DNA from: an uncultured Gammaproteobacteria bacterium | GTDB lineage: Bacteria > Patescibacteriota > Patescibacteriia > Patescibacteriales > WJLG01 | NCBI GenBank assembly: GCA_964547855.1 | Contig: CAZJPG010000005.1 | Location: forward strand, 3,445 to 67,444 | Reading direction: 5' to 3' | DNA: 64,000 bases | Part shown: positions 1-64,000 of the stretch, in pieces | How positions within the stretch are numbered: the first letter of the stretch is position 1 | Layout of the letters: the number at the start of each line of letters is the position of its first letter | Made by a program: the position numbers and the translations under genes | Notes under the pieces: generated by a model | What the model saw: the letters and a program-made list of their open reading frames with translations, nothing else | What the model was told of the DNA's origin: nothing | Databases searched by the model: none

Positions 1-1
1 A

Positions 2-190
2 GTAGACAATGACATAGACACCATAAAACTCGTAACGACCGATGGCGTAAAAGTATATTTCAATACCGCCCAAAATTTAAATAACCAAATAGAAAAATTA
101 TTACTGCTCAAAAGAGAAAAATTAAAAGATGACTTTGGGTCAAAAAAATATATAGACCTAAGATTTGGCGATAAAATTTATTTTCAATAA
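2..190 (+). CDS. 3' fragment of an FtsQ/DivIB-like cell-division protein (start lies upstream of the window)
   Basis: Frame open from window edge to TAA 188-190. Tail ...DGVKVYFNTAQNLNNQIEKLLLLKREKLKDDFGSKKYIDLRFGDKIYFQ* resembles the conserved FtsQ C-terminus (iDLRf..k.y). Truncated, so absent from the ORF track. Confidence 0.4.
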   Translation, partial: VDNDIDTIKLVTTDGVKVYFNTAQNLNNQIEKLLLLKREKLKDDFGSKKYIDLRFGDKIYFQ

Positions 191-196
191 AAAAAT

Positions 197-355
197 ATGA
201 GCAACAAAGATGTCGAGAAAGTTTTTAAATTCATCTTCGGCTTAGCGGTTGTGGTTTTTTGTTTGGTCATAATCGGATTATTTCTGCTGCTGGTAAAATT
301 CTCTCTAAACTTCACTGACACTATACGCATTTTAGGTGTCACTATGACCAATTAA
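197..355 (+). CDS. small hypothetical membrane protein (52 aa)
   Basis: ATG 197 lies 7 nt after the upstream stop. MSNKDVEKVFKFIFGLAVVVFCLVIIGLFLLLVKFSLNF... has one clear TM helix. Below the ORF-track length cut-off. Confidence 0.3.
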   Translation: MSNKDVEKVFKFIFGLAVVVFCLVIIGLFLLLVKFSLNFTDTIRILGVTMTN

Positions 356-717
356 GCGGCTAGCGGTTAAAATTTTTTCTCTTTTGGGTATAAATACACC
401 CAAAACCAATTAAAACTCATCCTAGGGCATTTTAGAGGCTCTTATGCTAAAATTTAGCTTATTTTAGCCATTTTTTGTTAAAATTAGCCAAACAAGTAAA
501 AGCCAATAAAAGACAAAAACAATACCTGGATCAAAAACAGGAAAAAAGAGAAAATAATCGAGAAACATAAAGAATGAAAGATAGAAGCCAAGAATGCTGA
601 CACTAACGAAATAAAATAAAAAAATAAAAATCATAAAAACATACAGCAGGATCAAGGAAGGGAGAAAACACGAAAAAACAAAAAAGGCCCAAAAAGGCCT
701 ATTTTAATTGATACAGT

Positions 718-745
718 ACTTCGCTTAATCTACATTATGCGAAGT
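718..745. promoter_or_regulatory. dif-like Xer recombination site candidate (11-6-11)
   Basis: ACTTCGCTTAA-TCTACA-TTATGCGAAGT sits inside a perfect 15-bp inverted repeat (710-724 / 739-753). Arms resemble B. subtilis dif ACTTCCTAGAA-TATATA-TTATGTAAACT and E. coli dif GGTGCGCATAA-TGTATA-TTATGTTAAAT. Located about 450 bp from the xer gene. Confidence 0.4.
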
Positions 746-838
746 ACTGTATCACAAAGAAAGGGTGGCTAGTTTATCAATTAAACCTCCACCCTCTTTA
801 AATCTTTTAGAAAAAATTCATGGGTCATGGATCGTGAA

Positions 839-1072
839 TCAGCTGGTCGTGATATTATGACTCAAAACAAAAAAAACTCCACAACAAGTTACAACCCCCC
901 TGTCGAAGCATACAAGATCTTTAGGGGTCATTTTTGTTATTTCGCTTTTCTCTTGATGATTTTTTAATTTTTCAAAAGAAACCTTAATAATAAAAACAAC
1001 CATAGCTATAAGCGCGACAGCTAAAAGCAATAAGGGTATAGCCTCCATCGAACTTAAACCCCTATTATTCAT
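839..1072 (-). CDS. hypothetical small membrane protein (77 aa)
   Basis: ORF track. One TM helix (AIPLLLLAVALIAMVVFII). GAGGGTG SD-like motif upstream. Hairpin AGGGTGG...CCACCCT (763-798) downstream. Confidence 0.4.
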   Translation of the reverse strand: MNNRGLSSMEAIPLLLLAVALIAMVVFIIKVSFEKLKNHQEKSEITKMTPKDLVCFDRGVVTCCGVFFVLSHNITTS

Positions 1073-1162
1073 ATAACACCCTCTTTCTAAAAAATAGATG
1101 AAATTATAATGAGCTAAAAAAATATAACATCTTTAATATTTTCTGTCAATAATAATAAATTA

Positions 1163-1197
1163 TTTAAATACTTCGCATAATATTGTATAATGATCAC
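1163..1197 (+). promoter_or_regulatory. putative xer promoter with extended -10; probably a leaderless mRNA; overlaps a copy of the dif-like half-site
   Basis: TGTATAAT at 1184-1191. ATG 1198 is 7 nt after the -10, with no room for an SD. TACTTCGCATAAT (1169-1181) is the reverse complement of 734-746. Confidence 0.3.
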
Positions 1198-2157
1198 ATG
1201 ACCCAAAAACCAATAATAAAATATTTAACGGATTTTTTAGACCACGCCGAAATAGAAAAAGGACTCTCTCCTAAGACCCAGGAGAATTACTCGCGATTCC
1301 TTAATAAGTTTTTCAAATGGCTTGAAGAGAACAATCTTTCCAAGTTAACACCAGACAAGCTTACCACGGATCATATCTGGAAATACCGAGTATTCCTCTC
1401 TCGACACATCGACCCGCTTAAAAAGGCGCCGCTTAAAAAATCAACGCAAAACTACTATTTAATAGCTTTGCGAAGTCTTTTGGAATTCTTCGTCGAAAAG
1501 AATATAGAATGCCTGCCGCCAACGAAAATAAAACTTGCCAAAGACAAATCCGACCACGAGGTCAAATTTCTTACCCTGCCGCAACTAGAAAGACTCTTGT
1601 CGTCCCCAGACACGTCAGATGTCAAAGGATTGCGCGATAAAGCCATCTTGGAATCATTCTTCTCCACCGGACTTCGTATCAGTGAACTATCATCGCTTGA
1701 CCGTGAACAACTTAAGGTCAAAAAAGACACTAAGGAACTGGAAATAGCGGTCGTAGGAAAGGGATCGAAGGTTAGGACCGTCTACTTCAGCGAACGCGCC
1801 GTAGAAGCCCTAAGAAAGTACCTAGACAAGCGCACAGACATCGACAATGCCTTATTCATCAACTATAAACCAGGAATAGAAAAGACCTCCTCCCCTCGCC
1901 GCCTTACAAATCGCGCCATAGAAGATATTGTCAAAAAATACGTTAAAATATCCGGCTTACCGGTCATGGCCACTCCACACACCCTGCGCCACTCTTTTGC
2001 CACTGATCTACTATCCCATGGCGTAGACCTAAGGATCGTTCAGGAATTCTTGGGACACCGCAATATAGCCACGACACAGATATACACCCATGTTACCAAT
2101 AAACAATTACGTGACATACACAGACAAGCCCATGGCGGAAAAGAGCTAAAAGAGTGA
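1198..2157 (+). CDS. site-specific tyrosine recombinase, XerC/XerD family
   Basis: N-terminal SAM-like core-binding domain. C-terminal catalytic motifs ...GLRISELSSL..., HTLRHSFATDLLSHGVDLRIVQEFLGHRNIATTQIYTHV. Start moved from TTG 1183 to ATG 1198. Confidence 0.92.
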   Translation: MTQKPIIKYLTDFLDHAEIEKGLSPKTQENYSRFLNKFFKWLEENNLSKLTPDKLTTDHIWKYRVFLSRHIDPLKKAPLKKSTQNYYLIALRSLLEFFVEKNIECLPPTKIKLAKDKSDHEVKFLTLPQLERLLSSPDTSDVKGLRDKAILESFFSTGLRISELSSLDREQLKVKKDTKELEIAVVGKGSKVRTVYFSERAVEALRKYLDKRTDIDNALFINYKPGIEKTSSPRRLTNRAIEDIVKKYVKISGLPVMATPHTLRHSFATDLLSHGVDLRIVQEFLGHRNIATTQIYTHVTNKQLRDIHRQAHGGKELKE

Positions 2158-2212
2158 TAATTCTCCCCTTTTCACGATTTGACATTATAAAAAATCAATG
2201 TTACTATACAAT

Positions 2213-2247
2213 GACCTGCCGAAAAATCGGACAGGTCTTTGCTTTTT
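2213..2247 (+). terminator. rho-independent terminator after xer
   Basis: GACCTGCC-GAAAAATC-GGACAGGTC followed by TTTGCTTTTT. Confidence 0.5.
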
Positions 2248-2279
2248 AAAACCAAATCTTTCTTTTTAGGAGGCACTCT

Positions 2280-2804
2280 ATGGAAACAATTGGTAATGTT
2301 TCAGAGGGTACAGAAAACAAAGCACAGACAACCAGCTGGATAAAATCCGGCTGCGCCTGTGGATTTATTCTAAACGATAAAAAATTGAGAGAAATGTCGG
2401 CGAACATAAGCCGGGCTATGGTAATGAACCTATCACCAGAAATGCGCGCCATAATAATGGCAACCTCCATCATCCATCAAGACAATTTCCTTGATATCTG
2501 CCGCATGGTAATGGTCGCCAACGAATCCGGCAGGATCGACAACACAGAATGCTATGCAAAAGTACTTCGATTGATGCACGCCCAAATACAAGACAAAAAA
2601 ACCAGAACGAAAATAATACAAGCTCTGTCATTGCTTCCAAGCAACGTCATCATGGGCGTATATATCAGCGTATTCGAAGAAAAACATGATGCCACAAACA
2701 AGAAAAATTTTCTTGGCCGCAAAGAGGCCGATGATTTTCTCGAAGACTGTCTTCCCTTGATAACCGGCAAAAGTATTCCTCAAAAAGAATTGTGTACAGC
2801 TTAA
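2280..2804 (+). CDS. hypothetical protein (174 aa), orphan
   Basis: Strong SD (TAGGAGGCACTCT-ATG). No motif recognised. Several shadow ORFs in other frames indicate locally higher GC. Confidence 0.65.
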   Translation: METIGNVSEGTENKAQTTSWIKSGCACGFILNDKKLREMSANISRAMVMNLSPEMRAIIMATSIIHQDNFLDICRMVMVANESGRIDNTECYAKVLRLMHAQIQDKKTRTKIIQALSLLPSNVIMGVYISVFEEKHDATNKKNFLGRKEADDFLEDCLPLITGKSIPQKELCTA

Positions 2805-2830
2805 AGTGGCGCCATAAAATCGCTCCACAC

Positions 2831-2862
2831 AAAAACGACCCCGTTCAAAAGGGTCGTTTTTT
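2831..2862. terminator. bidirectional terminator between convergent genes
   Basis: AAACGACCC-GTTCAAAA-GGGTCGTTT, flanked by an A-run and a T-run. Confidence 0.6.
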
Positions 2863-2882
2863 AATATCTTCACTATAAAATA

Positions 2883-3290
2883 TCAGTTTCCAGGAGTAGT
2901 CTGTTCCGGTGATACTGTTCCGTTTTGTTGCTGGGCCGCAGACATCTCAAGTTGCTTTTGATAGGCCGCCTCCTGATCCTTTCTGAAGTTATACGCCCTT
3001 ATGGAGTCGTATATACTAAAGATGGAACAAAGTAAAAGTATCACCGAGAAAAAAGCGCCCCAACCTTTTTTGAATATTAAAAGGCCAAGCGACGCCAAAA
3101 TAGATGCCAAAACAGTGAATATGGCCAATTGATAAAGGAAATTAAGCATCCAAATAACAAATCCAGAGGCAGAGATCGAGATGCTAACTATAACGATTAT
3201 CAACGCGATGCCAATAACTATCAACTGCCAAAAAGCGAAATCCACATATTCAGAATCCCCGCTCGATGTTCTAGAGAATTTATTTTCCAT
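2883..3290 (-). CDS. hypothetical integral membrane protein (135 aa)
   Basis: Three to four hydrophobic helices; Q/E-rich C-terminal tail. Confidence 0.6.
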   Translation of the reverse strand: MENKFSRTSSGDSEYVDFAFWQLIVIGIALIIVIVSISISASGFVIWMLNFLYQLAIFTVLASILASLGLLIFKKGWGAFFSVILLLCSIFSIYDSIRAYNFRKDQEAAYQKQLEMSAAQQQNGTVSPEQTTPGN

Positions 3291-3322
3291 AATTTGATTT
3301 TTATTATTAATTTTAAAAATTT

Positions 3323-4555
3323 TTAAGGCAAATAATCTAGCGGATCGACCGGAACTCCATCTTTTCTAACTTCAAAGTGTAAATGAGGTCCAGTGGTCAA
3401 TGTTCCGGCACCGATAGTACCTGGCAATCCCCCTGATAAGGCTATAGTCTGTCCTTGTGTTACATACTCGTCCTCTGCCACAAACGACTTAGTCACATGG
3501 CCATAGACCGTTGATAGGCCATCACCATGGATCAACATTATGTAACCGTAAGCCTTGCCTTTAATATTGACCCTGGCCACATAGCCTGAATCAGCTGCGT
3601 AAATTGGAGACCCTTGAGGAGAACGGATATCAATAGCTGGATGCTCATAAACATAACGAAAAGGATAATCTGGGTCATGAAAATAAGTAGTGATATATCT
3701 CCCACTGACCGGCCAAACTAACCCACTAGCACTAAGTTTGATCTTGTTCTTGTCTAACGACGCCATCTTTTCACGAACCTGTTTTTCCATGTTCGCTATT
3801 TCAGCGGCGGCGGCATCTTGCTCACGTTTAGAGATGGCCAAGAGGTTTTGATACTCCTTCTCTGAATTCTTGGTCTCTTCCAATACGTAATTCTTCTTCA
3901 ATTTTTCATCTTCGAGGGCAGTTTTATTTCTTTCTAATTCGGCCTTCAAACTAACCAAGTCTTTGTTTTTAGCATCCAACTCCGCCTTGTCCAATTCTAA
4001 GTCTGATTTCAATTTTTTGAGTTCATCTAAACTATCCCCCATCTCGCGGTTGATATCTTCCAAATATTTAACCCTATTAAGAAAATCAGCCAGTGTATCA
4101 TTAAGCAAAAGTATTTCTAAGGTACTAGCATCACTCTCTCTGTATATCAGCTTGAGTATATTAGCGATATCTTTTTTCTCTTTATCTATCCTGTCTTCTT
4201 TATCGCCTATCTCGATGCTTGTTTTCTTAATCTCTAACGAGACCTCATTTATCTGTGCTTGAGTGTCCTCTATCTCTATGCCAGCCATCGCTATTTTATT
4301 GTCGATCAAAGAAAGCTCTTCCGACAATGTCTCGGCTTCCTCTCTGGCGTTTTGTATGGCTTGAGTGTATTGTTTCTTCTGTTTGTCCAATTTGTCTATC
4401 AATTCCCGATTACCGCTTATCTCTTGATTTAATTGCCTTATCTCGTCATTCAACCGATCATCAGAAGTCCCTAATACCGATCCTGGTGAGGACAGTAATA
4501 AACAAAAACAAGCGATTATTGGTAAAATAATCCTAATTTTAGGTATTTTCATCAT
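3323..4555 (-). CDS. secreted coiled-coil M23 (LytM/EnvC-like) peptidoglycan metallopeptidase
   Basis: Signal peptide MMKIPKIRIILPIIACFCLLLSS, a long heptad-rich region, and the C-terminal M23 signature HPAIDIR...GYIMLIHGDG...YGH...GPHLHFEVRKDGVPVDP. Start trimmed to the Met pair at 4555/4552. Confidence 0.85.
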   Translation of the reverse strand: MMKIPKIRIILPIIACFCLLLSSPGSVLGTSDDRLNDEIRQLNQEISGNRELIDKLDKQKKQYTQAIQNAREEAETLSEELSLIDNKIAMAGIEIEDTQAQINEVSLEIKKTSIEIGDKEDRIDKEKKDIANILKLIYRESDASTLEILLLNDTLADFLNRVKYLEDINREMGDSLDELKKLKSDLELDKAELDAKNKDLVSLKAELERNKTALEDEKLKKNYVLEETKNSEKEYQNLLAISKREQDAAAAEIANMEKQVREKMASLDKNKIKLSASGLVWPVSGRYITTYFHDPDYPFRYVYEHPAIDIRSPQGSPIYAADSGYVARVNIKGKAYGYIMLIHGDGLSTVYGHVTKSFVAEDEYVTQGQTIALSGGLPGTIGAGTLTTGPHLHFEVRKDGVPVDPLDYLP

Positions 4556-4613
4556 AATTAAATGATAGCACAAAAAAGGCTTATTGGCAAAAATAGCCAA
4601 AGTAAAGGCTTTC

Positions 4614-4642
4614 TTGACACTACTCTCCCCTTTTGTTATACT
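4614..4642 (+). promoter_or_regulatory. sigma70-type promoter for rpmA
   Basis: TTGACA (4614-4619), 17-nt spacer, TATACT (4637-4642) with an upstream TGT. Confidence 0.5.
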
Positions 4643-4653
4643 AAAAATGCGTC

Positions 4654-4688
4654 AATGAATCGACAAATATTGATTCATTTTATTTTTA
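4654..4688 (+). promoter_or_regulatory. terminator-like hairpin inside the rpmA leader (possible attenuator / r-protein leader)
   Basis: AATGAATC-N10-GATTCATT followed by TTATTTTT. It lies between the predicted TSS (about 4649) and ATG 4761. Confidence 0.4.
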
Positions 4689-4760
4689 CTTAAGATTTAG
4701 AGCCTATTTTGGACGGCGAAAACTCAGGTTTGCCGATCATTAAAGGCCAGTGTTCAGAAT

Positions 4761-5042
4761 ATGTCCACAAAGAAATCGGCTGGCGTATCACGCTTGGGCC
4801 GCGATAGTCAATCTAAACGCTTAGGCGTTAAAATAGCCGATGGCCAATTCGCTAAGGCTGGTAATATAATCATCCGCCAACGCGGAACTCGTTATTACCC
4901 AGGGACCAACGTCGGTATCGGCGTCGATCACACCATTTTCTCCTTGGTCAATGGCTTAGTTAAATTCACTGAAAAGAGAAAGAAAAGATTTAACGGCAAG
5001 TCAGTGAAAGTTAAAGTAGTCAACGTCATCGCTTCAAAATAA
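4761..5042 (+). CDS. rpmA: 50S ribosomal protein L27
   Basis: [60 protein letters not shown] is canonical L27. Confidence 0.95.
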
Positions 5043-5047
5043 AAAAT

Positions 5048-5080
5048 CCGCCTCCCTAATAAGGGGGCGGTTTTTTGTTT
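5048..5080. terminator. rho-independent terminator (rpmA)
   Basis: CCGCCTCCC-TAATAA-GGGGGCGG followed by TTTTTTGTTT. Confidence 0.7.
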
Positions 5081-5096
5081 CAAAAATGAACATTTT

Positions 5097-5576
5097 TTAA
5101 TTGGGCATCCTGCCATTGCCGACAATGACAAATCTCCAATTCGGCAACAAGGGCAAATCGATCCCGTTCTTGCGGCGATTGATGACGCTTTCATCCTTGG
5201 CTCGGCGATCGTCGAAAATAACCACTTTCCAACCGCTGCGTACAGCAAGAACCTTGCCTTCATGCTCCCAGAGGTTGAAGTATTCCGCAATTTCGTGCCA
5301 AAATAAACGGTCCATTATTTCCAGTAGCGACCTTTTTCTGGCTGCGTCCTGCATGACGAAGACATCGTCGCTATTCATTGCCTCGAGCTCATCGATCTCT
5401 TGGACCATCATACTTCTGGCAATGAACAAATTGCGTAAATGCTCGGGTAATTCTCCGACATAGTCTTCTCTGACCCCCTTAGTCTGTTCGACATCACCCG
5501 GCTCGATCGAAACCTCCTGATCGACCAAATCACATCTGTCCAGAATGTCTGCCAAAGATGGAAAAAGATCTTTCAT
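5097..5576 (-). CDS. hypothetical protein (159 aa), orphan
   Basis: Strong SD (AAGGAGGGGTGTGAC-ATG) and a TTGACA-17-TATAAG promoter upstream. No motif recognised. GC-richer, with shadow ORFs on both strands. Confidence 0.65.
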   Translation of the reverse strand: MKDLFPSLADILDRCDLVDQEVSIEPGDVEQTKGVREDYVGELPEHLRNLFIARSMMVQEIDELEAMNSDDVFVMQDAARKRSLLEIMDRLFWHEIAEYFNLWEHEGKVLAVRSGWKVVIFDDRRAKDESVINRRKNGIDLPLLPNWRFVIVGNGRMPN

Positions 5577-5707
5577 GTCACACCCCTCCTTTATGCGATA
5601 GATATTCTTTTTGGTAATTACATCTTATATCAAAAAAACTATTTTTTGTCAAATATAATAAAACAGGATCCTTAAAAAAGACCCCGTTCTATCATATTTT
5701 ATCTTGT

Positions 5708-7396
5708 CTATTTCTTTGACTTTTTACCCTTAGCTTTAAGACTTAAACAGACCTTAACGAATTCCACGAATAAAGGATGTGGCGAAAGCGGTCTTGATAT
5801 GTATTCTGGATGAAATTGCGTGCCAATGAAGAATGGGTGCTTAGTGATCTCTATTGCCTCGACTATGCGTCCATCCGGAGAAGTGCCGGCGATAGTAAGA
5901 CCTTTCTTTTCCATCTCCTCTCGATATTCATTGTTGAACTCATAGCGATGGCGATGACGTTCATAGACTATCTCTGGGGCCTTGCCGTCCTTGCCCATCT
6001 TGGCATAAGCCTTCTGCATATGAGTCCCTGGTTTTATCTCACAAGGCCATCCACCCAAGCGGATCGTTCCTCCAAATTGCTTCTTAGCTATTAACTCGGC
6101 CTGTTCCGGCATCACATGGATCACTGGATGCTTGGTCTTTGGATCGACTTCGGCGGAGTTGGCATCTTTATAACCAAGAACATCGCGAGCGAATTCTATG
6201 GCAGCCATCTGCATACCATAACAAAGCCCAAAATATGGTTTGTTATTACGGCGGCAATAGTCTATGGTTTCGATCTTGCCCTCACTGCCACGAGAACCCC
6301 ATCCTTGAGGGACGATTATTCCATCGAATTGCTTTAAAAATGAAGTTCCTTTCTTTTCTACATCCTCTGAAGAAAGCCAGTGTAAAGTAGCCTTACAACC
6401 ATTATAAGTTGCGGCATGTTTGATCGCCTCTATGACCGAAACATAAGAGTCCGTAAAACAGAATTGACCGCTCATAAAGTATTTTCCAACTATACCAATA
6501 TCGACTTCTTTCTTGGCAGCCCTTCTCTTGTCAGTCATAGCCTGCCAATCTTTTAGATCATCCTTCTTTTTCTTTAATCCGAATTTGGCCAACAAACGAT
6601 CGCCAAGATGATCCTTTTCAAAATTCAATGGCACATCATAAACCGACTCGATGTCCGGAGCGGAAATAACATCCTCCGGCATAATACCGCAATTCATGGC
6701 TATCTTAGATCGACGCGGTTCATCGACTGGGACATCGGCACGGGCCACTATGAAATCTGGTTGAATACCAGCGGCATTCAAGGAACGTATGGCATACTGC
6801 GTCGGTTTAGTCTTCATCTCCCCTATCTTATTAGGTATAGGCAGATAAGACACCATGACAAATTGAACATTCTTCGGATTGTACAATTTCATCATTCTGG
6901 CCGCCTCAAGGAAAAGAAGGTTTTGATACTCACCGACAGTTCCTCCGATCTCTATGACCATGATCTCGGCGCCACTCTTCTTAACGGCTCGATGGATACG
7001 GTCGATAACTTCCAATGGGATGTGTGGAACGACCTCGACGCAACGACCACCATACTCCAAATTTCGTTCTTTCTGAATGACCGACTGATAGACGCGTCCA
7101 GTGGTCATGTAATTCTCACGATAGATATTCTTATTGAGGAAACGTTCATAATTGCCGACATCTTGATCGGTCTCATCACCATCTTCGGTGACAAAAACCT
7201 CTCCATGCTCCACCGGATTCATAGTTCCAGCATCGACATTTATGTATGGATCGATCTTGATCGCACTGACATTGTACCCCTTACCCTGCAAAATCGTAGC
7301 GATCGATGAAGTTGTGATGCCTTTGCCGACGCCGGACATTACGCCGCCCACCACGAACACATACTTAGTTTTGTCCTTTTTGATTTCCTCAACCAT
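5708..7396 (-). CDS. pyrG: CTP synthase
   Basis: N-terminal synthetase domain (KYVFVVGGVMSGVGKGITTSS), C-terminal GATase (GLCYGMQ...HRHRYEFN...FHPE). Confidence 0.97.
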   Translation of the reverse strand: MVEEIKKDKTKYVFVVGGVMSGVGKGITTSSIATILQGKGYNVSAIKIDPYINVDAGTMNPVEHGEVFVTEDGDETDQDVGNYERFLNKNIYRENYMTTGRVYQSVIQKERNLEYGGRCVEVVPHIPLEVIDRIHRAVKKSGAEIMVIEIGGTVGEYQNLLFLEAARMMKLYNPKNVQFVMVSYLPIPNKIGEMKTKPTQYAIRSLNAAGIQPDFIVARADVPVDEPRRSKIAMNCGIMPEDVISAPDIESVYDVPLNFEKDHLGDRLLAKFGLKKKKDDLKDWQAMTDKRRAAKKEVDIGIVGKYFMSGQFCFTDSYVSVIEAIKHAATYNGCKATLHWLSSEDVEKKGTSFLKQFDGIIVPQGWGSRGSEGKIETIDYCRRNNKPYFGLCYGMQMAAIEFARDVLGYKDANSAEVDPKTKHPVIHVMPEQAELIAKKQFGGTIRLGGWPCEIKPGTHMQKAYAKMGKDGKAPEIVYERHRHRYEFNNEYREEMEKKGLTIAGTSPDGRIVEAIEITKHPFFIGTQFHPEYISRPLSPHPLFVEFVKVCLSLKAKGKKSKK

Positions 7397-7417
7397 ATAT
7401 GACTATTAATTATATAC

Positions 7418-8716
7418 TCAATTTTTAGCGGTTGTTTCGGACTTATCGAGCAATATTTCCACTGCTCTATCCATTTGCGGATCCTTTTCGTTCTTATAAT
7501 CCTCTTCAGTGAATTTTACTTCCTCGTCCGGTTCGATCCCCTCATCGTTTATAGATCTGCCATTAGGAGTCAACCACTTAGCTACCGTTACTTTAAGAGA
7601 AGAACCATCGGACAGTTTTTCCATAGACTGAACAGACCCCTTACCAAATGTCTTGGTCCCGATCAATTTGGCCGCTCCATAATCCTGCAACGCTCCTGCC
7701 ACTATTTCTGACGCTGAAGCACTTCCACCATCAACCAAAACTACAGTCTTATAGCCTTTAAGACGAGGTAAGCCAACGGCATTATAAGAATCTTCACTGC
7801 CATCGGAAAGCCTTTCTTTGACAACAGGACCATTGGACACCCATTCGCTGGCCATATCTATAGCTCCATCAAGATATCCCCCTGGATTACTCCTTAGATC
7901 TAAAATTATGCCTTTTGGAGTCTTAGACAAAGCCTCTGTCACGGCCTGACTGAATAAGTCGTTGGTGTCATCATTAAAGCTACCGACCTCTATGACGAAA
8001 ATTCCATCTTCCCTCATGGTCGTTTTAACGCTTTTAACATAGATGACATCTCTAATTATGTCATAGTCCTTGGTTTCCTTAAAACCCTTCCTGTAGATCG
8101 TTAGTGTAACCTTGCTCCCTTTCGGTCCACGGATCATATTAACGGCCTCATTGACCGACATGCCAAGCGTCGACGTTCCATTGACCGCCAATATCCGATC
8201 TCCGGCTTTGATGCCGGCGTTTTCTGCTGGCATACCAGAAAGCGGGGCCACGACCGTAATTATATCGTCCTTGATTCCCACCTCTGCACCTATCCCTTCG
8301 AATGTCCCAGCCATACCATCTTCGAATTCCTTATACTCCTGCGGATTCATAAATGTCGTATAAGGGTCGCCGAGGGAAGCGGCTAAACCAGCTAAAGACC
8401 CATAGAACATTTTTTTATCGTTTAAGCCATCTTTATCGACATATTTTTGCTTAAGGTCATCCCAAAGTTCCCAATAAAGATCAAAATCCACGTCCTTCTG
8501 CAATCTTCCACCACTATCGGTCGAATATGCTCCTGTCATCTTACCAAGAAAGACCGTTTCTTTTTTAGCCGCTTCGGAAAATACATCGTTGGAGCTAGCG
8601 GCATACATACCAGCAGCGAACGACGACAGCATTAACACCATCACTAAAACAGAAAAAACGGCCCTCTTGAAGCCGCGGCTACTATCCAAAGAACCGCTTT
8701 TGATATTATGATCCAT
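7418..8716 (-). CDS. carboxy-terminal processing protease (peptidase S41) with PDZ domain
   Basis: TM anchor. PDZ (GIGAEVG...GMPAENAGIKAGDRILAVNG). S41 motifs LDLRSNPGGYL and VLVDGGSASASEIVAGALQD...TFGKG. Confidence 0.9.
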   Translation of the reverse strand: MDHNIKSGSLDSSRGFKRAVFSVLVMVLMLSSFAAGMYAASSNDVFSEAAKKETVFLGKMTGAYSTDSGGRLQKDVDFDLYWELWDDLKQKYVDKDGLNDKKMFYGSLAGLAASLGDPYTTFMNPQEYKEFEDGMAGTFEGIGAEVGIKDDIITVVAPLSGMPAENAGIKAGDRILAVNGTSTLGMSVNEAVNMIRGPKGSKVTLTIYRKGFKETKDYDIIRDVIYVKSVKTTMREDGIFVIEVGSFNDDTNDLFSQAVTEALSKTPKGIILDLRSNPGGYLDGAIDMASEWVSNGPVVKERLSDGSEDSYNAVGLPRLKGYKTVVLVDGGSASASEIVAGALQDYGAAKLIGTKTFGKGSVQSMEKLSDGSSLKVTVAKWLTPNGRSINDEGIEPDEEVKFTEEDYKNEKDPQMDRAVEILLDKSETTAKN

Positions 8717-8720
8717 ATAT

Positions 8721-9314
8721 TTATTTACGAATGATTTTTATATTATCCATGTCGCGAATATCGACTAGCCGCGATGGGCTACCAACTAACTTTTTACCGA
8801 TATCGATCACCAGATCCGGCTTAAAACGACCCAATTTTTTCTCTATGTCACCTGGATTATCTATTGGTTTTCTGCCACTTAAATTAAGGCTGGTGGACAC
8901 TATTGGCTCACCGACACCTCTTATCATTTTAACCAGAAAATCACTCTTTGGCAAACGAACGGCCGCATCGGTAGCAGCTCCTAAAAGCTCTTTATCAAAG
9001 AAGCCTTTTTGCTTTAAAATCACCGAAACCGGCCCTGGCCAAACATTCTTCAAATACTCCATTTGGCGCTTATCGACTTGAAAATACTTACGCAACATCG
9101 AAAAACACTTCACCAAAACCAACATTGGGTTATTTTTGTCTCGCCCCTTGATCAGACGTATCTTTTTGATCGCTTTACTATCAGAGGCTAAACAACCCAG
9201 TCCATAGATAGTGTCGGTTGGATATGCTATCACTTTGCCATTTTTCAATTCCGATACGATCGCCTCTATATCGCTCTTTTTTATATTATCTATATCTATC
9301 TTAATGGTCTTCAT
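8721..9314 (-). CDS. tsaC: L-threonylcarbamoyladenylate synthase (YrdC/Sua5 family)
   Basis: YrdC-domain motifs KVIAYPTDTIYGLGC...NPMLVLV...VRLP...STSLNLSG. Start trimmed to ATG 9314, which removes the overlap with cvpA. Confidence 0.85.
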   Translation of the reverse strand: MKTIKIDIDNIKKSDIEAIVSELKNGKVIAYPTDTIYGLGCLASDSKAIKKIRLIKGRDKNNPMLVLVKCFSMLRKYFQVDKRQMEYLKNVWPGPVSVILKQKGFFDKELLGAATDAAVRLPKSDFLVKMIRGVGEPIVSTSLNLSGRKPIDNPGDIEKKLGRFKPDLVIDIGKKLVGSPSRLVDIRDMDNIKIIRK

Positions 9315-9315
9315 T

Positions 9316-9831
9316 TTAAAACAATGATTTGACCGCCTGCCAGCCAGTGACAAAAAGCGGCGTCAATATCTTAACTACTAATATAAAATACGGAGCGAAC
9401 ATCGATTCTACGACTATCTTGCCAAGATAAGTCCCAGCAGGGAAGAATCTTGCCCCCATATATATTATTACTCCGCAAACAAAAAGCCCCACTATCGTCC
9501 CGAGTATCGCCCCAGCCATGTTGTTTATCGAACCCAAAAACGGAATGATCGAGATAAAATCATAAGCCTTGTCCAGCGCGACGAAAATTATATATATTAT
9601 CCGAGAGAAAACCACTAAAAGTAAAAAGAAGCATATCAATCGACCAATGTTATCAAGACCAAAGAACACTGGTCTGATCATGGAAAAAAGTTTTTCATAG
9701 GCATAGATGCCTATCAACCCGCCGACGATCAACCCGACGAACGAACCAAATGTCTTAATGAAACCAAGCCAAAAACAACGCCAAATAAAGGCGATCAAAA
9801 TAGCTATAAGAACGATGTCTAGCCAGTTCAT
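9316..9831 (-). CDS. cvpA: CvpA-family membrane protein
   Basis: MNWLDIVLIAILIAFIWRCFWLGFIKTF... is a typical CvpA N-terminus; 4-5 TM helices. Start trimmed from TTG to ATG 9831. Confidence 0.75.
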   Translation of the reverse strand: MNWLDIVLIAILIAFIWRCFWLGFIKTFGSFVGLIVGGLIGIYAYEKLFSMIRPVFFGLDNIGRLICFFLLLVVFSRIIYIIFVALDKAYDFISIIPFLGSINNMAGAILGTIVGLFVCGVIIYMGARFFPAGTYLGKIVVESMFAPYFILVVKILTPLFVTGWQAVKSLF

Positions 9832-9902
9832 AGTTTTCCACTTTATCAAAAGCGGGAATGGAAGTTCCCGCTTTTGATTATATCATTCTTTGCAATGGTT
9901 TT

Positions 9903-11549
9903 CTACCTTGTGGCTCCGGAATAGGTTATCGCCTGCAAAGCGTTCCATTCTTCGGTAGTTTGAGGCAATTTCTTAAAGACGTTCTTAAAGGTTTTAAGTG
10001 CTGCTGCCTCGGAATTAAGGTTACGATTTTCGGCTTTCTGTCTTAAGCCATAGGCCATAACCTTGATGGCGGCCAAATCATGGGCATTGTCCATATCTGG
10101 CTCGCGCAGATAGATTTTTTTGAATTGTTCCTTGGCACTAGCCTCGGCTTCTTCGGAAACGATCGATGGGAAACGTCCGTTGGCGATCTTAATAGCCTCC
10201 TCTATCTCATCCTGAGTCTCAGGCAATTTATTGTAGGCCTCTTTAAAAGAATACATAACTGCGGCGCGCTCACCCTCTCCAAGTTTTTTGGTGTTATCGT
10301 CGACTCCGTAAGCGATGAAATTCTTTATGGCCGTCTCAACGGTAGCGCTAATGGTCTGAGCTAACCCATCTTTCAATTTCATCAAGTGGTCGATCTGGAC
10401 TTGCTGTTCCTTGACGATGTCGCGCAAAGACTTAATCTCGGCTAAGAGCTGATCTATTCTATTATCATAGAGATTAGTGGCGTTTTCGCGAATCTTCTCC
10501 ATTTCCTGAACAGGCTTCGACTCTGGATCACCTAATTGAACAGTGATTTCATTGGAATACACGCCGCACTTACCACCTAAATATTCACAGACGCGAACAT
10601 AATAAGTGCCAGCACCGAAGTAAGGACTAACAAAATCAGAATTGGAATTCGGATTTGACTTATAATCATATCTATCGCCTTCGCGCAAAGGATAGGTCGG
10701 GCCAGAAGTTTTGGAATAAACAACCTTATAGCCCTGAGCACTATAACCATTAGCTTCCCAAGTCACGTTATTACCCTCGCCACTCAAAACTATCGACGAA
10801 ACACTATTCTCTGTGGCCTCCTTGACCTTAACATCTTCCTTGGAAGCCAAAGAAACTGTCACCTGATTGGAGTATTTACCGCATTTACCACCCAAATACT
10901 CACAGACGCGAACATAATAAGTTCCTGAGCCGTTAAAAGCGCTAACTGTATCACTTCTCTTGCTTGCTTCAGAATAATAATGATACTGATCGCCTTCGCG
11001 GCAAGGATAGGTCGGATTGGAATTCTTGGACCAAACGACTTTAAAACCGTTCTCACTATAACCGTCGACAGTCCAGCTTAAAGAACCATTGTCACCGGCC
11101 TTCAAGGTTATAGAATTAACATTTTGCTCGGTTATATTAGTGTCTTCTCCTTCATTAGAGACTTCATCACCCAATTTCAAGGTTACCTGATTGGAGTATT
11201 TGCCACATTTACCACCCAAATACTCACAGACACGGACGTAATAAGTGCCAGAACCATTAAAAGGGCTAACGGTGTCGCTTCTCTTGCTTGGTTCGGAATA
11301 ATAATGATACTGATCGCCCTCGCGGCAAGGATAGGTCGGGCCAGAATTTTTAGACCAAACAACCTTGAAGCCATTAGAACTGTAACCATCAACGGTCCAG
11401 CTCAAAGACGAACCACTTCCTTTAAGGGTAATCGACGAAACCGCAGAACCGGAACTCTCACTTGAAGTATTGGCACCAACTGACGAAACCGCCAATCCGG
11501 CACCAAACATCACAATCAGAGCACCAATTAGGAATTTGTTTTTTCCCAT
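9903..11549 (-). CDS. secreted repeat protein: three ~105-aa Cys-containing beta-type modules plus a helical C-terminal domain
   Basis: Signal peptide. Module SWTVDGYS.NGFKVVWSKNS.PTYPCREGDQYHYYSE.SKRSDTVS.FNGSGTYYVRVCEYLGGKCGKYSNQVT occurs 3 times (copies 1 and 2 nearly identical). Confidence 0.8.
   Translation of the reverse strand: MGKNKFLIGALIVMFGAGLAVSSVGANTSSESSGSAVSSITLKGSGSSLSWTVDGYSSNGFKVVWSKNSGPTYPCREGDQYHYYSEPSKRSDTVSPFNGSGTYYVRVCEYLGGKCGKYSNQVTLKLGDEVSNEGEDTNITEQNVNSITLKAGDNGSLSWTVDGYSENGFKVVWSKNSNPTYPCREGDQYHYYSEASKRSDTVSAFNGSGTYYVRVCEYLGGKCGKYSNQVTVSLASKEDVKVKEATENSVSSIVLSGEGNNVTWEANGYSAQGYKVVYSKTSGPTYPLREGDRYDYKSNPNSNSDFVSPYFGAGTYYVRVCEYLGGKCGVYSNEITVQLGDPESKPVQEMEKIRENATNLYDNRIDQLLAEIKSLRDIVKEQQVQIDHLMKLKDGLAQTISATVETAIKNFIAYGVDDNTKKLGEGERAAVMYSFKEAYNKLPETQDEIEEAIKIANGRFPSIVSEEAEASAKEQFKKIYLREPDMDNAHDLAAIKVMAYGLRQKAENRNLNSEAAALKTFKNVFKKLPQTTEEWNALQAITYSGATR
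10535..11432 (-). repeat. three tandem ~320-bp coding repeats inside the 548-aa gene
   Basis: The similar shadow ORFs 10859-11056 and 11183-11392 in the track reveal DNA-level duplication. Confidence 0.8.
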
Positions 11550-11674
11550 AGTTTTTTAATTTAATGTTAGCTTAATTATTTAAAAATTATTAAATATTAG
11601 CTAAATTAATTATAAGCCTCCTTTTTAATTACCTAAAGATTATACACCAAAAACCCAACCTAAACAACTTGATA

Positions 11675-13180
11675 TTATTTTTTACCGATATCGAGTCTTG
11701 GGAATAAAGACTCCCCTTTTTTGATCTGCTTTTCAGAGTACTGCTTGATTATTTTTTCTGAAACAGATGGCATGAATGGAGCGATCAAATATCCTATATC
11801 CAAAATATCCTGTGCGACTGGCTCCAAGGCTTTTTTGATCTCCTCTTTGTCTTCCATCTTCCAAGGTTTCTTCTCCGCGAGTAAGACATCACAATCAGCT
11901 GCTCTCTTCACTAAAACGCCCAAGGCTTCGTCAAAGGCATATTTATCCATCTTGGCGGAAAAATCCGACTTCAAGTCGCTTTCAGTGCGGAACTTAATAT
12001 CAGTCTCAATACCATTCTTCTCTAACATATTAGAGACGCGCGCCGCCAAATTACCGATACCGTTGGCTAATTCGGCGTTATATAAAGTCTCGAACTTCTC
12101 GTAGGAAAAATCGCTATCAGTGAAAGGCTTGATCTCGCGCAAGAGGAAATAACGAACCGGGTCGGTTCCGTATTTGGCGACCAAATCGATCGGATTAACG
12201 ACGTTACCCAAAGACTTAGACATCTTTTGGCCATCGGCCGTAATGAATCCAAAGACTAAAACCTGCTTGGAAGTAGGCAAACCAGCCGACATCAACATGG
12301 CCTGCCACATAGCGGTCTGCTGGCGCAAATTATCCTTACCGCAAACCTGAATGCCTGGCCAATAGTTCTTGTAATTACACTCCCCCTTCTCGCATAAAGC
12401 CAAGTCCGCCGATTCCTCGCTACCAAGCTTGTTCACGCGCTCGCAATGACAAGGCCAGCCCAAACAAGAGATATAATTCACCAAGGCGTCGAACCAGACA
12501 TACATCACTTGCGCCTCATCGCCTGGTACTGGCACACCCCAAGACATCTTAGACGCCAAACGAGAAATGGAAAAATCCTCCAATCCTCTCTCAACAAAAG
12601 CTTTGATCTCGTTCAAGCGCTCACGCGGCTGAACGAAGTCCGGATTCTTCTCATACATCTCGAGCAATGGTTGTTGATATTTGGAGAAACGGAAAAAATA
12701 ATTCTCCTCGTCGATCAACTCCAAATCGGCATTGGGGTGCAACGGACACCTCCCCTGTTCGTTCAATTCCGAGTCGGTCTTTTCCAATTCGCATCCAACG
12801 CAATATTTAACCTTATAGGTCTTCTTATATATGTCACCATTGGCCTCGCATAGCCTCCAGAAAGCCTGTGCCGCGGCGACATGATGCTCGTCCGTGGTTC
12901 TTATAAAACTATTATAAGTAAGGTTTAAGGCCTCTTTCAGTGCCCCAAACTTAGCGGCATAACCGTCGCAATAGGTCTTAGGATCGACCCCTGCCTCTTC
13001 GGCCTTCCTATATATCTTCAGTCCATGTTCGTCCGTGCCGGTGTTAAAGAATATTTCCTTACCCGAAAGCCTTTGCCATCGAGCGATCGTATCCGCCTTA
13101 ATGATCTCCGCTGCAAAGCCGATGTGTGGGTCAGCATTGACATATGGGAGAGTTGTTGTGATATAGAATTTATTAGACAT
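11675..13180 (-). CDS. metG: methionyl-tRNA synthetase
   Basis: HIGH-type motif (PYVNADPHIGF), KMSKS present, Zn knuckles (CVGCE...CPLH). Confidence 0.97.
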   Translation of the reverse strand: MSNKFYITTTLPYVNADPHIGFAAEIIKADTIARWQRLSGKEIFFNTGTDEHGLKIYRKAEEAGVDPKTYCDGYAAKFGALKEALNLTYNSFIRTTDEHHVAAAQAFWRLCEANGDIYKKTYKVKYCVGCELEKTDSELNEQGRCPLHPNADLELIDEENYFFRFSKYQQPLLEMYEKNPDFVQPRERLNEIKAFVERGLEDFSISRLASKMSWGVPVPGDEAQVMYVWFDALVNYISCLGWPCHCERVNKLGSEESADLALCEKGECNYKNYWPGIQVCGKDNLRQQTAMWQAMLMSAGLPTSKQVLVFGFITADGQKMSKSLGNVVNPIDLVAKYGTDPVRYFLLREIKPFTDSDFSYEKFETLYNAELANGIGNLAARVSNMLEKNGIETDIKFRTESDLKSDFSAKMDKYAFDEALGVLVKRAADCDVLLAEKKPWKMEDKEEIKKALEPVAQDILDIGYLIAPFMPSVSEKIIKQYSEKQIKKGESLFPRLDIGKK

Positions 13181-13233
13181 GTTTTTTTGTTGATATCTGA
13201 AATAAAAATTTTATACAATAGACATTTAAAACC

Positions 13234-13659
13234 TTACTTGGAGACCTTAAATTCCACTTTCTCAAATCCCTGATGATAATTCCCAGTCTTAACCTTCAAC
13301 TCCAAAACACAATAATCTGGGTCGTTGACGCCTTTAGGATAATACATCTCAAAGCCAGGGCGCCAAAGCTTTTCGCGCGCCTCCTGATCCTTACGAACCT
13401 TGATTTCGCCCATCAATCTTAACCCCTTAAAGGCGGTTTCGTCAAAGAAGTAGGCGCCAGCCTTTTTATTCTTAACGGCCTGCTTGATCTTGTTGGACGA
13501 AGAGTTCGTAGAGAACCAAATCGTCTTCAGATCGTCATTGCCCAAATTAAGCATGGCCCGCATATTCGGATAACCCTTGCCATCGACCGTGGCCAATATC
13601 ACCGTCTTGGATTTTTTGATCAGAGTTAAGGCTTTTTTCTTGGCGTCTTCAATTGTCAT
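13234..13659 (-). CDS. pyridoxamine 5'-phosphate oxidase-family (general stress protein 26-like) FMN-binding protein
   Basis: Size and pattern (TVILATVDGKGYPNMRAM...WFSTNSSSNKIKQ...KAGAYFFDE) are typical of the PNPOx split-barrel family. Confidence 0.7.
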   Translation of the reverse strand: MTIEDAKKKALTLIKKSKTVILATVDGKGYPNMRAMLNLGNDDLKTIWFSTNSSSNKIKQAVKNKKAGAYFFDETAFKGLRLMGEIKVRKDQEAREKLWRPGFEMYYPKGVNDPDYCVLELKVKTGNYHQGFEKVEFKVSK

Positions 13660-14758
13660 ATTGTTTATTTATTTTCGAAACTATTTTTTGTAACTTCTCC
13701 TCGGCATCACATTTCTTTTCTATGACACTATTAAAAGCTACCAAGGATGAACCGACGATCTTTTTTCCAACAAGATTCTCCGTAAAATACCACTTCAACA
13801 TATTCGGCTCTTCATATATCGATCTTGAATCGGGAACCTCCTGAACATCCTTACAATCCTTTTCAGCCTCAATAGATAATTTTTTATAATTATCAAAACA
13901 GTAACCGACGGTCATATTTCTCTTGAAGTAGAATCCGTTCATTGACGCCAATCTATCAACCTGATCTCCAAGTCCTTTTTCCAAATTCTCTCTGCTTAAA
14001 GCCTCTTTGCAGATCATGTATTCGATAGAGAATGGCGATTTATTCCCCTTAGCCCTATAAGCCGACAATTTTTCTCCATACTCCGAAAGATATGGGGAAT
14101 CTTCCGGCATCATCGAAATGACCTTTTGCAAAATATCCAGTCCATTATTCTTCATGGCTATTCCGACCAAGTGAGCGATCATCGTACTCTGAGAATTTTC
14201 GATGGCATTCCCAACGATAACCGGTTTCATAGCCTCATCAAGCGCCTCTTTGTATTGTTTTTCTCTAGCCAGATAAATGGCCTTTACGCCACTCAAACGA
14301 CTTACCTCGCGCCAAGCATTAAGCGGGACCACTGGCATATTTCTAGATATCTTGGCCGGGTCATCGGTGTATGGCATTTGGAACCCTGTCTTGTTTGCGG
14401 CCGCGTCGAAATATCCCAAAGCCTCCTTGTTGTCTTCCAATAACTTTGCGACACTATCTTTGCCCCATTTATCACTATCTAAAAAATCGGACACTAATTC
14501 CTTTTCATATGAAAAACCTTTCGTATTGATCGCCCCATAGACCTTTTCCAAATCATAAAAACCATTCTCACTGTCCGGCAAATTCACAACAGATAATTGC
14601 AAAAAGGAATCATCGACTGGTTTTATGTCACGACCATTGAATAGCCATAAAAGCCCGGGGATTATAATTACCACCACCGCGAATATCGCTCCGGCCCAAG
14701 TCAAAAAAATAAACAACCCAGTGATAATTTGGACTAATACTGATTTTTTTTCTTTCAT
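13649..14758 (-). CDS. hypothetical N-terminally membrane-anchored protein (369 aa)
   Basis: One N-terminal TM helix, then a helical extracytoplasmic domain. 11-nt overlap with the downstream gene. Confidence 0.7.
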   Translation of the reverse strand: MKEKKSVLVQIITGLFIFLTWAGAIFAVVVIIIPGLLWLFNGRDIKPVDDSFLQLSVVNLPDSENGFYDLEKVYGAINTKGFSYEKELVSDFLDSDKWGKDSVAKLLEDNKEALGYFDAAANKTGFQMPYTDDPAKISRNMPVVPLNAWREVSRLSGVKAIYLAREKQYKEALDEAMKPVIVGNAIENSQSTMIAHLVGIAMKNNGLDILQKVISMMPEDSPYLSEYGEKLSAYRAKGNKSPFSIEYMICKEALSRENLEKGLGDQVDRLASMNGFYFKRNMTVGYCFDNYKKLSIEAEKDCKDVQEVPDSRSIYEEPNMLKWYFTENLVGKKIVGSSLVAFNSVIEKKCDAEEKLQKIVSKINKQYDN

Positions 14759-14777
14759 TTTGCGGATATTATGATCT

Positions 14778-16298
14778 TTACTTAGAGACTCTTTCGAGAG
14801 TCGCCTTGTTCCAACCTTCTGTTCCTGCGATAAGATAATAATAATCGCTTATATAAATAGTAGCTCGCCCAGAGGAACCGATCGGTCCGAATTCTTCCCT
14901 AGCCTTATCTTGATTGGAAAAGCAAAACCAGGTATCGCGATTGTCGGACTTGACCTTTGGAAGTATTTCTCGGCTATCGGGATAAAAACAGACCTGCCCA
15001 CCGACAAAAGCATAATCATCTTGATAATATTTATACTCGCCGCTAATTTTCTTATCGCCACTTGATAAAGCTTTAAAAAGGATATTACCCTCCTGCTTCC
15101 CCGCGTACCCAACCTTAACATCGCTCGCTGTCATACCACCATAGCAATCGCCATCCTTAACCATCGAAAAATCATCAAAGGCTGTTGGGCAATCAGAATC
15201 TCCGACTTTTGGTTCTTCCACCGAGACCACACCAACAAGTTCGGCATTAGTCCAGGCGCCGCACTGGCAATATATCAAATTAAAATTATCGATATCGACC
15301 GTGGCGCGACCTGAAGAAGATTTCGATATTAATTTTTTCACAAAATCATTACTTCTTACACAAAAACGGCTTTTTTCATTCTCTTCTCCTGGAAACTTTG
15401 GAATTCTTGCCTCTGAAAAGGCATCAAGATCACTAAAGCAGGCCCATCCGCCGTCATATTCCCCTTCATCATAATAAATATAATCGCCAGTGACCCTAGC
15501 CTTGCCGGAAAACTTTATTTCTTTTTTATATGATTCATTGGAGTACGACTTAACTGTCATGCCAGACATCTTAGCACCGATCTCAACACCAGGCATTGGA
15601 GCTTGTAATTCAGCTGACCACTTTAGCGCCGTGTTATAACTATTTGAGTTTTTATAGACATAGCTGTATTTATTTATCCAAACCAACGCCCTACCCGTCC
15701 TATCCTCAGAACAGAAAAAATCTTCGGCATATTTATCTTCGTCATCGGCGAAACAAAAACTTTGTTTAGACTTATCCCCTTCGAATCTTGGCAACGAAGA
15801 ATCGTCATCAGGAGTAAAGCAAACCGACCCTGAATGCCAACTCACTTCAGTGTCATATGTCGATGAATTATCCAAGCACTTATAAGTACCGATCAAATAG
15901 GCCATCACATCGGCATTGTGTGGGGCAAAAATAACTTCTTTACTTAAGTCGTTATCAATAGACTTCTCCACTCCTGCACAAGCGTAGCAATCACCATATT
16001 TCAAAGAAGTAAAATCACTAAAGGTGTTATCACAGCACTTAAAGGCGTTCTCATCATCATTATCGATCGCGGACGCTGTAGATGTCGCGACCTTTTCGTT
16101 CTTACCGGCTAAATCCGACTGACACTCTTCCAAGGCCTCGTAGACAGCACTCAACTCATCCTTCGAACAATTGTTTTGATCGGGTGAAGTGCCAGCTGCC
16201 ATTCCCTTAAAATAGAAAAATGAGCCAGTAGCTAAAGCCAAGGCAAAGACTAAAACTCCCCCAGCGATAGAAAGCAAAATTAAAATTCTCTTTTCCAT
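14778..16298 (-). CDS. hypothetical secreted/anchored Cys-rich protein with three internal repeats (506 aa)
   Basis: N-terminal TM/signal. Recurrent pattern ...VCF.PD....LP.......FCF........GRA.V.I.. occurs 3 times. Confidence 0.7.
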   Translation of the reverse strand: MEKRILILLSIAGGVLVFALALATGSFFYFKGMAAGTSPDQNNCSKDELSAVYEALEECQSDLAGKNEKVATSTASAIDNDDENAFKCCDNTFSDFTSLKYGDCYACAGVEKSIDNDLSKEVIFAPHNADVMAYLIGTYKCLDNSSTYDTEVSWHSGSVCFTPDDDSSLPRFEGDKSKQSFCFADDEDKYAEDFFCSEDRTGRALVWINKYSYVYKNSNSYNTALKWSAELQAPMPGVEIGAKMSGMTVKSYSNESYKKEIKFSGKARVTGDYIYYDEGEYDGGWACFSDLDAFSEARIPKFPGEENEKSRFCVRSNDFVKKLISKSSSGRATVDIDNFNLIYCQCGAWTNAELVGVVSVEEPKVGDSDCPTAFDDFSMVKDGDCYGGMTASDVKVGYAGKQEGNILFKALSSGDKKISGEYKYYQDDYAFVGGQVCFYPDSREILPKVKSDNRDTWFCFSNQDKAREEFGPIGSSGRATIYISDYYYLIAGTEGWNKATLERVSK

Positions 16299-16302
16299 GG
16301 AT

Positions 16303-17034
16303 TTAGTTTTTAAATTTTAAAGTTTTTAACATGTCGATTATCTCACTCATCTCTTCTCGATAACTGCTATTATCGGTCGGCAAATTATTTATATCGGAAG
16401 ATTCGAAGGTAGCAGTAATAACAAACTGCCTCATTTGCCCCTTAAGGTTGACTCCCAAAGCGGCAGGGTCTCCAAAGTATCCACCACCTTTATTGGTCAC
16501 GAATGAAAAATACCAACGAGGCTTGCCATCTTTTGGTGCGTTACAGAACTCAGTCGCGTAATTACCATCCATGTAATACGATGTCATTTCTAATCCATTA
16601 TTTAAATCGGTCTTTTCAGAGAACCCACAAGGCTCGGCTGGGTGCATCGTCAAAACAAGGTCAGCTGCTGTGCCTTGAGCTATCTCCGAAAAGCGTCCAC
16701 CCTCGACGCCACTAGCTTGCACGGTGTTAGGTTTTATTTGAACGACATATCCGCTATTCGTTATATTCAGCACCCCATCCCCAATCTCCTCATAGCTCCA
16801 GCCGCTGTTTTCGAATATATACATCTCCAAATATTTATTCTGAAATAAAAACTGTCCGTTGGTCGTCGTCTGTGTTTGTTGCTCGATTTGTTGCTGGCTA
16901 TCGCTTATTGCTGTGATCTGTGTTTGATCTTCTTGTTTGTAGCCAGAGTTTTTGTCTTTTACATAGACAAAATAAACGACCGCCACAAAAAGCAAAATGA
17001 TAACCGCCATTATGAGCAAAGGAATTTTTTTCAT
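16303..17034 (-). CDS. hypothetical membrane-anchored protein (243 aa)
   Basis: N-terminal TM helix and a Q-rich linker. 4 nt from the upstream gene's stop. Confidence 0.7.
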   Translation of the reverse strand: MKKIPLLIMAVIILLFVAVVYFVYVKDKNSGYKQEDQTQITAISDSQQQIEQQTQTTTNGQFLFQNKYLEMYIFENSGWSYEEIGDGVLNITNSGYVVQIKPNTVQASGVEGGRFSEIAQGTAADLVLTMHPAEPCGFSEKTDLNNGLEMTSYYMDGNYATEFCNAPKDGKPRWYFSFVTNKGGGYFGDPAALGVNLKGQMRQFVITATFESSDINNLPTDNSSYREEMSEIIDMLKTLKFKN

Positions 17035-17516
17035 AATATTTTTTTATGACTAAAATTTTTAACCATATTGACGCAAGGGACCTTAACATCATTCATTATC
17101 GTAAACGTTCTCTTTATGCGCCTGTAGCCGAAATGTTTATAAAAATCTACGGCCGACAAACTTGAATTTAGGGATATTTTAAGAATTCCGAATTCAAAGG
17201 CTTTTTTCTCTAAGTGCCTCATTAATTTTCCCCCTATGCCGCGACCGATCATCTTATAAGAAGCGTACATCCCGCTGATCATCTTTTTTTCTTGGTTTAA
17301 TATGCCAACGCCAACGACCTCTCCTTTGTCCTCGACGACCACGATATAACGATCGCCTGTAGCGATTCTTTTTTTATACTTACTAAAAGACACTACTCCG
17401 ACCCAAGCTGAAATCTGCTCTTTTGTATAATAAGGAGAGTTCAATTTTCTCACCGCCGTCCTTACTAAACGGCCCATGGCTACCGCATCGTCTATTTTTG
17501 CTTTTCTAATCTTCAT
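17031..17516 (-). CDS. GNAT-family N-acetyltransferase
   Basis: Acetyl-CoA motif A region (VVGVGIL...YKMIGRGIGGKLMRHLEKKA). 4-nt start/stop overlaps on both sides. Confidence 0.8.
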   Translation of the reverse strand: MKIRKAKIDDAVAMGRLVRTAVRKLNSPYYTKEQISAWVGVVSFSKYKKRIATGDRYIVVVEDKGEVVGVGILNQEKKMISGMYASYKMIGRGIGGKLMRHLEKKAFEFGILKISLNSSLSAVDFYKHFGYRRIKRTFTIMNDVKVPCVNMVKNFSHKKIL

Positions 17517-18591
17517 GACTCATCATTTTATCCTTCTCTACTAAGCCCAATATTTCCGAGATACTTCCTTTGGCCATGCAAATCACCGAATCACCAGCCC
17601 CATAATATATCCTTAAATCATCACCATCCGCGACTGCCCCACAACAAAACGTAACGGCCGGCATTATTTTATTTTTCACAGCTTCATCTAAGAAATTTTT
17701 CAACTCATCATTGCTCATTGATTGCATTTTTTCCAATCCACCAAGGATCACATCGACGATGCCGGTCATCTCATAGCTCTCTCGTGGTCCAAAGATCGGT
17801 TCGTTATGGCGATAGATTATTTTTGTCGGGTCATTCAAATCCAAAAGCAAAAATCCTAAACGATAAGTTTTGTTTCTGTCTATGCCATGATAAAGGATCA
17901 ACCATCCTTTTTCTGTCTTAATCGGTGGTGGACCCATCTCGACAAAGACCTCATCGAACGATCCTTCCTCTCTTTCTATTAAAAACGGCTTATTTGGCAC
18001 ATCCCATTTCAATCCATCATCGGAAGACGCTAGCCAAACATTAAACTCCCCGAACAGCATCCAGTATTTGCCATTTATTTTTTCAGAAAAAAGAGCCCCG
18101 GACTTTGATTTTTCTTTATCTATTACTCTGCTATTGTTTTCTTGTATTTTTCCATCTTCATATTTCAGCCTCTGCCCGCCATTCTTTAAAAAAGCGAAAT
18201 CCTTCAAGGCCGGCCCTTGCTTTTTCCAGTTTTCCAAGTCCTTAGAAGTGGCCACGCAAAGACGCACATCTTCACCGTCATAAGCGGCATAAGCCATAAA
18301 ATATTCATCGCCGATCCTGGTCACACGCGGATCTTCTAAGCCCCTCTTTTCCTCGGCTGTTTCCGCTCTCAAGGCCGGCTCATCGAAACGCTCGAAATTC
18401 TCACCATCATATGACACGGCATGGCCTATCGTGGATCGCCAATCCTCTCCGCGATTCATGGCGCGATAAAAAAGATGATATTTCTCCCCATCGAAAATAG
18501 CCCCCGGATTATATAATTTAAAATTCTCCCATTCATTATTTTGATCAGGTCTCAAGATCGGATTCTTTTCAGAGCGTTTAAAAATGTTCAT
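17506..18591 (-). CDS. glycoside hydrolase family 130-like glycosidase/phosphorylase
   Basis: MNIFKRSEKNPILRP...WE....YNPGAIFDGEKYHLFYRA...DPRVTRIGDEYFMAY...GWLILYHG... is the five-bladed-propeller GH130 pattern. Confidence 0.8.
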   Translation of the reverse strand: MNIFKRSEKNPILRPDQNNEWENFKLYNPGAIFDGEKYHLFYRAMNRGEDWRSTIGHAVSYDGENFERFDEPALRAETAEEKRGLEDPRVTRIGDEYFMAYAAYDGEDVRLCVATSKDLENWKKQGPALKDFAFLKNGGQRLKYEDGKIQENNSRVIDKEKSKSGALFSEKINGKYWMLFGEFNVWLASSDDGLKWDVPNKPFLIEREEGSFDEVFVEMGPPPIKTEKGWLILYHGIDRNKTYRLGFLLLDLNDPTKIIYRHNEPIFGPRESYEMTGIVDVILGGLEKMQSMSNDELKNFLDEAVKNKIMPAVTFCCGAVADGDDLRIYYGAGDSVICMAKGSISEILGLVEKDKMMSHED

Positions 18592-19028
18592 TTTGTTTTT
18601 TTATATTTTTCAAAACCTTTCTTAATTATCTCACCCATCCATTCAGTCCAAATATATTCATGGTCACCGACTTCCCCTTCGCTTATCCAGCGCATCTCTA
18701 CGTGTTCAGAGCTTAATTTTATTTCATCGTTTTCATTCTCCAAAAGACGAATGATGCCGCAAAATGGTGGAAATTTTTCATTTTTAGGGACATGGGTGTG
18801 GTAATCGATCGGACCAAGATCGACAAAATCGACTAGACCCGTCTCTTCCCTCATCTCCCTCTTGAAAGCATCGTGCTCAAGACCTTCCTCTCCGACATCG
18901 ATCCTGCCGCCAGGCAAGTCCCATTTATTGTCATAATCCTCTTCTGGCAGCTTGACTATGAGGCATTTACCATCCCTCATTATCATCCCTTTTTGACTGA
19001 TGACGAATTTAGCGAATTCCTTTGGCAT
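18588..19028 (-). CDS. NUDIX hydrolase
   Basis: Nudix box GGRIDVGEEGLEHDAFKREMREETG. Start trimmed to ATG 19028, which removes the overlap with the upstream gene. Confidence 0.85.
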   Translation of the reverse strand: MPKEFAKFVISQKGMIMRDGKCLIVKLPEEDYDNKWDLPGGRIDVGEEGLEHDAFKREMREETGLVDFVDLGPIDYHTHVPKNEKFPPFCGIIRLLENENDEIKLSSEHVEMRWISEGEVGDHEYIWTEWMGEIIKKGFEKYKKTK

Positions 19029-19036
19029 AATTTTAT

Positions 19037-19546
19037 TTAAATACGGCGAGAATCGTAGGCCCAGTGCAAGACCGCCTGCCTTTGTCTTGGACGACAGTTC
19101 AAATCTCCAGGTAAACAATTCTTCTCTATTTGCTTAGTGTGCCTGACTATCGCTTTCCAACGCTTAATTTGGCGCTTGTCTTCATCAGGGATCCTTCGCC
19201 CCATATAATAACGGCAATACCACTGAAACCAACCGCGCGGGTCCTCTGGATATATCCACCCCTTCTTGCGCCAATACGACAACGGAGCACTGGCTTTAGT
19301 GTGAAAATAATTCAAGTGACAGTCATCTTTGCCCTTTGCGAACTTAGCGCTAGTGAACCAGCTCTTAGGAAATTCTTTTTTGCAGTCGCGCATATAACGA
19401 CCGCAAAAAATGCCCAAAGCCAGCATTTGCTTCGGCGTTAATTCGGGCCTGAACTCCGGATCGAAGTTTTTACCGATCGGTTCGGTCAACTTATACTTAT
19501 AACCTTTTTGCATTAGGTCATTGACGACCACCGTCTTTCCTTTCAT
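19037..19546 (-). CDS. conserved-looking hypothetical protein (169 aa), W/R/C-rich
   Basis: No family name assigned. Notable string GWIYPEDPRGWFQWYCRYYMGRRIPDEDKRQIKRW. Confidence 0.7.
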   Translation of the reverse strand: MKGKTVVVNDLMQKGYKYKLTEPIGKNFDPEFRPELTPKQMLALGIFCGRYMRDCKKEFPKSWFTSAKFAKGKDDCHLNYFHTKASAPLSYWRKKGWIYPEDPRGWFQWYCRYYMGRRIPDEDKRQIKRWKAIVRHTKQIEKNCLPGDLNCRPRQRQAVLHWAYDSRRI

Positions 19547-19557
19547 ATTAAAAAACC

Positions 19558-19899
19558 TTAAGCCGCCTTGCGCGGATCATTGTTCTCATTAAGACTGTCC
19601 AAATAATACTTCTTGAACTTGATCACGTCATCAATCTCCGAAGGCAAAGACCCGCCCTCTAAATAAAGCTTGAAGAGTTTGCCATAGGTCATCTTGCCAT
19701 CAAAGGCTTTGGCGATTTCGCTCTCGACTATCTTCCTGTCAACGAACAAGCTGGCGCTGCTCATGTTTTCAGGCCGATCTTCTTTTGACAGTTCCTGGGA
19801 AAGTTTTTCTTCGGCCTCTTTACCGATAAATACCTCGAACTCTCCGCCAGAATTAAACTCTTTCATAGTTTTATCGTTAAGTTTTATGGATTTAACCAA
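19558..19899 (-). CDS. hypothetical protein (113 aa)
   Basis: 8-nt overlap with the rsmI stop; acidic, helical. Confidence 0.6.
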   Translation of the reverse strand: MVKSIKLNDKTMKEFNSGGEFEVFIGKEAEEKLSQELSKEDRPENMSSASLFVDRKIVESEIAKAFDGKMTYGKLFKLYLEGGSLPSEIDDVIKFKKYYLDSLNENNDPRKAA

Positions 19900-20608
19900 C
19901 TATGACCACAAACTCTCCGCGCTGGTCATCGGACGTTGCGCCGATCTTGGCGATAATATCCTCTATGCTGCCACGATATACTGTCTCGTGCATCTTAGAT
20001 AGCTCTCGACAAACGACGACCGAAGATAGATTCTTCTTTTTCTTTTTTATGTCTTCGTCCTCTTCGTATCCGATACGATCCTTTTCTGCTTTCAGTTCCT
20101 CCAAGAACTTCATAATGCGATGCTTCGATTCATAGACCGCCACCGGATAATCCGATTCGATGATCTTACGAATAAATGTTTGTCTGCCTTTTTTATGAGG
20201 AGGAAATCCCATAAAGATAAACTTGTCAGTCGGCACCCCAGAAATGGATAATGCCGCGGTGACGGCCGATGGCCCAGGAACTGATTCTATCTTAATGTCA
20301 TCGCCGAATTTCTCGATCACTTTGGCCACCAAAACTCCTCCTGGGTCGGAAATTCCTGGTGTACCGGCGTCGGTTACCAAAGCCAAATCCTTGCCCTGCT
20401 CCAGTAATTTTAAGACCTGATCGACCTTGATGTCATCCGAATGCTGATGATATGAGATCGTCGGAGTGTCTATATTGTAATGCTTTAAAAGCACTGAGGT
20501 ATTACGAGTATCTTCGCATAACACAAAATCTACTTCGCCTAAAATACGAATGGCTCGCATACTGATATCCTCCAAATTGCCTATGGGCGTCCCCACTATA
20601 TATAACAT
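19892..20608 (-). CDS. rsmI: 16S rRNA (cytidine1402-2'-O)-methyltransferase
   Basis: MLYIVGTPIGNLEDISMRAIRILGEVDFVLCEDTR... tetrapyrrole-methylase fold typical of RsmI. Confidence 0.9.
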   Translation of the reverse strand: MLYIVGTPIGNLEDISMRAIRILGEVDFVLCEDTRNTSVLLKHYNIDTPTISYHQHSDDIKVDQVLKLLEQGKDLALVTDAGTPGISDPGGVLVAKVIEKFGDDIKIESVPGPSAVTAALSISGVPTDKFIFMGFPPHKKGRQTFIRKIIESDYPVAVYESKHRIMKFLEELKAEKDRIGYEEDEDIKKKKKNLSSVVVCRELSKMHETVYRGSIEDIIAKIGATSDDQRGEFVVIVG

Positions 20609-20611
20609 AGA

Positions 20612-20881
20612 TTATTCTTTGATATTTTTTAACAATTCTAATTCCTCTTTTATTATTTTATCAAATAATTCTTTATCATTATTTTTTAATGCTTGTGATT
20701 TTTCTTCTAAATTTTTTTTCAAAAAATCAAAATCAACCAGATTGCTTTCTATTAAATTTAAAATATTTCCCAAATCAAGCTCCGGTAAACCCTTTAACAA
20801 ATCATAGATCACGCTTTTTTCCTTGTCAGAAATCAAACTATCTAAAACTAAAGCCCTGATCTTGTCCAAATTCTCATTCAT
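20612..20881 (-). CDS. hypothetical small acidic helical protein (89 aa)
   Basis: 4-nt overlap (20878-20881) with the upstream 534-aa gene; very AT-rich. Confidence 0.55.
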   Translation of the reverse strand: MNENLDKIRALVLDSLISDKEKSVIYDLLKGLPELDLGNILNLIESNLVDFDFLKKNLEEKSQALKNNDKELFDKIIKEELELLKNIKE

Positions 20882-22482
20882 TGCAATTTATCTTTTAAAT
20901 TTAAAATTTCAACCATCTTTTTTTCCAAAAATTCTTTTTCTTTTTTAGAATGAGAGGCTTTGATCATTGCTGCGATACTTCCCTCGTAATTATTTAGAAT
21001 ATCTGTTTTTTCCCTTTCTCCGCTGGATTGATCTTTTTCTTGAACCAACCGAGAAAGATTCTCTTCGATTTTATCGCTGTAGATCAGAGAGTGAGTCAAA
21101 GAACAAATGAATTCTTCAATATCAGCAGTTGTGTGTCCACCTCCCATCATAAAATAATTAGACTCTTCTATAAATCTAAAAAAATTCTCGTTTTTGTTAG
21201 CTCCGTAAAAATCAACGAATATCTCCTCTACTTTTCCTTTCTTTAAAATATCATCCTTTAACTCTCCATCATATCCGCGCAAATCGGCAAAATATTCTCT
21301 CAACCCTTTATTTTCACCCAAATTGCTTTCCATGAAATGTCGATGAATGATCTCATGCTCAACAGTATTCGTTAATTGTTTTGAATTGCTTTCTTTTAAG
21401 CACTCAGTAGTGAAACGAATATAACCACCAATTTCTGCCTGAGCGTTTTTTTCCTTAGTGTTAATGATTTCGACGCCTTTGACCAGCTTCTTATCACTCA
21501 AAGAATCCTCAATGTTACCGATCGCAAAATTAATATCTCCTAATTTTTTATTCATATCCTCATCTTTCTCAAATTGTTCAGCACCACTACCAACATAAAG
21601 AAGGTTTACGAAATTATGCCCAGCCTGAGTTTTTTCTGAGATTATTTCCACTTCCTGCTTTATTGGTAAAATATATTTTCCGTTTTTTCCAAAAATTTCG
21701 ACAAAATTATCTTTTGTATAGCTCATTGGATTCATTATTTCCGTTTCTTCGAAAGTTCCGCGATAGGCCGTTCCTGGAATTTTATCCTGACCAGCCCCTA
21801 TGTTTGTTAAATAATCATGGATAAAAACAGAGTCGGCTCGTGAATCGCCCAAGGAATTGCTAAACTCATCTAGTTTTACGATATCATTCAAAAATAACCA
21901 TGGCTTTTCTATTTTAATTTCACCCTCCTTACTTTTTTTAGAGTTTAATTTGCGAGCCTTTTCGCCATTAATTTTTGTTTCGACTTCATCGCCAAGAACC
22001 ATAACACCTTTCAAAAAGCCGTTAACTTCTAATGATGGATTCTTTTCAAGGTCTTCTTTGGTCAAATTAATTTTTTTCAACTCACCGTCACAAACCGCCT
22101 CAATATGAATAAGTCCGATTTTTTCAGCGACCTCTGGGTCGTTTTTTGATTTTTTATCCGGGGAAGCGACTAACTCAAAGGCTGAATTTTTAAAAATAAC
22201 TTCCTGAGACAACGTCTCTATTTTTGTCTCCGTATTTAAATTTGGATGCTCCTTAGCCGATGTGGTGGAGGAAAAAGCTGATAGAAGTAAGAATATTTTT
22301 CCCAAAGAAGCTGCCTTACCACGCAACCTCTCCATTATTCCCCGTTCTTCTTTGTTAAAATTTTCAACGACCTCGGATGATTCGTTGTTGGAAATATCTT
22401 CAGCGATAATAATATCAGCTGACTCAATCTTTGTTTCATCAGATGTAGACTCTTCAATTTTTACTTCCTTAAAATTGTTCAT
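20878..22482 (-). CDS. hypothetical membrane-anchored protein with an HExxH (zinc-metallopeptidase-like) motif (534 aa)
   Basis: Acidic N-terminus, hydrophobic anchor LGKIFLLLSAFSSTTSA, and TNTVEHEIIHRHF late in the sequence. Confidence 0.7.
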   Translation of the reverse strand: MNNFKEVKIEESTSDETKIESADIIIAEDISNNESSEVVENFNKEERGIMERLRGKAASLGKIFLLLSAFSSTTSAKEHPNLNTETKIETLSQEVIFKNSAFELVASPDKKSKNDPEVAEKIGLIHIEAVCDGELKKINLTKEDLEKNPSLEVNGFLKGVMVLGDEVETKINGEKARKLNSKKSKEGEIKIEKPWLFLNDIVKLDEFSNSLGDSRADSVFIHDYLTNIGAGQDKIPGTAYRGTFEETEIMNPMSYTKDNFVEIFGKNGKYILPIKQEVEIISEKTQAGHNFVNLLYVGSGAEQFEKDEDMNKKLGDINFAIGNIEDSLSDKKLVKGVEIINTKEKNAQAEIGGYIRFTTECLKESNSKQLTNTVEHEIIHRHFMESNLGENKGLREYFADLRGYDGELKDDILKKGKVEEIFVDFYGANKNENFFRFIEESNYFMMGGGHTTADIEEFICSLTHSLIYSDKIEENLSRLVQEKDQSSGEREKTDILNNYEGSIAAMIKASHSKKEKEFLEKKMVEILNLKDKLQ

Positions 22483-22500
22483 TTTTTCAATACTAAAAAA

Positions 22501-24234
22501 CTACATAATATCCTCTTTCCTCTCTCTGACATACTTCGTCCATTGCTCGGCGACCTCGACTACGACCTTAAACGGCGCCTCAAGAACAAAATCCATAAAG
22601 AACATAAAAACATTGATCCTGGAAACCTTCTCCGACAACCAGCGTCCGACTATGGCTATAGGGATAAAGAAAAAATCAATTAGAAAATTCAAAAGGTTCT
22701 CACGCTGCTCCACAACGAACAAAAGCCTGACATTGCGGCGAATGCGAATAGCAAAGAAGGCTACGAAGACCAAGAAGAATATAAAAAGAATGATACTGAC
22801 CCAAGTAAAATGAATCTTTTGCAAGACCCAAACTATAGCGCCAAAAGAGACGACGAAAGTGGCCAAATAAAGCATTTGGAAAACGAAATGTATCACCGGA
22901 TTGCGGCGAGTTGGCTTCTTTAAGACTATCGGGTCGTGGCGAGTCTTCTCTTCGAACGTTATTTCCTCCACACCTGCGACAACTTTCTTATTGTTCTCGT
23001 CCGTGGTCACACGAGTGAACATTATGACCATGAAAAGCAAAAACGGCGGGAAAAGTATGTTAATGGCCAAAGACATCGGATTGACCGGTTCGTTAAAATA
23101 TTTATTGGCTGGAACTTCTAAAGCCACGGCAAACACCGACTTAGTAAGCAAAATATAAATAACGCTGTTTATACCAGCACGCCAAAGCTTCGATTTAACT
23201 CTCTCGAATTTTTTTAAAAAGGCATTCTTGGCCATGCTGGAGAACGAAGACGGATTGTTTTTTATCGATTCATAGACCGCCACCGGATCCTCAGACACAA
23301 CATCGGCTTGAATGGAATAAAAAAGAGTATATTTGTTGACTAGCCCATCTAACTGCTTGACCAAGGGATGATTGATCTGCTTTTCCACGGCTCGACGCAA
23401 AGGCAAAATATTTTTAGCGATCTTGGCTATATCTTCATCCTTTGGTAACCACCAATTGGAGTTATAGTATTTAAAGACTATATACGCCAACATAGCCGAA
23501 TCATATTTCAAATAATTACGATAGATGGAAAGATATATCTGTATTGGGAGATCTTTCTCATAGTCAGCGAAGTTAACTGGCAATTTAACCACCTTGACCA
23601 GGTATTCATACATATTACCGACGATCGTATCATTGACTTTGCTAATATCCAGCACCCCTTCGATCTCACTAGCAGCGATGTCGATGATCCAATTGGAAAG
23701 CTCCCCTTTTTCCTTAACTATCATTTTTTCGACCGTGCCGGTTATGCCATGTGGCAAAGACAATTCGCGCAACTTCAACCATTTGTCCATTATGACCTTA
23801 ACGTCGTCGATCCTACTTTCGGGAATTTTATTGTTGGGTAAATAACCAGCGCGAATCAACTCTGTCAAAAGATGACGCGAGATATCTTCACTGTTTCCTT
23901 TTATTATCGCCCCCTCAATAACAAGCTGTCTCTTGAGTATGCGACGAATAGCATTCTTCCTATGAAGATGCTCTTCGTTGTAGTCGACATAGTTGCGGAT
24001 CTTTTCATAAAAAAAAGATAGCTTCGATATCAAATCCGAAACTTTAATTTTTGCCTCATCCTCATTGACTTGCCCGCCGTCAGCCTTTTTCGCGCTCTCT
24101 TTATAGATAACTTGAAAAAGTTTCTTGGTCGGCAAGGAAACACTTAGAGTATCGTTCTTTTTCTTTGACAAATAAGGGCTAACCATAGATAAAAAATGAA
24201 AAATAGAAGCTAGCCTTAGATCGGCCTGCCTCAT
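22501..24234 (-). CDS. hypothetical polytopic membrane protein (577 aa): ~350-aa soluble N-domain plus 5-6 TM helices
   Basis: ORF track; hydrophobic segments from about residue 355 onward; no catalytic motif recognised. Confidence 0.75.
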   Translation of the reverse strand: MRQADLRLASIFHFLSMVSPYLSKKKNDTLSVSLPTKKLFQVIYKESAKKADGGQVNEDEAKIKVSDLISKLSFFYEKIRNYVDYNEEHLHRKNAIRRILKRQLVIEGAIIKGNSEDISRHLLTELIRAGYLPNNKIPESRIDDVKVIMDKWLKLRELSLPHGITGTVEKMIVKEKGELSNWIIDIAASEIEGVLDISKVNDTIVGNMYEYLVKVVKLPVNFADYEKDLPIQIYLSIYRNYLKYDSAMLAYIVFKYYNSNWWLPKDEDIAKIAKNILPLRRAVEKQINHPLVKQLDGLVNKYTLFYSIQADVVSEDPVAVYESIKNNPSSFSSMAKNAFLKKFERVKSKLWRAGINSVIYILLTKSVFAVALEVPANKYFNEPVNPMSLAINILFPPFLLFMVIMFTRVTTDENNKKVVAGVEEITFEEKTRHDPIVLKKPTRRNPVIHFVFQMLYLATFVVSFGAIVWVLQKIHFTWVSIILFIFFLVFVAFFAIRIRRNVRLLFVVEQRENLLNFLIDFFFIPIAIVGRWLSEKVSRINVFMFFMDFVLEAPFKVVVEVAEQWTKYVRERKEDIM

Positions 24235-24276
24235 AACAATATTTTAGCCTGTTTTTTCGATAAAATCAACTAAAAC

Positions 24277-24315
24277 AAAAGACCACCGTCTTTCATCGAC
24301 GGCGGTCTTTTTATT
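24277..24315. terminator. bidirectional-looking terminator hairpin
   Basis: GACCACCGTC-TTTCATC-GACGGCGGTC, flanked by an A-run and TTTTTATT. Confidence 0.6.
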
Positions 24316-24322
24316 GCCAGTT

Positions 24323-24799
24323 TTACTTGTTGAGTTCGAACTTGCTTATTATGTCATTCTTCATCTCCTCGGTCCACTTGACCGACCAATCGGACGATGG
24401 CTTTTCCCAGAATAACAAAGCATAAACCTTATCTTTTGTGTCTCCGACTTTTTCATAATCCTTGCGCTCCTGATTATCCATGCTGTCGTTCCAGTATTTC
24501 TTGTTAAAGACTCTGACAGTGATAACCTTGGCGTAGCCGCTGACATTCGGATCGTAAGCAGAGGTATCAGATGTCGGTATGAATATCTCTATATCCTTAA
24601 AATTATCAGTTGTCTTGGATTGTGTTTGATAATAGATGAATGGTCTAGGCAAATAAAGCCCAAAACCAAGCTCTTGGTTGGTGTAGTGAAAATAACCGTC
24701 AGCGCGGAGCTGATCCATCATTTCCTGTTTGTTCTTGCCACAAGCGGAAATAGTCAAAGCCATGACCATCAACAATGCCAAAAGATAAAACTTCTTCAT
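24323..24799 (-). CDS. lipoprotein, hypothetical (158 aa)
   Basis: Signal peptide with lipobox LTISAC. Confidence 0.75.
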   Translation of the reverse strand: MKKFYLLALLMVMALTISACGKNKQEMMDQLRADGYFHYTNQELGFGLYLPRPFIYYQTQSKTTDNFKDIEIFIPTSDTSAYDPNVSGYAKVITVRVFNKKYWNDSMDNQERKDYEKVGDTKDKVYALLFWEKPSSDWSVKWTEEMKNDIISKFELNK

Positions 24800-24844
24800 A
24801 ACGATAATGTTAGATGTTTTAGATTCTCAATAATTCAGATGTTA

Positions 24845-25072
24845 TTAAAACTTTATATACTTGTCAACGATTTTCTTAAGCGTCCATATCTTGTAGGCGG
24901 CATAAAGAAAGACATAGGCCACCATTATGGTAACTAAGCCCATGACTAACTTCAGCATAAAGTCAGTCCAAACTATTAAGACGCCCAAGACCAGAAGAAA
25001 GACGCCATTGGCCAAAAGCACCCAAACGAGATGCTTGACCTTGCGATTGAACAAAGTCGATACTTTTTCCAT
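24845..25072 (-). CDS. small hypothetical membrane protein (75 aa)
   Basis: Two TM helices. Confidence 0.55.
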   Translation of the reverse strand: MEKVSTLFNRKVKHLVWVLLANGVFLLVLGVLIVWTDFMLKLVMGLVTIMVAYVFLYAAYKIWTLKKIVDKYIKF

Positions 25073-25205
25073 AAATGAACCTTTTTATTTTTTATTATTG
25101 TATTATTATAACACATTTTATCTAAATTTAAAAAATAAACTAAAATTAGCCAATATTAAAGACATAAATTTTTACTGACAAACCTGTGTTAAAAATATTT
25201 ATCTA

Positions 25206-25234
25206 TTGACTTTTTATCAATTTTGTGCTATTAT
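25206..25234 (+). promoter_or_regulatory. sigma70-type promoter of the 413-aa orphan
   Basis: TTGACT, 17-nt spacer, TATTAT with an upstream TGC (extended -10); SD GAAAGGAG upstream of ATG 25317. Confidence 0.5.
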
Positions 25235-25316
25235 AAATATATTATTCGGATTGTTCTTTATAACCAAAAAAACGGAAAAATAACCAAAAATAAACCACCA
25301 TGAAAGGAGCCTGAAA

Positions 25317-26558
25317 ATGGCTACAGCTACAACCGAAAAAGTTCACAAGGCGAGCACCCATTGGGGAGCTCATGTAGACGAGATCGCTACAGCGATTGCC
25401 CACGAAGTGGCAAATGGCGGCAAGGTAGAACTGCGATCATTATTTGACATCGCAAGTCATGATGTCGAAATCGATGACCTGATCGGTGCCGGTGGAAGCT
25501 CACTGGACGAGCATATCAACGGCGGCGTTGGACGCAAAAAAAGTTCGGCTTTTGACATCGCCATCGAACAACTCGGATTGACCGAAAACTACCACGCTAA
25601 AAAGCTGGCGGAATTCGTCAACCGGACCGACAGTGGCGGCGGCACCGAACCGTTCGAGATGTCCTCTATTCTACAGGACATCCACAGGTCCCATCCCGGC
25701 TCAAGCGAAAACGGCATCAACTGGACCACCACCATTCTTCGTTGCTACTGGAAAGATACTGAGTATTTTAAGCGCCCAGCGCTCGAATGTGGAAAAATCT
25801 TCGAGAGCATTGGCGTCGCCTGGTTACTGTGCAAATTCGGCAAAAAGAAAAAAAGTGGAGTATACGAGCTGATCTCCAGTCATTCCACTGCCTCTTTTGC
25901 AAAAACGATCGAAGATCTCGGCGAAAAGAACGAAGTCCTCGCCTATCTGGCGAAATTCTTCGAGGATGGCTGTCAGCGCATGCTGCAACCGTTCGCGCTT
26001 CCACGCAGTATTTCGTCCGTTTATTACAAGAAAGGTGTTGTGACAGCCGTTAAACTGGCATTCGAGGCACTCGACGCCAAGTTCGATGCACAGGAAAAAT
26101 TCATCTCAGCTCAAAACGATCTTGCTGGGGCTGACGAATTCCGTGCTGGAAGATTCAATGCCATAATGGTGACGACCAACAATCGGGAGATGAAGAACTG
26201 GATCCTTCATTCAAGGAAAGATGTCGCGATCATCGCGATAAAAAATCCTTGGACGAACCAGGTCCAAATCTTCTCAAATGCTATGACCGGAGTCAGGTTC
26301 GAAGGACTCGCTGCGGCAATCCGCATTGAAGAAAAGACGCTGGCCGGCGAACCGATCGACGAACTTTTCGACAAAGAACTGGAAGCCGCTGGTAATTCGT
26401 GTGGCGTCGGCAACTGGTACTTCATCGTTCGTCGAAACGAAGATGGGGTGACCAAGGGGTCGTATATGCTGCTCAATGGCAGCGATTCATACCCGAACAT
26501 GGCTCCAACCAAGATTTCTTGGGAGCGCCTGAAAGAAATAATTATTTCCGTTTTTTAA
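25317..26558 (+). CDS. hypothetical protein (413 aa), compositionally distinct orphan
   Basis: Own promoter, SD and terminator. No motif recognised. GC-richer than its flanks: hand count 32/60 G+C at 25381-25440 versus 23/60 at 24901-24960. Four shadow ORFs in the track. Confidence 0.75.
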   Translation: MATATTEKVHKASTHWGAHVDEIATAIAHEVANGGKVELRSLFDIASHDVEIDDLIGAGGSSLDEHINGGVGRKKSSAFDIAIEQLGLTENYHAKKLAEFVNRTDSGGGTEPFEMSSILQDIHRSHPGSSENGINWTTTILRCYWKDTEYFKRPALECGKIFESIGVAWLLCKFGKKKKSGVYELISSHSTASFAKTIEDLGEKNEVLAYLAKFFEDGCQRMLQPFALPRSISSVYYKKGVVTAVKLAFEALDAKFDAQEKFISAQNDLAGADEFRAGRFNAIMVTTNNREMKNWILHSRKDVAIIAIKNPWTNQVQIFSNAMTGVRFEGLAAAIRIEEKTLAGEPIDELFDKELEAAGNSCGVGNWYFIVRRNEDGVTKGSYMLLNGSDSYPNMAPTKISWERLKEIIISVF

Positions 26559-26587
26559 CCTTCAAGGAATGAGGAAAGGTCATTCCA

Positions 26588-26622
26588 AAAGCCCTATTTA
26601 TCGCAAAAATAGGGCTTTTTTC
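26588..26622 (+). terminator. rho-independent terminator
   Basis: AAAGCCCTATTT-ATCGC-AAATAGGGCTTT followed by TTTT. Confidence 0.7.
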
Positions 26623-26650
26623 TTGCTACCGCCCGACCACCACCAAAGCC

Positions 26651-26682
26651 TTGACACCCTCCAAGAGTTAATGTATTATAAT
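26651..26682 (+). promoter_or_regulatory. promoter of the secE-nusG-rplK-rplA cluster
   Basis: TTGACA (26651-26656), 17-nt spacer, TATTAT/TATAAT. Confidence 0.55.
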
Positions 26683-26733
26683 AGAGTAATTAAAAGAACC
26701 GCCCAAAGAGGGCTGTTTTTGTTATAGAACAAT

Positions 26734-26925
26734 ATGGTCAACAAAATCGTCGACTACGTGAAATCGTCTATCGAGGAAATGAAGAAGGTCTCTTGGCCAA
26801 CCAAGAAACAGACCTATGAATACACCGTACTGGTCATCGGTATATCCCTTGGGACTGCCGCAGTTCTCGGTGCCTTAGACTTCATTTTCAATCTCGGATT
26901 GGAAACGATCCTTTTGAATAAATAA
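26734..26925 (+). CDS. secE: preprotein translocase subunit SecE
   Basis: EEMKKVSWPTKKQTYEYTVLVIGISLGTAAVLGALDFIF, plus its position upstream of nusG. Confidence 0.9.
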   Translation: MVNKIVDYVKSSIEEMKKVSWPTKKQTYEYTVLVIGISLGTAAVLGALDFIFNLGLETILLNK

Positions 26926-26973
26926 AAATAAAAGATAGCCGCTTAAATTTAGGCGGCGCAATAGCCAAAACAT

Positions 26974-27519
26974 ATGGCCAAGCAAACTTTGAACCAAGGC
27001 AGAAGATGGTACGTTCTTCACACTTCTTCAGGTTACGAGGAGAACGTGGCTCATAATCTGCGCCAAAGAATCGAAACCATGGATGTCGAAGACCAAATCT
27101 TCAACGTTATGGTTCCAACCGAGAAAAAGATCAAGATCAAGAACGGCAAACGCAAGGTCGTAGAAGAAAAGATCTATCCTGGATACGTATTAGTGGAAAT
27201 GGTCGTGACCGATAAATCCTGGTACGTGGTCCGCAATACTCCGAATGTCACCGGTTTTATCGGCACAGGAACCACCCCAACCCCAGTCTCCGAGGACGAG
27301 ATCAAGGGTCTACAGAAGAGAATGGGTATCGAGGAGCCGAAATTCAAGATCGATTTCTCTGTCGATTCCCCTGTCCGCATCGTTGATGGCCCTTTCAAGA
27401 ACTTGGAAGGCAAGATCACGAATATCGACGAAGAGAAGGGTCGCGTCAAAGTATTGGTCAGTATGTTCGGCCGCGAAACACCAATAGAATTGGATTTCTT
27501 ACAGATCAAGAAAATATAA
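26974..27519 (+). CDS. nusG: transcription termination/antitermination factor NusG
   Basis: RWYVLHTSSGYEENV... NGN domain; C-terminal KOW (VRIVDGPFKNLEGKITNIDEEKGRVKVLVSMFGRETP). Confidence 0.95.
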   Translation: MAKQTLNQGRRWYVLHTSSGYEENVAHNLRQRIETMDVEDQIFNVMVPTEKKIKIKNGKRKVVEEKIYPGYVLVEMVVTDKSWYVVRNTPNVTGFIGTGTTPTPVSEDEIKGLQKRMGIEEPKFKIDFSVDSPVRIVDGPFKNLEGKITNIDEEKGRVKVLVSMFGRETPIELDFLQIKKI

Positions 27520-27573
27520 TAACCAAGTACGAGAGGTACGCTTCTTACCGCTCTACAAAGAAAGAATAATAAT

Positions 27574-28011
27574 ATGGCTAAACCTAAGAAAAAAATATTG
27601 GCGCAAATCAAGCTGCAGATAGCAGCTGGCGCCGCCACCCCTGCTCCACCAGTTGGTCCAGCTTTGGGACAGCACGGCCTGAACATTCAGGAGTTCTGCA
27701 CCAAGTTCAATGACGCTACCAAGGAGATGAGGGGCGATACTTTGCCGGTGATCATCACCGTCTATGAGGGAAGGACCTATGATTTCATAACTAAGAAACC
27801 ACCAGCCTCCTCTCTTATCAAAAAGATCTTAAAACTCCAATCTGGAGCCCACAATGCTAAGACCGAAAAAGTCGCTAGCATCACCCAGGCTCAGCTTGAG
27901 GAGATCGCCAAGATCAAAATGCCAGACCTTAACGCCAATGACATCGAGGCCGCTAAGAAGATCTTAGCTGGAACCGCCAAGCAAATGGGCGTCGAGGTAC
28001 TGAACAAATAA
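27574..28011 (+). CDS. rplK: 50S ribosomal protein L11
   Basis: [35 protein letters not shown] is canonical. Confidence 0.97.
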
Positions 28012-28036
28012 TTTGAACAGTTAATTAAATAATTAA

Positions 28037-28067
28037 GTGGGAGGGTTAAAAAGACCCAGTTGACCAC
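28037..28067 (+). promoter_or_regulatory. possible L1-stalk rRNA mimic upstream of rplA
   Basis: GUGG-GA-GGG-UUAAAAAGA-CCC-AGUUGA-CCAC hairpin 14 nt before ATG 28082. The GGGAGG...GACC...CCAC pattern resembles the 23S H76-78 L1 site as I recall it. Confidence 0.3.
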
Positions 28068-28081
28068 TAAAAACAAATAAC

Positions 28082-28840
28082 ATGTCAGAAGAAATCAAGA
28101 ACGAAGAGGTCGTCGCCGTGGAAGAAAAAGCCACCAAGACACCAAAGAAAGATAAAAAAACCGCTAAGCCAGTCAAGGCAAAAGCTGTTTTAAACTTCGA
28201 CAAGAACAAGACTTACCCGATAGCCGAAGCCATTAAGTTGGCCAAAGAAGCTGGACACGAAAAGTTTGATGCCTCTGTCGAGGTACACTTCAAACTTGGT
28301 ATCGACCCAGCTAAGGGCGATCAGCAAGTTCGCGGAACCGCTTCCTTGCCTCATGGCATCGGTAAAGTCGTCCGCATCGCCGCTTTCGTCGAACCAGCTA
28401 ACGAAGCTGCCGTCAAAGCCGCCGGAGCCGACATTATCTGCAACGAAGAGAAGATCGCCGAGATCAAGAAGACCGAAAAGACTGACTTCGATCTAGCTAT
28501 CGCCGAGCCTTCCATGATGAAAAAGATGGGTATGATCGCTAAGATATTGGGAACTAGAGGCTTAATGCCATCCCCTAAGAATGATACTGTCACCGACGAC
28601 CCAGCTAAGGCCGTCACTGAATTCAAAAAGGGTAAATTAAGCTTCAAGAACGACAATACCGCCAACATCCATTTGATCATCGGAAAAAAGTCTTTCGACG
28701 ATGTTAAATTGACCGAGAACTACCAGGCTATTTTGGAGATCATCAAAAAATCCAAGCCTTCCGCCGCCAAAGGAACTTTCGTCCGCGGCATCACCGTCTG
28801 CACCAGCATGGGAGCGGGTGTCAAAGTCCAAGTCGAATAA
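28082..28840 (+). CDS. rplA: 50S ribosomal protein L1 with a ~35-aa K/E-rich N-terminal extension
   Basis: KTYPIAEAIKLAKE...FDASVEVHFKLGIDP...DQQVRGTASLPHG... is canonical L1 after the extension. Confidence 0.95.
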   Translation: MSEEIKNEEVVAVEEKATKTPKKDKKTAKPVKAKAVLNFDKNKTYPIAEAIKLAKEAGHEKFDASVEVHFKLGIDPAKGDQQVRGTASLPHGIGKVVRIAAFVEPANEAAVKAAGADIICNEEKIAEIKKTEKTDFDLAIAEPSMMKKMGMIAKILGTRGLMPSPKNDTVTDDPAKAVTEFKKGKLSFKNDNTANIHLIIGKKSFDDVKLTENYQAILEIIKKSKPSAAKGTFVRGITVCTSMGAGVKVQVE

Positions 28841-28855
28841 ACACTCTATATAAAC

Positions 28856-28890
28856 AAAAAGCGCTTTTTAAAAAGAGCGCTTTTTGTTTT
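28856..28890 (+). terminator. rho-independent terminator
   Basis: AAAAAGCGC...GCGCTTTTT stem followed by GTTTTT. Confidence 0.7.
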
Positions 28891-28939
28891 TCTTGTGTAA
28901 TGGTATAATGGCAAAAGATAACAAAATAAATCGAAAATT

Positions 28940-29728
28940 ATGAAAAACAAGATTCAAGTCGGAGAGATCATGAGCACCGGCTGGAAACTTACCATTAAAA
29001 ATTTCCTTTACTTTTTAGGATTATTAGTGATTTTGATAGTGCTAAACATAATCATCTCGATCGGCAATGAAATTCTAAGCAAAAATACCGGTTTCATAGT
29101 AGTTTTATTATACAACTTGGCGAGCCAGGTGTTTAACATGATAATAAGCCTTGGCCTGATAAAGATATGTATCGATATGGTCTTTGGTAAAAAAGATCCA
29201 ATAAACACTCTCTTTTCCGTCTATCGCCCAGTCCTAAAATATTTTGTCTCAAGCATACTAAGCGGACTAATAACCGCACTGCCAATTCTATTCGTTCTAG
29301 GGGTTTGGGGTCTGGGTAATATAATCATGAGCCGAACCGGCAGCCAAAGTATGAGTTTAGTGTCTTTCAATGTCATCCTTGGGATCCTTGGTTTAGCCTC
29401 GGTCTGTTACGCCATATACATGGGAACCAGGCTTATGTTTTTCGTCTATTTTATGGTCGACAAGAACACTGGTATAATCGAATCATTAAAGATCAGCTTC
29501 TATGCCACTAAGGGAAATTTTTGGAAACTGGTCGTTCTTCAGTTGGCCCTATTTGGCGCCAACCTCCTTGGTGCCATAGCACTCTTAGTAGGTCTATTCC
29601 TAACCGTGCCCATGTCGATGCTGGCGACTGCCGAAGCCTACAAGCGTTTAAGCTCCGACCCTGCCGAAGAGGCAATACCAGTCTCATCCCCCGCTCCGGT
29701 CAATACCGAGCCTGTACCAGCCGCTTAA
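28940..29728 (+). CDS. hypothetical polytopic membrane protein (262 aa)
   Basis: About six TM helices and a P/A-rich C-terminal tail. -10 TGGTATAAT lies upstream. Confidence 0.7.
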   Translation: MKNKIQVGEIMSTGWKLTIKNFLYFLGLLVILIVLNIIISIGNEILSKNTGFIVVLLYNLASQVFNMIISLGLIKICIDMVFGKKDPINTLFSVYRPVLKYFVSSILSGLITALPILFVLGVWGLGNIIMSRTGSQSMSLVSFNVILGILGLASVCYAIYMGTRLMFFVYFMVDKNTGIIESLKISFYATKGNFWKLVVLQLALFGANLLGAIALLVGLFLTVPMSMLATAEAYKRLSSDPAEEAIPVSSPAPVNTEPVPAA

Positions 29729-29747
29729 CACCTTAGAATTACCTATA

Positions 29748-29780
29748 CCACCCGCTAAATAAGGCGGGTGGTTTTGATTT
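29748..29780 (+). terminator. rho-independent terminator
   Basis: CCACCCGC-TAAATAAG-GCGGGTGG followed by TTTTGATTT. Confidence 0.7.
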
Positions 29781-29860
29781 GCCCACTTGCCGTTATTTTG
29801 ATAGAATTAATTATTCAAGGGGAAATAATTCCCCGTTTTTAATCTTTTGAAACGACTTCT

Positions 29861-30394
29861 ATGGATTTCAAAAACAACCCCAGAAAAAGGAGGCTTTCCT
29901 GGGACGAAATGTTCATGAACTTGGCCGTCATGGCCTCTAAAAGGACTTCGTGCAAATTCCACGAAACAGGCTGCGTCTATGTCGACAAAAACAAACGCAT
30001 CGTTTCAATGGGCTATAATGGACCGACTGAGGGAGACTACCATTGCATAGAAGATGGCTGCGCCAAGGTCGATGGAGATCCCAAGACCAAAGAGCTCAAA
30101 CGTTGCCGCGGCGCCCATGCCGAGATCAATGGCATAATCAATTGCCAAGACACCACTCGTCTGCGCGGAGCCACCATTTATACGGTCCTCTACCCATGCT
30201 ACGACTGCATGAAGGCCTTGAACAATGCCGGAATAAAAGAGATCGTCTACAAAGACACTTATGAAAGGATAAAAACTGGCGGTGAAGGCAAAGAAGAAGA
30301 AGACGAGGCCGGAGAGCTGGCCAAATCCCGAGGAATGATCGTTCGCCGTTATGAGGGCGAGGCTTTTTGTGATTTGGATTGCTCAAAAAAATAA
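29861..30394 (+). CDS. dCMP (deoxycytidylate) deaminase, ComEB family
   Basis: Zinc motifs GAHAEINGI and PCYDCMKAL; W(D/E)E.FM N-terminal signature (SWDEMFMNLA). Confidence 0.88.
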   Translation: MDFKNNPRKRRLSWDEMFMNLAVMASKRTSCKFHETGCVYVDKNKRIVSMGYNGPTEGDYHCIEDGCAKVDGDPKTKELKRCRGAHAEINGIINCQDTTRLRGATIYTVLYPCYDCMKALNNAGIKEIVYKDTYERIKTGGEGKEEEDEAGELAKSRGMIVRRYEGEAFCDLDCSKK

Positions 30395-30483
30395 TGAATA
30401 TTGAACAATGATCTAAAAAACAAAAAATTGTTTTGAAAATATTTTCAAAAACCATAATTCAGTATTCATAATTCAAAAAATTT

Positions 30484-31062
30484 ATGATTTTGGGCATAAA
30501 AGAACTACATAAACTTGTTAAAGAAATAAACTTGGTCGAAGGCCTCTGCGACCGCGAAATGAATAGTCCGGAAGGGGCTGGCTTCGATCTTCGCTTAGGT
30601 GAGATATATGAACTTGAAGGCGATGGTTTTCTGGGGGTCGAGGAAAGAAAGACACCAGATATAAAATTAGTGGCCAAAGCTAAAGCAGCCTGCCCTGCTG
30701 GCGAGGAAATAAGCGGCGTAGCCGATGAAACGGAAGACTCTTTTGTCTTTGAACCAGGCAAGTACTACCTGATCAAAACAATGGAAAAAGTAAACCTCCC
30801 TACCAACGTTTCTGGAATAATCTTTCCACGCACCACTATGTTCCGTTCTGGGTTAGGACTTTTTAATGGCGTAGTTCAGCCAGGATATAAAGGCGAGTTG
30901 ACTTTTGGCGTCTGTAATTTGGGTAAATCCAATATTAAAATATCTTTTGGCGCTCGCGTAGTGCACATAACTTTCCACGAAGTATTAGGCGAAGGAAATC
31001 AATATCGCGGCCAATGGCAAGGAGGGCGCGTTTCGACCAGCGGAACAGAAACGCAGATATAG
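30484..31062 (+). CDS. dCTP deaminase / dUTPase-superfamily protein
   Basis: ...GFDLRLGEIY...PGKYYLIKTMEKVNLP.NVSGIIFPRTTMFRSGL....VVQPGYKGELTFGVCNLG matches the dCTP-deaminase fold pattern. Confidence 0.8.
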   Translation: MILGIKELHKLVKEINLVEGLCDREMNSPEGAGFDLRLGEIYELEGDGFLGVEERKTPDIKLVAKAKAACPAGEEISGVADETEDSFVFEPGKYYLIKTMEKVNLPTNVSGIIFPRTTMFRSGLGLFNGVVQPGYKGELTFGVCNLGKSNIKISFGARVVHITFHEVLGEGNQYRGQWQGGRVSTSGTETQI

Positions 31063-31117
31063 CCATCTAAAGTGAGGAAATAAAAAATTCATTTTTAACT
31101 TTTAATCTCTAATCGCC

Positions 31118-32713
31118 ATGTTGACCACTAAAGATTTCAAAATAAATTTCCTGGGCATCAATCCGATCCTGAAGGACGAGGCTGGGGAATTAAATCCAGA
31201 AAGCATCTGTGCTTTAGGAGCTCTTCTCACCTTCAAAGGGAAATCTGCTGAAAATCTCAAAAAAGAAGCAGAAGAAAAGGGTCAGGACATGGCCAAGAAG
31301 GTTAAAACGATCCTCAAGAACTCATCGTTAAAAGGTCACGCCTCTATGGCCACGACCCCCGTGTTCTCGTTTTCCTATGAAGCATCCAAGATGATAGACT
31401 CTGCCTTAACCGGCATGGTCTTCTCCTCTTCCTTAATGGCTTCAGGTCGCCGCACAGATTCTTCTTATGAGGATATAGTTTATCCTTCATCGATATCAAG
31501 CAACGAAAAAGCCCTGGAAGTATATAAAAAAGCTTCGGAAAAAATACTTGATGTGTTTCACGAATTATTAGATGCTGGCATAGAAAAGGACCAAGCCTCG
31601 AAGATATTGCAGTATGGTGTTTACGGCACCGGCATAATCTCTTACAGTGTCGAATCGTTCAATACTTTAAAACGTGAATACGAAAGAGAGAAGGATTGGA
31701 TGCCGGAAGAAATAGGCTTCTTTATCGAAACGATAGAAAAAGAATTTAAAAAGCTTGGAGTGGACGCCCTCTTTAAATCCCGCTCCTTGGCTCCTCGCAC
31801 CACATATCCATATCCGAATATCTTTAAGAATCCAAAAACTACGAATTTGGCTCGTGAGATCGCCCAAGAAAGATTAGGTTCGGCCGAAAGCGAGATCGTT
31901 TCCATAAATGCATTGGCTACAAAGTCACTAAAAGAAAAAATGGACTCCTTAAGGATGGATCTGGAAGAGATCTATTCCGACAAAGCGAATCTTCTCAAGA
32001 ACTGGATGAAAACCATGGAAAAAAGAGCTGAAATCACTCGCGACTACCAGAACGCTCTGGATATAAAAATGATATCTCGCCTCTCTTGGCGCGTTTGGGG
32101 AGAAAGAAAGCGTCATCGCACCATGCCAATGACAGTAGATTCGATTTATTATGCCACTAAAAGGGCTTGTGATGTTTGGCAGGGATTGGCGACCAAGATT
32201 AAAAACGGCTCTTTAACCAAAGAAGAGGTTAAAAAACTCGACTTAGCCCTTAACATCCCTACTGCCATAGCCGCTGACGACGAGTTGTTAAAAAAATACA
32301 CTCAAGCAGTACTGACCTCAATTGAGGCTTACTCTGAAATGATCGAACTCGGCATCCCAGAACGAGACACCATTTTTGTCATTCCGAGAGCTGTTAGAAT
32401 AGAGGTCTTACAAGACGTCAATTTCCATAATTTGATCGCCGGATATTTTCCTTTGCGCCTCTGCAGTACGGCCGACGAACAGTTGCGCCGCGTCACCAGA
32501 GATGAAGCCGTCAAAATCAGGCAAAAGCTTGAGGATATGGACCTAGGTTGGTTAAATTGGCATATCGAACCAAAATGCTACAATACCGGATTCTGTCCAG
32601 AAAAAAGCTCTTGCTGGATAATCAAAAAGGCCGTCAAATTCTATGACGATAATTTCCACGAAGAAGTAAAGAATGATCTGGAAGGCATATTCGAAAAGGA
32701 ACTCGAAAAATAG
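31118..32713 (+). CDS. long (tandem, pseudo-dimeric) ThyX-like flavin-dependent thymidylate synthase homologue
   Basis: Two Thy1-like halves. Half 1 has KGHASMATTP and S-x4-S-G-R but no RHR. Half 2 has RKRHRTMPMTVDS and R..C.TADEQLR (compare R....AQ.EIR). The ThyX motif RHRxxSxxxxSxR is therefore split and degenerate. Confidence 0.65.
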   Translation: MLTTKDFKINFLGINPILKDEAGELNPESICALGALLTFKGKSAENLKKEAEEKGQDMAKKVKTILKNSSLKGHASMATTPVFSFSYEASKMIDSALTGMVFSSSLMASGRRTDSSYEDIVYPSSISSNEKALEVYKKASEKILDVFHELLDAGIEKDQASKILQYGVYGTGIISYSVESFNTLKREYEREKDWMPEEIGFFIETIEKEFKKLGVDALFKSRSLAPRTTYPYPNIFKNPKTTNLAREIAQERLGSAESEIVSINALATKSLKEKMDSLRMDLEEIYSDKANLLKNWMKTMEKRAEITRDYQNALDIKMISRLSWRVWGERKRHRTMPMTVDSIYYATKRACDVWQGLATKIKNGSLTKEEVKKLDLALNIPTAIAADDELLKKYTQAVLTSIEAYSEMIELGIPERDTIFVIPRAVRIEVLQDVNFHNLIAGYFPLRLCSTADEQLRRVTRDEAVKIRQKLEDMDLGWLNWHIEPKCYNTGFCPEKSSCWIIKKAVKFYDDNFHEEVKNDLEGIFEKELEK

Positions 32714-32735
32714 CCGCATTCGATAAAAAACAAAA

Positions 32736-32766
32736 TCGCCCCAAAGATCGGGCGCTTTTGTTTTTC
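32736..32766 (+). terminator. rho-independent terminator
   Basis: CGCCC-CAAAGAT-CGGGCG followed by CTTTTGTTTTT. Confidence 0.55.
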
Positions 32767-32871
32767 CTGAAAATATTTTAGCCGTTTAATTTTGACATAA
32801 TCCAGCTAATAGTTAATAATATTTAATTGGCAAAAACATAATTTAATTATTTATTTTTCATTTTCAAACAA

Positions 32872-33429
32872 ATGTCTGACAAGATCATCTTCGGCGTGAC
32901 CGGCGAAATGGCCTCTGGAAAAGGGGTCGTCGCCAAATACCTGGCTGAAAAACACGGCGCTAGAACCTATAAGTATTCAACACTACTACGAGAATTGCTT
33001 GATACCGCTGACATCGAAAAATCCCGCAAAAACCTAACTGTACTGGGAACAAAAGTCCGCGAGATGTTTGGACGATATGCGATGACCGATGTCTTGATCT
33101 GGCGCGTTCTAAACTCAGAAGAGAGAATAATCGTCGTCGAGGGCATTCGCCACAAAGACGAAGTCGAGGCCTGGAAAAGATTAAAGAACTTCGTTTTAGT
33201 AGCCGTAGAGGCTGATGCTAAAATTCGCTATGACCGACTTGTGGCTCGTAATGAAAACAGTGGTGACGGTACAAAATCCTTCGAAGAATTCGCCCATGAC
33301 TCCGAGGCTGGCACGGAAGTTGAGATCGTCGAGACTATCGCCGCCGCCGATGAACATATTAAAAACGAAACCACTCTAGAGGACTTTTTGTCTCAAATCG
33401 ATGCTTTGGTAGAAAAATATTCTAAATAA
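32872..33429 (+). CDS. P-loop nucleotide kinase (dephospho-CoA-kinase-like / UPF0200-like NMP kinase)
   Basis: Walker A GVTGEMASGKG; size and layout resemble the small (d)NMP kinases. Confidence 0.65.
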   Translation: MSDKIIFGVTGEMASGKGVVAKYLAEKHGARTYKYSTLLRELLDTADIEKSRKNLTVLGTKVREMFGRYAMTDVLIWRVLNSEERIIVVEGIRHKDEVEAWKRLKNFVLVAVEADAKIRYDRLVARNENSGDGTKSFEEFAHDSEAGTEVEIVETIAAADEHIKNETTLEDFLSQIDALVEKYSK

Positions 33430-33435
33430 AAACAT

Positions 33436-33987
33436 ATGCCAAAGATATATGCCGTAGTTGGGATGTGCGGCTCTGGAAAAAGCACTGTCGTCGATTATTT
33501 GAAGAAAAAATACGACTGGCCAACGATATATCTCGGAGCCATAACCTTCGATTGGATGAAAGAACGCGGCATAGAGGTTAACTATGAAAACGAAAAACAC
33601 GCCCGCGAACAGATCCGTCGCGAGAACGGTGGTCTTGGCGCCTATGCCCTCCTCTCCTTGCCAAAAGTAGAAGAATCCTTAAAAGACAACGACACGATCA
33701 TAATAGAAAGTCTCTACAGTTGGAGTGAGTATAAAATATTCAAAGAAAAATACGGGGATGATTTTAAAGTCATCGCCCCGATCGCCCCGCCGGCTGAAAG
33801 ATTTAAAAGATTGACCAGTAGAAAGAACGATCGTCCGATGAATTCCTGGGAAGAATTCCAAAGGCGCGATTATTCAGAGATAGAGAACATAGAAAAAGGA
33901 GGGCCGATAACTATGGCCGACTACCCAATACTCAACAATGGCGACATGAACGACCTTGGCTCTAAAATAGACGCTTTAAATCTGTAA
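33436..33987 (+). CDS. P-loop nucleotide kinase, paralogue of the preceding gene (UPF0200-like)
   Basis: Walker A VVGMCGSGKST, ...IIIESLYSWSEYKIFKE..., ...RL..R.NDRP....EF..RD..E. Confidence 0.7.
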   Translation: MPKIYAVVGMCGSGKSTVVDYLKKKYDWPTIYLGAITFDWMKERGIEVNYENEKHAREQIRRENGGLGAYALLSLPKVEESLKDNDTIIIESLYSWSEYKIFKEKYGDDFKVIAPIAPPAERFKRLTSRKNDRPMNSWEEFQRRDYSEIENIEKGGPITMADYPILNNGDMNDLGSKIDALNL

Positions 33988-33995
33988 AATTGACA

Positions 33996-34023
33996 ATACC
34001 ACCTTGCCGGTGGTATTTTTTTT
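33996..34023 (+). terminator. rho-independent terminator
   Basis: ATACCACC-TTGCC-GGTGGTAT followed by TTTTTTT. Confidence 0.7.
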
Positions 34024-34044
34024 ACAAAGCAAAGGAGGTGGCAA

Positions 34045-34200
34045 ATGAATGCCAAGAGAATTATTATAACTCTAGCCTTACTAGTCTTGCTATTAGGCAT
34101 AATAGCATGTTTGGCTAACTGGCTCTTTAACAGCGACGCCATCACCGTCTTCCTACGCGAAGCATATAGATCGCTCCGCTACTTCTCCAAAATACCCTAG
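34045..34200 (+). CDS. unlisted small membrane protein (51 aa)
   Basis: Perfect SD AAGGAGG 7 nt upstream of the ATG. MNAKRIIITLALLVLLLGIIACLANWLFNSDAITVFLREAYRSLRYFSKIP*. A terminator follows. Confidence 0.45.
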   Translation: MNAKRIIITLALLVLLLGIIACLANWLFNSDAITVFLREAYRSLRYFSKIP

Positions 34201-34224
34201 AACGATCGACTCAAGAGATCGATA

Positions 34225-34255
34225 GCGCACCTTTTTACGAAGGCGCGCTTTTTTT
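34225..34255 (+). terminator. terminator after the small ORF
   Basis: GCGC-A-CCTT ... AAGG-C-GCGC followed by TTTTTTT. Confidence 0.55.
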
Positions 34256-34289
34256 AAAAAAAAGACCGGAGCACCTTTGTGAACCGGTC
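34256..34289 (-). terminator. terminator of the minus-strand small basic protein gene
   Basis: On the minus strand: GACCGG-N14-CCGGTC followed by TTTTTTTT. Confidence 0.5.
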
Positions 34290-34320
34290 ATGCGTCGCTC
34301 AAATAAAATAGAGCGAAAAT

Positions 34321-34611
34321 TTATTTCTTTGATTGTCTTTTTTTCTTACCAGCCAATTTATTGACCTCATCAAGAGTGAGTCTTTCCGGGTAACAATGGT
34401 GATGCTTCCCAAAGCCAAGATACTCAACGTCATTATATCGACACTTGGGGTTTCTGGAATTACTCTTTTCGGTATATTCCATAACCCTATCATCCTCAAG
34501 GCGACAAAAATTTCTCTTGAAAATACCATTACTGGTAACGGCTCCGCGAGCTTTGAAGGCCCACTGTTTTCTTGAAAAGAAAAAGTATTCTTTTTCTCCT
34601 TTTTCCTTCAT
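34321..34611 (-). CDS. hypothetical small basic Cys/His-containing protein (about 96 aa from ATG 34611; the track ORF extends to TTG 34686)
   Basis: K/R-rich, ...FCRL...KCRY...GKHHHCYPE... suggests metal binding. Weak SD. Has its own terminator. Confidence 0.4.
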   Translation of the reverse strand: MKEKGEKEYFFFSRKQWAFKARGAVTSNGIFKRNFCRLEDDRVMEYTEKSNSRNPKCRYNDVEYLGFGKHHHCYPERLTLDEVNKLAGKKKRQSKK

Positions 34612-34798
34612 AAAAAACCTACGTTTTCGATTAGAAATGAATAAGAACTTGGGTTTTACCCTATCACTTTTTATTATTATTGTCAATAGATGAGGTGGTT
34701 TTACTGCTTGATTTTTACACCTCGACGCGCTAAAATTGAATAGCAGGTAGAATTTCCCTTATTTTTCTTTTTTATATTTTATTTTTTATACGAATATT

Positions 34799-36313
34799 AT
34801 GGAATATGACGTTATCATCGGCATGGAAATACATGCCGAGCTCAAGACAAAATCAAAAATGTTCTGCCGTTGTAGCAATATCGCCATAAGCAATGAGGAT
34901 CCGAACACTAGAACTTGCCCGATCTGTCTTGGACATCCAGGGACTTTGCCTTACCCAAACAAAGACGCCATCGATTGGACCATGACCCTCGGCTTGGGAT
35001 TGCATTGTCGTATCAATGAATACTCAAAATTCGACCGCAAGAACTATTTCTACCCTGATTTGCCAAAAGGGTATCAGATATCTCAATTCGAACTCCCCTT
35101 TTGCGCTGATGGCTGGCTAGACGTCGACGGTGAAAAAGTAGCAATAACTCGCATTCATCTTGAAGAAGACACTGGCAAGTCGACTCACCTTTCCGGCAAA
35201 GATTTCTCTTTAGTGGATCTTAATCGCGCTGGCACGCCCTTGGTCGAGCTTGTAACCGAACCAGTCATTAAGTCTGCTGAACAAGCCAAAAAATTCTGCT
35301 GGCGCTATCAGCAAACTTTAAGATATCTTGGCATATCCAATGCTGACATGGAAAAGGGAGAAATGCGCTGCGAGGCGAACATTTCGATTCAAGAAAAGGG
35401 TAAATGGGAATATACTGGCGATTGCCAGATCAAGCCGATCGGAGATTATAAGCTCAACCCAAAGATCGAAGTCAAAAATATCAACTCTTTCCGCGCCATT
35501 GAAAAGGCTATTCTTTATGAAGTCGAAAGACAGAAAAAAGCCTTGGCTGATGGAGAAAAATTGGTCCAAGAGACTCGCGGTTGGAATGAAGATAAAGGCG
35601 CGACCATTCACCAACGCTTCAAAGAGACCTCTGCCGACTATCGATACTTCCCAGAACCAGATATACCGCCTGTCGAAACTTCTGGCCAAAAGATCGAAGA
35701 ATTAAAAGCTAGACTTATCGAATTGCCGGCCGAAAAGAAAATTCGTTTCATGAACGAATATGGTTTTGACAATGAGACCGCCGAAATACTGATCAATGAC
35801 AAGAAACTAGCCGATTATGCTGAACATGTCGTCTCCGAACTCGAGGCTTGGATCGTAGCCACTGGCGATACTTGGGAGAGACAGAAGAATAAACTCTCGA
35901 AATTATCGGCCAACTGGTTGACCGGCGAACTTTTCAAACACCTAAATGCTAACAACCAAACCATAAAAGACCTAAAGATAACCCCAGAGAACTTCGCCGA
36001 ACTTATGACACTGGTCTATCAAGACAAAATAAACTCCTCTGCCGCTCAAACCATTCTGGGAGTCATGTATGAAAAAGGTGGCGACCCGACCAATATCATG
36101 GACGACATGGGACTCAAGCAAATGGACGATGACTCTGCTTTAGAGACCATAATAAAAGAAGTCCTTGCCAAAAACGAAAAGCAAGTGGCCGAATACAAAG
36201 CCGGCAAAACCACCGTCGCCCAATACTTAGTAGGTCAAGTCATGGCCGCCACCAAAGGAAAGGCAAATCCTAAAAAGGCACAGGAAATGGTTTCCAGAAT
36301 ATTGAATGCCTAA
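34799..36313 (+). CDS. gatB: Asp-tRNA(Asn)/Glu-tRNA(Gln) amidotransferase subunit B
   Basis: MEYDVIIGMEIHAELKTKSKMFC...CPICLGHPGTLP...RIHLEEDTGK... is canonical GatB, including the C-terminal YqeY-like domain. Confidence 0.97.
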   Translation: MEYDVIIGMEIHAELKTKSKMFCRCSNIAISNEDPNTRTCPICLGHPGTLPYPNKDAIDWTMTLGLGLHCRINEYSKFDRKNYFYPDLPKGYQISQFELPFCADGWLDVDGEKVAITRIHLEEDTGKSTHLSGKDFSLVDLNRAGTPLVELVTEPVIKSAEQAKKFCWRYQQTLRYLGISNADMEKGEMRCEANISIQEKGKWEYTGDCQIKPIGDYKLNPKIEVKNINSFRAIEKAILYEVERQKKALADGEKLVQETRGWNEDKGATIHQRFKETSADYRYFPEPDIPPVETSGQKIEELKARLIELPAEKKIRFMNEYGFDNETAEILINDKKLADYAEHVVSELEAWIVATGDTWERQKNKLSKLSANWLTGELFKHLNANNQTIKDLKITPENFAELMTLVYQDKINSSAAQTILGVMYEKGGDPTNIMDDMGLKQMDDDSALETIIKEVLAKNEKQVAEYKAGKTTVAQYLVGQVMAATKGKANPKKAQEMVSRILNA

Positions 36314-36346
36314 CAATGAGTCCCTGTCTTAATAACAAAAACAAAA

Positions 36347-36595
36347 ATGAACTCAAAAAATGCCTTTAACAATATAACCCAAGCGGCAATACCTTGTCTG
36401 ACCATTGGAGCTCAAATAGCCATCTCCATGAAATACCCGCAATACGGACTTATTATCGTCTTGGCGGCCCAACCTTTTTGGCTATATTCATCTTGGAAAG
36501 CCTACAAAGAGGCTAAGCAAATAGGCATGCTGATCAACACTATAATCTTTACCATAGTGACCGCAGCCGGAATAATAAATTATTGGTTCCTATAA
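36347..36595 (+). CDS. hypothetical small membrane protein (82 aa, 3 TM)
   Basis: ORF track. Its stop is 1 nt before the next start. Confidence 0.55.
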   Translation: MNSKNAFNNITQAAIPCLTIGAQIAISMKYPQYGLIIVLAAQPFWLYSSWKAYKEAKQIGMLINTIIFTIVTAAGIINYWFL

Positions 36596-36596
36596 T

Positions 36597-37028
36597 ATGG
36601 ACAATATTTGGCTCGTCTATGCCCTTCTTTCAGCTTTGACCGCCTCACTAGTGGCCATCTTTGGCAAAGTAGGGTTACAAGGCATCGACACTAACGCCGC
36701 CACGGCCATACGCGCCGTGATAATGACCGTCTTTCTTTTCGGCGTCATTCTTCTTCAAGGAAAACTAAACGATATCAAACCGATACTAGCCAATCACAAA
36801 GCCCTGACTTACATAATCCTGTCCGGAGTGGCCGGTGCTTTATCTTGGCTGTTCTACTTCTTAGCCCTCAAGGGCGGCAAAGTCAACCAAGTCGTGCCTA
36901 TAGACCGCTTGAGCGTCGTTTTCGCGCTTGTCTTGGCCTTTGTCATTCTAGGTGAAAAGATAAGCATAAAGGCAGCCATGGGGGCCCTTTTGGTACTGAT
37001 CGGCGGCATAATAGTCGCCCTGGGATAA
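36597..37028 (+). CDS. small EamA/DMT-superfamily transporter
   Basis: About 140 aa, 4-5 TM; ...LSALTASLVAIFGKVGLQGID...LSWLFYFLALKGGKVNQVVPIDRLSVVF... Confidence 0.75.
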   Translation: MDNIWLVYALLSALTASLVAIFGKVGLQGIDTNAATAIRAVIMTVFLFGVILLQGKLNDIKPILANHKALTYIILSGVAGALSWLFYFLALKGGKVNQVVPIDRLSVVFALVLAFVILGEKISIKAAMGALLVLIGGIIVALG

Positions 37029-37046
37029 TCAAAAAAGATCTATCAA

Positions 37047-37080
37047 AAACGGATGTCTAAATTCAGGCATCCGTTTTTTG
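37047..37080 (+). terminator. rho-independent terminator
   Basis: AAACGGATG-N12-CATCCGTTT followed by TTT. Confidence 0.7.
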
Positions 37081-37156
37081 TTATATTTTAAAGGTTTATT
37101 TACCAGTTGATTTATATTTTTAGCTTTCATATAATATCTATACCTACAAAATATAT

Positions 37157-37999
37157 ATGAATAAGCCGCTCATATCGGTCATAATCCCCTGTCATAACGC
37201 CGTTCCGTATATCAAGGATTCGCTCAAGTCTATGCTTGGGCAAACCTACGAGAACATCGAGATGATCTTAGTCGACGACAATAGCTCCGACGATTTGCCG
37301 TCCGCTATTAAGCCATATTTAGATAAATACCCCAACATCCGCTATTTCCGACTTCAGCAAGACGACCCAGAAAGGATCGGCCCAGACGGGACCGATATCA
37401 ACGCTGGCTGGATGTCACGCAACTACGGTATTGACATGGCCAGGGGCGAGCTTATCACTTTTCAAGACGACGACGACGGTTCTTGCAGCAACCGCTTAGA
37501 GTTTCAATATGAAATGATGGTTAGGCATGGAGTTAAACATGTCAACGTCTCTTGGCAGCGATACCGCGACGAATACAATGCCAAATATTTGGATTTCAAA
37601 CCGACCGACAAAGACATTATCGGGACAGAAGAGATATTGAAGCTAGCGAAAAAGACAGCGGGAAAATTATTCAAAAGACTATTTATGCGCGACGAGGCCA
37701 AGCACCCTATCATGGGCGCTCTGCATCGCTTTGAGCGCGAACACCTGCGCGACTGGACACCATACCCAGAAGCCGCCAACTCCCCTTTATTAAAACGCGA
37801 GGTCTTCGACAAATGTCGTTTCCATCAGCTATACGACCGCACCCGCCCATCGATAAAGGGTCGAGGATGTGACCGTAATTTCAATTTTTCCGTGGCCGAA
37901 ACTTTCAAAAGCAGCATAGCCATAAAAGCCCCACTATACCTTTGGCGAACGAAGTGGGAAAACTACGATTTTAAGGATGAAAAATACCGCCCCAAATAA
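37157..37999 (+). CDS. family 2 glycosyltransferase
   Basis: ISVIIPCHNAVPYIKDSLKSMLGQTY.NIEMILVDDNSSD and DDD (FQDDDDGS) motifs. Confidence 0.85.
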   Translation: MNKPLISVIIPCHNAVPYIKDSLKSMLGQTYENIEMILVDDNSSDDLPSAIKPYLDKYPNIRYFRLQQDDPERIGPDGTDINAGWMSRNYGIDMARGELITFQDDDDGSCSNRLEFQYEMMVRHGVKHVNVSWQRYRDEYNAKYLDFKPTDKDIIGTEEILKLAKKTAGKLFKRLFMRDEAKHPIMGALHRFEREHLRDWTPYPEAANSPLLKREVFDKCRFHQLYDRTRPSIKGRGCDRNFNFSVAETFKSSIAIKAPLYLWRTKWENYDFKDEKYRPK

Positions 38000-38101
38000 G
38001 GCGGTGTTTTTATTGACAAAAAAACATATAGACTGTTAAATATAGTTAATTTGCTCGTTTAAAAACTATCTTGAAATAAACTATTTACCAAGGGGGAATG
38101 A

Positions 38102-39592
38102 TTGAAAAACCTTATTTCCATTGAGCAGTTCTCTGCCAATGAATTATTCAACGTCATCGTGCCAGGGTGTATCGAAATGATACCAAGGGCACGTAAAATG
38201 CAGAGCGGTAAACACAAGTTGCCTGATTTTCGGGAAAGAAAACTAACCATCTTTTCAGTCGAACCTTCGACTAGAACCATCGACTCCTACATGGAAGCCT
38301 CTGGACTTCTTGGCTGGTCAGACCATCGCAGTCCACCACCAGACAACACCTCACTCATGAAAAGTGAGAGTTGGGCGGAAACTGCTAGAACCTGGGCCAT
38401 TCAAGGCGCTGGTGTGATAGCCATGCGAACCAAGATCGAAGGCGTTCAAAAGTTTCTAGCGAAGATACTAGAAGAAAAAGGCTTCAATGTTTCCATTCAA
38501 AATTGCGGCGACGGAGAACATGAGCATCCTAGCCAATGCATATTGGACTTAGTCACTATCAAACAAGAAAAGGGACGACTCGAAAATTTAACCATAGGCT
38601 TTTTAGGAGACCTCCGTTTCGGAAGAACCGTACACTCCTTAGTCAAAGCATTGTCATTGAGCAAAGGAATATCGTTAAGACTAGTATCCGCGCCTGAAAT
38701 GTCTCTGCCACGGCATTATTTAAAAAATTTCAAAGGAGAGGTCAAACAAAGCGAGGATCTTAAAATCCTGTCGGACTGTGACGTCATCTATGCCACCCGC
38801 ATTCAGGTCGAACGCTTCCCACCCGAAGTTCAATATGCGATAGCGAGAGCTAAAGAAAAATATCGAATAACGGAAGAAGTTTTAAAGGTGTTCAAGCCTG
38901 ACGCCATCATAATGCACCCCCTGCCCCATGCCAATGGATTTTCTCCAATGGCGATTAGGGATAAGCGCGTGGTAATACATAAACAATCGTGGTACGGGAT
39001 CCCGACCAGAATGTACTTGCTCAACAGAGGCTATATCAATCGCTTCCGAAAAGAATCACCGATACTAAGCTTGCCAAAAGGCAGTATGAAGACGATTCTG
39101 CATAAAGACCTTAAAGAATACTTGGAGGAAAAAAGTTCAAGAAATAAGGCTAGAAGATACTTTTCTCCGATCGACAATGGTACGGTGATAGATCATTTGC
39201 CGCGAGGATTCGGAGCAAAGATCAGGGAAGCCCTTGGAAAAGCCGGTCTTTTCGGAGAAGACAGTGTTCGACACACTATCGAGGATGTCCCATCGAAGAG
39301 AATGGGAAAAAAAGACGTCTTAGTACTTGATGGTGTATTCCTAAGCAAGGAAATGATGATCTCGATCGCCTCTTTCGCCGAAGGCGTGACTATTAACGTC
39401 ATTAAAGATGGCCGTTTTCGAAAATTAATCCTGGGAAAGCCGGGACGAATCGAAAATATCGGCCACTACCCGAACGATAACTGTATCACCAGACACGACC
39501 CGGAGGCATTCCCAATTTTTCTGCGCGTCGGTAACGGAGACGTAGAGTGCCACTACTGTGGACGCTCTTTCAAGAATAGTGAAATAAACTGA
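38102..39592 (+). CDS. pyrBI: aspartate carbamoyltransferase catalytic chain fused to regulatory chain (PyrB-PyrI fusion)
   Basis: TTG start with a GGGGGA SD. PyrB motifs SVEPSTRT, HEHPSQ, GDLRFGRT, IMHPLP. C-terminal PyrI motifs IDNGTVIDHLP and Zn-domain ...PNDNCITRHDPE...VECHYCGRSF. Confidence 0.85.
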   Translation: MKNLISIEQFSANELFNVIVPGCIEMIPRARKMQSGKHKLPDFRERKLTIFSVEPSTRTIDSYMEASGLLGWSDHRSPPPDNTSLMKSESWAETARTWAIQGAGVIAMRTKIEGVQKFLAKILEEKGFNVSIQNCGDGEHEHPSQCILDLVTIKQEKGRLENLTIGFLGDLRFGRTVHSLVKALSLSKGISLRLVSAPEMSLPRHYLKNFKGEVKQSEDLKILSDCDVIYATRIQVERFPPEVQYAIARAKEKYRITEEVLKVFKPDAIIMHPLPHANGFSPMAIRDKRVVIHKQSWYGIPTRMYLLNRGYINRFRKESPILSLPKGSMKTILHKDLKEYLEEKSSRNKARRYFSPIDNGTVIDHLPRGFGAKIREALGKAGLFGEDSVRHTIEDVPSKRMGKKDVLVLDGVFLSKEMMISIASFAEGVTINVIKDGRFRKLILGKPGRIENIGHYPNDNCITRHDPEAFPIFLRVGNGDVECHYCGRSFKNSEIN

Positions 39593-39608
39593 CCTTTAAA
39601 CGCCAAAA

Positions 39609-39637
39609 GTGGACCGGGCAAACCGATCCGCTTTTTT
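39609..39637 (+). terminator. terminator of pyrBI
   Basis: GTGGACCGG-GCAAA-CCGATCCGC (one mismatch) followed by TTTTTTT. Confidence 0.55.
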
Positions 39638-40566
39638 TATTTAAGAAAATTTTTCACTTTTCCTTCAGCCTCCGATAAACCACTAACCCAATCGATCGTT
39701 CGCTTCTTCTCCCAGCGCTTAAACCAAGTTATTTGACGTTTCGTGAACTGATTAATGGCACGATTCAAAAGCTCGAACATTTGATCATAGTCTATCTTTT
39801 CTTGTAGATACTGCGAGATGAACTTATACTCTAAGCCGAACTCCGTCAGGCGCTCCCAAGACAGACCGATCCTGTCATGAAGATTTGAAACCTCTTGAAC
39901 CATATCCTCCTTTTCCAACCTATCTTTTAAGCGTTTCTCTACCCTTTCTGACAGAACTTCCTTGTCATGTGTGATGCCAATTAACAAAAAATCATACTTG
40001 TCGCTTTTTTTATCGGCTACTTCAGAAGGACCTTTGTCATTGACCACTGATGCGACCTCAAGATAACGCACTAAGCGACGTTTATTGTTCTTGTCGCTAT
40101 TATTAAGTTTTGAAGCGAAGACCGGATTCTTTTCTTTCAACTCGTCGAACAACTCCTCCGCCGTCTTATCTTCCATTTTAGAGCGAGCCTCGATGTCAGG
40201 CTTAACGTCTAAAAGTTCATACCCTTCTACGACCGCTTCCAAATATTGACCAGAACCACCAACTATTATCGGCAACTTACCTCGACCCAGCACATCGTCG
40301 ATGGCATCATAGGCGGCCTTTTGGTAATCGGCCACCGAATATCTATCCACGGGATCGGCCACGTCTATTAAATGATATTTAACCTCTCCATATTCAGCCA
40401 AATCTTTGCCAGAACCCACATCCAAACCGCGATATACTTGCCGAGAATCGGCCGATATTATCTCGCCATCGAACTCGCGCGCCAAAGCTACGCCCAGGGA
40501 TGTCTTGCCTGACGCCGTCGTTCCTAAAATAACTATGACCTTATTTTTTTTATCTTTATCGCTCAT
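39637..40566 (-). CDS. miaA: tRNA dimethylallyltransferase
   Basis: VIVILGTTASGKTSLGVALAREFDGEIISADSRQVYRGLDVGSGK is canonical. Confidence 0.93.
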   Translation of the reverse strand: MSDKDKKNKVIVILGTTASGKTSLGVALAREFDGEIISADSRQVYRGLDVGSGKDLAEYGEVKYHLIDVADPVDRYSVADYQKAAYDAIDDVLGRGKLPIIVGGSGQYLEAVVEGYELLDVKPDIEARSKMEDKTAEELFDELKEKNPVFASKLNNSDKNNKRRLVRYLEVASVVNDKGPSEVADKKSDKYDFLLIGITHDKEVLSERVEKRLKDRLEKEDMVQEVSNLHDRIGLSWERLTEFGLEYKFISQYLQEKIDYDQMFELLNRAINQFTKRQITWFKRWEKKRTIDWVSGLSEAEGKVKNFLK

Positions 40567-40570
40567 TTTA

Positions 40571-41923
40571 TCATCTTACAAATTCACCTTCTATTCCAAA
40601 ATCGCCAGCCGACTTTATTTTAACCAGAACAAAACGACCTATTAATTCTTTATCTTTAGGCGCAGTAAAGACGACTGTCTTGTGTTGTCCGTTCTTACCA
40701 AGCCAATTCCCCTTTTTATTCTTACCATCGACCAAAACGACGACCTCCCTTCCTATGAACTTTTTGCCATTGGCCAAAGACGTGGTTCGCAGTATCTTCT
40801 CCAGCTCCGCATCACGCCTGACCTTCTCTTCCTTGCTGACATTGTCCTTCATCTTCCAAGCGGCCGTTCCTGGGCGTGGCGAGAATTGAGCCGTGTACGA
40901 CATATCGTAGCCAACCTTTTTCATTAATTTGGCGGTATTGGAAAACTGGGCTTTTGTCTCACCAGGAAAGCCGACGATTATATCGGTGGACAAGCCAACA
41001 TCTGGTATCGATCTTTTTATTTTATCTATTAAACCAAGATAATGCTTTACTGTGTATTTTCTATTCATGGCAGCCAACACCTTGTCATCACCGGCCTGAA
41101 CCGGCAAATGAATATAAGGAGTGAAGCGACCACCGCTAGCCGCGACGCGAATAAGCTCATCGCTCATATCCTTGGGGTGGCTAGTCGAAAAACGAACCCA
41201 ATAGTTCCTTGGAATACCCTTGCCTTTTTTGGTCGGTATAAGTTCTGGCAAATGTCCAACCGCCTCTAGCAATTCATAAAAATGTATCTTCTCCCCTATC
41301 TTCTTGTGCGGCAAATATCTTAGATCCTTTTTTGTAACCAAAGCTTTGTAGCTGTTGACGTTTTGAGCTATCAAATAAATTTCTTTATATCCCTTTTTTA
41401 TAAAACTGATCGCCTCATCTATTATTTCATGGGCAGGACGATATTGTTCGCGACCACGAGCATACGGCACGACACAGTAAGAGCAAAAATTATCACAACC
41501 ATTGCCGATCGGAATATAAATAGAGAACGGCGAAACAGCTTTTGGTTCGATATTAAGATAGTCCTTTTTTCCAAAATTCTTTTTCTTAAGGCCTAATTTT
41601 TTATAAAGATTTGGGAGCTCTCTGATCGGTAGCCAAATATCGACCCTGCCATCAAGCCTCTTGCGAACATCCTCTCTTTCCGAAAGACAACCGGCTAAAA
41701 TTATCTTAGCGGCTTTATTATCACCTTTAATGGCCGGTATGAGGCCATAATTGCGGTTCTCTGCCGTCTGCCTTATGCCGCAGGTGTTGAGGACCACCAC
41801 TCCGGCATCATTGCGTTCTTTGGCCTTTTTGAAGCCATAAAACTCCAAATACGAGGCTATGCGTTCGCTATCGGCCTCATTCATTTGGCAACCTATGGTT
41901 ATTATGTAATAAGTTCTCTTCAT
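40571..41923 (-). CDS. miaB: tRNA-2-methylthio-N6-dimethylallyladenosine synthase (radical SAM methylthiotransferase)
   Basis: UPF0004 N-domain (IGCQMNEADSE...NTCGIR), radical SAM CDNFCSYC, C-terminal TRAM. Adjacent to miaA. Confidence 0.88.
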   Translation of the reverse strand: MKRTYYIITIGCQMNEADSERIASYLEFYGFKKAKERNDAGVVVLNTCGIRQTAENRNYGLIPAIKGDNKAAKIILAGCLSEREDVRKRLDGRVDIWLPIRELPNLYKKLGLKKKNFGKKDYLNIEPKAVSPFSIYIPIGNGCDNFCSYCVVPYARGREQYRPAHEIIDEAISFIKKGYKEIYLIAQNVNSYKALVTKKDLRYLPHKKIGEKIHFYELLEAVGHLPELIPTKKGKGIPRNYWVRFSTSHPKDMSDELIRVAASGGRFTPYIHLPVQAGDDKVLAAMNRKYTVKHYLGLIDKIKRSIPDVGLSTDIIVGFPGETKAQFSNTAKLMKKVGYDMSYTAQFSPRPGTAAWKMKDNVSKEEKVRRDAELEKILRTTSLANGKKFIGREVVVLVDGKNKKGNWLGKNGQHKTVVFTAPKDKELIGRFVLVKIKSAGDFGIEGEFVR

Positions 41924-42059
41924 TCAACTAATAATTAAGAAATAAAAAATTAAGGATTATTTTAATATTTAAACAAGGAGCCGTCAAATCCATCCATAAA
42001 CACCCGTAAATTTAAAATCCCGCCCTACGGCGGAATCTTAAATTATCCTTTTCTGCTTC

Positions 42060-42941
42060 CTAATCCTTTATTTTGTTGATCATCTCATCCAGTTCATCAT
42101 CACTGGAAAAAGTTATCACGATCTTTCCGCCGCGCGACTCTCTTTTTATCTCTGCTTTAGCGGCAAAGAAAGAACGAAAGGCCGCCTCGCGAACGCCATC
42201 GCGCTGATCGGATTTTATCCTTGATTCCTTTGTACCACCGAGTTTTCTAACTTGTTGGCTGGTCTCGCGAACGGTCCAATTATTCTGTACTATTTTACGA
42301 AAGACTTCCATCTGCTTCACTGGATTATCTAGACCCATCAAGTACACGGCATGAGCCTCGGTCAACTGCCCTTTACTCAAAGCGTCGCGAATCTCTTGCG
42401 GTAAAGACGTCAAGCGCATGGTATTAGAGACCTGTGGCCTTGATTTACCCACTCTTTTAGCCACGTCTTCTACGGTCAAGCTGAATTCGTCCATTAACTG
42501 GCGATAGGCCATGGCTTTTTCGATCGGATTAAGGTCAGCGCGCTGAACGTTCTCAATAATGGCAACTTCCAATTTCTTCTGCTCGTCATAATCGCGAACC
42601 ACTACTGGAACTTTCTTCAGTCCAGCCATTTTCGAAGCCCTTAAACGTCGCTCACCAGCTATAAGTTCATATCTATCGCCATTTTTGGTAACTATCAAGG
42701 GCTGAATGACACCATAAGTCTTAATGGACTCTGACAGATCATTAAGTTCATTCTGATCGAATTCGTGACGCGGCTGTTTAGGGTTGGCATCGATCTTCAT
42801 CGGATCGACTTCCAACACTCCACCCAAGACAGGCAATGCCGGAGTTCCGACATACTCGGCCTCTTTGATAACTGCGCGCGGTTTGTCTATTTTTTGAGGG
42901 ATCAACGATCCAAGCCCCCTCCCTAATCCTCCATGAGACAT
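42060..42941 (-). CDS. parB: chromosome partitioning protein ParB
   Basis: GLGRGLGSLIP N-terminus, IQPLIV...YELIAGERRLRA box, HTH. Start trimmed from TTG to ATG 42941. Confidence 0.9.
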   Translation of the reverse strand: MSHGGLGRGLGSLIPQKIDKPRAVIKEAEYVGTPALPVLGGVLEVDPMKIDANPKQPRHEFDQNELNDLSESIKTYGVIQPLIVTKNGDRYELIAGERRLRASKMAGLKKVPVVVRDYDEQKKLEVAIIENVQRADLNPIEKAMAYRQLMDEFSLTVEDVAKRVGKSRPQVSNTMRLTSLPQEIRDALSKGQLTEAHAVYLMGLDNPVKQMEVFRKIVQNNWTVRETSQQVRKLGGTKESRIKSDQRDGVREAAFRSFFAAKAEIKRESRGGKIVITFSSDDELDEMINKIKD

Positions 42942-42979
42942 AATTTTCAATCTTCAATAATCAATTTTCAATCTTCAAT
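42942..42979. repeat. 17-nt perfect direct repeat x2 (21-nt period) directly upstream of the parB start
   Basis: AATTTTCAATCTTCAAT at 42942-42958 and 42963-42979. Confidence 0.6.
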
Positions 42980-43024
42980 CAACTTAAAAATCAAAAATTA
43001 AAAATTATTTAAAAAATTATAAAA

Positions 43025-43804
43025 TTAAAGATTCTTATTTTTACCCTCGTTATCCAAGATCTCTCTAGCCAGTCTCTCGTAGGCCTTGCCGCCTTTAGAG
43101 CTTTTGTCGTATTGCAATATCGAGCGACCATACGATGGCGCTTCGGCCAAGCGAACACTTCTTGGAATGACCGAACGGAACACCTTATTCGGGAAATACT
43201 GATAGAGTTCGGACATGACCATGCTTGAAAGCTTATTGCGTTGGTCGAACATGGTTATTACCGCACCCATTATGCCCAGATCCGGCTTAAGATTGTTTTG
43301 GATCAAGCTGATAGTGGAGAGCAACTGCCCAAGACCTTCCAAGGCATAGTATTCGCTTTGTATGGGAATAAGTACTTCATCGGAAGCTACTAGACTATTG
43401 ACCGTCAAAAGGCCGAGCGACGGAGGGGCATCGATCAATATATAATCATATTCATCCCTAACTGATTGTAATATTCTCATTAAACGATATTCTCTCTCAT
43501 CCATTGACACCATCTCTACGCCAGCCCCAGCCAAAGATGGCGTTGATGGCGCAACACTATAACGATCCTGTTTTGTCCTTTTAACCACATGAGGCAACTC
43601 TCTTTGCTCCACTAAAACATCATAAAGACCATGTTCAAGTTCGTTCGGCTCAAAACCAACGCCAGAAGTGGCATTTCCCTGTGGGTCAACATCCACCAAA
43701 AGCACGTGTTTTCCAAAGTGCGCCAAATAAGACCCCAGGTTTACGGCCGTGGTAGTCTTCCCAACTCCTCCCTTTTGATTTACTATGGCTATTATTTTGC
43801 CCAT
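43025..43804 (-). CDS. parA: chromosome partitioning ATPase ParA/Soj
   Basis: Deviant Walker A KIIAIVNQKGGVGKTTTAVNL. Start trimmed to ATG 43804. Confidence 0.92.
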   Translation of the reverse strand: MGKIIAIVNQKGGVGKTTTAVNLGSYLAHFGKHVLLVDVDPQGNATSGVGFEPNELEHGLYDVLVEQRELPHVVKRTKQDRYSVAPSTPSLAGAGVEMVSMDEREYRLMRILQSVRDEYDYILIDAPPSLGLLTVNSLVASDEVLIPIQSEYYALEGLGQLLSTISLIQNNLKPDLGIMGAVITMFDQRNKLSSMVMSELYQYFPNKVFRSVIPRSVRLAEAPSYGRSILQYDKSSKGGKAYERLAREILDNEGKNKNL

Positions 43805-43990
43805 ATTAGGCAATTTGTTAACTTATGCACAAAAACTAAAATAGGAACTTTTAATCCCTTGTAGCTTATGTTATTATACAAAATCCAAGAGGCCTTGGCA
43901 AACTTTCATATTTGACAAAAAAACGGTCATTATCTATAATCTTAAAAGAGCAATAAGTGTTTTAAAAGCGCTTGTTTTTTTTAGAAAAAA

Positions 43991-44005
43991 GGGCGTGTGG
44001 CGGAA
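43991..44005 (+). repeat. 15-nt duplicate of the tRNA-Leu 5' end, fused to a pair of mutually exclusive hairpins
   Basis: GGGCGTGTGGCGGAA at 43991-44005 equals 44044-44058. It is followed by GGCGG-AAT-CCGCC (43999-44011) or AATCCGCC-CAA-GGCGGATT (44004-44022). Confidence 0.6.
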
Positions 44006-44043
44006 TCCGCCCAAGGCGGATTATATCTTTGCTCAAAAACTGC

Positions 44044-44127
44044 GGGCGTGTGGCGGAACTGGCAGACGCGCACGACTCAAAATCGTGTGGACGAAAGTCC
44101 ATGTGGGTTCGATTCCCACCATGCCCA
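44044..44127 (+). tRNA. tRNA-Leu (anticodon CAA), class II with long variable arm; CCA not encoded
   Basis: Hand-folded cloverleaf. Acceptor GGGCGTG/CATGCCC. Anticodon arm CACGA-CTCAAAA-TCGTG. Variable arm TGGAC-GAAA-GTCCA. T arm GTGGG-TTCGATT-CCCAC. Discriminator A. Confidence 0.9.
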
Positions 44128-44128
44128 C

Positions 44129-44168
44129 AAATAAAATAAGACCGGCTAATGCCGGTCTTATTTTATTT
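44129..44168. terminator. bidirectional terminator (18-bp perfect stem)
   Basis: AAATAAAATAAGACCGGC-TAAT-GCCGGTCTTATTTTATTT. Confidence 0.75.
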
Positions 44169-44275
44169 GTATCGCATAAATGGAAGGGAATCGAACCCTC
44201 CCGAGGCGGGCAAGCAAGTTGCGAGCGAGATACGAGGTGAGGCGGAAGCCGAGCCGAATAATCAAGCGACATCAA
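44169..44275 (-). ncRNA. unclassified structured element with a tRNA T-arm-like hairpin (copy A)
   Basis: Minus-sense GGGAGGG-TTCGATT-CCCTTCC (44182-44202). Long-range stem GTATC(T)CGC / GCGATAC (44225-44233 with 44169-44175). Framed by terminators. 33/41 identity over the core to 63953-63993. Confidence 0.3.
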
Positions 44276-44280
44276 TATTC

Positions 44281-44318
44281 AAAAAAACAAAAAAGGCCGA
44301 CCATTACTAGGCCAGCCT
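44281..44318 (-). terminator. rho-independent terminator of the 509-aa gene
   Basis: Minus sense AGGCTGGCC-TAGTAAT-GGTCGGCCT followed by TTTTTTGTTTTTTT. Confidence 0.6.
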
Positions 44319-44323
44319 CTCTA

Positions 44324-45853
44324 TCATTCTTTGATTATCACTTTTATTCTATTGACCAAGATCGGTGCCTTCTTCATGAACGGTGGCGAAAAACTGATCT
44401 TAAAATCGGAAAAGTTATCAGTATTGCTTAAGTAAGTTTTTATTTGAGCCTCATTCAAACCGACCAGCTTGTCCTTTTCGACCAAGGCATCCCCTTTCCT
44501 GGCTGCCAAGAATCCGACATAAGATATTTCGACCACCGCCTCACCGGATTTAAAATCGGTATTAGAAAGGCTGTATTCTGTCTCATTCTGGTCAAGACCC
44601 AAAACCTTTTTATCCGTCGGAGCCTTAGACAAAAACTTACCCTCGGCCAACTGTTCGGCGTGGCTCTTTTTAAAGGCTACGACATTCACGTTGGCGCTTA
44701 GCTCTATGGTGAATTGATCGACTTTATCTCCAGCCTCATTGCTTTTGTTTACATTTAAAGAGTTCTTGTCTATCTCAGAGATCACTTTATCGTAACCCTT
44801 GTAATTATCGCCGAACTGTCTAGCGACTTTATCGACCATAGAGGCCTTTAAGTCTTGTAACCCCTTGTCGATATCTATTTGCTGAATATATTTTTCGACT
44901 TGAGTGTTGTAAACAAAGGCTTCTTTGCTTTCGGCATAGACCTTATCCTGAAGACCGGACCAAAGCGCCGGCAAAGTGAACCTTGTCGGTCCAATGGCCA
45001 TTTCTTCGCTTGGCTCGTCAGTATATATCCCAACCTCCGCTTTGCCGTTAGGCGGTATCTCTACACGATCCTTTATGCGATAGACCTTTCCTTCTGGGCT
45101 CATCAAGCGCGTAGTGGCTATCAATATTTGTTTATCGTTCTTGTTGTTATAAATAATGGCCTTACCGGTTATTTCACGACCAAGCACCTTGGCGCCAGTG
45201 GCCTGAAAAGTTCCCTCTTCTTTTATTGGTATCTGTTCTACAGCGCCTTCTATAGCCTCCTTATTGGACGACAAAACATCTTTATTGTCTTGATTGACGA
45301 CCACGAAAGACGTCTTATCACTCTTACGTTCTTTCTTTGGCGTCACCTCGACCGTCAAAGAAACTACGTAAAAATAGAAAATCGACCCTAGTAACAAAAC
45401 TGTTAGGGCAATGAAAAACAAAGAGAGTTTTCTGTAGAGTCCGATCGACCTTGGCTGATCGATATAACCGTCCTTTTTGTCGTTGTCAGCGTCTTTTTCC
45501 TTCTTATCCTCCTTCTTTTCTTCTTTCTTGGAAGAGACTTCTTTTATTTTCACTTTCTCTTTTTCTTCCTTAGCGGTTTTTTTGGATGTTTTTTTAAAGA
45601 ATTCTCTATCCTCTCCGACGCTATCGAGTTTAACGGCATCCTCCCTGGCTGCAACGATATCCTCCTCGTGGCTATCTTTGCGGCCGTCCTTTTTACTGAC
45701 AACTCTTACTGGTAATTTAGTCTTTTTTGGCGTCTTTTTAACAGCAGACGTCGGTTCAGACTTCTTTTTACGAGTGCCAGCGGTCGCCCTCTTCTTTGCC
45801 GGCTTATCTTTCGCCGGCACTTCTTCTTTTTTAACGTCTTTTTCCGGTGCCAT
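44324..45853 (-). CDS. hypothetical membrane-anchored protein (509 aa) with a long K/E-rich N-terminal tail
   Basis: About 140 aa of lysine/glutamate low complexity, one TM (LSLFFIALTVLLLGSIFYFYVV), then a ~340-aa extracytoplasmic domain. Confidence 0.75.
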   Translation of the reverse strand: MAPEKDVKKEEVPAKDKPAKKRATAGTRKKKSEPTSAVKKTPKKTKLPVRVVSKKDGRKDSHEEDIVAAREDAVKLDSVGEDREFFKKTSKKTAKEEKEKVKIKEVSSKKEEKKEDKKEKDADNDKKDGYIDQPRSIGLYRKLSLFFIALTVLLLGSIFYFYVVSLTVEVTPKKERKSDKTSFVVVNQDNKDVLSSNKEAIEGAVEQIPIKEEGTFQATGAKVLGREITGKAIIYNNKNDKQILIATTRLMSPEGKVYRIKDRVEIPPNGKAEVGIYTDEPSEEMAIGPTRFTLPALWSGLQDKVYAESKEAFVYNTQVEKYIQQIDIDKGLQDLKASMVDKVARQFGDNYKGYDKVISEIDKNSLNVNKSNEAGDKVDQFTIELSANVNVVAFKKSHAEQLAEGKFLSKAPTDKKVLGLDQNETEYSLSNTDFKSGEAVVEISYVGFLAARKGDALVEKDKLVGLNEAQIKTYLSNTDNFSDFKISFSPPFMKKAPILVNRIKVIIKE

Positions 45854-45926
45854 ATCTAAAAATCGATTTTAAAAATGATTCTGGGCGATAAGTTATCCAC
45901 CTAAGATACATTATACAAGAAAAACT

Positions 45927-48900
45927 CTAGTCATCCAAGACCGTGACAGAATCACCAAGCGCTTCTCTTAGGCCAGCCTTAAGATCTTGTGTATTATTCA
46001 CCCTAAAACCGGTCTCGATAATACTACTTTTACCGTCCATGGTTATCTTAAAATATACTTTGCTGTTACCAAAGTTATTAAGAAGCACGCTCTTCATTTT
46101 TTCCGACTCATCTCCGGTCAATTCTCTGTTGACCACGACCTTGAGTGGCGGTGGTGGAGCAGGAGGCGGAGTGGCAGGAGCCGAAGAAGGCGCATTGGAG
46201 CGAGAATGGCCATTTCCACCACCATTACCAGACCGATAAAAATTGTTTCGAGCCTTAACTTCTATCTTTTTAAAGACATCTATGGAGCCATTGATGTCGG
46301 CCAAACGTAATTCTGAGGCTTTGTCCACCAAAACTTTAACTTCCTGGTCTTTATCAGAGACTTTGCCTTGGCAAATTATAACTCTGCCATCGACCCAAAG
46401 CTCTGGTGTCTTTTCCAATACCGTAGGAAATACCAAAAGCTCGGTTACGGCCACGCCATCCTCTATTTTAACGAAGAGCATTGGCTTATTGCTCTTGGTT
46501 ATTATCTTCTTTACGCTTGATATGACCCCAGCTATGCGAATAGACTCATCGTTCATATGCTCGCGCAATCGGGAAAGTGGTATCACATAATCTCCGACCG
46601 GACGACGATAATCATTGAACGGATGCTCCGTGATATACAGACCTAACAATTCCTTTTCCCAAGATAATTTTTCCTGCCTATCGGCCAACGGTACTTGCGC
46701 CAGTTTGATCCTGGGCGGCAAAGCGTTTTCCCCGCCAAAAAGGCTTATCTGCTTATTATCCCTGGCTTTATTGACCTCTTTATTGAATTCCAACAAAGCC
46801 TCCATATTTCCCAACAGATGGCCTCGGTCTCCAAATTGATCGAAAGCTCCGCACTTTATCAGTGATTCTAAAGACTTTTTGTTCATATCCCTATCAACGA
46901 CTCTTTCTAGAACATCGAACACATCTTTGAACTTACCATTCTTCTTTCTTTCTTCTATTAGAACATCGACTATGTGACTACCGACATTCTTAACGGCGTT
47001 AAGACCGAAACGAATGAACTCTTCGCCTTTTTTCTCTCCCAAGACCACAGCGAAAGAAGCGAATGACTCGTTGATATCTGGCGGCAAAACCTTAATTCCC
47101 ATATTACGGCACTCCTCTATCTCAATAGCGATACGATCGATGTCCTGCTGATCACTGGTCAGCAAAGCGGCCATAAACTCGGCAGGGTAATGCGCCTTTA
47201 AATAAGCTGTTTGGTAGCCGACCATGGCGTAACAAGCGGCATGCGACCTATTAAAACCATAACCAGCGAAAGGCTCGATAAACGAGAAGACCTTTTCTCC
47301 CAACTCCTTGGATATGCCGTTCTTAACACAACCTTCTAAAAACTTCTCTTTCTGCTGCGCTAAGAGCTCGACGATCTTCTTACCCATCGCTTTACGCAGC
47401 ACATCTGCGCCGCCCATAGTGAAACCGGCCAGTGACCTAGCGATCTCCATGACCTGTTCTTGATATATGGCCACGCCATAAGTTTTATCCAATATCGGTT
47501 GTAGCTTAGGGTGCAAATACTGAACCTTCTTTCGTCCATGCTTACCGGCGATATAATCGGGGATCCACTCCATCGGACCAGGGCGATACAAGGCGACCAT
47601 AGCGATAATATCCTCAAAGACAGTTGGCTTAAGCTCCTTCAAATATCTCTTCATGCCAGAAGATTCGAATTGGAACACACCAGTGGTCTCACCATCCTGA
47701 AACAGTTTATATGCCAAGGCGTCATTTAAAGGTATTTTCTCAATGTCCACATCGACGCCTCTGGCACCTTTGATTATTCTTAATGCCGATTCGATGATAG
47801 TTAAGTTCTTAAGACCCAAAAAGTCCATCTTAAGTAATCCCAGGTCATCGACCGGATGTAATGAATACTGCGAGACAATGGTCATGTCAGAGCTGGAAGC
47901 GTACTGAACCGGCATGTACTCGGTCAATGGATCCTTAGTGATTATGACGCCGCAAGCATGAACAGAAGAATGTCTGGACACACCCTCAAGACGCAAGGCA
48001 TAATCAATTATTCTTTTGGCATCAGGCTCTTTTTCATAGAGATCTTTAAATTCCTGAACGTTTTCCAGGGCTTCGGAAAGACTTGTGAACATCGGGATGG
48101 CCTTGGCCAATTTATCGCAAAAATCATATGGCACATCCAAGACGCGACCAACATCGCGCATCGAAGCGCGTGCGGCTATGGTACCGAAAGTTATAATTTG
48201 GGCCACATGGTCCTTTCCATATTTACTCTCTACATAACGCAAAACCTCGTCGCGACGTGTATCAGCGAAGTCCGTATCGATATCAGGCATCGATATACGC
48301 TCTGGGTTAAGGAAACGCTCGAAAAGAAGATCATAGGCCAGCGGATCAAGGTTGGTTATGCCTATCAAATAACAGACAAAAGATCCAGCAGCGCTACCTC
48401 TGCCTGGACCGACGACGATCTTATTGTCTTTAGCCCAATTAATGAAGTCGGAGACGATCAAAAAGTAAGACGGCCAACCCATCTTCTTTATAACAGAAAG
48501 TTCATAATCCAATCTTTCTTTATGCACCTGATCCATCTCTTCGTAGGACTTGCCATAACGCTTTTTCAACCCCTCTTTGGACAAATGCTCTAAATAAGAG
48601 AACTCGTCGAAGCCTTCTGGAACAGAAAAATACGGCAATTGAGTCATGCCAAGATCGATCTCCAAATCGCACATCTCCGCTATTTTCAAGGTGTTCGTAG
48701 CGGCTTCCGGGGCTTGGGGGAAGGCGGCCAACATCTCATCGTTCGGACGCAAAGAAAAGTCCGTCCCCACCATACTCATTCTATTCTGGTCGTCGATCTT
48801 CTTTTTATTCTGTAAACAAAGCAAAACATCCTGGGCTTCAGCGTCCTCTTTTTTTAAATAATGTGAGTCATTGGTCAGGACTAAAGGCACATTTAATTCT

Positions 48901-49481
48901 CTGGATAACTGTACAAGTTTTTTGTTCAGTTCATCTTGGCCTTCTAAATTTGGGTGGTCCTGCACTTCCAAATAAAAATTACCCTGCCCAAAGAGTTCGT
49001 TATATTCTAATATCCTTTTTTTAGCTTTTTCCTCTTGTCCAGCCTCAAGGAGATGCGGTATCTCTCCGCCCATACAAGCGGTGCAAGCGATAAGTCCCTC
49101 GGCATGCTTACTCAAAGTCTCCCAATCGATCCTAGGTTTATAATAAAAACCCTCTAAGTGACCTATGGTTACGAGTTTGATCAAATTCTTATATCCGACC
49201 TTATTCTTAGCTAAAAGCAAAATATGCCTATTCGAACGATCTTCTGTCGTTTCCTTTTTGTGTAAATCAGGTGCCAAATACAACTCCACACCAATGATCG
49301 GCTTTATCCCCTCCTTCTTACAAGCCTGATAGAACTCGATCGCTCCATACATATTCCCATGGTCGGTCAAAGCCAAGGCTGGTGAGCCCTGTTCCTTGGC
49401 GAACTTGACCGCCTCCTTGATCTTAGTCAAACCATCGAGCAAAGAATAGTGAGTATGGACGTGTAAGTGGACGAAAGACAT
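45927..49481 (-). CDS. dnaE: DNA polymerase III alpha subunit
   Basis: PHP domain FVHLHVHTHYSLLDG, polymerase core, OB fold, and a Pro-rich linker before the C-terminal domain. Start trimmed to ATG 49481. Confidence 0.97.
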   Translation of the reverse strand: MSFVHLHVHTHYSLLDGLTKIKEAVKFAKEQGSPALALTDHGNMYGAIEFYQACKKEGIKPIIGVELYLAPDLHKKETTEDRSNRHILLLAKNKVGYKNLIKLVTIGHLEGFYYKPRIDWETLSKHAEGLIACTACMGGEIPHLLEAGQEEKAKKRILEYNELFGQGNFYLEVQDHPNLEGQDELNKKLVQLSRELNVPLVLTNDSHYLKKEDAEAQDVLLCLQNKKKIDDQNRMSMVGTDFSLRPNDEMLAAFPQAPEAATNTLKIAEMCDLEIDLGMTQLPYFSVPEGFDEFSYLEHLSKEGLKKRYGKSYEEMDQVHKERLDYELSVIKKMGWPSYFLIVSDFINWAKDNKIVVGPGRGSAAGSFVCYLIGITNLDPLAYDLLFERFLNPERISMPDIDTDFADTRRDEVLRYVESKYGKDHVAQIITFGTIAARASMRDVGRVLDVPYDFCDKLAKAIPMFTSLSEALENVQEFKDLYEKEPDAKRIIDYALRLEGVSRHSSVHACGVIITKDPLTEYMPVQYASSSDMTIVSQYSLHPVDDLGLLKMDFLGLKNLTIIESALRIIKGARGVDVDIEKIPLNDALAYKLFQDGETTGVFQFESSGMKRYLKELKPTVFEDIIAMVALYRPGPMEWIPDYIAGKHGRKKVQYLHPKLQPILDKTYGVAIYQEQVMEIARSLAGFTMGGADVLRKAMGKKIVELLAQQKEKFLEGCVKNGISKELGEKVFSFIEPFAGYGFNRSHAACYAMVGYQTAYLKAHYPAEFMAALLTSDQQDIDRIAIEIEECRNMGIKVLPPDINESFASFAVVLGEKKGEEFIRFGLNAVKNVGSHIVDVLIEERKKNGKFKDVFDVLERVVDRDMNKKSLESLIKCGAFDQFGDRGHLLGNMEALLEFNKEVNKARDNKQISLFGGENALPPRIKLAQVPLADRQEKLSWEKELLGLYITEHPFNDYRRPVGDYVIPLSRLREHMNDESIRIAGVISSVKKIITKSNKPMLFVKIEDGVAVTELLVFPTVLEKTPELWVDGRVIICQGKVSDKDQEVKVLVDKASELRLADINGSIDVFKKIEVKARNNFYRSGNGGGNGHSRSNAPSSAPATPPPAPPPPLKVVVNRELTGDESEKMKSVLLNNFGNSKVYFKITMDGKSSIIETGFRVNNTQDLKAGLREALGDSVTVLDD

Positions 49482-49498
49482 TCTGTTCAAATAAAAAA

Positions 49499-49921
49499 TT
49501 AAGCGAAATTCTTAAAAGACTCCTCAAAGATACGTATAGAGTCTATGACCCAAGGCTTTCTAACTTGATCGCGCATAGCCTCTATTTCCTCGAACGAGAA
49601 CCATTGAGCGTCCAAGATCTCCCCTTCAGGTATATCCAAGTCTCCATCGGTTATCTCACCAGCATAAACGTGCTTAATGCCATGTTCATGGCTCTCATGA
49701 AAAATAGCGACCTTACCAAGCAAATTGACGCTGTACCCGGTCTCCTCTTTGACCTCGCGAACGGCTGCGTCTTCTATGGTCTCACCTACCTCGACTCGCC
49801 CAGCCGGCAGGTTCCAAAGACCATAAGCCTCTTCTTTCGCTTCTTGGACCATCAAATACTTATAATCTTTTTCCAAGATAACGGCTGCCGCGACAAAAAC
49901 CTGCAAATATTCTTTTTCCAT
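49499..49921 (-). CDS. NUDIX hydrolase
   Basis: Nudix box GRVEVGETIEDAAVREVKEETG. Confidence 0.85.
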   Translation of the reverse strand: MEKEYLQVFVAAAVILEKDYKYLMVQEAKEEAYGLWNLPAGRVEVGETIEDAAVREVKEETGYSVNLLGKVAIFHESHEHGIKHVYAGEITDGDLDIPEGEILDAQWFSFEEIEAMRDQVRKPWVIDSIRIFEESFKNFA

Positions 49922-50092
49922 ATTTTTAGAATATTATTAAAGTCGATTTAAGCAATAAAAAATCCCATTTTAAATTTTGAGATTTATGTTTTGCATTCCT
50001 AGGAATGCCTCCTTATTAAGTCTATCTTAACATAAAAACGGCAATAAAAAAAGCTCCCCTTAAAGGGAAACTTTTTGGCTTACTTAAGAAGA

Positions 50093-50896
50093 TTATCTAA
50101 GCAATATGGAAACTGCCATCAAGCAACTAAAGGCGATGGCGAAATAGCCGAAATTTATCTTCTTGACCAGGCCCAAAAATAGGTTGATCGTGACCAATCC
50201 AATAACGAAAGCGGTGGCCACTCCAGCCAAAGACGACCAAGAGATCATCGTCTTATCGAAGTTTAAGACTACGTTGCCAAGGAATATTATTGGCATACTC
50301 ATCAAAAAACTAAGACGCATAGCCGGAAGATCGTCGAATTTCCTGAACAATAATGAAGACACGGTCAATCCAGAACGAGAGAACCCTGGTAGAACGGCTA
50401 GGGCTTGTACTAGACCAAGAATGACACCGTCTTTTGGGTTGACGTCGGCATCAGGACGACGCTTGTCTTGCATCTTTTTAGCTTTAAGTATCAGCAATCC
50501 GGTCACGAACAACAAGACTGCGACAACGATCGTCACGAATTTACCAAAATTATCAAAAGAATCAGAAAAAGAATCAAAGACCTTGGCCAAAATATACCCT
50601 AGACCGCCGCTAATCACCGTTGTGATGGATAAAAAGACCAAAAGACGACGATCGGCCTCTGGGGCGGTACGATAATTGAACATGGCCTTAAAAACAGAAA
50701 CGATCTCTTTCCTGAAATAAACAAAAGAAGCTAAAAAAGTACCTAGATGAAGAAATAGCGCCAAGCGTAAAACCTGCATGGCGTCCTCGCCATTGTTAAA
50801 AAAATTGCCCTTGACCAAAAACACCATCCCCTCCGAAGATAATGGCAGCCACTCGACCAATCCTTGTACAGCACCTAAGACTATATTCTCTAACAT
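50093..50896 (-). CDS. uppP: undecaprenyl-diphosphate phosphatase
   Basis: VLGAVQGLVEWLPLSSEGM N-terminus, ...PGFSRSG... motif, 7-8 TM. Confidence 0.92.
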   Translation of the reverse strand: MLENIVLGAVQGLVEWLPLSSEGMVFLVKGNFFNNGEDAMQVLRLALFLHLGTFLASFVYFRKEIVSVFKAMFNYRTAPEADRRLLVFLSITTVISGGLGYILAKVFDSFSDSFDNFGKFVTIVVAVLLFVTGLLILKAKKMQDKRRPDADVNPKDGVILGLVQALAVLPGFSRSGLTVSSLLFRKFDDLPAMRLSFLMSMPIIFLGNVVLNFDKTMISWSSLAGVATAFVIGLVTINLFLGLVKKINFGYFAIAFSCLMAVSILLR

Positions 50897-50902
50897 AATT
50901 TA

Positions 50903-51241
50903 TTATTTTTTTTGAACGAATGATTCGAGTTGCTTTAAAACATCCGGGGAAACATACTTTTGCATATCTTCCGGCTTGATGTTGCCATTGCCGATCTCCA
51001 AAGGAAGACCCATTAACTGACGATACTGCTCCATGGCACTATTTAGCATTGGCATGAGGTAGATCGCTCCAACTATCAACGGCACTACGATTATTAAGAA
51101 CCTAACAAAACTATAGATCTCATCCCTAATGAAATGATTTCTTATGGATTTGACCATTTTCTTGATCTCGACCAAATCCTTTTTTGTCTCCTCTGAATTC
51201 TTGGCGGCGATCTCTACTATTTTTTTTAATTCGTCGTCCAT
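50903..51241 (-). CDS. hypothetical single-pass membrane protein (112 aa)
   Basis: ORF track; central TM FVRFLIIVVPLIVGAIYLM. Confidence 0.6.
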   Translation of the reverse strand: MDDELKKIVEIAAKNSEETKKDLVEIKKMVKSIRNHFIRDEIYSFVRFLIIVVPLIVGAIYLMPMLNSAMEQYRQLMGLPLEIGNGNIKPEDMQKYVSPDVLKQLESFVQKK

Positions 51242-51259
51242 ATAAGATAAGATTCATTT

Positions 51260-51401
51260 TAAAATCGCTCCAGCCGTCTTTTAAAAGACGCTCGCCTCGC
51301 TCCAGCGGCGAGTCATCGCTCTGTTTTTCTCACGATTTTCGCCAAAGGCGAACCGAGCAAATCGTTCGAAAAAAGCTTTTAAAAAACGGCTGGCGCGATT
51401 T
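51260..51401. repeat. 142-bp nested inverted-repeat element (27-bp outer stem, two inner stem-loops)
   Basis: AAAATCGCTCCAGCCGTCTTTTAAAAG (51260-51286) pairs with CTTTTAAAAAACGGCTGGCGCGATTTT (51375-51401), 25/27. Inner stems: CTCGCC...GGCGAG; TTTTTCTCACGATTT...AAATCGTTCGAAAAA enclosing TTCGCC-AAA-GGCGAA. Confidence 0.6.
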
Positions 51402-51428
51402 TCTTGTTTATTTTAGTGACAATGAAGT

Positions 51429-52160
51429 CTATCCCCTGACCTCGCACTCTTTCACATGTTTGCGCCCAATGACGGCAAAACGCTCCATTTGTTCCTCAGG
51501 GAAGCCAGGCTTGCCGACAAGCTCGCCATCGATCATATCGGCGTCCGATTTAAAACGCTGCAAGAACCACTTATCAGCCCCCTCTATCATCTTCCCCATG
51601 TTCTCTATCGCCTCTTCATCTAAAAATCCGGGCACACAAGTAGTGCGGAATTCATAAGGCAGTCCGCTCTCCATAATAATCATAACACTTTCTTTGATTT
51701 TACCAAAATCGAATTTTGTACCAGTCGTCTTTTCATATCTATCTTCGTCGCTTTTGATGTCCATAGCCAAATAATCGACCAAGTTGTCGGACAATACTTT
51801 CTTCAACATCTCCGGATTAGTGCCATTAGTGTCGAGCTTGATATCGAAACCCAGAGCTTTTATCTTGGTCAAAAAATCCGGCAGATCATGATGTATCGTC
51901 GGCTCTCCGCCAGTCACCACCACTCCATCCAATTTACCCTTGCGCTCTTCCAGAAAATGAAAAAGGCCAGCCTCGGTTAAAGGAGTTTGGCCTTCCTCTT
52001 CCCCGCCTTTCGACGGAGTATCTTCACTCTTGCCATTCGGCACGAGCATGGGGTTGTAACAGAAGTTGCAGTTAAATGTGCAACCTATGGTGAAAACGAC
52101 GGCGGCTAAGTGACCACTATAATCTATCAGGCTCAATTTTTCCAAACCACCTATTTTCAT
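51429..52160 (-). CDS. nrdG: anaerobic ribonucleoside-triphosphate reductase activating protein (radical SAM)
   Basis: LSLIDYSG....VVFTIGCTFNCNFCYNP cluster motif; position downstream of nrdD. Confidence 0.9.
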   Translation of the reverse strand: MKIGGLEKLSLIDYSGHLAAVVFTIGCTFNCNFCYNPMLVPNGKSEDTPSKGGEEEGQTPLTEAGLFHFLEERKGKLDGVVVTGGEPTIHHDLPDFLTKIKALGFDIKLDTNGTNPEMLKKVLSDNLVDYLAMDIKSDEDRYEKTTGTKFDFGKIKESVMIIMESGLPYEFRTTCVPGFLDEEAIENMGKMIEGADKWFLQRFKSDADMIDGELVGKPGFPEEQMERFAVIGRKHVKECEVRG

Positions 52161-52217
52161 ATACTTAGGCGGACCGGCTTAATGGCCGATCGCCTAAACC
52201 GATCCGGATTTATTTAC

Positions 52218-52364
52218 TTAGCAACCGCAATCTCTAACGTCGTAGGTCTTCCTATCGACGAACTCGGCTTTCTTCCCTTTGTTCCAGTTCTTGACAGGCG
52301 TAAGCCAACCGACGACGCGGCTGTAGACGATGCATTCCTGTCTCTTGGTCTTTGTAGGGCTCAT
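52218..52364 (-). CDS. nrdD: detached C-terminal glycyl-radical segment of NrdD (48 codons; unlisted ORF or downstream exon)
   Basis: MSPTKTKRQECIVYSRVVGWLTPVKNWNKGKKAEFVDRKTYDVRDCGC carries the NrdD C-terminal signature YSR.xG[YW]...WN.GK..E...R..Y. Same strand as nrdD. Confidence 0.75.
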   Translation of the reverse strand: MSPTKTKRQECIVYSRVVGWLTPVKNWNKGKKAEFVDRKTYDVRDCGC

Positions 52365-52668
52365 AAAATCCGTAAGAATTAAGAAAAAGATTTTTTATGG
52401 CTATTTTGGCCAAATCCTCTTTCGAGGCAAAGGCTTTTTAAAACCTCCCTGAATCTAGAATCCTAACTCTTTTATTTTTGTTTTTAATTATCTTAATTAA
52501 TTATTAGGCTAATTGACTTATAATATTGCGCTCTGATCCATCCGACACAGCAGAATCGTCCCTCATCACCACCACCTGCTCATCTCTGATCTTTTCCTGA
52601 AAAGCGCTTTTCTCATTTCCCTCTGCTCCATGGATCTCTATGTCCTCTCCTTGGAAGCCGTTTTCGGC
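52338..52668 (-). other. ~330-nt intervening sequence splitting nrdD (candidate group I intron or spacer of a split gene)
   Basis: Lies between the last conserved codon of the Zn ribbon (CPKCD, ending at 52669) and the first conserved codon of the radical domain (E, 52337). Contains GNRA-capped and other local helices and no endonuclease ORF. Confidence 0.4.
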
Positions 52669-54666
52669 ATCGCACTTTGGACAATATTTGTGTTCACCAG
52701 GAAGATAACCATGTTTAGGGCAAATCGAGAATGTTGGGGTAATAGTGAAATATGGCAATTTATAATTATACACTATTTTCTTCACCAACTGTTTGGCAGC
52801 TTCCGGATCGTCGATCTTCTGACCCAAGAAACCATGCAAAACAGTTCCGCCAGTATACTTTGTCTGAAGATCGTCCTGAAGGTCCAAGGCTTCGAAAATA
52901 TCGCTAGTATGATTGACTGGCAAGTGAGTAGAGTTGGTGTAATAAGGATCGGCTCCGTTCTTGTAAGCCTCCTCATTGGCAACGATGATATTAGGATAGA
53001 CCTCTTTATCTTTCTTAGCGAAACGATAGGTCGCGCCTTCGGCCGGTGAAGCCTCAAGGTTATAGAGATTATTGGTCTCATTCTGATAAGTGGCCAACTT
53101 CTCTCTCATGAAATTAAGGATCTCGATGGCAAAAGCCTTGCCTTCCTTACTGGCGATATTCTGCTTCATGAAATTGACCAAAGCCTCATTCATGCCATTA
53201 ATACCAATGGTCGAAAAATGATTCTGCCAAAATTTACCAAATCTCTCTTTGATCTCTGACAAGTAGAATTTAGAATATGGGTAAAGTCCATCATCGGTGA
53301 ATTTCTCGATTATCTTGCGCTTGATCTCCAAGCTCTCTTTAGCCAAGTCCATCAAATGACCCAATCTCTTCTTGAAATCTTCCTTGTCACTAGACAAGAA
53401 ACCGATTCTGACGAGATTGATGGTTACGACACCTAATGAACCAGTCAAAGGGTTGGCACCGAAAAGTCCGCCACCTCTCTTACGCAATTCGCGATTATCA
53501 AGACGCAAACGGCAGCACATACTGCGAGCGTCATCTAATTTCATATCGGAATTGACGAAGTTGGAGAAGTAAGGAATGCCGTATTTAGCGGTCATCTCCC
53601 AAACCTTCTTCATAGAAGCGCGGTTCCAATCGAATTCTTTGTCTATATTGTAAGTCGGGATCGGGAAAGCGAACATTCTGTGTCTAGAATCGCCATCAAG
53701 CATGACTTCGGCGAAAGCCTCATTGAACATATCGATCTCCTTCTGGAAATCTTTATATTTCTCCGGCATCAATTTGCCGCCAATGATCACAGATTCCTGA
53801 CTGAAAGAAGGGGTTGGGGTAACATCCAAAGTAATATTGGTGAACGGAGTCTGAAAACCGACGCGAGTTGGGACGTTCAAATTAAAGACGAACTCCTGCA
53901 AAGCCTGCTTGACGTCTTCATAGTCCAATCCGTCGTATCTAATAAACGGAGCTAACAAAGTATCGAAATTAGCGAAAGCCTGGGCTCCGGCCGCCTCGCC
54001 TTGTGTAGTATAAAGGAAGTTAACGATCTGACCCAAGGCACTGCGGAAGTGCTTAGGTGGCTTAGATTGAGTCTTTTCATCGACTCCAGCAAAACCGCGT
54101 ATCAAAAGGTCCTTAAGATTCCAGCCGCAGCAATATGGAGCCAACATGCCCAAGTCGTGTAAATGGAAATCACCATTGACATGAGCATCGCGAATCTCCT
54201 GCGGATATAGCTTATTCAACCAATATTTAGCCGATATGGCAGAGGCCAGATAGTTATTCAAACCCTGCACGGAAAAACTCATATTGCTATTTTCCTTCAA
54301 TCTCCAGTCGGCCTGACCAAGATAATCTTCCATCAATCTCTCTTCGTTAGTCTTAGCATTCAAATCTCTAAGCTGACGATGCTGATCTCTATAAAGTATG
54401 AAGGCCTTAGCCACAGATATGACCTTATTCTCGATCAAGGTCTCTTCGACAGCATCCTGCACTTCTTCTACGGCAGGAATGCTTCGGGAATGGAATTTGC
54501 GAGACAATTTATCAACGACCTGGTTGACCAATTTCTCTATCATTTCATTGTCATGGAAATCGACCGATTCGGCGGCCTTGCTGATCGCCAAGGAAATCTT
54601 GTTTCTGTCGAAATCGACGATTTCTCCGGAACGCTTCCTGATTTGAGAGATTAAGTTAGTTGGCAT
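52504..54666 (-). CDS. nrdD: anaerobic (class III) ribonucleoside-triphosphate reductase, main body lacking the glycyl-radical motif
   Basis: ATP-cone N-terminus and the barrel core (...MCCRLRLD...GGGLFG...). Ends ...LPYFTITPTFSICPKHGYLPGEHKYCPKCD plus a non-conserved 55-aa tail. Confidence 0.93.
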   Translation of the reverse strand: MPTNLISQIRKRSGEIVDFDRNKISLAISKAAESVDFHDNEMIEKLVNQVVDKLSRKFHSRSIPAVEEVQDAVEETLIENKVISVAKAFILYRDQHRQLRDLNAKTNEERLMEDYLGQADWRLKENSNMSFSVQGLNNYLASAISAKYWLNKLYPQEIRDAHVNGDFHLHDLGMLAPYCCGWNLKDLLIRGFAGVDEKTQSKPPKHFRSALGQIVNFLYTTQGEAAGAQAFANFDTLLAPFIRYDGLDYEDVKQALQEFVFNLNVPTRVGFQTPFTNITLDVTPTPSFSQESVIIGGKLMPEKYKDFQKEIDMFNEAFAEVMLDGDSRHRMFAFPIPTYNIDKEFDWNRASMKKVWEMTAKYGIPYFSNFVNSDMKLDDARSMCCRLRLDNRELRKRGGGLFGANPLTGSLGVVTINLVRIGFLSSDKEDFKKRLGHLMDLAKESLEIKRKIIEKFTDDGLYPYSKFYLSEIKERFGKFWQNHFSTIGINGMNEALVNFMKQNIASKEGKAFAIEILNFMREKLATYQNETNNLYNLEASPAEGATYRFAKKDKEVYPNIIVANEEAYKNGADPYYTNSTHLPVNHTSDIFEALDLQDDLQTKYTGGTVLHGFLGQKIDDPEAAKQLVKKIVYNYKLPYFTITPTFSICPKHGYLPGEHKYCPKCDAENGFQGEDIEIHGAEGNEKSAFQEKIRDEQVVVMRDDSAVSDGSERNIISQLA

Positions 54667-54800
54667 GGGGTTTGGTTGAATTTCGAATTTTGAATTCTGA
54701 CGTCCTAAATTTAACTCCTTGTTGGAAACGTCTTGATCGTCGTTTCCTTTAAATTCGGGCAGAACTGAAATTTTCTATTCTTGAAAGTAAAATTTTGATT

Positions 54801-55274
54801 CTATTTTTGTTCTTTGCTTCTCTTTCCTCGTACTAATTCATTCAAAGTATCTACGAAATCCTCAGCATCCTTGAAAGACTGGTACACAGAGGCAAATCTT
54901 ATATAAGCTACTATATCCATTTCTTTAAGATGTTCCATGACTATCTTGCCGACCTCACTGGATGGAACTTCACTCTTACGCAACTGTTGTATGTCCCTTT
55001 CTATGTTATGGACCAATTTCTTGAAGTCGTCATCGGACACTGGTCTCTTTTCCAAGGCCTTCTTAAGACCGGAAATGAGTTTGTCTCGGCTATACGTCTC
55101 TTTCTCGTTATTACGCTTAAGGACTGTAAGGTCCAAAATTTCCATTTCTTCGAAGGTCGAGAACCTGAAACCGCATTTTTCGCACTCCCTTCTTCTTCTA
55201 ATAGAAAGACCGTCGGTGGCGACCCTAGAATCTATTACTTTGGTATCGTCATGATAACAGATTGGACACTTCAT
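54801..55274 (-). CDS. nrdR: transcriptional repressor NrdR
   Basis: MKCPICYHDDTKVIDSRVATDGLSIRRRRECEKCGFRFSTFE Zn ribbon plus ATP cone. Confidence 0.95.
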   Translation of the reverse strand: MKCPICYHDDTKVIDSRVATDGLSIRRRRECEKCGFRFSTFEEMEILDLTVLKRNNEKETYSRDKLISGLKKALEKRPVSDDDFKKLVHNIERDIQQLRKSEVPSSEVGKIVMEHLKEMDIVAYIRFASVYQSFKDAEDFVDTLNELVRGKRSKEQK

Positions 55275-55380
55275 ATTTGGGTTTTAGGCTAAAAATCGCT
55301 AAGATGGTGGGGAAATTGACAACTGCTATATTTTGTATCGTGATATTGTTTCACACCCAACATCTTGTGGTACTATTTAT

Positions 55381-55409
55381 ATTATACACCTAAAAAAAAC
55401 CGTGGTCAA
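55381..55409 (-). promoter_or_regulatory. promoter of nrdR(-nrdD-nrdG)
   Basis: Minus sense TTGACC (55409-55404), 17-nt spacer, TATAAT (55386-55381). Confidence 0.45.
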
Positions 55410-55682
55410 TCTCCTCTCCCCACGTTTTTTTATATGAAAGTTAGCCCAGTAAACAGCCAAAATATTTATCCACAGGCTGACATAGAATACTTAATCCATG
55501 ATCAAACCCATCAACGGAGGATAACACAGTAAAAAATCCATCCAGAGGCTTTTGTCTGTAACGTCTCTAATTAAATTATGTATATTTATATATAATAATA
55601 TTGTAGGGCAAAACGATAAAAAAAGGTGGACAATTAATCTGTTTATACTATAATAAGACATATAAGAAAAATAAGAAGCGCT

Positions 55683-57095
55683 ATGTTAAAACCCTTCAAA
55701 AAGATCGCCTTATCATCAATGATCCTCGTCGGGATCGTCTCCTATGGAATAGGAGCCTTTGCCCAAGACGAACCAGATCCTAACTTTAATCCAAGTTATA
55801 TAATAAGCGATGCCGAGATACTGGACTACAACTCCATGACCAAGGAGGAGATCCAGGCCTTCTTGGAATCCAAGGATAGTTATCTGGCCAACTATTCAGC
55901 CACTAACCCTTACACCGGCGAGACCGAGACCGTCGCCGAGATAATCTATGGGCGCTGTCAGGCCAACTTGATCAGTCCAAAGTTCGTCCTTGTCCTTTTA
56001 CAGAAAGAACAGGGGTTGATCGAGGACGAATCCCCTTCTCAAGGGTCCTTGGATTGGGCTACTGGCTACGGCTGTCCTGATGGCGGTGGTTGCAATGCCC
56101 GCTGGCAAGGCATCTGGAAACAGATCAATAGCGCTACGCTCCAATTCTACGATTATATAGAAAACCCGACCGATTACACCTACCAAAAAGATAAGACCTA
56201 TACTTTTAGCAATAAATACTCCACAACTATCCAGGGAAGTGTCTCTGTCACCCCTTATAACAACGCGACTGCCGCCCTCTACAACTACACCCCTCACGTC
56301 TTTAACGGCAACTATAACTTCTGGAAACTCTGGAGCAGATACTTTGCCAAGACCTATTACCCAAGCGGATCTTTGCTACAGGCTAAGGGCGAAGGCGGTG
56401 TTTGGCTCATTCAGGGTGGTCAAAAACGTCCTTTCACTTCCAAAAGCGCCCTCACTTCTCGCTTTGACGAAAACAAGATAATTCAGGTGGACAAGAGCGT
56501 CTTAGATAAATACTCGACCGGAGCGCCGATAAAATTCCCTAACTACTCTTTGATAAAATCCCCTCGCGGAACGATCTTCTTATTGGTCGATGGGAAAAAA
56601 AGAGGCTTTACATCCAGTGCAGTCTTTAAAACTTTCGGCTATAACCCAGAAGAGGTTATGAATGCCAGTTGGGAAGACATAAATTCCTATATCGACGGCG
56701 AACCGCTTTCCGCGACCTCGACCTATCCGATCGGCGCCTTGTTGCAGGACAAGACCACGGGTGGCGTTTACTGGGTCGAAGAAGGAATAAAATATCCGCT
56801 CCACGACAAAGCCTTGTTGACCTATAAATTCAAGAAAAAGAAGATCATCCCGACCGATCCAAAAGATCTTGAGGTCTATCCGACCGGAGCCCCGGTATTA
56901 TTCGGCGACGGAGAACTCATAACCTCATCAAATACCAAAGCTGTCTATTTGATAGATGAAGGCAAGAAGCGCCCATTCTTCTCTGGCGATGTATTCCTTA
57001 AACTTGGATACAAATGGGAGAACATCATCAGCGTCTCACCACAGTATTTGAATAAATACGAGATCGGAGAACCGATCAAAGAAAGCGACATTTAA
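55683..57095 (+). CDS. secreted hypothetical protein (470 aa) with four C-terminal ~45-aa repeats
   Basis: Signal peptide. Repeat pattern G.(V/I)(W/Y/F)L(I/V).(G/E)GKKRPF.S..VF...G(Y/F) occurs 4 times. Confidence 0.75.
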   Translation: MLKPFKKIALSSMILVGIVSYGIGAFAQDEPDPNFNPSYIISDAEILDYNSMTKEEIQAFLESKDSYLANYSATNPYTGETETVAEIIYGRCQANLISPKFVLVLLQKEQGLIEDESPSQGSLDWATGYGCPDGGGCNARWQGIWKQINSATLQFYDYIENPTDYTYQKDKTYTFSNKYSTTIQGSVSVTPYNNATAALYNYTPHVFNGNYNFWKLWSRYFAKTYYPSGSLLQAKGEGGVWLIQGGQKRPFTSKSALTSRFDENKIIQVDKSVLDKYSTGAPIKFPNYSLIKSPRGTIFLLVDGKKRGFTSSAVFKTFGYNPEEVMNASWEDINSYIDGEPLSATSTYPIGALLQDKTTGGVYWVEEGIKYPLHDKALLTYKFKKKKIIPTDPKDLEVYPTGAPVLFGDGELITSSNTKAVYLIDEGKKRPFFSGDVFLKLGYKWENIISVSPQYLNKYEIGEPIKESDI

Positions 57096-57097
57096 TT

Positions 57098-57895
57098 ATG
57101 CCTATAAGCTTCGCGGCCATAGCTCCCCACTCCCCAATACTCGTACCGACGATCGGCAAAGAGAACATCTCTAGCCTATCGAAAACGATAAAAACCTACG
57201 AAAAGATGGGCGAGCTATTGTCTTCGGTCGAAACGGACGCCGTAATGATCATCTCTCCACACGGCAAAAAAGAAGGCCCAAAGATCGGACTATGGGTCGC
57301 CCCAGAACTTAAAGTCAATTTTGAAGAGTTCGGCGACTTCTCCTCGAAGATAGACATCGCCAACGATTTGGCCGTAGCCGAAACCATCAGATCGTCATTG
57401 CTTGAAAGCGAGTCATTAAAAGCTATAAACGGGCCGGTGATGAATTTCGGCTTCGGTGTTCCGGCATTCCTGTTGTTAAAAGACAAGAAAGACGTAAAAG
57501 CCATTTCCATAAACTCTTCCTCTGCTACCGCCAAAGAACATTTCGAGATCGGAGCGATCATTGGCAAAGCCTTGGAAAAAGAAAAGAAGAATATCGGCAT
57601 AGTCGCCTCCTGCGACCTATCGCACCGCCTAACAAAATCATCGCCAGCCGGATTCTCTCCTAAGGGACAAAAATTCGACTTACGAGTCATTGACCTGATA
57701 CACGAGAAAAGAATAGAAGACCTTTTGAATATAGATGACAAGCTAGTCGAAGAGGCCAAGCCTTGCGGGCTTAAACCGATCATGATGCTCTTCGGCATAC
57801 TTTACGGCGCCGGAGCTGACTGGGAAATGTCTTCATCGACCTATGAATCGCCATTCGGCGTCGGCTACCTAACAGCTTTACTTCCTACAAAATAA
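57098..57895 (+). CDS. LigB/MEMO-like (class III extradiol dioxygenase fold) protein
   Basis: FAAIAPHSPILVP...VMIISPHG...SCDLSHRL pattern. The call rests on fold-family resemblance only. Confidence 0.6.
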   Translation: MPISFAAIAPHSPILVPTIGKENISSLSKTIKTYEKMGELLSSVETDAVMIISPHGKKEGPKIGLWVAPELKVNFEEFGDFSSKIDIANDLAVAETIRSSLLESESLKAINGPVMNFGFGVPAFLLLKDKKDVKAISINSSSATAKEHFEIGAIIGKALEKEKKNIGIVASCDLSHRLTKSSPAGFSPKGQKFDLRVIDLIHEKRIEDLLNIDDKLVEEAKPCGLKPIMMLFGILYGAGADWEMSSSTYESPFGVGYLTALLPTK

Positions 57896-57922
57896 AACAA
57901 CCCATCGCTGGGTTGTTTTTTT
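57896..57922 (+). terminator. rho-independent terminator
   Basis: AACAACCCA-TCGC-TGGGTTGTT followed by TTTTT. Confidence 0.7.
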
Positions 57923-57967
57923 ATATTATCGAAACAGTAAAAATGGCATCTATTCTCTATTCTCTAT

Positions 57968-58264
57968 TCAATCTTCAGTCTTCCCCTTCGCCTTATTTGC
58001 CACCACTTTAAAAAAATATTTCCACCTATCACCGCTCTGGCAAAGCTCTTTGGTGTCATTTAGGCATATCTCTACGAAATCTTTGGGATTATCTTTACAT
58101 ATCTTAAAGACAGAACCCCTTTTAAAAGCCGGTATGCCCAGCTCTTTTATGACGCGCAAAGCCAAATCCTGCCACTGGTAGGCTGGCGGCTTCTTCTCTT
58201 GAGGCCTAGGAACGGAAAACAGTGACCCCAGGCTTTGAAAACCATCATCTTTCTTGACATTCAT
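57968..58264 (-). CDS. hypothetical protein (98 aa)
   Basis: ORF track; no motif recognised. Confidence 0.6.
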   Translation of the reverse strand: MNVKKDDGFQSLGSLFSVPRPQEKKPPAYQWQDLALRVIKELGIPAFKRGSVFKICKDNPKDFVEICLNDTKELCQSGDRWKYFFKVVANKAKGKTED

Positions 58265-58344
58265 AGGGATTATTTGCCTTTTGTCTATTTTAGTATTATT
58301 ATAATAATTTAGCGAAAATATAATAAAAAATCAAATACATATAT

Positions 58345-58839
58345 ATGGCTAAAATATTGGATATAATCCTCAATCCGAATTCAGTGCTTCGCATGACCGC
58401 CAAAGAGATAGAAAAAAAGGACATAACCTCTCCCCAAATGCGTGAGTTGGCAGAAGACATGTTTCAGACCATGATGGAGAAAGATGGCGTCGGCTTAGCC
58501 GCCCCACAGATCGGAAAAAGCATAAGATTGGTCGTCATTCACACCAAAGAAGGTAGTCTTTTCCTTTTCAATCCTAAAATAATAAAAAAATCCATCCTTA
58601 AAGAATGGGACGAGGAAGGCTGTCTTTCTGTACCGATGTATTTTGGTGAGGTAAAAAGACACCGATCGGTGACTTGTAGCTTTTTCGATGAGAACGGAGA
58701 AAAACGCAAGGTTACGGCCCACGGTCTATTGGCTAGAGTCATGCAACACGAGATCGATCACCTTGACGGCATACTATTCATAGATAAAGCGAAGAACGTC
58801 AAAAAATTAGATGAAGCCGAAGTCAAAGAGGAGGATTAA
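58345..58839 (+). CDS. def: peptide deformylase
   Basis: GVGLAAPQIG, EGCLSVP, HEIDHLDG motifs. Confidence 0.95.
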   Translation: MAKILDIILNPNSVLRMTAKEIEKKDITSPQMRELAEDMFQTMMEKDGVGLAAPQIGKSIRLVVIHTKEGSLFLFNPKIIKKSILKEWDEEGCLSVPMYFGEVKRHRSVTCSFFDENGEKRKVTAHGLLARVMQHEIDHLDGILFIDKAKNVKKLDEAEVKEED

Positions 58840-58840
58840 T

Positions 58841-59461
58841 TCACTCCCCTTTCTTTTTCTTACTCCTTTTTCGTATAACCAAAAAGACCACGAAACAAAT
58901 TCCCACCACCGCTCCGGTATAAGTTATCTGATGATAATACGATGCTAACAAAGCCTGATTAGCCCCGAAAAAATAACCCAAGGCGGCCAAGATGGAATTC
59001 CAGATCGCCGAACCCAAGATCGTATAAAATATAAAACTTCCGAAGTTCATTTTAGCAAAACCAGCCGGAAGCGATATGAGCTGTCTGACGACCGGCACCA
59101 AACGACCGATCAAAGTCGAGATGTTGCCATATTTCAAAAAATATTCCTCGGCTTTCTTGACCTTATTGGAATCTATCATCAAAAGCTTCATGAGGCGATG
59201 ATCGGCCAATTTACAGACTAGTGCCCGACCAAGATATAAAGCTATGATATAGTTAAAAGTAGCCCCGATGACACTACCGACGACGCCGGACACGATAACC
59301 AGCCAAATATTCATCTCGCCCCTAGAGGCCAAATAAGCCGCTGGCGTTATCACGACTTCCGACGGAAACGGGATAAAAGAACTTTCTATAGCCATCAAAG
59401 CGATAATGCCCTTATAGCCCATCTGACCGAATAGTCCCAAAAAATAGTTTATCAAATCCAT
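58841..59461 (-). CDS. DedA-family membrane protein
   Basis: ...YKGIIALMAIESSFIPFPSEVV...; start trimmed to ATG 59461. Confidence 0.85.
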   Translation of the reverse strand: MDLINYFLGLFGQMGYKGIIALMAIESSFIPFPSEVVITPAAYLASRGEMNIWLVIVSGVVGSVIGATFNYIIALYLGRALVCKLADHRLMKLLMIDSNKVKKAEEYFLKYGNISTLIGRLVPVVRQLISLPAGFAKMNFGSFIFYTILGSAIWNSILAALGYFFGANQALLASYYHQITYTGAVVGICFVVFLVIRKRSKKKKGE

Positions 59462-59531
59462 AAAATTGTTTTTTACACTGTATTCAAGATAACATCCCAA
59501 AACAAAAACGGCAAACCCAACAGGTTCACCG

Positions 59532-59765
59532 TTAAAAAAGCTTAGTCTTGCCGCACTTTGGCATCTTCCTTTTACGGTTGCCGTGCCTTAGCCGATCGAT
59601 AAAGAGCGAGCAAGCGCCGACCAATTCATGAAAATTGCCGTAGTCGAGCACTGAAGGATCATACGCATTGAAATAATCACACTTTCGACAGATGTCGACT
59701 GGGACAAATGGTCTGGCCTGAAATACTGTCGGAGTCAAATCTGACTCTGTTAGTTCTTGGCTCAT
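59532..59765 (-). CDS. hypothetical small Cys-containing protein (77 aa from ATG 59765)
   Basis: GGGGG SD-like run upstream; CRKC...C...C pattern; GC-richer. Confidence 0.45.
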   Translation of the reverse strand: MSQELTESDLTPTVFQARPFVPVDICRKCDYFNAYDPSVLDYGNFHELVGACSLFIDRLRHGNRKRKMPKCGKTKLF

Positions 59766-59848
59766 AACCACAACCCCCGATCTTAAAGAACGATGATGGG
59801 ACTGAAATATTTTCTAAACATTAAAATATATTTAAATTTTTGTCAAAT

Positions 59849-60802
59849 ATGCAGCAAAAGTTAACGACCGTATTCTTAGGCAGCCCCGACTTTGCCGTAC
59901 CCTCTTTATCAGCTCTAGCCAGCGACGAAAGATTTAAGATAGCCGCCGTCATAACCCAGCCAGACAAACCGGCCGGACGCGGACAGACCATGACTCCTCC
60001 GCCAGTCAAAAAATTCGCCATGGAGCGCGGCTTCGATGTCTGGCAGCCAACTAAATTAAGAGAGGTCAAAGAAAAACTCGAAGCTCTCTCCCCTGATCTT
60101 TTGGTCGTAGTCGCTTATGGTAAATTAGTGCCGAAAGATATTCTGTCCATACCGAAATATGGTTGCGTCAACGTTCACGGATCGATACTTCCTCGTTATA
60201 GAGGTGCGGCCGTCCTTCAGGCCCCGATACTTAACGGCGACGACAAGACCGGCGCGACGATCATGTTAATGGATGAGGGCTTGGACACCGGACCATTGCT
60301 CAAGATCGTAGAGATGCCCCTAAACGGCACGGAGAACCTCGAAAACGTCCATGACGAGCTGTCGAAACTGGGGGCGAATGAATTACCACAGACTTTGATC
60401 GACTACACAGAGGGCAAAATAGAGCCTCAAGTTCAAAACGGCCCATCCTCATATTATAAAGAGATCAAAAAAGAAGACGGAAAGATCGATTGGTCTAAGC
60501 CGGCGTCCGAGATAGAAAGAATGGTCCGAGCCTACACCCCTTGGCCGGGAGTCTTCGGACAATTAGCGATCAAACAGGAAGAATTGAAGATCGTAAAAAT
60601 ATTAAAAGTCGATAGTAATATTTTAAAAACGGAAGAATTCCAAACCGGAGAGATATTTCAAGAAGGGAAAAAGCTGGCCGTTAAGTGCGGTGATGGCGCT
60701 CTAGTCATAGAAAAGTTGCAAATGGAAGGCGGGAAACCATTGCCAGCAGAAGAATTCCTGCGCGGACATGCCGACATCGTCGGAAAGAAGTTCGTCATAT
60801 AA
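59849..60802 (+). CDS. fmt: methionyl-tRNA formyltransferase
   Basis: VFLGSPDFAVPSL..., ...NVHGSILPRYRGAAVLQAPILNGD... is canonical. Start trimmed from TTG 59840 to ATG 59849. Confidence 0.95.
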   Translation: MQQKLTTVFLGSPDFAVPSLSALASDERFKIAAVITQPDKPAGRGQTMTPPPVKKFAMERGFDVWQPTKLREVKEKLEALSPDLLVVVAYGKLVPKDILSIPKYGCVNVHGSILPRYRGAAVLQAPILNGDDKTGATIMLMDEGLDTGPLLKIVEMPLNGTENLENVHDELSKLGANELPQTLIDYTEGKIEPQVQNGPSSYYKEIKKEDGKIDWSKPASEIERMVRAYTPWPGVFGQLAIKQEELKIVKILKVDSNILKTEEFQTGEIFQEGKKLAVKCGDGALVIEKLQMEGGKPLPAEEFLRGHADIVGKKFVI

Positions 60803-60824
60803 AAGACAAGACCATATTTTAAAA

Positions 60825-60863
60825 GCCTCTGACCTAAAAAGGATCAGAGGCTTTTGTTTTTTT
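60825..60863. terminator. bidirectional terminator between fmt and the FN3-repeat gene
   Basis: GCCTCTGA(CC)-TAAAAA-(GG)ATCAGAGGC, flanked by AAAA and TTTTGTTTTTTT. Confidence 0.7.
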
Positions 60864-60879
60864 GAATTTCCTTGATCGA

Positions 60880-63594
60880 CTATTGAGCGATCACAGTCGC
60901 GATGTTGGAATAATCGGAATAGAAATAATATCCGCCATTACCCTCGACCGCATTTCTAACGCGATAGCTATACTCCGTACCGATCTCAACGCTTTGATCG
61001 GAATAGTTGGTCGTATTCGGAGAGAGTCTTGCTATCTCATAGAAAGATGATCCATTATCGCTCCTCTCGACGTAGAAATGGACTTCATCGCTACTCGTAT
61101 CCACCCAACTCAAATTCACGCTACCAGCCGAAGAAGACGCCGCCAAGTCGCTAGGCGCCGTAGTCGGCGGAGCATCGACGTTAGTGGCGCTTATGGACTC
61201 GGAATAATCGGAATAGAAAGGAACTCCATCGACCATCATCAACGCCCTGACACGATAGTAGTATGTCTGACTCGGTTCAAGATCGGAGTCTGAGATCATA
61301 AAGCCATTTTCACCAACGAAAGTTATCGGGAAGAATTCAGAGCCATCGAAACTTTTCTCCACCCAATAACCAGTCTCGTTATTGGCATTATCGGTCCAAT
61401 AGATATCGATCTGATACCAAGGCTGGGTAACCGACCAAAGATCGGACGGAGCGGCTATGTACGGAGCGACCAAGGTCGTCGCATTGGCGATATTGGAATA
61501 GGCCGAATAAAATATCTCGCTGCCACCAGTGCTCTTGGCCTTAACCCTAAAATAATACGTGGATCCACCACTAAGACCGGAAACGAAATAAGTCGAAACA
61601 TCGGCCCCGACCTCGGCGATCTTGAAGAAATGCGTCCCATCGGAACTTCTCTCGATATCGAAGCCAGCCTCATTCGAAGAATTATCAGACCAAGACAGAT
61701 CAAGATCATAATAAGAGACATTCGATACTGTTAAGACCGAAGGGGCGACAAGACCAGCCCAAGCCTCGGTACTGGTCGAGACGATAGAGGTGTAGGACGA
61801 ATAAATTGTCTGACCACTCTCCTCTTTCTTGGCTCTGATGCGATAATAATAATTCGTGTTAGAGACCAATCCTTGATCTTGATAAGAAGTGGCATCCGGG
61901 CCGACGCTAGCGATGATGGAGAAATTAACCCCATTGATGCTTCTCTCGATGGAGAATCCCGTCTCGTTAGTGGCATTATCCTGCCAAGAAAGGTCTATCT
62001 CCGAATAAGACGCGGCACTTGCGGCCAAAAGGGAAGGCGTGGCCACAGTGACCGAAATGGTCGAAGCATTGGCCGTATTGGAGTAGCTGGAAAGGACTTC
62101 CTCGCCGCCATCTTCTTTGTAGGCCATGACCCGATAATAATAGATAGTCCCGGAATCAAGTCCCGAATCGACATAAGACACGGAATCGGCACCAAGGTCG
62201 GCTATCCTCGAAAAACTCGTCCCATTCAAACTTCTCTCTAAATAATAACCAAGCTCATCGACGGCATTATCGCTCCAAGAAAGTTCGATCGCCGAAGACG
62301 AAGATGCCACGGCCACCAACGACGATGGTGCGACCAAAGGAGATGCTTCGGTCGAAGCGACTGAAGATTCTGTGAATGTCGAGAAATAAAAAACACCGCC
62401 GACCACCGAATAAGCTCTCACTCGGTAATAATAGGCAGTGTCAGGAACAAGACTCTCATCTTGATATGTCACGACATCGCTCGCGACTTGGGCTATCTGG
62501 GAGAAATCGACATTATTCAAACTCCTCTCGATGGCAAAGCCGGTCTCATTACTAGAATTGTCGCTCCAAGATAAATCTATCTCAGAATAAGAAACAGGCG
62601 TAAGCGATAAAGCGGAAGGAGCGTTCAACGGATAAGACAATGTCGTGTCGGACACTATCTTAGTATAAGCGGAATACACAGTCGAAGAGGCGTCCTCTCT
62701 GTAGGCCCGAACTCGATAATAGTAAACCTTGTCAGCGACCAATCCGGTATTGGAATAGGTCGTGGCATCGGCCGCCACTTGCGCCACCTGGCTAAAGGTG
62801 AAACCATTCAAACTTCTTTCGATAAGGAAACCACTCTCATCGGAAGAATTATCACTCCACGAAAGATCGATCTGCGAATAAGATGCGGCATTCACCGACA
62901 AAGAGCTGGGCGAAGACAATGGCGAACTTGGAGTCGCTGTCTTGTCGCGGTTGGAATAATCCGAATAGACAGTATAAAGACCGTCCTCACGGTAAGCCCT
63001 AACACGATAATAATATGTCGTTTTCGGAGACAGACCAGAATCGGAATAAGACACCGTGTCAGCCGCCAATGAAGCGACTTCTGAAAAATTATCGCCATCA
63101 AGACTTCTCTCGACAATGAAACCGTCTTCGTTGTTGGCATTGTCGGACCAAGCCAAGGATATACTATCAAAGGCTGTCGCACTGACATTAAGGCCGGATG
63201 GCGCGTTCGGTTTTTCCAAGGTCTGTCCAGCCGTGACAGCGCTCTCGGTCGAACTATACTTGGAATAAGTTATAGTTCCGCCCGCATCCTCATAAGCCCT
63301 GACGCGATAATAATATGTCGTTCCCGGGCTCAATCCTTCATCGACAAGCGATGTTGTATTGGCCGCGACATTACCGACGGAATAGAAAAAGTTACCATCA
63401 AGACTGCCCTCGACGACAAAACCGGTCTCATTGTCGGAATTATCGGTCCAAGTAACGTTTATTTGCGTATTGGACAGCGGCACCGGCACAAGGTTCGATG
63501 GCGCGACCACCTTTTCCTTGGCAGCAGAGACCCCATTCGCACTTAATGCGAACAAAGCCAAAACAAAAGAACAAACTAAAAGTTGCTTTCTCAT
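60880..63594 (-). CDS. secreted surface protein made of nine tandem fibronectin type III-like repeats
   Basis: Signal peptide MRKQLLVCSFVLALFALSANGVSA (AGGGGGA SD upstream of ATG 63594). Motif (L/I)SW.DNS.NE.GF.IERS.(D/N)G..F......(V/A)...T.Y.D.GL...T.YYYRV.A occurs 9 times. Confidence 0.85.
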   Translation of the reverse strand: MRKQLLVCSFVLALFALSANGVSAAKEKVVAPSNLVPVPLSNTQINVTWTDNSDNETGFVVEGSLDGNFFYSVGNVAANTTSLVDEGLSPGTTYYYRVRAYEDAGGTITYSKYSSTESAVTAGQTLEKPNAPSGLNVSATAFDSISLAWSDNANNEDGFIVERSLDGDNFSEVASLAADTVSYSDSGLSPKTTYYYRVRAYREDGLYTVYSDYSNRDKTATPSSPLSSPSSLSVNAASYSQIDLSWSDNSSDESGFLIERSLNGFTFSQVAQVAADATTYSNTGLVADKVYYYRVRAYREDASSTVYSAYTKIVSDTTLSYPLNAPSALSLTPVSYSEIDLSWSDNSSNETGFAIERSLNNVDFSQIAQVASDVVTYQDESLVPDTAYYYRVRAYSVVGGVFYFSTFTESSVASTEASPLVAPSSLVAVASSSSAIELSWSDNAVDELGYYLERSLNGTSFSRIADLGADSVSYVDSGLDSGTIYYYRVMAYKEDGGEEVLSSYSNTANASTISVTVATPSLLAASAASYSEIDLSWQDNATNETGFSIERSINGVNFSIIASVGPDATSYQDQGLVSNTNYYYRIRAKKEESGQTIYSSYTSIVSTSTEAWAGLVAPSVLTVSNVSYYDLDLSWSDNSSNEAGFDIERSSDGTHFFKIAEVGADVSTYFVSGLSGGSTYYFRVKAKSTGGSEIFYSAYSNIANATTLVAPYIAAPSDLWSVTQPWYQIDIYWTDNANNETGYWVEKSFDGSEFFPITFVGENGFMISDSDLEPSQTYYYRVRALMMVDGVPFYSDYSESISATNVDAPPTTAPSDLAASSSAGSVNLSWVDTSSDEVHFYVERSDNGSSFYEIARLSPNTTNYSDQSVEIGTEYSYRVRNAVEGNGGYYFYSDYSNIATVIAQ

Positions 63595-63855
63595 AATTAT
63601 CCCCCTAGGCAACCAGGTCAATAAGACCTTAGATGCCAAAATTACCTCTCCTTAATTATTCATGCCTAAAAAGCCGGCAAACTTTTGGTCTGCCCAAATA
63701 GACACGCCATAAAAGACCTGTTCTGCTCGATCGTTTTTCAGAGAATCAGGTCCAAAAAATATTTTATTAACTTATTAAATTTAAAAAAGAGATGAACTGC
63801 TAATTAAAATATAACATCCTCTTTGCTTTTAAAGAAGCTCCTAAAAATACTCGCA

Positions 63856-63895
63856 TAAACAAAAATCTCCGCTTTAAAGCGGAGATGATCTTTTT
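63856..63895. terminator. hairpin terminator (better T-run on the minus strand)
   Basis: ATCTCCGC-TTTAAA-GCGGAGAT (63865-63886). Minus-sense tail TTTTTGTTT; plus-sense tail GATCTTTTT. Confidence 0.55.
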
Positions 63896-63907
63896 AAGTT
63901 TGACGCA

Positions 63908-64000
63908 GTTGTCGCGGTCGTTCGGCGCCGGATTGCGCCTCGCTCCCTTGTCCAATTTGCTTGTCCGCCTTGGGCGGGTTCGACTCCCCACCTTGAATAA
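63908..64000 (+). ncRNA. unclassified structured element with a T-arm-like motif (copy B, truncated by the window edge)
   Basis: Homologous to 44181-44273 in inverted orientation. Hairpins GGCGC-CGGATT-GCGCC and TCCGCC-TTG-GGCGG(G); GGGTTCGACTCCC motif. Confidence 0.3.

Follow-up and report, generated by a model that had tools for sequence, protein, structure and literature searches.

A fused catalytic and regulatory aspartate carbamoyltransferase gene without neighbouring pyrimidine-pathway genes in a 64-kb stretch of Patescibacteria DNA

Introduction

The formation of N-carbamoyl-L-aspartate by aspartate carbamoyltransferase (ATCase) is the committed step of de novo UMP synthesis. In the 64-kb stretch of Patescibacteria DNA analysed here (the window), the catalytic (PyrB) and regulatory (PyrI) chains of this enzyme are encoded as a single polypeptide remote from other genes of the pathway, and the locus raises the question of whether its product serves as a normal pathway ATCase, is retained for some other purpose, or is in the course of being lost. 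On the evidence presented below, the pyrBI product is probably a working, canonical, nucleotide-regulated class B ATCase in which a short structured connector links the C-terminus of PyrB to PyrI.

An initial annotation of the locus had treated the fusion as a potential novelty, a view which has to be abandoned. Among the best 150 cluster representatives (50% identity), at least 70 proved to be fused, spanning Patescibacteria, Woesearchaeota, Myxococcota and others, and the architecture has been on record since 1998, when the fused ATCase of Thermotoga maritima was described, as summarised in two reviews (PMC4581275, PMC6022934), as an allosteric enzyme (Chen et al. 1998, J Bacteriol 180:6389). 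The same reviews refer to the regulatory subunits of class B ATCases as 'fused or unfused'. What remains of interest is solely the isolation of the gene from the rest of its pathway in a bacterium with a reduced genome.

The pyrBI reading frame and its signals

The gene, its flanking genes and its putative expression signals are as follows.

37157-37999: glycosyltransferase GT2, upstream neighbour
37986..38014, + strand: hairpin and U-run terminating the upstream glycosyltransferase gene (fold -12.7 kcal/mol, z -3.7; terminator-like site in scan)
38013..38018, + strand: exact TTGACA hexamer within the intergenic region of 102 nt, a candidate -35 element on weak evidence, found by inspection of the sequence
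38090..38097, + strand: Shine-Dalgarno-like AAGGGGGA, 4 nt before the TTG, read from the sequence
38102..39592, + strand: pyrBI fusion gene, 496 aa, TTG start, TGA stop (ORF list, four Pfam domains in order, homologs)
39605..39638, both strands: intrinsic terminator common to the convergent pyrBI and miaA, hairpin 39605-39635 followed by U7 (RNA fold)
39637-40566, - strand: miaA, downstream neighbour, convergent

The location between a glycosyltransferase gene and miaA, the TTG start and the dedicated terminator were all as initially annotated. The TTG at 38102 is the earliest possible start downstream of an in-frame stop, and a TTG start at the corresponding residue is shared by the closest relative (L013), where GAAGGAGGA occupies the equivalent upstream place. 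The terminator folded with -16.5 kcal/mol (z -3.3) on the + strand and -18.3 kcal/mol (z -3.2) on the - strand. A promoter scan returned no full promoter match and nothing above chance. Since the upstream glycosyltransferase gene possesses its own hairpin and U-run, pyrBI constitutes a separate transcription unit at this locus.

The possibility that adjacent pyrB and pyrI genes had been merged by a frameshift error in sequencing or assembly was considered, given that in many genomes, those of other CPR bacteria among them, the two genes lie side by side and sometimes overlap. However, neither a frameshift nor a stop separates the two halves, and the fusion is not an assembly artefact because the same single ORF, complete with a conserved connector of ~45 residues, recurs in ~100 independently assembled proteins (NCBI, JGI, ENA and Logan); the connector is, moreover, predicted to be structured. 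Such an origin can be discounted almost entirely. Full-length homologs share 33-82% identity with the window protein.

Domain architecture and predicted fold

The encoded protein comprises the catalytic domains followed by the regulatory domains.

38105..38566, + strand: carbamoyl-phosphate-binding domain OTCace_N (PF02729), aa 2-155, Pfam 58 bits against a cutoff of 29.9
38585..39022, + strand: aspartate-binding domain OTCace (PF00185), aa 162-307, Pfam 66.6 bits against a cutoff of 29.4
39038..39163, + strand: connecting segment, aa 313-354, from the AlphaFold model
39164..39415, + strand: PyrI allosteric (nucleotide-binding) domain (PF01948), aa 355-438, Pfam 56.5 bits against a cutoff of 25
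39446..39586, + strand: PyrI_C Zn domain (PF02748), aa 449-495, Pfam 28.3 bits against a cutoff of 23.4

All four domains, in the order OTCace_N, OTCace, PyrI and PyrI_C, scored above their Pfam gathering values, thereby confirming the proposed covalent fusion of 496 residues, and each of the motifs previously quoted is to be found in the translation. An AlphaFold model of the monomer (pLDDT 90.5, pTM 0.87) predicted a connector that is structured rather than floppy, with a strand at residues 328-336 and a helix at 337-345 (pLDDT 70-94); this is the fastest-diverging stretch of the protein (pN 0.38 relative to L006). When compared by Foldseek with solved ATCase catalytic chains, the catalytic half gave TM values of 0.85-0.89 with an rmsd of 2.3-2.9 A. 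To our knowledge, the structure of a fused ATCase has yet to be solved, and the best PDB sequence matches were to separate chains: ATCase catalytic chains for the catalytic half (1ml4, E 1e-44) and ATCase regulatory chains for the regulatory half (1pg5_B and 1d09_B, E ~1e-15; 1pg5_B 7e-16). The archaeal enzymes from Pyrococcus abyssi (1ml4), Methanocaldococcus jannaschii (2rgw) and Sulfolobus acidocaldarius (1pg5) are the nearest solved sequences for both halves, but their catalytic and regulatory chains are separate and usually encoded in pyr gene clusters; the closest unfused homologs in the databases are likewise archaeal, being DPANN PyrB proteins of ~40% identity.

Scores against the NCBIfam equivalog models were uniformly low. 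The window protein reached 207 bits with TIGR00670, the catalytic chain model (cutoff 236.95), for which values within its clade ranged from 280 bits (Kerfeldbacteria P0032) down to 200-235, and 75 bits with TIGR00240, the regulatory chain model, far below the cutoff of 148.55. Ornithine carbamoyltransferase (OTCase) models matched much more weakly still (59 bits against a cutoff of 281). Model NF009916, a 'bifunctional catalytic/regulatory subunit', and the T. maritima enzyme, as far as it is described in the reviews, have the same single-chain layout of catalytic part, connector, and PyrI allosteric and Zn domains. Residues 37-495 of the window protein aligned to profile positions 38-522 in one stretch covering both halves, the window protein being ~30 residues shorter. 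Its score of 149 bits nevertheless rules out membership of this equivalog, whose cutoff of 800 bits was attained by 0/8 other fused proteins (127-269 bits). The sub-cutoff TIGR00670 and TIGR00240 scores count against a canonical ATCase.

Conservation of catalytic and effector residues

A verified, concatenated E. coli PyrB+PyrI reference was aligned with 96 fused proteins in order to map residues. The carbamoyl-phosphate site is present in the window protein as S56, T57, R58, T59, R109, H142 and Q145, equivalent to E. coli S52, T53, R54, T55, R105, H134 and Q137, with T53 conserved in 82/96 fused proteins and the other six in 93-96/96. The cross-subunit residues S84 and K87 (E. coli S80 and K84) are both kept, and the aspartate-site residues R175, R233 and Q235 (R167, R229 and Q231) are, together with K87, conserved in 94-96/96; R167, R229, Q231 and K84 were taken as the residues that separate ATCase from OTCase. 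Extending the comparison to E. coli S52, R54, T55, K84, R105, H134, Q137, R167, R229, Q231, R234 and R296 confirmed that all occur in the window protein and in 91-96/96 of the fused proteins. No residue specific for the substrates has thus been lost. The aspartate domain also contains H272-P-L-P275, which maps to E. coli P266-P268. The deviation noted initially after this motif is genuine, the following residue being H rather than R, but it is no peculiarity of this gene, as the position is variable and occupied by R in just 17/96 fused proteins.

Judged by these residues, the N-terminal 310 amino acids would bind carbamoyl phosphate and aspartate and convert them to N-carbamoyl-L-aspartate, at active sites that adjacent chains of a trimer would share, given that the equivalents of Ser80 and Lys84 are kept.

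In the regulatory half, the effector-site residues G360, D364, H365, K404 and K441, equivalent to r-chain G15, D19, H20, K56 and K94, are kept in 88-96/96 fused proteins, and N432 (r-chain N84) is kept in the window protein. K441 lies just outside the PyrI Pfam boundary. Counting against a canonical enzyme, r-chain K60, which in E. coli is involved in distinguishing CTP from ATP, is replaced by V408; the site is variable, with K in 21/96 fused proteins. The C-terminal 140 residues would be expected to bind nucleotide effectors and to dimerise, and with a trimerising catalytic part joined to a dimerising regulatory part, six fused chains would therefore make up the equivalent of a c6r6 holoenzyme, by analogy with what the reviews relate of the fused T. 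maritima enzyme.

The E. coli enzyme, (PyrB3)2(PyrI2)3 (e.g. 1d09, 1q95), consists of the same two proteins and shares the catalytic residues and most of the effector residues with the window protein; its catalytic fold is similar (TM ~0.85) and its Zn domain aligns residue for residue. It differs in deploying separate genes and chains, in having only ~27% identity in the catalytic part, and at a series of individual positions (E. coli residue first: R56 to I, H106 to T, E239 to A, R269 to H, r-chain K60 to V and r-chain C109 to Y).

The zinc site and selection on the gene

The last of these substitutions affects a metal ligand. Three of the four Zn ligands of the E. coli r-chain (C109, C114, C138 and C141) are retained as C461, C483 and C486, whereas the first position is occupied by Y456, preceded by His455. 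The initial suggestion of a His or Tyr in place of Cys was accordingly sound, and the change is confined to the window genome: 95/96 fused proteins and every close relative have Cys.

39464..39469, + strand: CAC TAC codons for His455-Tyr456, in place of Arg/Lys/Ile/Thr-Cys in relatives (e.g. CGC TGC), from a codon comparison with L013, L014, L006, L008, L095 and L097-L099

Loss of this ligand counts against a canonical ATCase, and the Cys-to-Tyr change would either weaken the Zn domain or be compensated by the neighbouring His455. Alternatively, it might mark the onset of decay of pyrBI as a pathway remnant in the window genome. Such an interpretation would draw on the uniqueness of the change; on an in-frame stop in L014 (69% identical) that removes the first ~45 residues; and on the public annotation of the window gene (P0001), which is N-terminally shortened to 433 aa and is without the STRT motif. 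The shortened annotation, however, stems from a gene-calling choice and not from a mutation, and the window gene retains an uninterrupted ORF, a good ribosome-binding site, a terminator and a complete set of catalytic residues, while the Arg-to-His change adjacent to the lost ligand could provide a replacement. Both halves are also under strong purifying selection, with pN values of 0.12-0.22 against saturated pS values of 0.74-0.97 in comparisons with two relatives; pN and pS are reported instead of dN/dS because synonymous sites are saturated. Incipient decay is consequently considered improbable. The variant offers a natural test of whether the Zn domain becomes less necessary once the two chains are covalently joined.

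Distribution and phylogeny of the fused family

The window protein belongs to a Patescibacteria-specific fused clade that is monophyletic with a bootstrap of 100/100, and which has been inherited vertically, at a fixed chromosomal position, within one clade of Patescibacteria. When a member of a second clade was used as the query, its best 120 matches were fused without exception (120/120). A genome-collection scan produced mostly ordinary pyrI genes and two close relatives among the matches listed, along with unfused CPR operons, and a metagenome scan yielded three short contigs only.

A recent fusion of a CPR pyrB-pyrI pair was ruled out, in that the unfused CPR genes cluster with other bacterial class B enzymes rather than with the fused clade (bootstrap 0). 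A single origin for all fusions was suggested by the first NJ tree, but is not claimed here because its bootstrap support was only 25-28.

Genomic context and the role of the enzyme

The wider neighbourhood of the gene includes the following.

5708-7396: pyrG, 30.7 kb from pyrBI
29861..36313, + strand: dCMP deaminase, dCTP deaminase/dUTPase-like, ThyX, two P-loop kinases and GatB (Pfam)
39637..41923, - strand: miaA and miaB, conserved downstream neighbours (Pfam; also in L004, L006, L093 and L095)

The order of the upstream block is identical in L006, L008, L004, L093 and L095, giving a conserved arrangement of dCMP deaminase-DCD-Thy-kinase-gatB-pyrBI-miaA-miaB; in L008, miaA alone was recognised of the two downstream genes. 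The reported absence of carAB and pyrCDEF from the window, with pyrG ~31 kb distant, was upheld both by Pfam on 54 ORFs and by phmmer using verified CPR seeds against all six-frame window ORFs of at least 50 aa, neither of which detected carA/B or pyrC/D/E/F. The available DNA surrounding the loci of the gatB-pyrBI-miaA subclade was similarly devoid of other pyr or car genes (0/10 loci).

The lack of pathway genes nearby counts against a canonical ATCase, and raises the alternative of a lineage that has lost the remainder of the de novo pathway and retains a nucleotide-regulated ATCase as an orphan with a non-canonical role. Among possible roles are the export or import of carbamoyl aspartate as a metabolic hand-off with a host, a drain or buffer for carbamoyl phosphate, and the reverse reaction, in which phosphorolysis of carbamoyl aspartate would feed a carbamate kinase. 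[quoted passage not shown]

Several considerations weigh in the opposite direction. All of the residues specific for aspartate and carbamoyl phosphate are kept, as is most of the effector site, as would be required of an ordinary enzyme of the pathway. Because the window covers only ~6-10% of a genome of roughly 1 Mb, the absence of scattered pyr genes carries little weight, and the remaining genes of the pathway would presumably lie elsewhere. In the Kerfeldbacteria, the basal members of the clade, pyrE and pyrF have been retained beside the fused gene as pyrF-pyrE-pyrBI clusters in both members with both flanks visible. The equilibrium of ATCase lies strongly towards synthesis, and neither a carbamate kinase nor another partner was found near pyrBI within the 64-kb window. 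An orphan role is considered unlikely. More tentative still is the fuller proposal for the Falkowbacteria-like Patescibacteria, whereby the fused ATCase would be a true orphan, strongly selected for hundreds of millions of years beside dTMP-synthesis genes following the loss of carbamoyl-phosphate synthase and pyrC-F, and would serve some function other than the cell's own UMP pathway, such as carbamoyl aspartate exchange with a host or carbamoyl phosphate handling. If the gene proved to be an orphan, with the remaining pathway genes missing from the same genomes, this would provide a concrete and testable case of a single biosynthetic step retained in an obligate symbiont.

The preferred reading, a canonical regulated ATCase, draws further on the precedent of a fused allosteric enzyme in the literature surveyed by the reviews, on the Kerfeldbacteria clusters and on the complete pyr operons of other CPR bacteria, which imply that the de novo pathway exists in the phylum. 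The latter operons, from Magasanikbacteria (L065), Uhrbacteria (L089) and Patescibacteria (L090/L091), provide the same two functions within the same phylum, but as two genes that are not sister to the fused clade; in L065 the unfused pair lies directly downstream of gatB, as does the fused gene of the window.

The analysis defines a robust, fast-evolving clade of fused Patescibacteria ATCases that current equivalog models miss, and for which a confident predicted model with a structured connector is now available. In public annotation, proteins of this clade are either mislabelled 'regulatory subunit' or shortened.

The fused pyrBI gene and its product

The pyrBI gene encodes its product in a single reading frame that opens with a TTG, the earliest start possible downstream of an in-frame stop, with the purine-rich AAGGGGGA four bases 5' of it. 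One U-tailed hairpin lies 3' of the pyrBI stop and a second terminates the glycosyltransferase gene upstream, so that, as far as the sequence indicates, pyrBI looks like a separate transcription unit in this genome, in agreement with the terminator assigned to it in the initial annotation. Four Pfam domains, each above gathering score, confirmed the claimed catalytic-then-regulatory fusion in one polypeptide.

Features of pyrBI and of the window protein (its product)
38102..39592, + strand: pyrBI open reading frame, 496 aa, TTG start
39605-39638: U-tailed hairpin, -16.5 kcal/mol, z -3.3 (RNA fold)
aa 2-155: OTCace_N
aa 162-307: OTCace
aa 355-438: PyrI
aa 449-495: PyrI_C

NCBI's annotated protein, P0001 (433 aa), begins at internal Met64, and the part it leaves out (window positions 38102-38290) encodes the N-terminal helix and the carbamoyl-phosphate motif STRT. 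The longer form from TTG 38102 has the backing of full-length homologs and of L013, the closest relative, which also starts at TTG. The N-terminal 310 residues resembled aspartate carbamoyltransferase (ATCase) catalytic chains (top PDB match Pyrococcus abyssi 1ml4, E 1e-44) and the C-terminal 140 residues the regulatory chains 1pg5_B and 1d09_B (E about 1e-15), with no PDB chain spanning both halves among the sequence and structure matches. An AlphaFold model generated from an alignment of the clade (pLDDT 90.5, pTM 0.87) predicted a structured connector of strand plus helix at aa 313-354, and its catalytic half superposed on solved ATCases with TM 0.85-0.89.

Active-site, effector and zinc-site residues

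Alignment of 96 fused proteins with E. coli PyrI and PyrB (the latter reference identical to PDB 1q95_A) placed in the window protein all of the carbamoyl-phosphate residues S52, T53, R54, T55, R105, H134 and Q137 and the aspartate residues R167, R229 and Q231 (E. coli numbering), together with intact cross-subunit S80 and K84, and R234 and R296. These catalytic-part residues were conserved in 82-96 of the 96 proteins, most of them in 91 or more, and in the regulatory part G15, D19, H20, K56 and K94 (E. coli PyrI numbering) were likewise conserved. The window protein deviates from E. coli at positions partly flagged initially and partly recognised here (R56 to I, H106 to T, E239 to A, R269 to H and regulatory-chain K60 to V); these proved variable among the 96 proteins rather than peculiar to pyrBI, the zinc ligand excepted. 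In both halves of the gene, non-synonymous divergence from two relatives was 0.12-0.22 and synonymous sites were saturated (0.74-0.97).

At the first zinc ligand, E. coli Cys109 and a Cys in 95/96 fused proteins, alignment and codon comparison upheld the reported His/Tyr replacement, the residue being Tyr456. The window DNA reads CAC TAC (His-Tyr), which differs from L013 by two neighbouring G-to-A changes. In L013 and the related loci L014, L006, L008, L095 and L097-L099, the site holds a Cys codon, TGC or TGT, after one for Arg, Lys, Ile or Thr. The new His beside Tyr456 may or may not substitute for the lost ligand. Decay of pyrBI in the window genome alone, a minor possibility, would be in keeping with this loss and with a 5'-truncated copy in L014.

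In that 69%-identical relative (L014:9000-10708), an in-frame stop lies immediately 5' of the STRT motif, and the remaining ORF of 414 aa (391 aa as database protein P0011) lacks the ~45 residues that open the catalytic domain.

Distribution and descent of the fusion

Homology searching recovered ~30 full-length fused relatives (33-82% identity), those named being Patescibacteria or Kerfeldbacteria. When 1.84 billion cluster representatives were searched exhaustively, 70 of the 150 best clusters at 50% identity held both halves in one protein, and the 120 best hits to P0039, which represents a second fused group, were all fused, with named matches from Woesearchaeota, Myxococcota/Deltaproteobacteria, Acidobacteria and others. 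This recurrence rules out an artefact, and the fusion is neither that nor rare. Two reviews (PMC4581275, PMC6022934) describe the regulatory subunits of class B ATCases as 'fused or unfused', and passages in both cite an allosteric fused ATCase from Thermotoga maritima (Chen et al. 1998). The novelty first attached to the fusion thus falls away: pyrBI is an already known fusion, ordinary in kind, and what is new and divergent is its Patescibacteria clade. The NCBIfam model NF009916, 'bifunctional aspartate carbamoyltransferase catalytic subunit/regulatory subunit', aligned with the window protein over both halves, yet the score of 149 bits falls short of the model's cutoff of 800, which eight further fused proteins likewise failed to reach.

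In neighbour-joining trees, the window clade including its Kerfeldbacteria members was monophyletic in 100/100 bootstrap replicates on the catalytic domain, and unfused pyrB-pyrI of Patescibacteria (CPR) as its sister received a bootstrap of 0. On these trees, the clade's fusion is thus ancient and has been passed on by vertical descent. A single origin for every fusion received only 25-28.

Both L013 and L014 are titled 'uncultured Gammaproteobacteria bacterium'; since their fused gene (82% and 69% identity) belongs to the Patescibacteria clade, the label on these MAGs is probably wrong. Another fused ATCase, P0037 (534 aa; L011:5318-14983 and L012), lies within a row of purine genes (PurE, PurC, IMPDH, PurA, PyrBI, GuaA, PurH), an unusual mixture of purine and pyrimidine functions. 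The Woesearchaeota (DPANN) fused gene at L096:10001-11494 has no other pyr gene within 10 kb, giving another group of reduced-genome symbionts with a lone fused ATCase.

Gene neighbourhood and role

Pfam annotation of 54 window ORFs gave the following order.

Gene order in the window
First block: nusG, rplK, rplA, DUF975
Next block: dCMP deaminase, dCTP deaminase/dUTPase-like, ThyX, two P-loop kinases
Next block: gatB, small membrane protein, EamA, GT2
Next block: pyrBI, then miaA and miaB (convergent), parB, parA
More distant from pyrBI: pyrG, nrdD, nrdG, nrdR, dnaE

The core order dCMP deaminase, DCD, ThyA or ThyX, kinase/Tmk, gatB, pyrBI, miaA, miaB (window 29861-41923) recurs in L006, L008, L004, L093 and L095, relatives whose PyrBI identity ranges from 74% down to 36%. 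The closest matches to window GatB (66-86% identity) carry the names Patescibacteria group and Candidatus Falkowbacteria.

Pfam detected no carA/B, pyrC/D/E/F or carbamate kinase in the window. Phmmer on six-frame ORFs, seeded with Pfam-verified genes from CPR pyr operons (carA, carB, two pyrC, pyrD, two pyrE, one pyrF, OTCase) plus an L001 pyrE-like gene (weak NCBIfam match) and L001 pyrF (precomputed Pfam label), found no carA/B, pyrC/D/E/F or OTCase there or in ten loci of the same gatB-pyrBI-miaA subclade, corroborating the absence from the window noted initially. By contrast, in both Kerfeldbacteria with both flanks seen (L001, L094), basal in the clade, pyrF, a pyrE-like gene and pyrBI are contiguous. 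In other CPR, unfused pyrB and pyrI belong to complete operons: carA-carB-pyrB-pyrI in Uhrbacteria, gatB-pyrB-pyrI-pyrC-OTC-pyrE-pyrF in Magasanikbacteria and pyrB-pyrI-pyrD-...-pyrC-pyrE in the Patescibacteria loci L090 and L091.

The isolation from which the initial annotation suggested a possible different role for a lone ATCase is borne out, pyrBI lying consistently apart from all other pyr genes in subclade loci, and such a role would fit the report that de novo nucleotide synthesis is missing from about 93% of Patescibacteria genomes; however, no more than 6-10% of any one genome was covered, and we consider a role other than the usual pathway step unlikely. The best-supported reading is an ordinary ATCase under nucleotide control, belonging to the known fused form of class B. 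The data show sequence, fold, conservation, selection and synteny, and from these we infer activity, oligomer and effectors; the chains would assemble through trimers of the catalytic part and dimers of the regulatory part, as E. coli ATCase does and as is reported of the Thermotoga enzyme. The finding itself is real and was accurately described; what keeps it of interest is whether pyrBI is an orphan, its overlooked or shortened form in public annotation, and the variant zinc site.

In Magasanikbacteria (L065:3597-10211), gatB lies directly 5' of the unfused pyrB-pyrI-pyrC-OTCase-like-pyrE-pyrF operon, an adjacency common to the fused clade although their pyrB lineages are not sister groups. 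Long ORFs (369-577 aa) to which Pfam assigns no domain at an E value of 0.001 or below occur at 9903-11549, 13649-16298, 20878-24234, 25317-26558, 44324-45853 and 55683-57095. Nucleotide-interconversion genes are unusually abundant in the window: pyrG, the dTMP block and an anaerobic ribonucleotide reductase set (nrdD, radical-SAM activase, nrdR) at 51429-55274, 12 kb 3' of pyrBI. ThyA plus DHFR and ThyX interchange at one position of the conserved block (window, L006, L008, L004, L093, L095). Window ThyX (31118-32713) has 531 aa, roughly double the normal size, and matches the Thy1 domain in two segments; it may represent an extended form of flavin-dependent thymidylate synthase, or one with an internal duplication. 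Its counterparts measure 569 aa (L004) and 458 aa (L093).

Follow-up and report, generated by a model that had tools for sequence, protein, structure and literature searches.

A T-arm-like hairpin beside tRNA-Leu(CAA) of a Patescibacteria bacterium and its possible origin by recombination at the tRNA gene

A repeat between two terminators

Why does a hairpin with the T-loop sequence of a tRNA lie just beyond a tRNA-Leu(CAA) gene, on the opposite strand, in DNA that is no tRNA gene itself? We addressed this question for a stretch of 64,000 nt (64 kb, hereafter the window), the host segment of which is chromosomal DNA of a Patescibacteria (CPR) bacterium. A preliminary description had offered three readings of the hairpin-bearing element: a small-RNA family with a tRNA-like T arm, decayed class II tRNA pseudogenes, or footprints that an integrase left at tRNA genes. 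The minus strand carries, in this order, dnaE (49490-45927), a gene for a 509-aa protein (45853-44324; a Pfam scan found no family), terminator T1, the element itself (copy A) and terminator T2. Beyond these come tRNA-Leu(CAA) on the plus strand, convergent with copy A, and then parA, parB, miaB and miaA. The features of the locus are the following, L058, L059 and L081 being related genomes.

44044-44128, plus strand: tRNA-Leu(CAA), found by ARAGORN and Rfam (56 bits); its 3' flank carries the insert
44127-44170, both strands: bidirectional terminator T2, a 44-nt palindrome (inverted repeat 91%) between tRNA-Leu and copy A
44169-44282, minus strand: copy A of the repeat, non-coding, homologous to copy B and to the L058 copies
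44182-44202, minus strand: T-arm-like hairpin GGGAGGG-UUCGAUU-CCCUUCC, restricted to the copies of the window genome
44186-44198, minus strand: GGGTTCGATTCCC, 13 nt, an inverted repeat of the tRNA-Leu T-loop segment 44105-44117 (13 of 13 positions, 0 expected)
44197-44222, minus strand: hairpin-rich GCAACTTGCTTGCCCGCCTCGGGAGG, common to copies A and B, which gives the 5' strand of the 'T stem'
44241-44250, minus strand: hairpin GGC-UUCC-GCC (plus strand GGC-GGAA-GCC), a motif also found in the elements of L058, L059 and L081
44283-44322, minus strand: terminator T1 of the 509-aa gene, abutting the 5' end of copy A

The described placement of copy A, between T1 (44322-44283) and the bidirectional terminator that follows tRNA-Leu (44127-44170), was borne out. 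Its G+C content is 55%, versus 33.5% in the adjoining intergenic DNA (43814-44043) and 42.6% in the window as a whole. The T-arm hairpin is likewise present as described: the minus strand at 44182-44202 reads GGGAGGG-TTCGATT-CCCTTCC, a 7-bp stem (one G-U pair) closed by the T-loop sequence. A second copy lies at the end of the window.

63865-63886, both strands: bidirectional terminator-like hairpin just upstream of copy B, placed as T1 is at copy A
63901-64000, plus strand: copy B (B-type), beginning after the bidirectional hairpin and ending at the window end
63965-63977, plus strand: hairpin CCGCC-TTG-GGCGG in copy B
63976-63988, plus strand: T-loop-like GGGTTCGACTCCC in copy B

The reported match between the 41-nt core of copy A and 63953-63993 (33 of 41 positions, inverted orientation) was reproduced, and the homology claimed beyond this core extends over ∼110 nt with 73% column identity. 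Local alignment of the two copies gives z = 13, a score that none of 500 shuffles reached, and nhmmer returns an E-value of about 1e-4. In addition, GGGTTCGAYTCCC occurs exactly three times in 64 kb, namely in tRNA-Leu, copy A and copy B (0 expected). Among the neighbours of the two copies are dnaE, the 509-aa hypothetical gene, parA, parB, fmt and a gene for an FN3 protein; in the syntenic region of a further relative, L083, the FN3 gene and copy B are both absent.

A truncated third copy had been placed at 44007-44020, just upstream of tRNA-Leu. This turned out to be merely a 14-nt hairpin, TCCGCC-CAA-GGCGGA, identical to the copy B hairpin in inverted orientation; it is part of a distinct 38-nt leader insert and does not represent a truncated copy of the whole element.

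43991-44043, plus strand: separate tRNA-Leu leader insert, a 15-nt direct repeat plus 38 nt that begin with the hairpin TCCGCC-CAA-GGCGGA

The 15 nt at the 5' end of the tRNA stand on both sides of the leader insert as a perfect direct repeat (43991-44005 = 44044-44058). The hairpin of the insert is built from the tRNA's own GGCGGA and the complement of it, and the insert contains CTCAAAA, the anticodon-loop sequence of the tRNA. It is missing from L058, and a similar, longer version is found in L056 (7404-7461). Both sides of tRNA-Leu, 5' and 3', carry small inserts flanked by duplicated tRNA sequence.

Some other features of these contigs deserve mention in their own right. The only recombinase among the 40 ORFs of the window that were scanned is an Xer-like tyrosine recombinase at 1183-2157 (324 aa, Phage_integrase and SAM_1), 42 kb from copy A. 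A 496-aa ORF at 38102-39592 combines OTCace_N, OTCace, PyrI and PyrI_C, an apparent pyrB-pyrI fusion. The 470-aa protein encoded at 55683-57095 belongs to no Pfam family and is highly conserved in Patescibacteria (the best 120 of 3464 matches are 57-81% identical); in L083, Bro-N and RhuM-family (prophage-type) genes at 145-3172 adjoin this conserved gene.

Empty and filled sites in related genomes

Relatives were reached through homologues of the 509-aa protein, the contigs of which were then compared, since pattern scans gave no homologue. A scan of a genome collection with CCGCCNNGGGNGGGTTCRANTCC returned 42 matches and no homologue, those in RNA genes being the variable arm plus T arm of tRNA-Sec and the remainder bearing no resemblance to the element; a metagenome scan with TTGCTTGNCCGCCN8GTTCRANNC gave 12 chance matches in G+C-rich coding DNA, scans of viral contigs with different motifs gave chance matches only, and a phage BLAST gave no match. 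A tRNA-Sec gene in a Syntrophales MAG (L010, 1849-1946) has a copy of its variable arm and T arm ∼800 nt downstream, at 2733-2755, without the 3' end; this partial copy may mark a small tDNA insertion.

The order dnaE, 509-aa gene, tRNA-Leu, parA, parB, miaB is conserved among the relatives, and the site between the second and the third of these is found both empty and filled. In L077 and L078 a single bidirectional terminator stands after the stop codon of the 509-aa homologue, and tRNA-Leu comes directly after this terminator. L056 and L057 also have no element, though they are nearer to the window (69% protein identity) than the more distant carriers. Four genomes (the window, L058, L059 and L081) carry an element here, in the same place and the same orientation, and each has an extra terminator beside the tRNA; T2, which gives terminator-type matches in the Rfam scan, is seen at filled sites only. 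Presence and absence at orthologous sites (L077 and L056 being empty) and several copies per genome (two in the 64-kb window, 2.5 in L058) are what is expected of a mobile repeat. The slot is variable in its gene content as well. A gene for a 114-128-aa protein with no Pfam family lies on the opposite strand between the 509-aa gene and tRNA-Leu in L056 (6591-6977) and L058 (6078-6422) and is not in the window, while an AI-2E transporter gene fills the slot in other relatives, which marks the 3' flank of tRNA-Leu as a variable region.

The closest relative, L058 (81% protein identity, tRNA-Leu 100% identical), has two A-type copies (6676-6792 and 6905-6990) with a B-type piece between them. Copy A is 90% identical to the A-type copies over 41 nt. 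Inside the UUCC hairpin of copy 1 there is a perfect, loop-less 20-nt palindrome, CCTGCCTGCCGGCAGGCAGG (6716-6735). Apart from this palindrome the A-type copies do not differ over 73 nt (100% identity), which points to a recent duplication or to an assembly artefact; dnaE and the 509-aa gene are in fragments on this contig, suggesting frameshift errors. The B-type piece shares with copy B a sharp 5' boundary of 20 nt (63901-63920 = 6828-6847, 100%) in a different context. The hairpins of copy B and of this B-like piece stand at the same position and differ in sequence, both still being hairpins.

L059 and L081 are more distant (45% protein identity to the window) and both carry a 175-bp insert in the same place and orientation. 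Its order is T1, GTGGGCATGGAGAGAAATCGAAT, CGTCGCTGRCG, a UUCC-loop hairpin, a second hairpin, GTTCGATTCTCC, a new T2 and an intact tRNA-Leu. Here GTGGGCATGGAGAGAAATCGAAT corresponds to the final 22 nt of tRNA-Leu in reverse complement, with one extra base, and lies flush against T1, the original terminator. The displaced 23-nt fragment thus adjoins T1 in exactly the way in which, at empty sites, the true tRNA end adjoins the one terminator present. The two tRNA ends are direct repeats (L059, 8910-8932 versus 9085 on; L081, 6692-6714 versus 6867 on), perfect over 16 nt and matching at 22 of 23 positions overall. In the window the displaced fragment is at best a vestige (GAATATTGAT versus GAAATCGAAT).

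Between L059 and L081 the elements are 72% identical, whereas the spacer between the tRNA and parA is 48% identical, which is the level of shuffled sequence; the flanking proteins differ at 6-29% of residues. The displaced fragment is the same in both and the following 21 nt contain a single difference. An 11-bp closing helix joins the displaced fragment to the T-loop copy. The UUCC hairpin, whose loop on the tRNA strand is GGAA, of GNRA type, shows a compensatory change from C-G to U-A, and the second hairpin is kept with a different sequence. Folding z-scores (two values each) are –3.6 and –5.0 for L081, where both strands fold far better than shuffled sequence, and –1.8 and –2.2 for L059. 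The identity, the closing helix, the compensatory change and the folding of L081 indicate that the insert is either constrained, with some function, or was spread horizontally more recently than the genomes diverged.

Pairwise alignments between this family and that of the window and L058 are not significant (z = 1-3). The two are linked by position, orientation and short motifs (GGCTTCCGCC, CGCTC, GTTCGATTC) and may be homologous. The inverted ends amount to 11 bp in L059 and L081 and only to UGUCGC/GCGAUA in window copy A.

These data appear best explained if copy A belongs to a small, rapidly changing family of intergenic repeats, G+C-rich and with many hairpins, which occurs in a narrow clade of Patescibacteria. 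As to its origin, we tentatively favour, at somewhat less than an even chance, that copy A is a non-coding insertion module or repeat that arose from recombination at the 3' end of tRNA-Leu. The ∼110-bp copy A with its own bidirectional terminator (∼154 bp together) would have been inserted into the 3' flank of tRNA-Leu(CAA), the DNA entering by site-specific (integrase-type) recombination within the region from the T-loop to the 3' end. The incoming DNA would have brought its own tRNA 3' end and terminator, displacing the old 3' end, and its interior would later have been lost, or would never have contained genes. Later, palindrome-forming indels would have altered the remnant, and a copy of it would have reached at least one further locus, that of copy B. 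The conserved part of the 'T arm' is a 9-13-nt inverted copy of the T-loop segment of tRNA-Leu, which in the window genome alone was completed to a 7-bp hairpin by the insertion of a hairpin peculiar to this lineage; the element would have no present-day function.

Of the three readings offered in advance, integrase footprints are thus the best supported one, by the empty and filled sites and by an L059/L081 insert that is bounded by the regenerated tRNA-Leu end and the displaced 23-nt fragment. Features of a DNA-level kind, namely the loop-less palindrome of L058 and the B-type piece with its sharp 5' boundary in two contexts, are in line with this. Counting against insertion, there is no integrase or other gene inside the 154-175-bp insert, in which no ORF was found, and known islands are far larger than 175 bp. 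The faint vestige in the window, the non-significant alignments between the two families, the conservation between L059 and L081 and a 10/12 promoter match at L058 copy 1 also count against it. Moreover, the T-loop copy runs opposite to the tRNA, and a simple integration gives no inversion.

A neutral process that needs no recombinase could produce such an inversion: palindrome extension, or quasi-palindrome template switching, around the bidirectional terminator would copy the tRNA 3' end inverted across the terminator, where more hairpins accrete. The terminator palindrome at 44127-44170 does continue imperfectly outward to the two inverted copies of GGGTTCGATTCCC, and both L058 copy 1 and the hairpin of the tRNA leader (GGCGGA/TCCGCC) contain perfect palindromic insertions. 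We nevertheless find this origin very improbable, because it leaves unexplained both the 23 nt that are repeated directly at the far end of the L059 and L081 inserts and a second copy 20 kb off, and because the T-loop part is perfect yet the segment nearer the palindrome centre has diverged.

The T arm, tRNA-Leu and the case for an RNA gene

The T arm is not a property of the family. The T stem is imperfect in copy B and absent in the L058 copies (where the 5' strand, 19 nt, is missing), L059 and L081; in the alignment the counterpart of GCAACTTGCTTGCCCGCCTCGGGAGG in both L058 A-type copies is 7 nt long (a net 19-nt gap), and both keep only TGTTCGATTCCCC of the T-arm region. The arm sequence CGTCGCTGRCGCTCCTCTTTG adjoins the T-loop core. 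The T-loop segment of the element tracks the local tRNA: GGGTTCGATTCCC goes with the T arm GTGGG-TTCGATT-CCCAC in the window and L058, and GTTCGATTCTC with GAGAG-TTCGATT-CTCTC in L059 and L081. Judged from these comparisons, the T arm is a hairpin peculiar to one lineage that formed around a stretch copied from the adjacent tRNA-Leu gene. Because its T-arm look comes from this copied stretch, the element is most likely a recombination remnant and not a tRNA-like RNA gene.

How much more of tRNA-Leu is there in the element? The suggestion of a decayed class II tRNA pseudogene finds weak support. Similarity to tRNA-Leu is significant only over the T-loop and CCAT(G) (z = 4.8 for copy A and 3.6 for copy B), and outside the T-loop the k-mers shared with tRNA-Leu are at chance level; a 'patchwork of tRNA-Leu pieces' was rejected as the k-mer test found nothing else above chance. 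A decayed duplicate of tRNA-Leu, either a convergent copy with the terminator in common, from which the T-loop and CCAT(G) similarity would follow, or a tandem copy on the tRNA strand with its last 22 nt kept in L059 and L081, is in our view improbable. It can draw on antisense alignments of the L059 element with tRNA-Leu (z = 7.5, including GGCGGAA and CTCAAA blocks) and of copy B with the leader and the tRNA-Leu 5' half (collinear, z = 5.0), but these scores come almost entirely from the 22-nt end fragment and the 14-nt hairpin. Furthermore, the two orientations that it proposes exclude each other, a tRNA is shorter than the element, and the tRNA covariance model (RF00005) has no match on either strand of the element at E up to 10.

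The earlier statement that the element has no cloverleaf and fits no tmRNA or Rfam family held on both strands. ARAGORN, run on the window and on the loci of all relatives, found nothing on the elements, its match near copy A in the window being tRNA-Leu only. The sole permuted-tmRNA match (17 bits, plus strand) lies over the true T arm of tRNA-Leu and is far below threshold. Rfam 15, searched at gathering and at permissive thresholds with copies A and B and the L058 and L081 elements, gave only sub-threshold chance matches, mostly on the terminators.

Copy A shows no excess of fold stability over its shuffled versions (z = –0.9; 39 of 200 were as good), and the same is true of the L058 copies. 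The proposed closing stem with GUAUC(U)CGC could not be upheld, as the minimum-energy fold pairs the 5' UGUCGC instead and the alignment shows no conservation of the stem across the family. Divergent, overlapping promoters at 43873-43940 point to tRNA-Leu (TTGACA-17-TATAAT, 12/12) and to parA (TTGCCA-17-TATAAT, 11/12), and the same pair is present in L058, L059 and L081. For the element itself, no sigma-70 promoter was found on either strand in the window (A and B), L059 or L081, and terminators stand on both sides; a 10/12 match (TTGACG-17-TATATT) lies just upstream of L058 copy 1. Nor did inspection reveal a reading frame conserved between the copies in the window, L058, L059 and L081. A coding role was rejected as the frames of copy A and L058 are one base off, the 19-nt indel shifts the frame and the ORFs cross terminators; a 44-codon ORF of L081 stops after 12 codons in L059.

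For copy A, therefore, a small-RNA family with a tRNA-like T arm is not sustained: the T stem is lost in the three relatives, there is no promoter, the fold is at shuffled level and neither Rfam nor a Y-RNA-type match is seen. A broader form of the idea, a genuine structured non-coding RNA read in minus sense (through the terminator or from an L058-like promoter) or as a co-transcribed 3' spacer of tRNA-Leu, is the chief rival to an origin by insertion and still seems to us doubtful. Its core would be the closing helix with two or three hairpins, one of them with the GGAA (GNRA-type) loop in the tRNA orientation. The excess of identity between L059 and L081 over background speaks for it, as do their conserved closing helix and GGAA/UUCC hairpin with one compensatory pair beside a second, sequence-variable hairpin, their folding z-scores, the persistence of the B hairpin in L058 despite sequence change, and the promoter-like sequence of L058 copy 1. 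It has to contend with strong flanking terminators and no promoter in the other three genomes, with the folding of copy A and the L058 copies, and with a T arm and closing stem that are unconserved across the family. In addition, loop-less perfect palindromes point to DNA-level processes, the covariation comes from two informative sequences only, and the element is missing in close relatives.

Since the closing helix and the GGAA/UUCC hairpin of L059 and L081 are conserved at a level well above background, the element may have a structured role as RNA or DNA. In the corresponding minority reading, which we regard as unlikely, the element would be functional and conserved as structured RNA or ssDNA, with a closing helix formed by two copies of the T-loop and 3' end of tRNA-Leu. 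It would then be either a gene-less integrative mini-element, mobilised in trans into the tRNA-Leu genes of Patescibacteria, or a small RNA of the tRNA-Leu locus bearing a decoy or antisense copy of the tRNA 3' end.

Known systems and the meaning of the element

ERIC, Correia and REP/BIME are small intergenic or MITE-like palindromic repeats of bacteria. Like them, the element is ∼100-170 bp long, non-coding and hairpin-rich, lies between convergent genes near terminators, is patchy at orthologous sites with more than one copy per genome, and in L059 and L081 has 11-bp inverted ends. The ends of the element, however, come from the target tRNA gene and not from a terminal repeat recognised by a transposase; unlike for MITE-like repeats, no short target-site duplication can be identified for it and no partner transposase is known.

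Among RNAs, the 3'ETS-leuZ of E. coli is derived from the 3' external transcribed spacer of a tRNA. Our element also lies directly downstream of tRNA-Leu, and co-transcription is possible if the terminator is leaky, but a strong intrinsic terminator separates the two and there is no sequence relation. Other candidates, namely parS, dif, integron attC sites, IS200/605 ends and a retroelement primer-binding site, were set aside because neither matching motifs nor partner genes were seen.

The tRNA-mimicking YrlA RNAs are encoded next to the Ro60 (Rsr) gene, and their D- and T-like stem-loops are the two most conserved ones (PMC4201824). Copy A resembles YrlA in its length of ∼100 nt, its T-arm-like hairpin and a closing stem made from the 5' and 3' ends. 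It differs in that it has no D-like arm, its T stem is not conserved and Rfam gives no match; no Ro60/TROVE domain was found by Pfam in 40 of the 57 ORFs of at least 150 aa, all neighbours of copies A and B included.

The nearest parallel to an origin by insertion is provided by tDNA islands as catalogued by Islander. Such islands are recognised by a regenerated target and a displaced fragment at the two ends (PMC4383910). Like these islands, the element sits at a tRNA 3' end, supplies the sequence adjoining the tRNA including the terminator and varies in its presence, and in L059 and L081 it has an intact tRNA end on one side and, in direct orientation, a displaced fragment on the other. In contrast to them, it is 154-175 bp long with neither integrase nor cargo, contains an extra, inverted T-loop copy, appears conserved between two diverged genomes, has a paralogous copy B, and in the window leaves a displaced fragment that is barely recognisable.

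Should the minority reading be correct, a gene-less, tRNA-targeting unit of 175 bp would be an unusual mobile or regulatory element, and an RNA formed around a duplicated tRNA 3' end would be likewise unusual, in a group with very few described non-coding elements. If insertion at tRNA-Leu is the true origin, T-loop-like hairpins next to tRNA genes can be copies of the tRNA, for which annotation as tRNA-like RNAs would be unwarranted, and tRNA-Leu(CAA) would be a recombination hot spot in these small genomes of Patescibacteria.

Follow-up and report, generated by a model that had tools for sequence, protein, structure and literature searches.

Gene organization of the locus

The window, that is, the whole stretch of 64,000 nt that was analysed, carries on its minus strand a class III RNR locus with the following features, given in the direction of reading.

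55381..55409, minus strand: sigma-70-like promoter match (TTGACC-17-TATAAT) upstream of nrdR, an 11/12 consensus match only
54801..55274, minus strand: nrdR, repressor of nrd genes, 157 aa (Zn_ribbon_NrdR 73.7 bits, ATP-cone 68.7 bits)
52504..54666, minus strand: large class III RNR subunit, 720 aa (Pfam NRDD 619 bits)
52507..52671, minus strand: C-terminal tail of the large subunit, 55 aa (aa 666-720), non-homologous to NrdD
52365..52503, minus strand: intercistronic spacer, 139 nt from stop to ATG, A/T-rich, matching no Rfam family
52374..52471, minus strand: clade-specific structured RNA in the spacer, ending 9 nt before the small-ORF AUG
52218..52364, minus strand: predicted small subunit, a stand-alone glycyl-radical domain (GRD; MSPTKTKRQECIVYSRVVGWLTPVKNWNKGKK...), 48 aa (Pfam NRDD 530-562)
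51429..52160, minus strand: nrdG, radical-SAM activase, 243 aa (TIGR02495 NrdG2 194.2 bits, cut-off 131; Pfam Radical_SAM)

The large ORF covers positions 1-531 of the 562 positions of the Pfam NRDD profile over aa 125-669 (E 8e-186) and also contains an ATP-cone. It scores above the curated cut-offs for the NrdD barrel in NCBIfam NF006126 (1033.5 bits, cut-off 548, profile positions 3-651 of 684) and TIGR02487 (523.5 bits, cut-off 326). With the catalytic motifs defined as in the Thermotoga maritima NrdD paper, the finger loop SMCCRL (C384/C385), PYCCGW (Y178-C179) and FHLHD (168-171) are all present, and a C-x2-H...C-x2-C zinc ribbon lies near the end of the ORF. The RVxG motif is absent from the large ORF, which stops 55 aa past CPKC, hence there is no GRD in the same chain. 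The ORF ends with the tail motif ERNIISQLA, which is conserved in the clade, and is closed by the tandem stops TAA TAA at 52501-52506.

The small ORF starts 139 nt downstream on the same strand, where the original prediction had placed it at 140 nt, and matches NRDD positions 530-562 (E 1.5e-8, 34.2 bits, cut-off 26.2). The family profile is thus cut exactly between the two ORFs, as the original prediction had read them: a class III RNR that stops without its glycyl-radical motif, and the missing NrdD C-terminus. The models matching the small ORF are all NrdD models (PF13597, TIGR02487, NF006358 and NF006126), and PFL-type models gave no match to it. Its predicted radical glycine is G19 (codon 52308-52310), and the CPKC codons of the large ORF are separated from the YSR codons of the small one by 346 nt. 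When used as queries against PDB sequences, the tail and the small ORF gave weak matches to T. maritima NrdD only, which bear on nothing but the placement of the break point.

The flanking nrdR and nrdG genes are intact by Pfam and NCBIfam, also as predicted, and lie on the same strand. An nrdR-nrdD(large)-nrdD(small)-nrdG transcription unit probably begins at the promoter match, and the minus strand between the large and the small ORF showed neither a promoter-like nor a terminator-like site. There is no clear Shine-Dalgarno sequence in front of the small ORF of the window, and among the Patescibacteria-type loci described below an SD-like motif precedes 10 of 85 small ORFs and 6 of 83 nrdG genes.

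Conservation of the split in related loci

The small ORF lies downstream of the large ORF on the same strand in all 85 related loci of the Patescibacteria type, and nrdG comes next after it in 83 of them. The dimensions of the interruption vary widely: the tail of the large ORF measures 9-57 aa, the spacer 11-201 nt, and the interval between the zinc ribbon and YSR 87-403 nt (median 189 nt; below 150 nt in 13/85 loci). All three relative reading frames of the large and the small ORF occur (frames 0, 1 and 2 in 29, 25 and 31 loci). Inteins elsewhere in the barrel occur in relatives of the large ORF, and one relative (L001) has an assembly gap within the spacer.

Both pieces are conserved as proteins. 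The large ORFs are mutually 72-92% identical with every motif kept; SMCCRL, PYCCGW and FHLHD are invariant across 70 relatives, and the best 120 homologues of the large ORF (72-100% identity) all lack a GRD and end after the zinc ribbon. Even the tail retains its frame, length and end motif in relatives of 81-92% identity despite many substitutions. As for the small ORF, 119 of 119 homologues are stand-alone proteins of 40-65 aa, and these share the N-terminus M-S-P-x-x-T-x-R-Q-E-C, of which the ATG-Ser-Pro start is kept in the related loci. Codon-position entropy revealed third positions near saturation with invariant amino acids, including the Ser and Pro codons directly after the start. These patterns indicate that strong purifying selection is acting on both the large and the small ORF. 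By comparison, intact relatives at ~58% identity read CPKC-x3-5-CEVYSRVVGY.

A second, deeply divergent clade (~50% identity) has the split in 65-66 of 71 classifiable loci. Among its members are Cupriavidus necator H16, C. metallidurans CH34, Paracoccus denitrificans, Ralstonia solanacearum and Bradyrhizobium. The split can be seen in finished genomes of H16, CH34, P. denitrificans and Bradyrhizobium, and in H16 and Bradyrhizobium both genes carry a RefSeq annotation. Many loci of this clade show cistron overlaps of 4 nt or 23 nt, which are typical of coupled cistrons, and three natural in-frame fusions join the large ORF, a linker and the GRD in one frame. Within the proteobacterial small-protein family, the best 120 of 6190 matches are all 53-108 aa long. 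Some relatives with a C-terminal glutaredoxin-like domain, which could be taken for GRD-less, carry a GRD ahead of that domain. In a rough, unsupported NJ tree of 123 cluster representatives with a noisy classification, split and intact forms are interleaved.

According to a passage in the CH34 genome paper citing Siedow 1999, the nrdDG locus of H16 is needed for full denitrification and for normal anaerobic growth on nitrate; going by that passage, loci with such a split are therefore functional. The same paper names Rmet_5137 and Rmet_5139 and passes over the ORF that lies between the two.

A structured RNA in the spacer

The spacer of the window and its closest relatives contains a structured RNA, in which an 11-bp closing helix (52471-52461 with 52384-52374) surrounds further helices. 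Across the closest clade, 93.6% of the cells are paired, six pairs show a compensatory change, and 2 of 500 shuffles were as good. The covariance model built for this RNA matches the closest clade only (110-142 bits). The local hairpins noted in the original prediction do exist; the minimum-free-energy fold of the 361-nt stretch as a whole is unexceptional (z = -0.73).

Intron, recoding, decay or a spare part

The original prediction favored a group I intron capable of self-splicing, and any such intron, or one of another type, would join the zinc ribbon to the GRD and yield a product of ~680 aa. A group I intron is present in the nrdD gene of phage T4, and interruptions are frequent in phage RNR genes (PMC3653736); the insert of the window (~320-346 nt) has a plausible length and contains hairpins, one of them with a GNRA loop, and a conserved multi-helix fold occupies the spacer in the closest clade. 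Measured against a group I intron, for which one would expect a catalytic core of P3-P9 and, at a fixed site, an insert at least some 200 nt long, the evidence points firmly the other way. The Rfam 15 scan of 51900-53100 gave no intron family at E <= 10, and the whole window yielded one tRNA only at the gathering score. Among 16 related loci there was likewise no intron match in the nrdD genes or spacers; the sole match, a group II fragment in one locus (L166), is on the opposite strand, ~2.5 kb downstream of nrdG. Every relative is interrupted, without intron-less sister alleles at close range. The interval spans 87-403 nt; where it falls below 150 nt, as in 13 loci, or where the cistrons overlap by 4-23 nt, as in some, no self-splicing intron would fit. 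Splicing would discard the tail and the N-terminus of the small ORF, both of which are conserved at the protein level; the relative frame is random, and the conserved fold sits entirely within the spacer, off the proposed splice sites. We therefore see practically no chance for an intron. We also weighed and rejected a split intein acting by protein trans-splicing: with tails down to 9 aa and N-termini of ~10 aa in the small ORFs, intein halves could not be accommodated. Translational recoding, in which a frameshift, read-through or ribosomal bypass would fuse both ORFs, might appeal to their proximity on the same strand and to the structured RNA between them in this clade, and ribosomes are able to bypass about 50 nt in T4 gene 60. 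However, numerous other stops in every frame come after the tandem TAA TAA, the spacers range from -23 to 201 nt with evenly distributed frames, conserved sites for slippage or for take-off/landing are absent, and both the ATG and the N-terminal residues of the small ORF are conserved, so that we regard recoding as very improbable.

That the gene is decaying or misassembled had been raised from the beginning; the small ORF would then be a remnant, with another RNR or salvaged deoxynucleotides used instead, and the reduced genomes of CPR bacteria and the assembly gap in the L001 spacer could be read in this way. The arrangement recurs unchanged, however, in 85 independent assemblies, in a further 65 or more metagenome loci and in finished genomes of cultured bacteria, and this, the purifying selection on both parts and the intact nrdG and nrdR genes exclude the explanation for all practical purposes. 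A further alternative is that the small protein is a facultative spare or regulator, and that the large subunit receives its radical in another way, for example from the 5'-deoxyadenosyl radical of NrdG or from another partner. GrcA/YfiD is such a spare part in the PFL system, and the assembly of the two parts proposed here rests on inference. On the other side, the large subunit is without a glycine motif of its own, synteny between the two ORFs and nrdG is strict (83-85 of 85 loci), and the natural fusions put the GRD exactly at the position that it has in intact NrdD, where the intact relatives read zinc ribbon and radical motif in one chain; a facultative role is very unlikely on this evidence.

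A probable class III RNR of two polypeptides

The variable interval, the occurrence of all three frames, the conserved start and the codon pattern together lead to a two-cistron, two-polypeptide enzyme, and we consider it very probable that the locus encodes a class III RNR of two separately translated polypeptides. This had been listed as an alternative in the original prediction and is strongly supported by the comparative evidence. The system would comprise a catalytic subunit lacking a GRD, a radical subunit of ~5 kDa and NrdG as the activase. In the proposed mechanism, all genes would be co-transcribed from the promoter upstream of nrdR, and the large chain would comprise the barrel, the allosteric ATP-cone and the zinc ribbon, ending where the GRD of an ordinary NrdD begins. 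NrdG and S-adenosylmethionine would take a hydrogen from Gly19 of the small subunit, whose Gly loop would then enter the barrel of the large subunit beside the finger-loop cysteines, docking in a manner like that of the attached GRD in T4 and T. maritima NrdD. Catalysis would afterwards proceed as in intact enzymes, and RNA splicing, recoding and protein ligation would all be unnecessary. AlphaFold2 models of two artificial fusions, one with the natural tail and one tail-less, left the GRD without a defined place (pLDDT < 50) and lend the docking no structural support; the alignment covered the large subunit only.

Oxygen cleaves the chain of glycyl-radical enzymes (GREs) at the radical glycine and destroys the enzyme, and to our knowledge the GrcA/YfiD spare part for pyruvate formate-lyase is the only known remedy for this damage. 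A speculative selective rationale for the split is that a 5-kDa radical subunit could be replaced without remaking the 80-kDa catalytic subunit. We infer that the subunits associate, that the small peptide carries the radical, and that it may be exchanged and serve as a "replaceable fuse". As a broader and tentative proposal, for which we would claim somewhat less than even chances, class III RNRs with detachable radical subunits might form a large family reaching from Patescibacteria to model denitrifiers, in which the ~5-kDa peptide is exchangeable and sacrificial, activated by NrdG and swapped after oxygen damage.

Our literature search found no paper on a two-gene NrdD with a separate gene for the radical domain, and the split is annotated in databases but has apparently never been studied. 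A 2026 GRE review knows stand-alone radical-domain proteins only for formate lyases, and Andorfer et al. 2021 raise the question of such proteins for other GREs. If the broader proposal is true, no glycyl-radical domain standing alone would have been known before outside the formate-lyase class, and this one would be obligate rather than spare, and undescribed despite its RefSeq annotation. For annotation, it matters that the name NrdD is routinely given to the large ORF by itself, that small ORFs are named 'hypothetical' or 'oxidoreductase', and that the gap between the ORFs is open to misreading as an intron or pseudogene. For the CPR bacteria, the two-gene reading means that the sole route to dNTPs de novo is intact. 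The two-piece class III RNR is a direct test case that is open to genetics in Cupriavidus necator, Paracoccus denitrificans and Ralstonia solanacearum, and which could reveal the docking of the radical domain, its activation in trans and its possible exchange.

Comparison with known systems

The closest known enzymes are the single-chain NrdDs of E. coli, phage T4 and T. maritima. They share with the two-piece enzyme the barrel family (NF006126/TIGR02487, PF13597), the HxHD triphosphate motif, the zinc ribbon, RVxG[YW] followed by N-x-G-K and the adjoining NrdG2-type activase; the ATP-cone and the double-Cys finger loop are common to T. maritima NrdD in particular. In the latter, 7 residues separate CPVC from Y(M)RIVGY, whereas here the chain breaks off directly after the zinc ribbon; a stop and a spacer come before translation starts anew, and the GRD must therefore bind non-covalently.

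A small stand-alone protein consisting of a GRD, presumably activated by the cognate radical-SAM activase, is likewise found in GrcA/YfiD of E. coli and Y06I of phage T4, which act in trans and provide a barrel that lacks its GRD with the radical glycine. YfiD restores the activity of GRD-less, oxygen-cleaved PFL by supplying its GRD in trans (PMC8683613). However, GrcA is a spare for a PFL that has a GRD of its own and acts only after oxygen cleavage, whereas the large subunit of the two-piece enzyme, judging from its best 120 homologues, never has one, so that the small protein must be obligate. GrcA is also PFL-type and ~14 kDa in size with a disordered N-terminal half, in contrast to the NrdD-type (PF13597) small protein of 5-7 kDa, and its gene is not located between those of the enzyme and the activase, as the small ORF is; here, the cognate activase NrdG2 is encoded alongside.

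A catalytic chain encoded by two adjacent, separately translated ORFs, which at the present locus are conserved across taxa, has parallels in other RNR genes. The split class II NrdJa/NrdJb of Pseudomonas aeruginosa and Thermus phage phiYS40 likewise consist of two consecutive cooperating ORFs, the downstream piece carrying C-terminal functional elements including a zinc finger, and the RNR catalytic chain of Aeromonas phage Aeh1 comes from the consecutive ORFs nrdA-a and nrdA-b. These belong to another RNR class with another cofactor, have another break point and a large folded domain as the downstream piece instead of a 5-kDa radical-bearing peptide, and the analogy is one of architecture only. 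The group I intron of T4 nrdD (sunY) and the phage RNR genes interrupted by introns or inteins have the interrupted frame in common with the locus described here, in which, by contrast, an intron core is absent, the interruption varies and can be very short, and each piece has translation signals of its own and is conserved as a protein.

The class III RNR locus is divided between two ORFs

The class III ribonucleotide reductase (RNR) of the window is encoded by a large ORF that lacks the glycyl-radical domain (GRD) and a small ORF that consists of it.

Features of the nrdD locus
52504-54666, minus strand: large ORF, 720 aa; ATP-cone and NrdD barrel, Pfam NRDD profile positions 1-531 of 562
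52218-52364, minus strand: small ORF, 48 aa, 139 nt beyond the large ORF; NRDD profile positions 530-562, YSRVVGW...WNKGK
After the small ORF: nrdG (NCBIfam NrdG2, 194 bits)
Preceding the large ORF: nrdR
55381-55409, minus strand: near-consensus sigma-70-like promoter match, TTGACC-17-TATAAT, upstream of nrdR; best in the 4.2 kb scanned

The distribution of the NRDD profile over two ORFs confirms the original observation of a separate radical motif past the zinc ribbon, and the nrdR and nrdG flanks are intact, as had also been claimed. The NrdD-like part of the large ORF ends ...FSICPKHGYLPGEHKYCPKCD and is followed by an unrelated 55-aa tail and two tandem stop codons, placing the break exactly at the boundary between zinc ribbon and GRD; the catalytic motifs of the large subunit (SMCCRL finger loop, Y178-C179, FHLHD) are intact. 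A site scan found no terminator-like site on the minus strand between the two ORFs. The small ORF is not preceded by a clear Shine-Dalgarno sequence, which is normal for the group because such motifs are rare there (10 of 85 small ORFs and 6 of 83 nrdG genes), the upstream regions being A-rich.

The same division in close relatives

The best 120 database homologues of the large ORF are 72-100% identical to it and mostly bear the names Patescibacteria, Falkowbacteria or Parcubacteria; every one of them stops soon after CPKCD without the radical motif. From a one-genome-per-species scan that returned 529 relatives, we examined the best 80 loci, to which five separately retrieved close relatives were added. 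In 85/85 loci (window included), the large ORF is followed on its own strand by a small ORF that carries the radical motif, and in 83 of them nrdG comes next.

Variation across the 85 loci
Tail length: 9-57 aa
Spacer from stop to ATG: 11-201 nt
Zinc ribbon to YSR, the start of the radical motif: 87-403 nt; 13 loci under 150 nt
Relative frame 0/1/2: 29/25/31 loci

The 196-nt spacer of the closest genome-collection relative (L001) is unreliable in length, as a run of N (scaffold gap, ~3915-3925) lies within it. Many other NrdD relatives (P0240-P0389) measure 850-1880 aa, and their alignment with the query falls into 2-4 stretches with breaks near query residues ~172, 222, 271 and 385, the pattern that one to three inteins would leave; the large ORF of the window is intein-free.

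For the small ORF, the database likewise yields stand-alone homologues throughout (119/119, 40-65 aa), with M-S-P-[ITV]-x-T-x-R-Q-E-C as their common N-terminus. None of the residues R, C, Y, R, V, G, W, P, N, G, K, E, D and R varies in the 85 loci, and their third codon positions hold 0.9-1.9 bits of entropy, as do those of the Ser and Pro codons next to the ATG. Such a pattern marks purifying selection acting on a protein whose first codon is that ATG. The tail is coding as well, relatives at 81-92% identity keeping its length, frame and end motif despite many substitutions. There are two cistrons, co-oriented with the activase gene and each under protein-level selection. A two-polypeptide RNR, initially raised as an alternative, is strongly supported by the conserved ATG, the 119 stand-alone homologues and the 85/85 loci; from these comparisons, the two ORFs are predicted to be separately translated.

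Long tails end in the motif ER[ND]II..[AIL]A (ERNIISQLA in the window, 52507-52533, minus strand; 13/85 loci, relatives P0002-P0027, P0045, P0063 and P0106), a possible docking peptide; the remaining tail sequence varies. Many small subunits have Cys-rich ends (DCGC in the window, 52218-52232, minus strand; NCNCNSNC, GGGCGSCGC or CCK elsewhere; seen also in L020, L060, L082, L110, L115 and L121), 39/85 carry at least one Cys within the last 12 residues, and some large-subunit tails end in CxxC. These Cys-bearing ends are reminiscent of the redox-shuttle tails of class I/II RNRs.

Intron and recoding readings

The favored initial reading was a group I intron in nrdD. The checks suggested with it, a search of the insert with Rfam and folding and a comparison of related loci, both spoke against it. 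Rfam 15 returned no intron and no other credible family for 51900-53100 at E ≤ 10, and folding the interval gave a minimum free energy that does not stand out (z = -0.73). At the Rfam gathering score, the sole match in the 64-kb window is a tRNA (84 nt, 44044-44127, plus strand, 56.1 bits). No intron was found within the nrdD ORFs, between them or in the spacers of 16 related loci, the longest spacers among them. The comparison of loci was decisive: the insert occurs in all 85 of them, in every frame and down to a length of 87 nt. An interval so variable in length and frame, and universal in the relatives, is therefore neither a self-splicing intron nor a recoding site, and we rejected both.

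In the six sequences of the clade closest to the window, the spacer holds a conserved element of ~98 nt (52374-52471, minus strand), in which an 11-bp helix, AAGAGUUAGGA with UCUUAAUUCUU (52471-52461 with 52384-52374), closes around inner helices. The alignment has 93.6% of its cells paired, with compensatory changes at 6 pairs; 2 of 500 shuffles were as good, and slid controls were far worse. The element has no Rfam match, and its covariance model gave strong matches in the closest clade only and weak ones in the relatives L002-L004. Relatives whose spacers are 11-30 nt long lack it, and it is therefore not part of the core system. Ending 9 nt ahead of the small-ORF AUG, it has a putative role in that it may tune small-subunit translation.

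Distribution in other bacteria

The best 150 representatives of 50%-identity clusters comprise ~62 intact proteins, ~59 that end 0-44 aa past the zinc ribbon, and fragments as the remainder; intact relatives at ~58% identity read CPKC-x3-5-CEVYSRVVGY. A second, proteobacterial clade was sampled through one divergent GRD-less representative (~50% identity), for which 80 metagenome loci were fetched. The split was present in 65-66 of 71 classifiable loci, with small ORFs of 48-65 aa (...LKDEER[TQ]xCE[VI]WTRVMGYHRP...FNxGK) that in many cases begin 4 or 23 nt before the large-ORF stop is complete. Rare natural in-frame fusions, which put large ORF and GRD into one reading frame, occur in this otherwise split clade at three loci (L156, L157, L165); a linker lies between zinc ribbon and GRD and is long in L156 and L165. 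Fused and split forms interconvert in nature, fission and fusion both occurring at this boundary.

A tblastn search of plasmids and chromids with a proteobacterial small ORF yielded 161-162 records, including Ralstonia solanacearum megaplasmids, Cupriavidus metallidurans CH34, C. necator H16 pHG1, Paracoccus denitrificans, P. versutus, Bradyrhizobium, Cereibacter, Azospira and Sulfuricurvum; the split was confirmed directly at four of these loci. In H16, FCPRCDEEILARKRDQLAA is the end of the large ORF; the 142-nt spacer behind it includes the Shine-Dalgarno sequence AAGGAG, and the small ORF that comes next is 66 aa long and carries RQPCEVWTRVMGYHRP. With this small protein as query, 6190 clusters were found at E ≤ 1e-3, the best 120 of which are all 53-108 aa long. 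On a Bradyrhizobium ottawaense plasmid (L166), a cobalamin riboswitch (1100-1311, 119.9 bits) lies directly upstream of the split nrdD large ORF, which suggests that B12 represses this B12-independent RNR.

The feature is already visible in RefSeq annotation, where the pair is named 'ribonucleoside triphosphate reductase' and a 63-66-aa 'nrdD'; elsewhere the small protein is 'hypothetical' or, in H16, 'Oxidoreductase'. NCBIfam holds no dedicated small-subunit model, its NrdD models matching over the last 30 positions only. The CH34 genome paper gives NrdDG as Rmet_5137 and Rmet_5139 (PMC2864759); the locus skipped is presumably the small radical-domain ORF (megaplasmid locus L167, 3441-3647). 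A passage in that paper indicates that loci of the split type are functional, as H16 nrdDG is reportedly needed for full denitrification and normal anaerobic nitrate growth (PMC2864759, citing Siedow 1999). The full-text literature searched contains no split NrdD, no stand-alone GRD for an RNR and neither of the phrases 'split NrdD' and 'split class III'; most subscription journals lie outside this scope, and prior remarks are possible. A June 2026 review describes small spare-part proteins in formate lyases and in no other glycyl-radical enzyme class. The family is very large and unstudied, and the copy in the window is one of its ordinary members.

Mode of action and known systems

In the two-protein enzyme, the small protein would receive its radical at Gly19 from NrdG and would sit in the barrel in the way seen for the tethered GRD in solved structures of NrdD. 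AlphaFold2 prediction with artificial fusions and a large-subunit-only alignment left the GRD unplaced. Speculatively, a conserved Cys three residues before Y/W (found in intact relatives too) or the tail motifs may help docking, and the detachable peptide may serve as an inexpensive fuse to be exchanged once oxygen has damaged it.

The pair matches class III RNRs in every testable feature except the covalently attached GRD of known NrdDs; in the Thermotoga maritima enzyme, seven residues lead from CPVC to the Y-M-R-I-V-G-Y segment. The split class II RNR NrdJa/NrdJb offers a parallel in gene architecture. That a GRD given in trans can serve a GRD-less barrel is known from pyruvate formate-lyase (PFL) and YfiD (PMC8683613), and the mode of working may resemble that of GrcA/YfiD with cleaved PFL. 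The small protein does not belong to the GrcA/YfiD family, as it is of the NrdD type, appears from its occurrence to be obligate rather than spare and is encoded between enzyme and activase.
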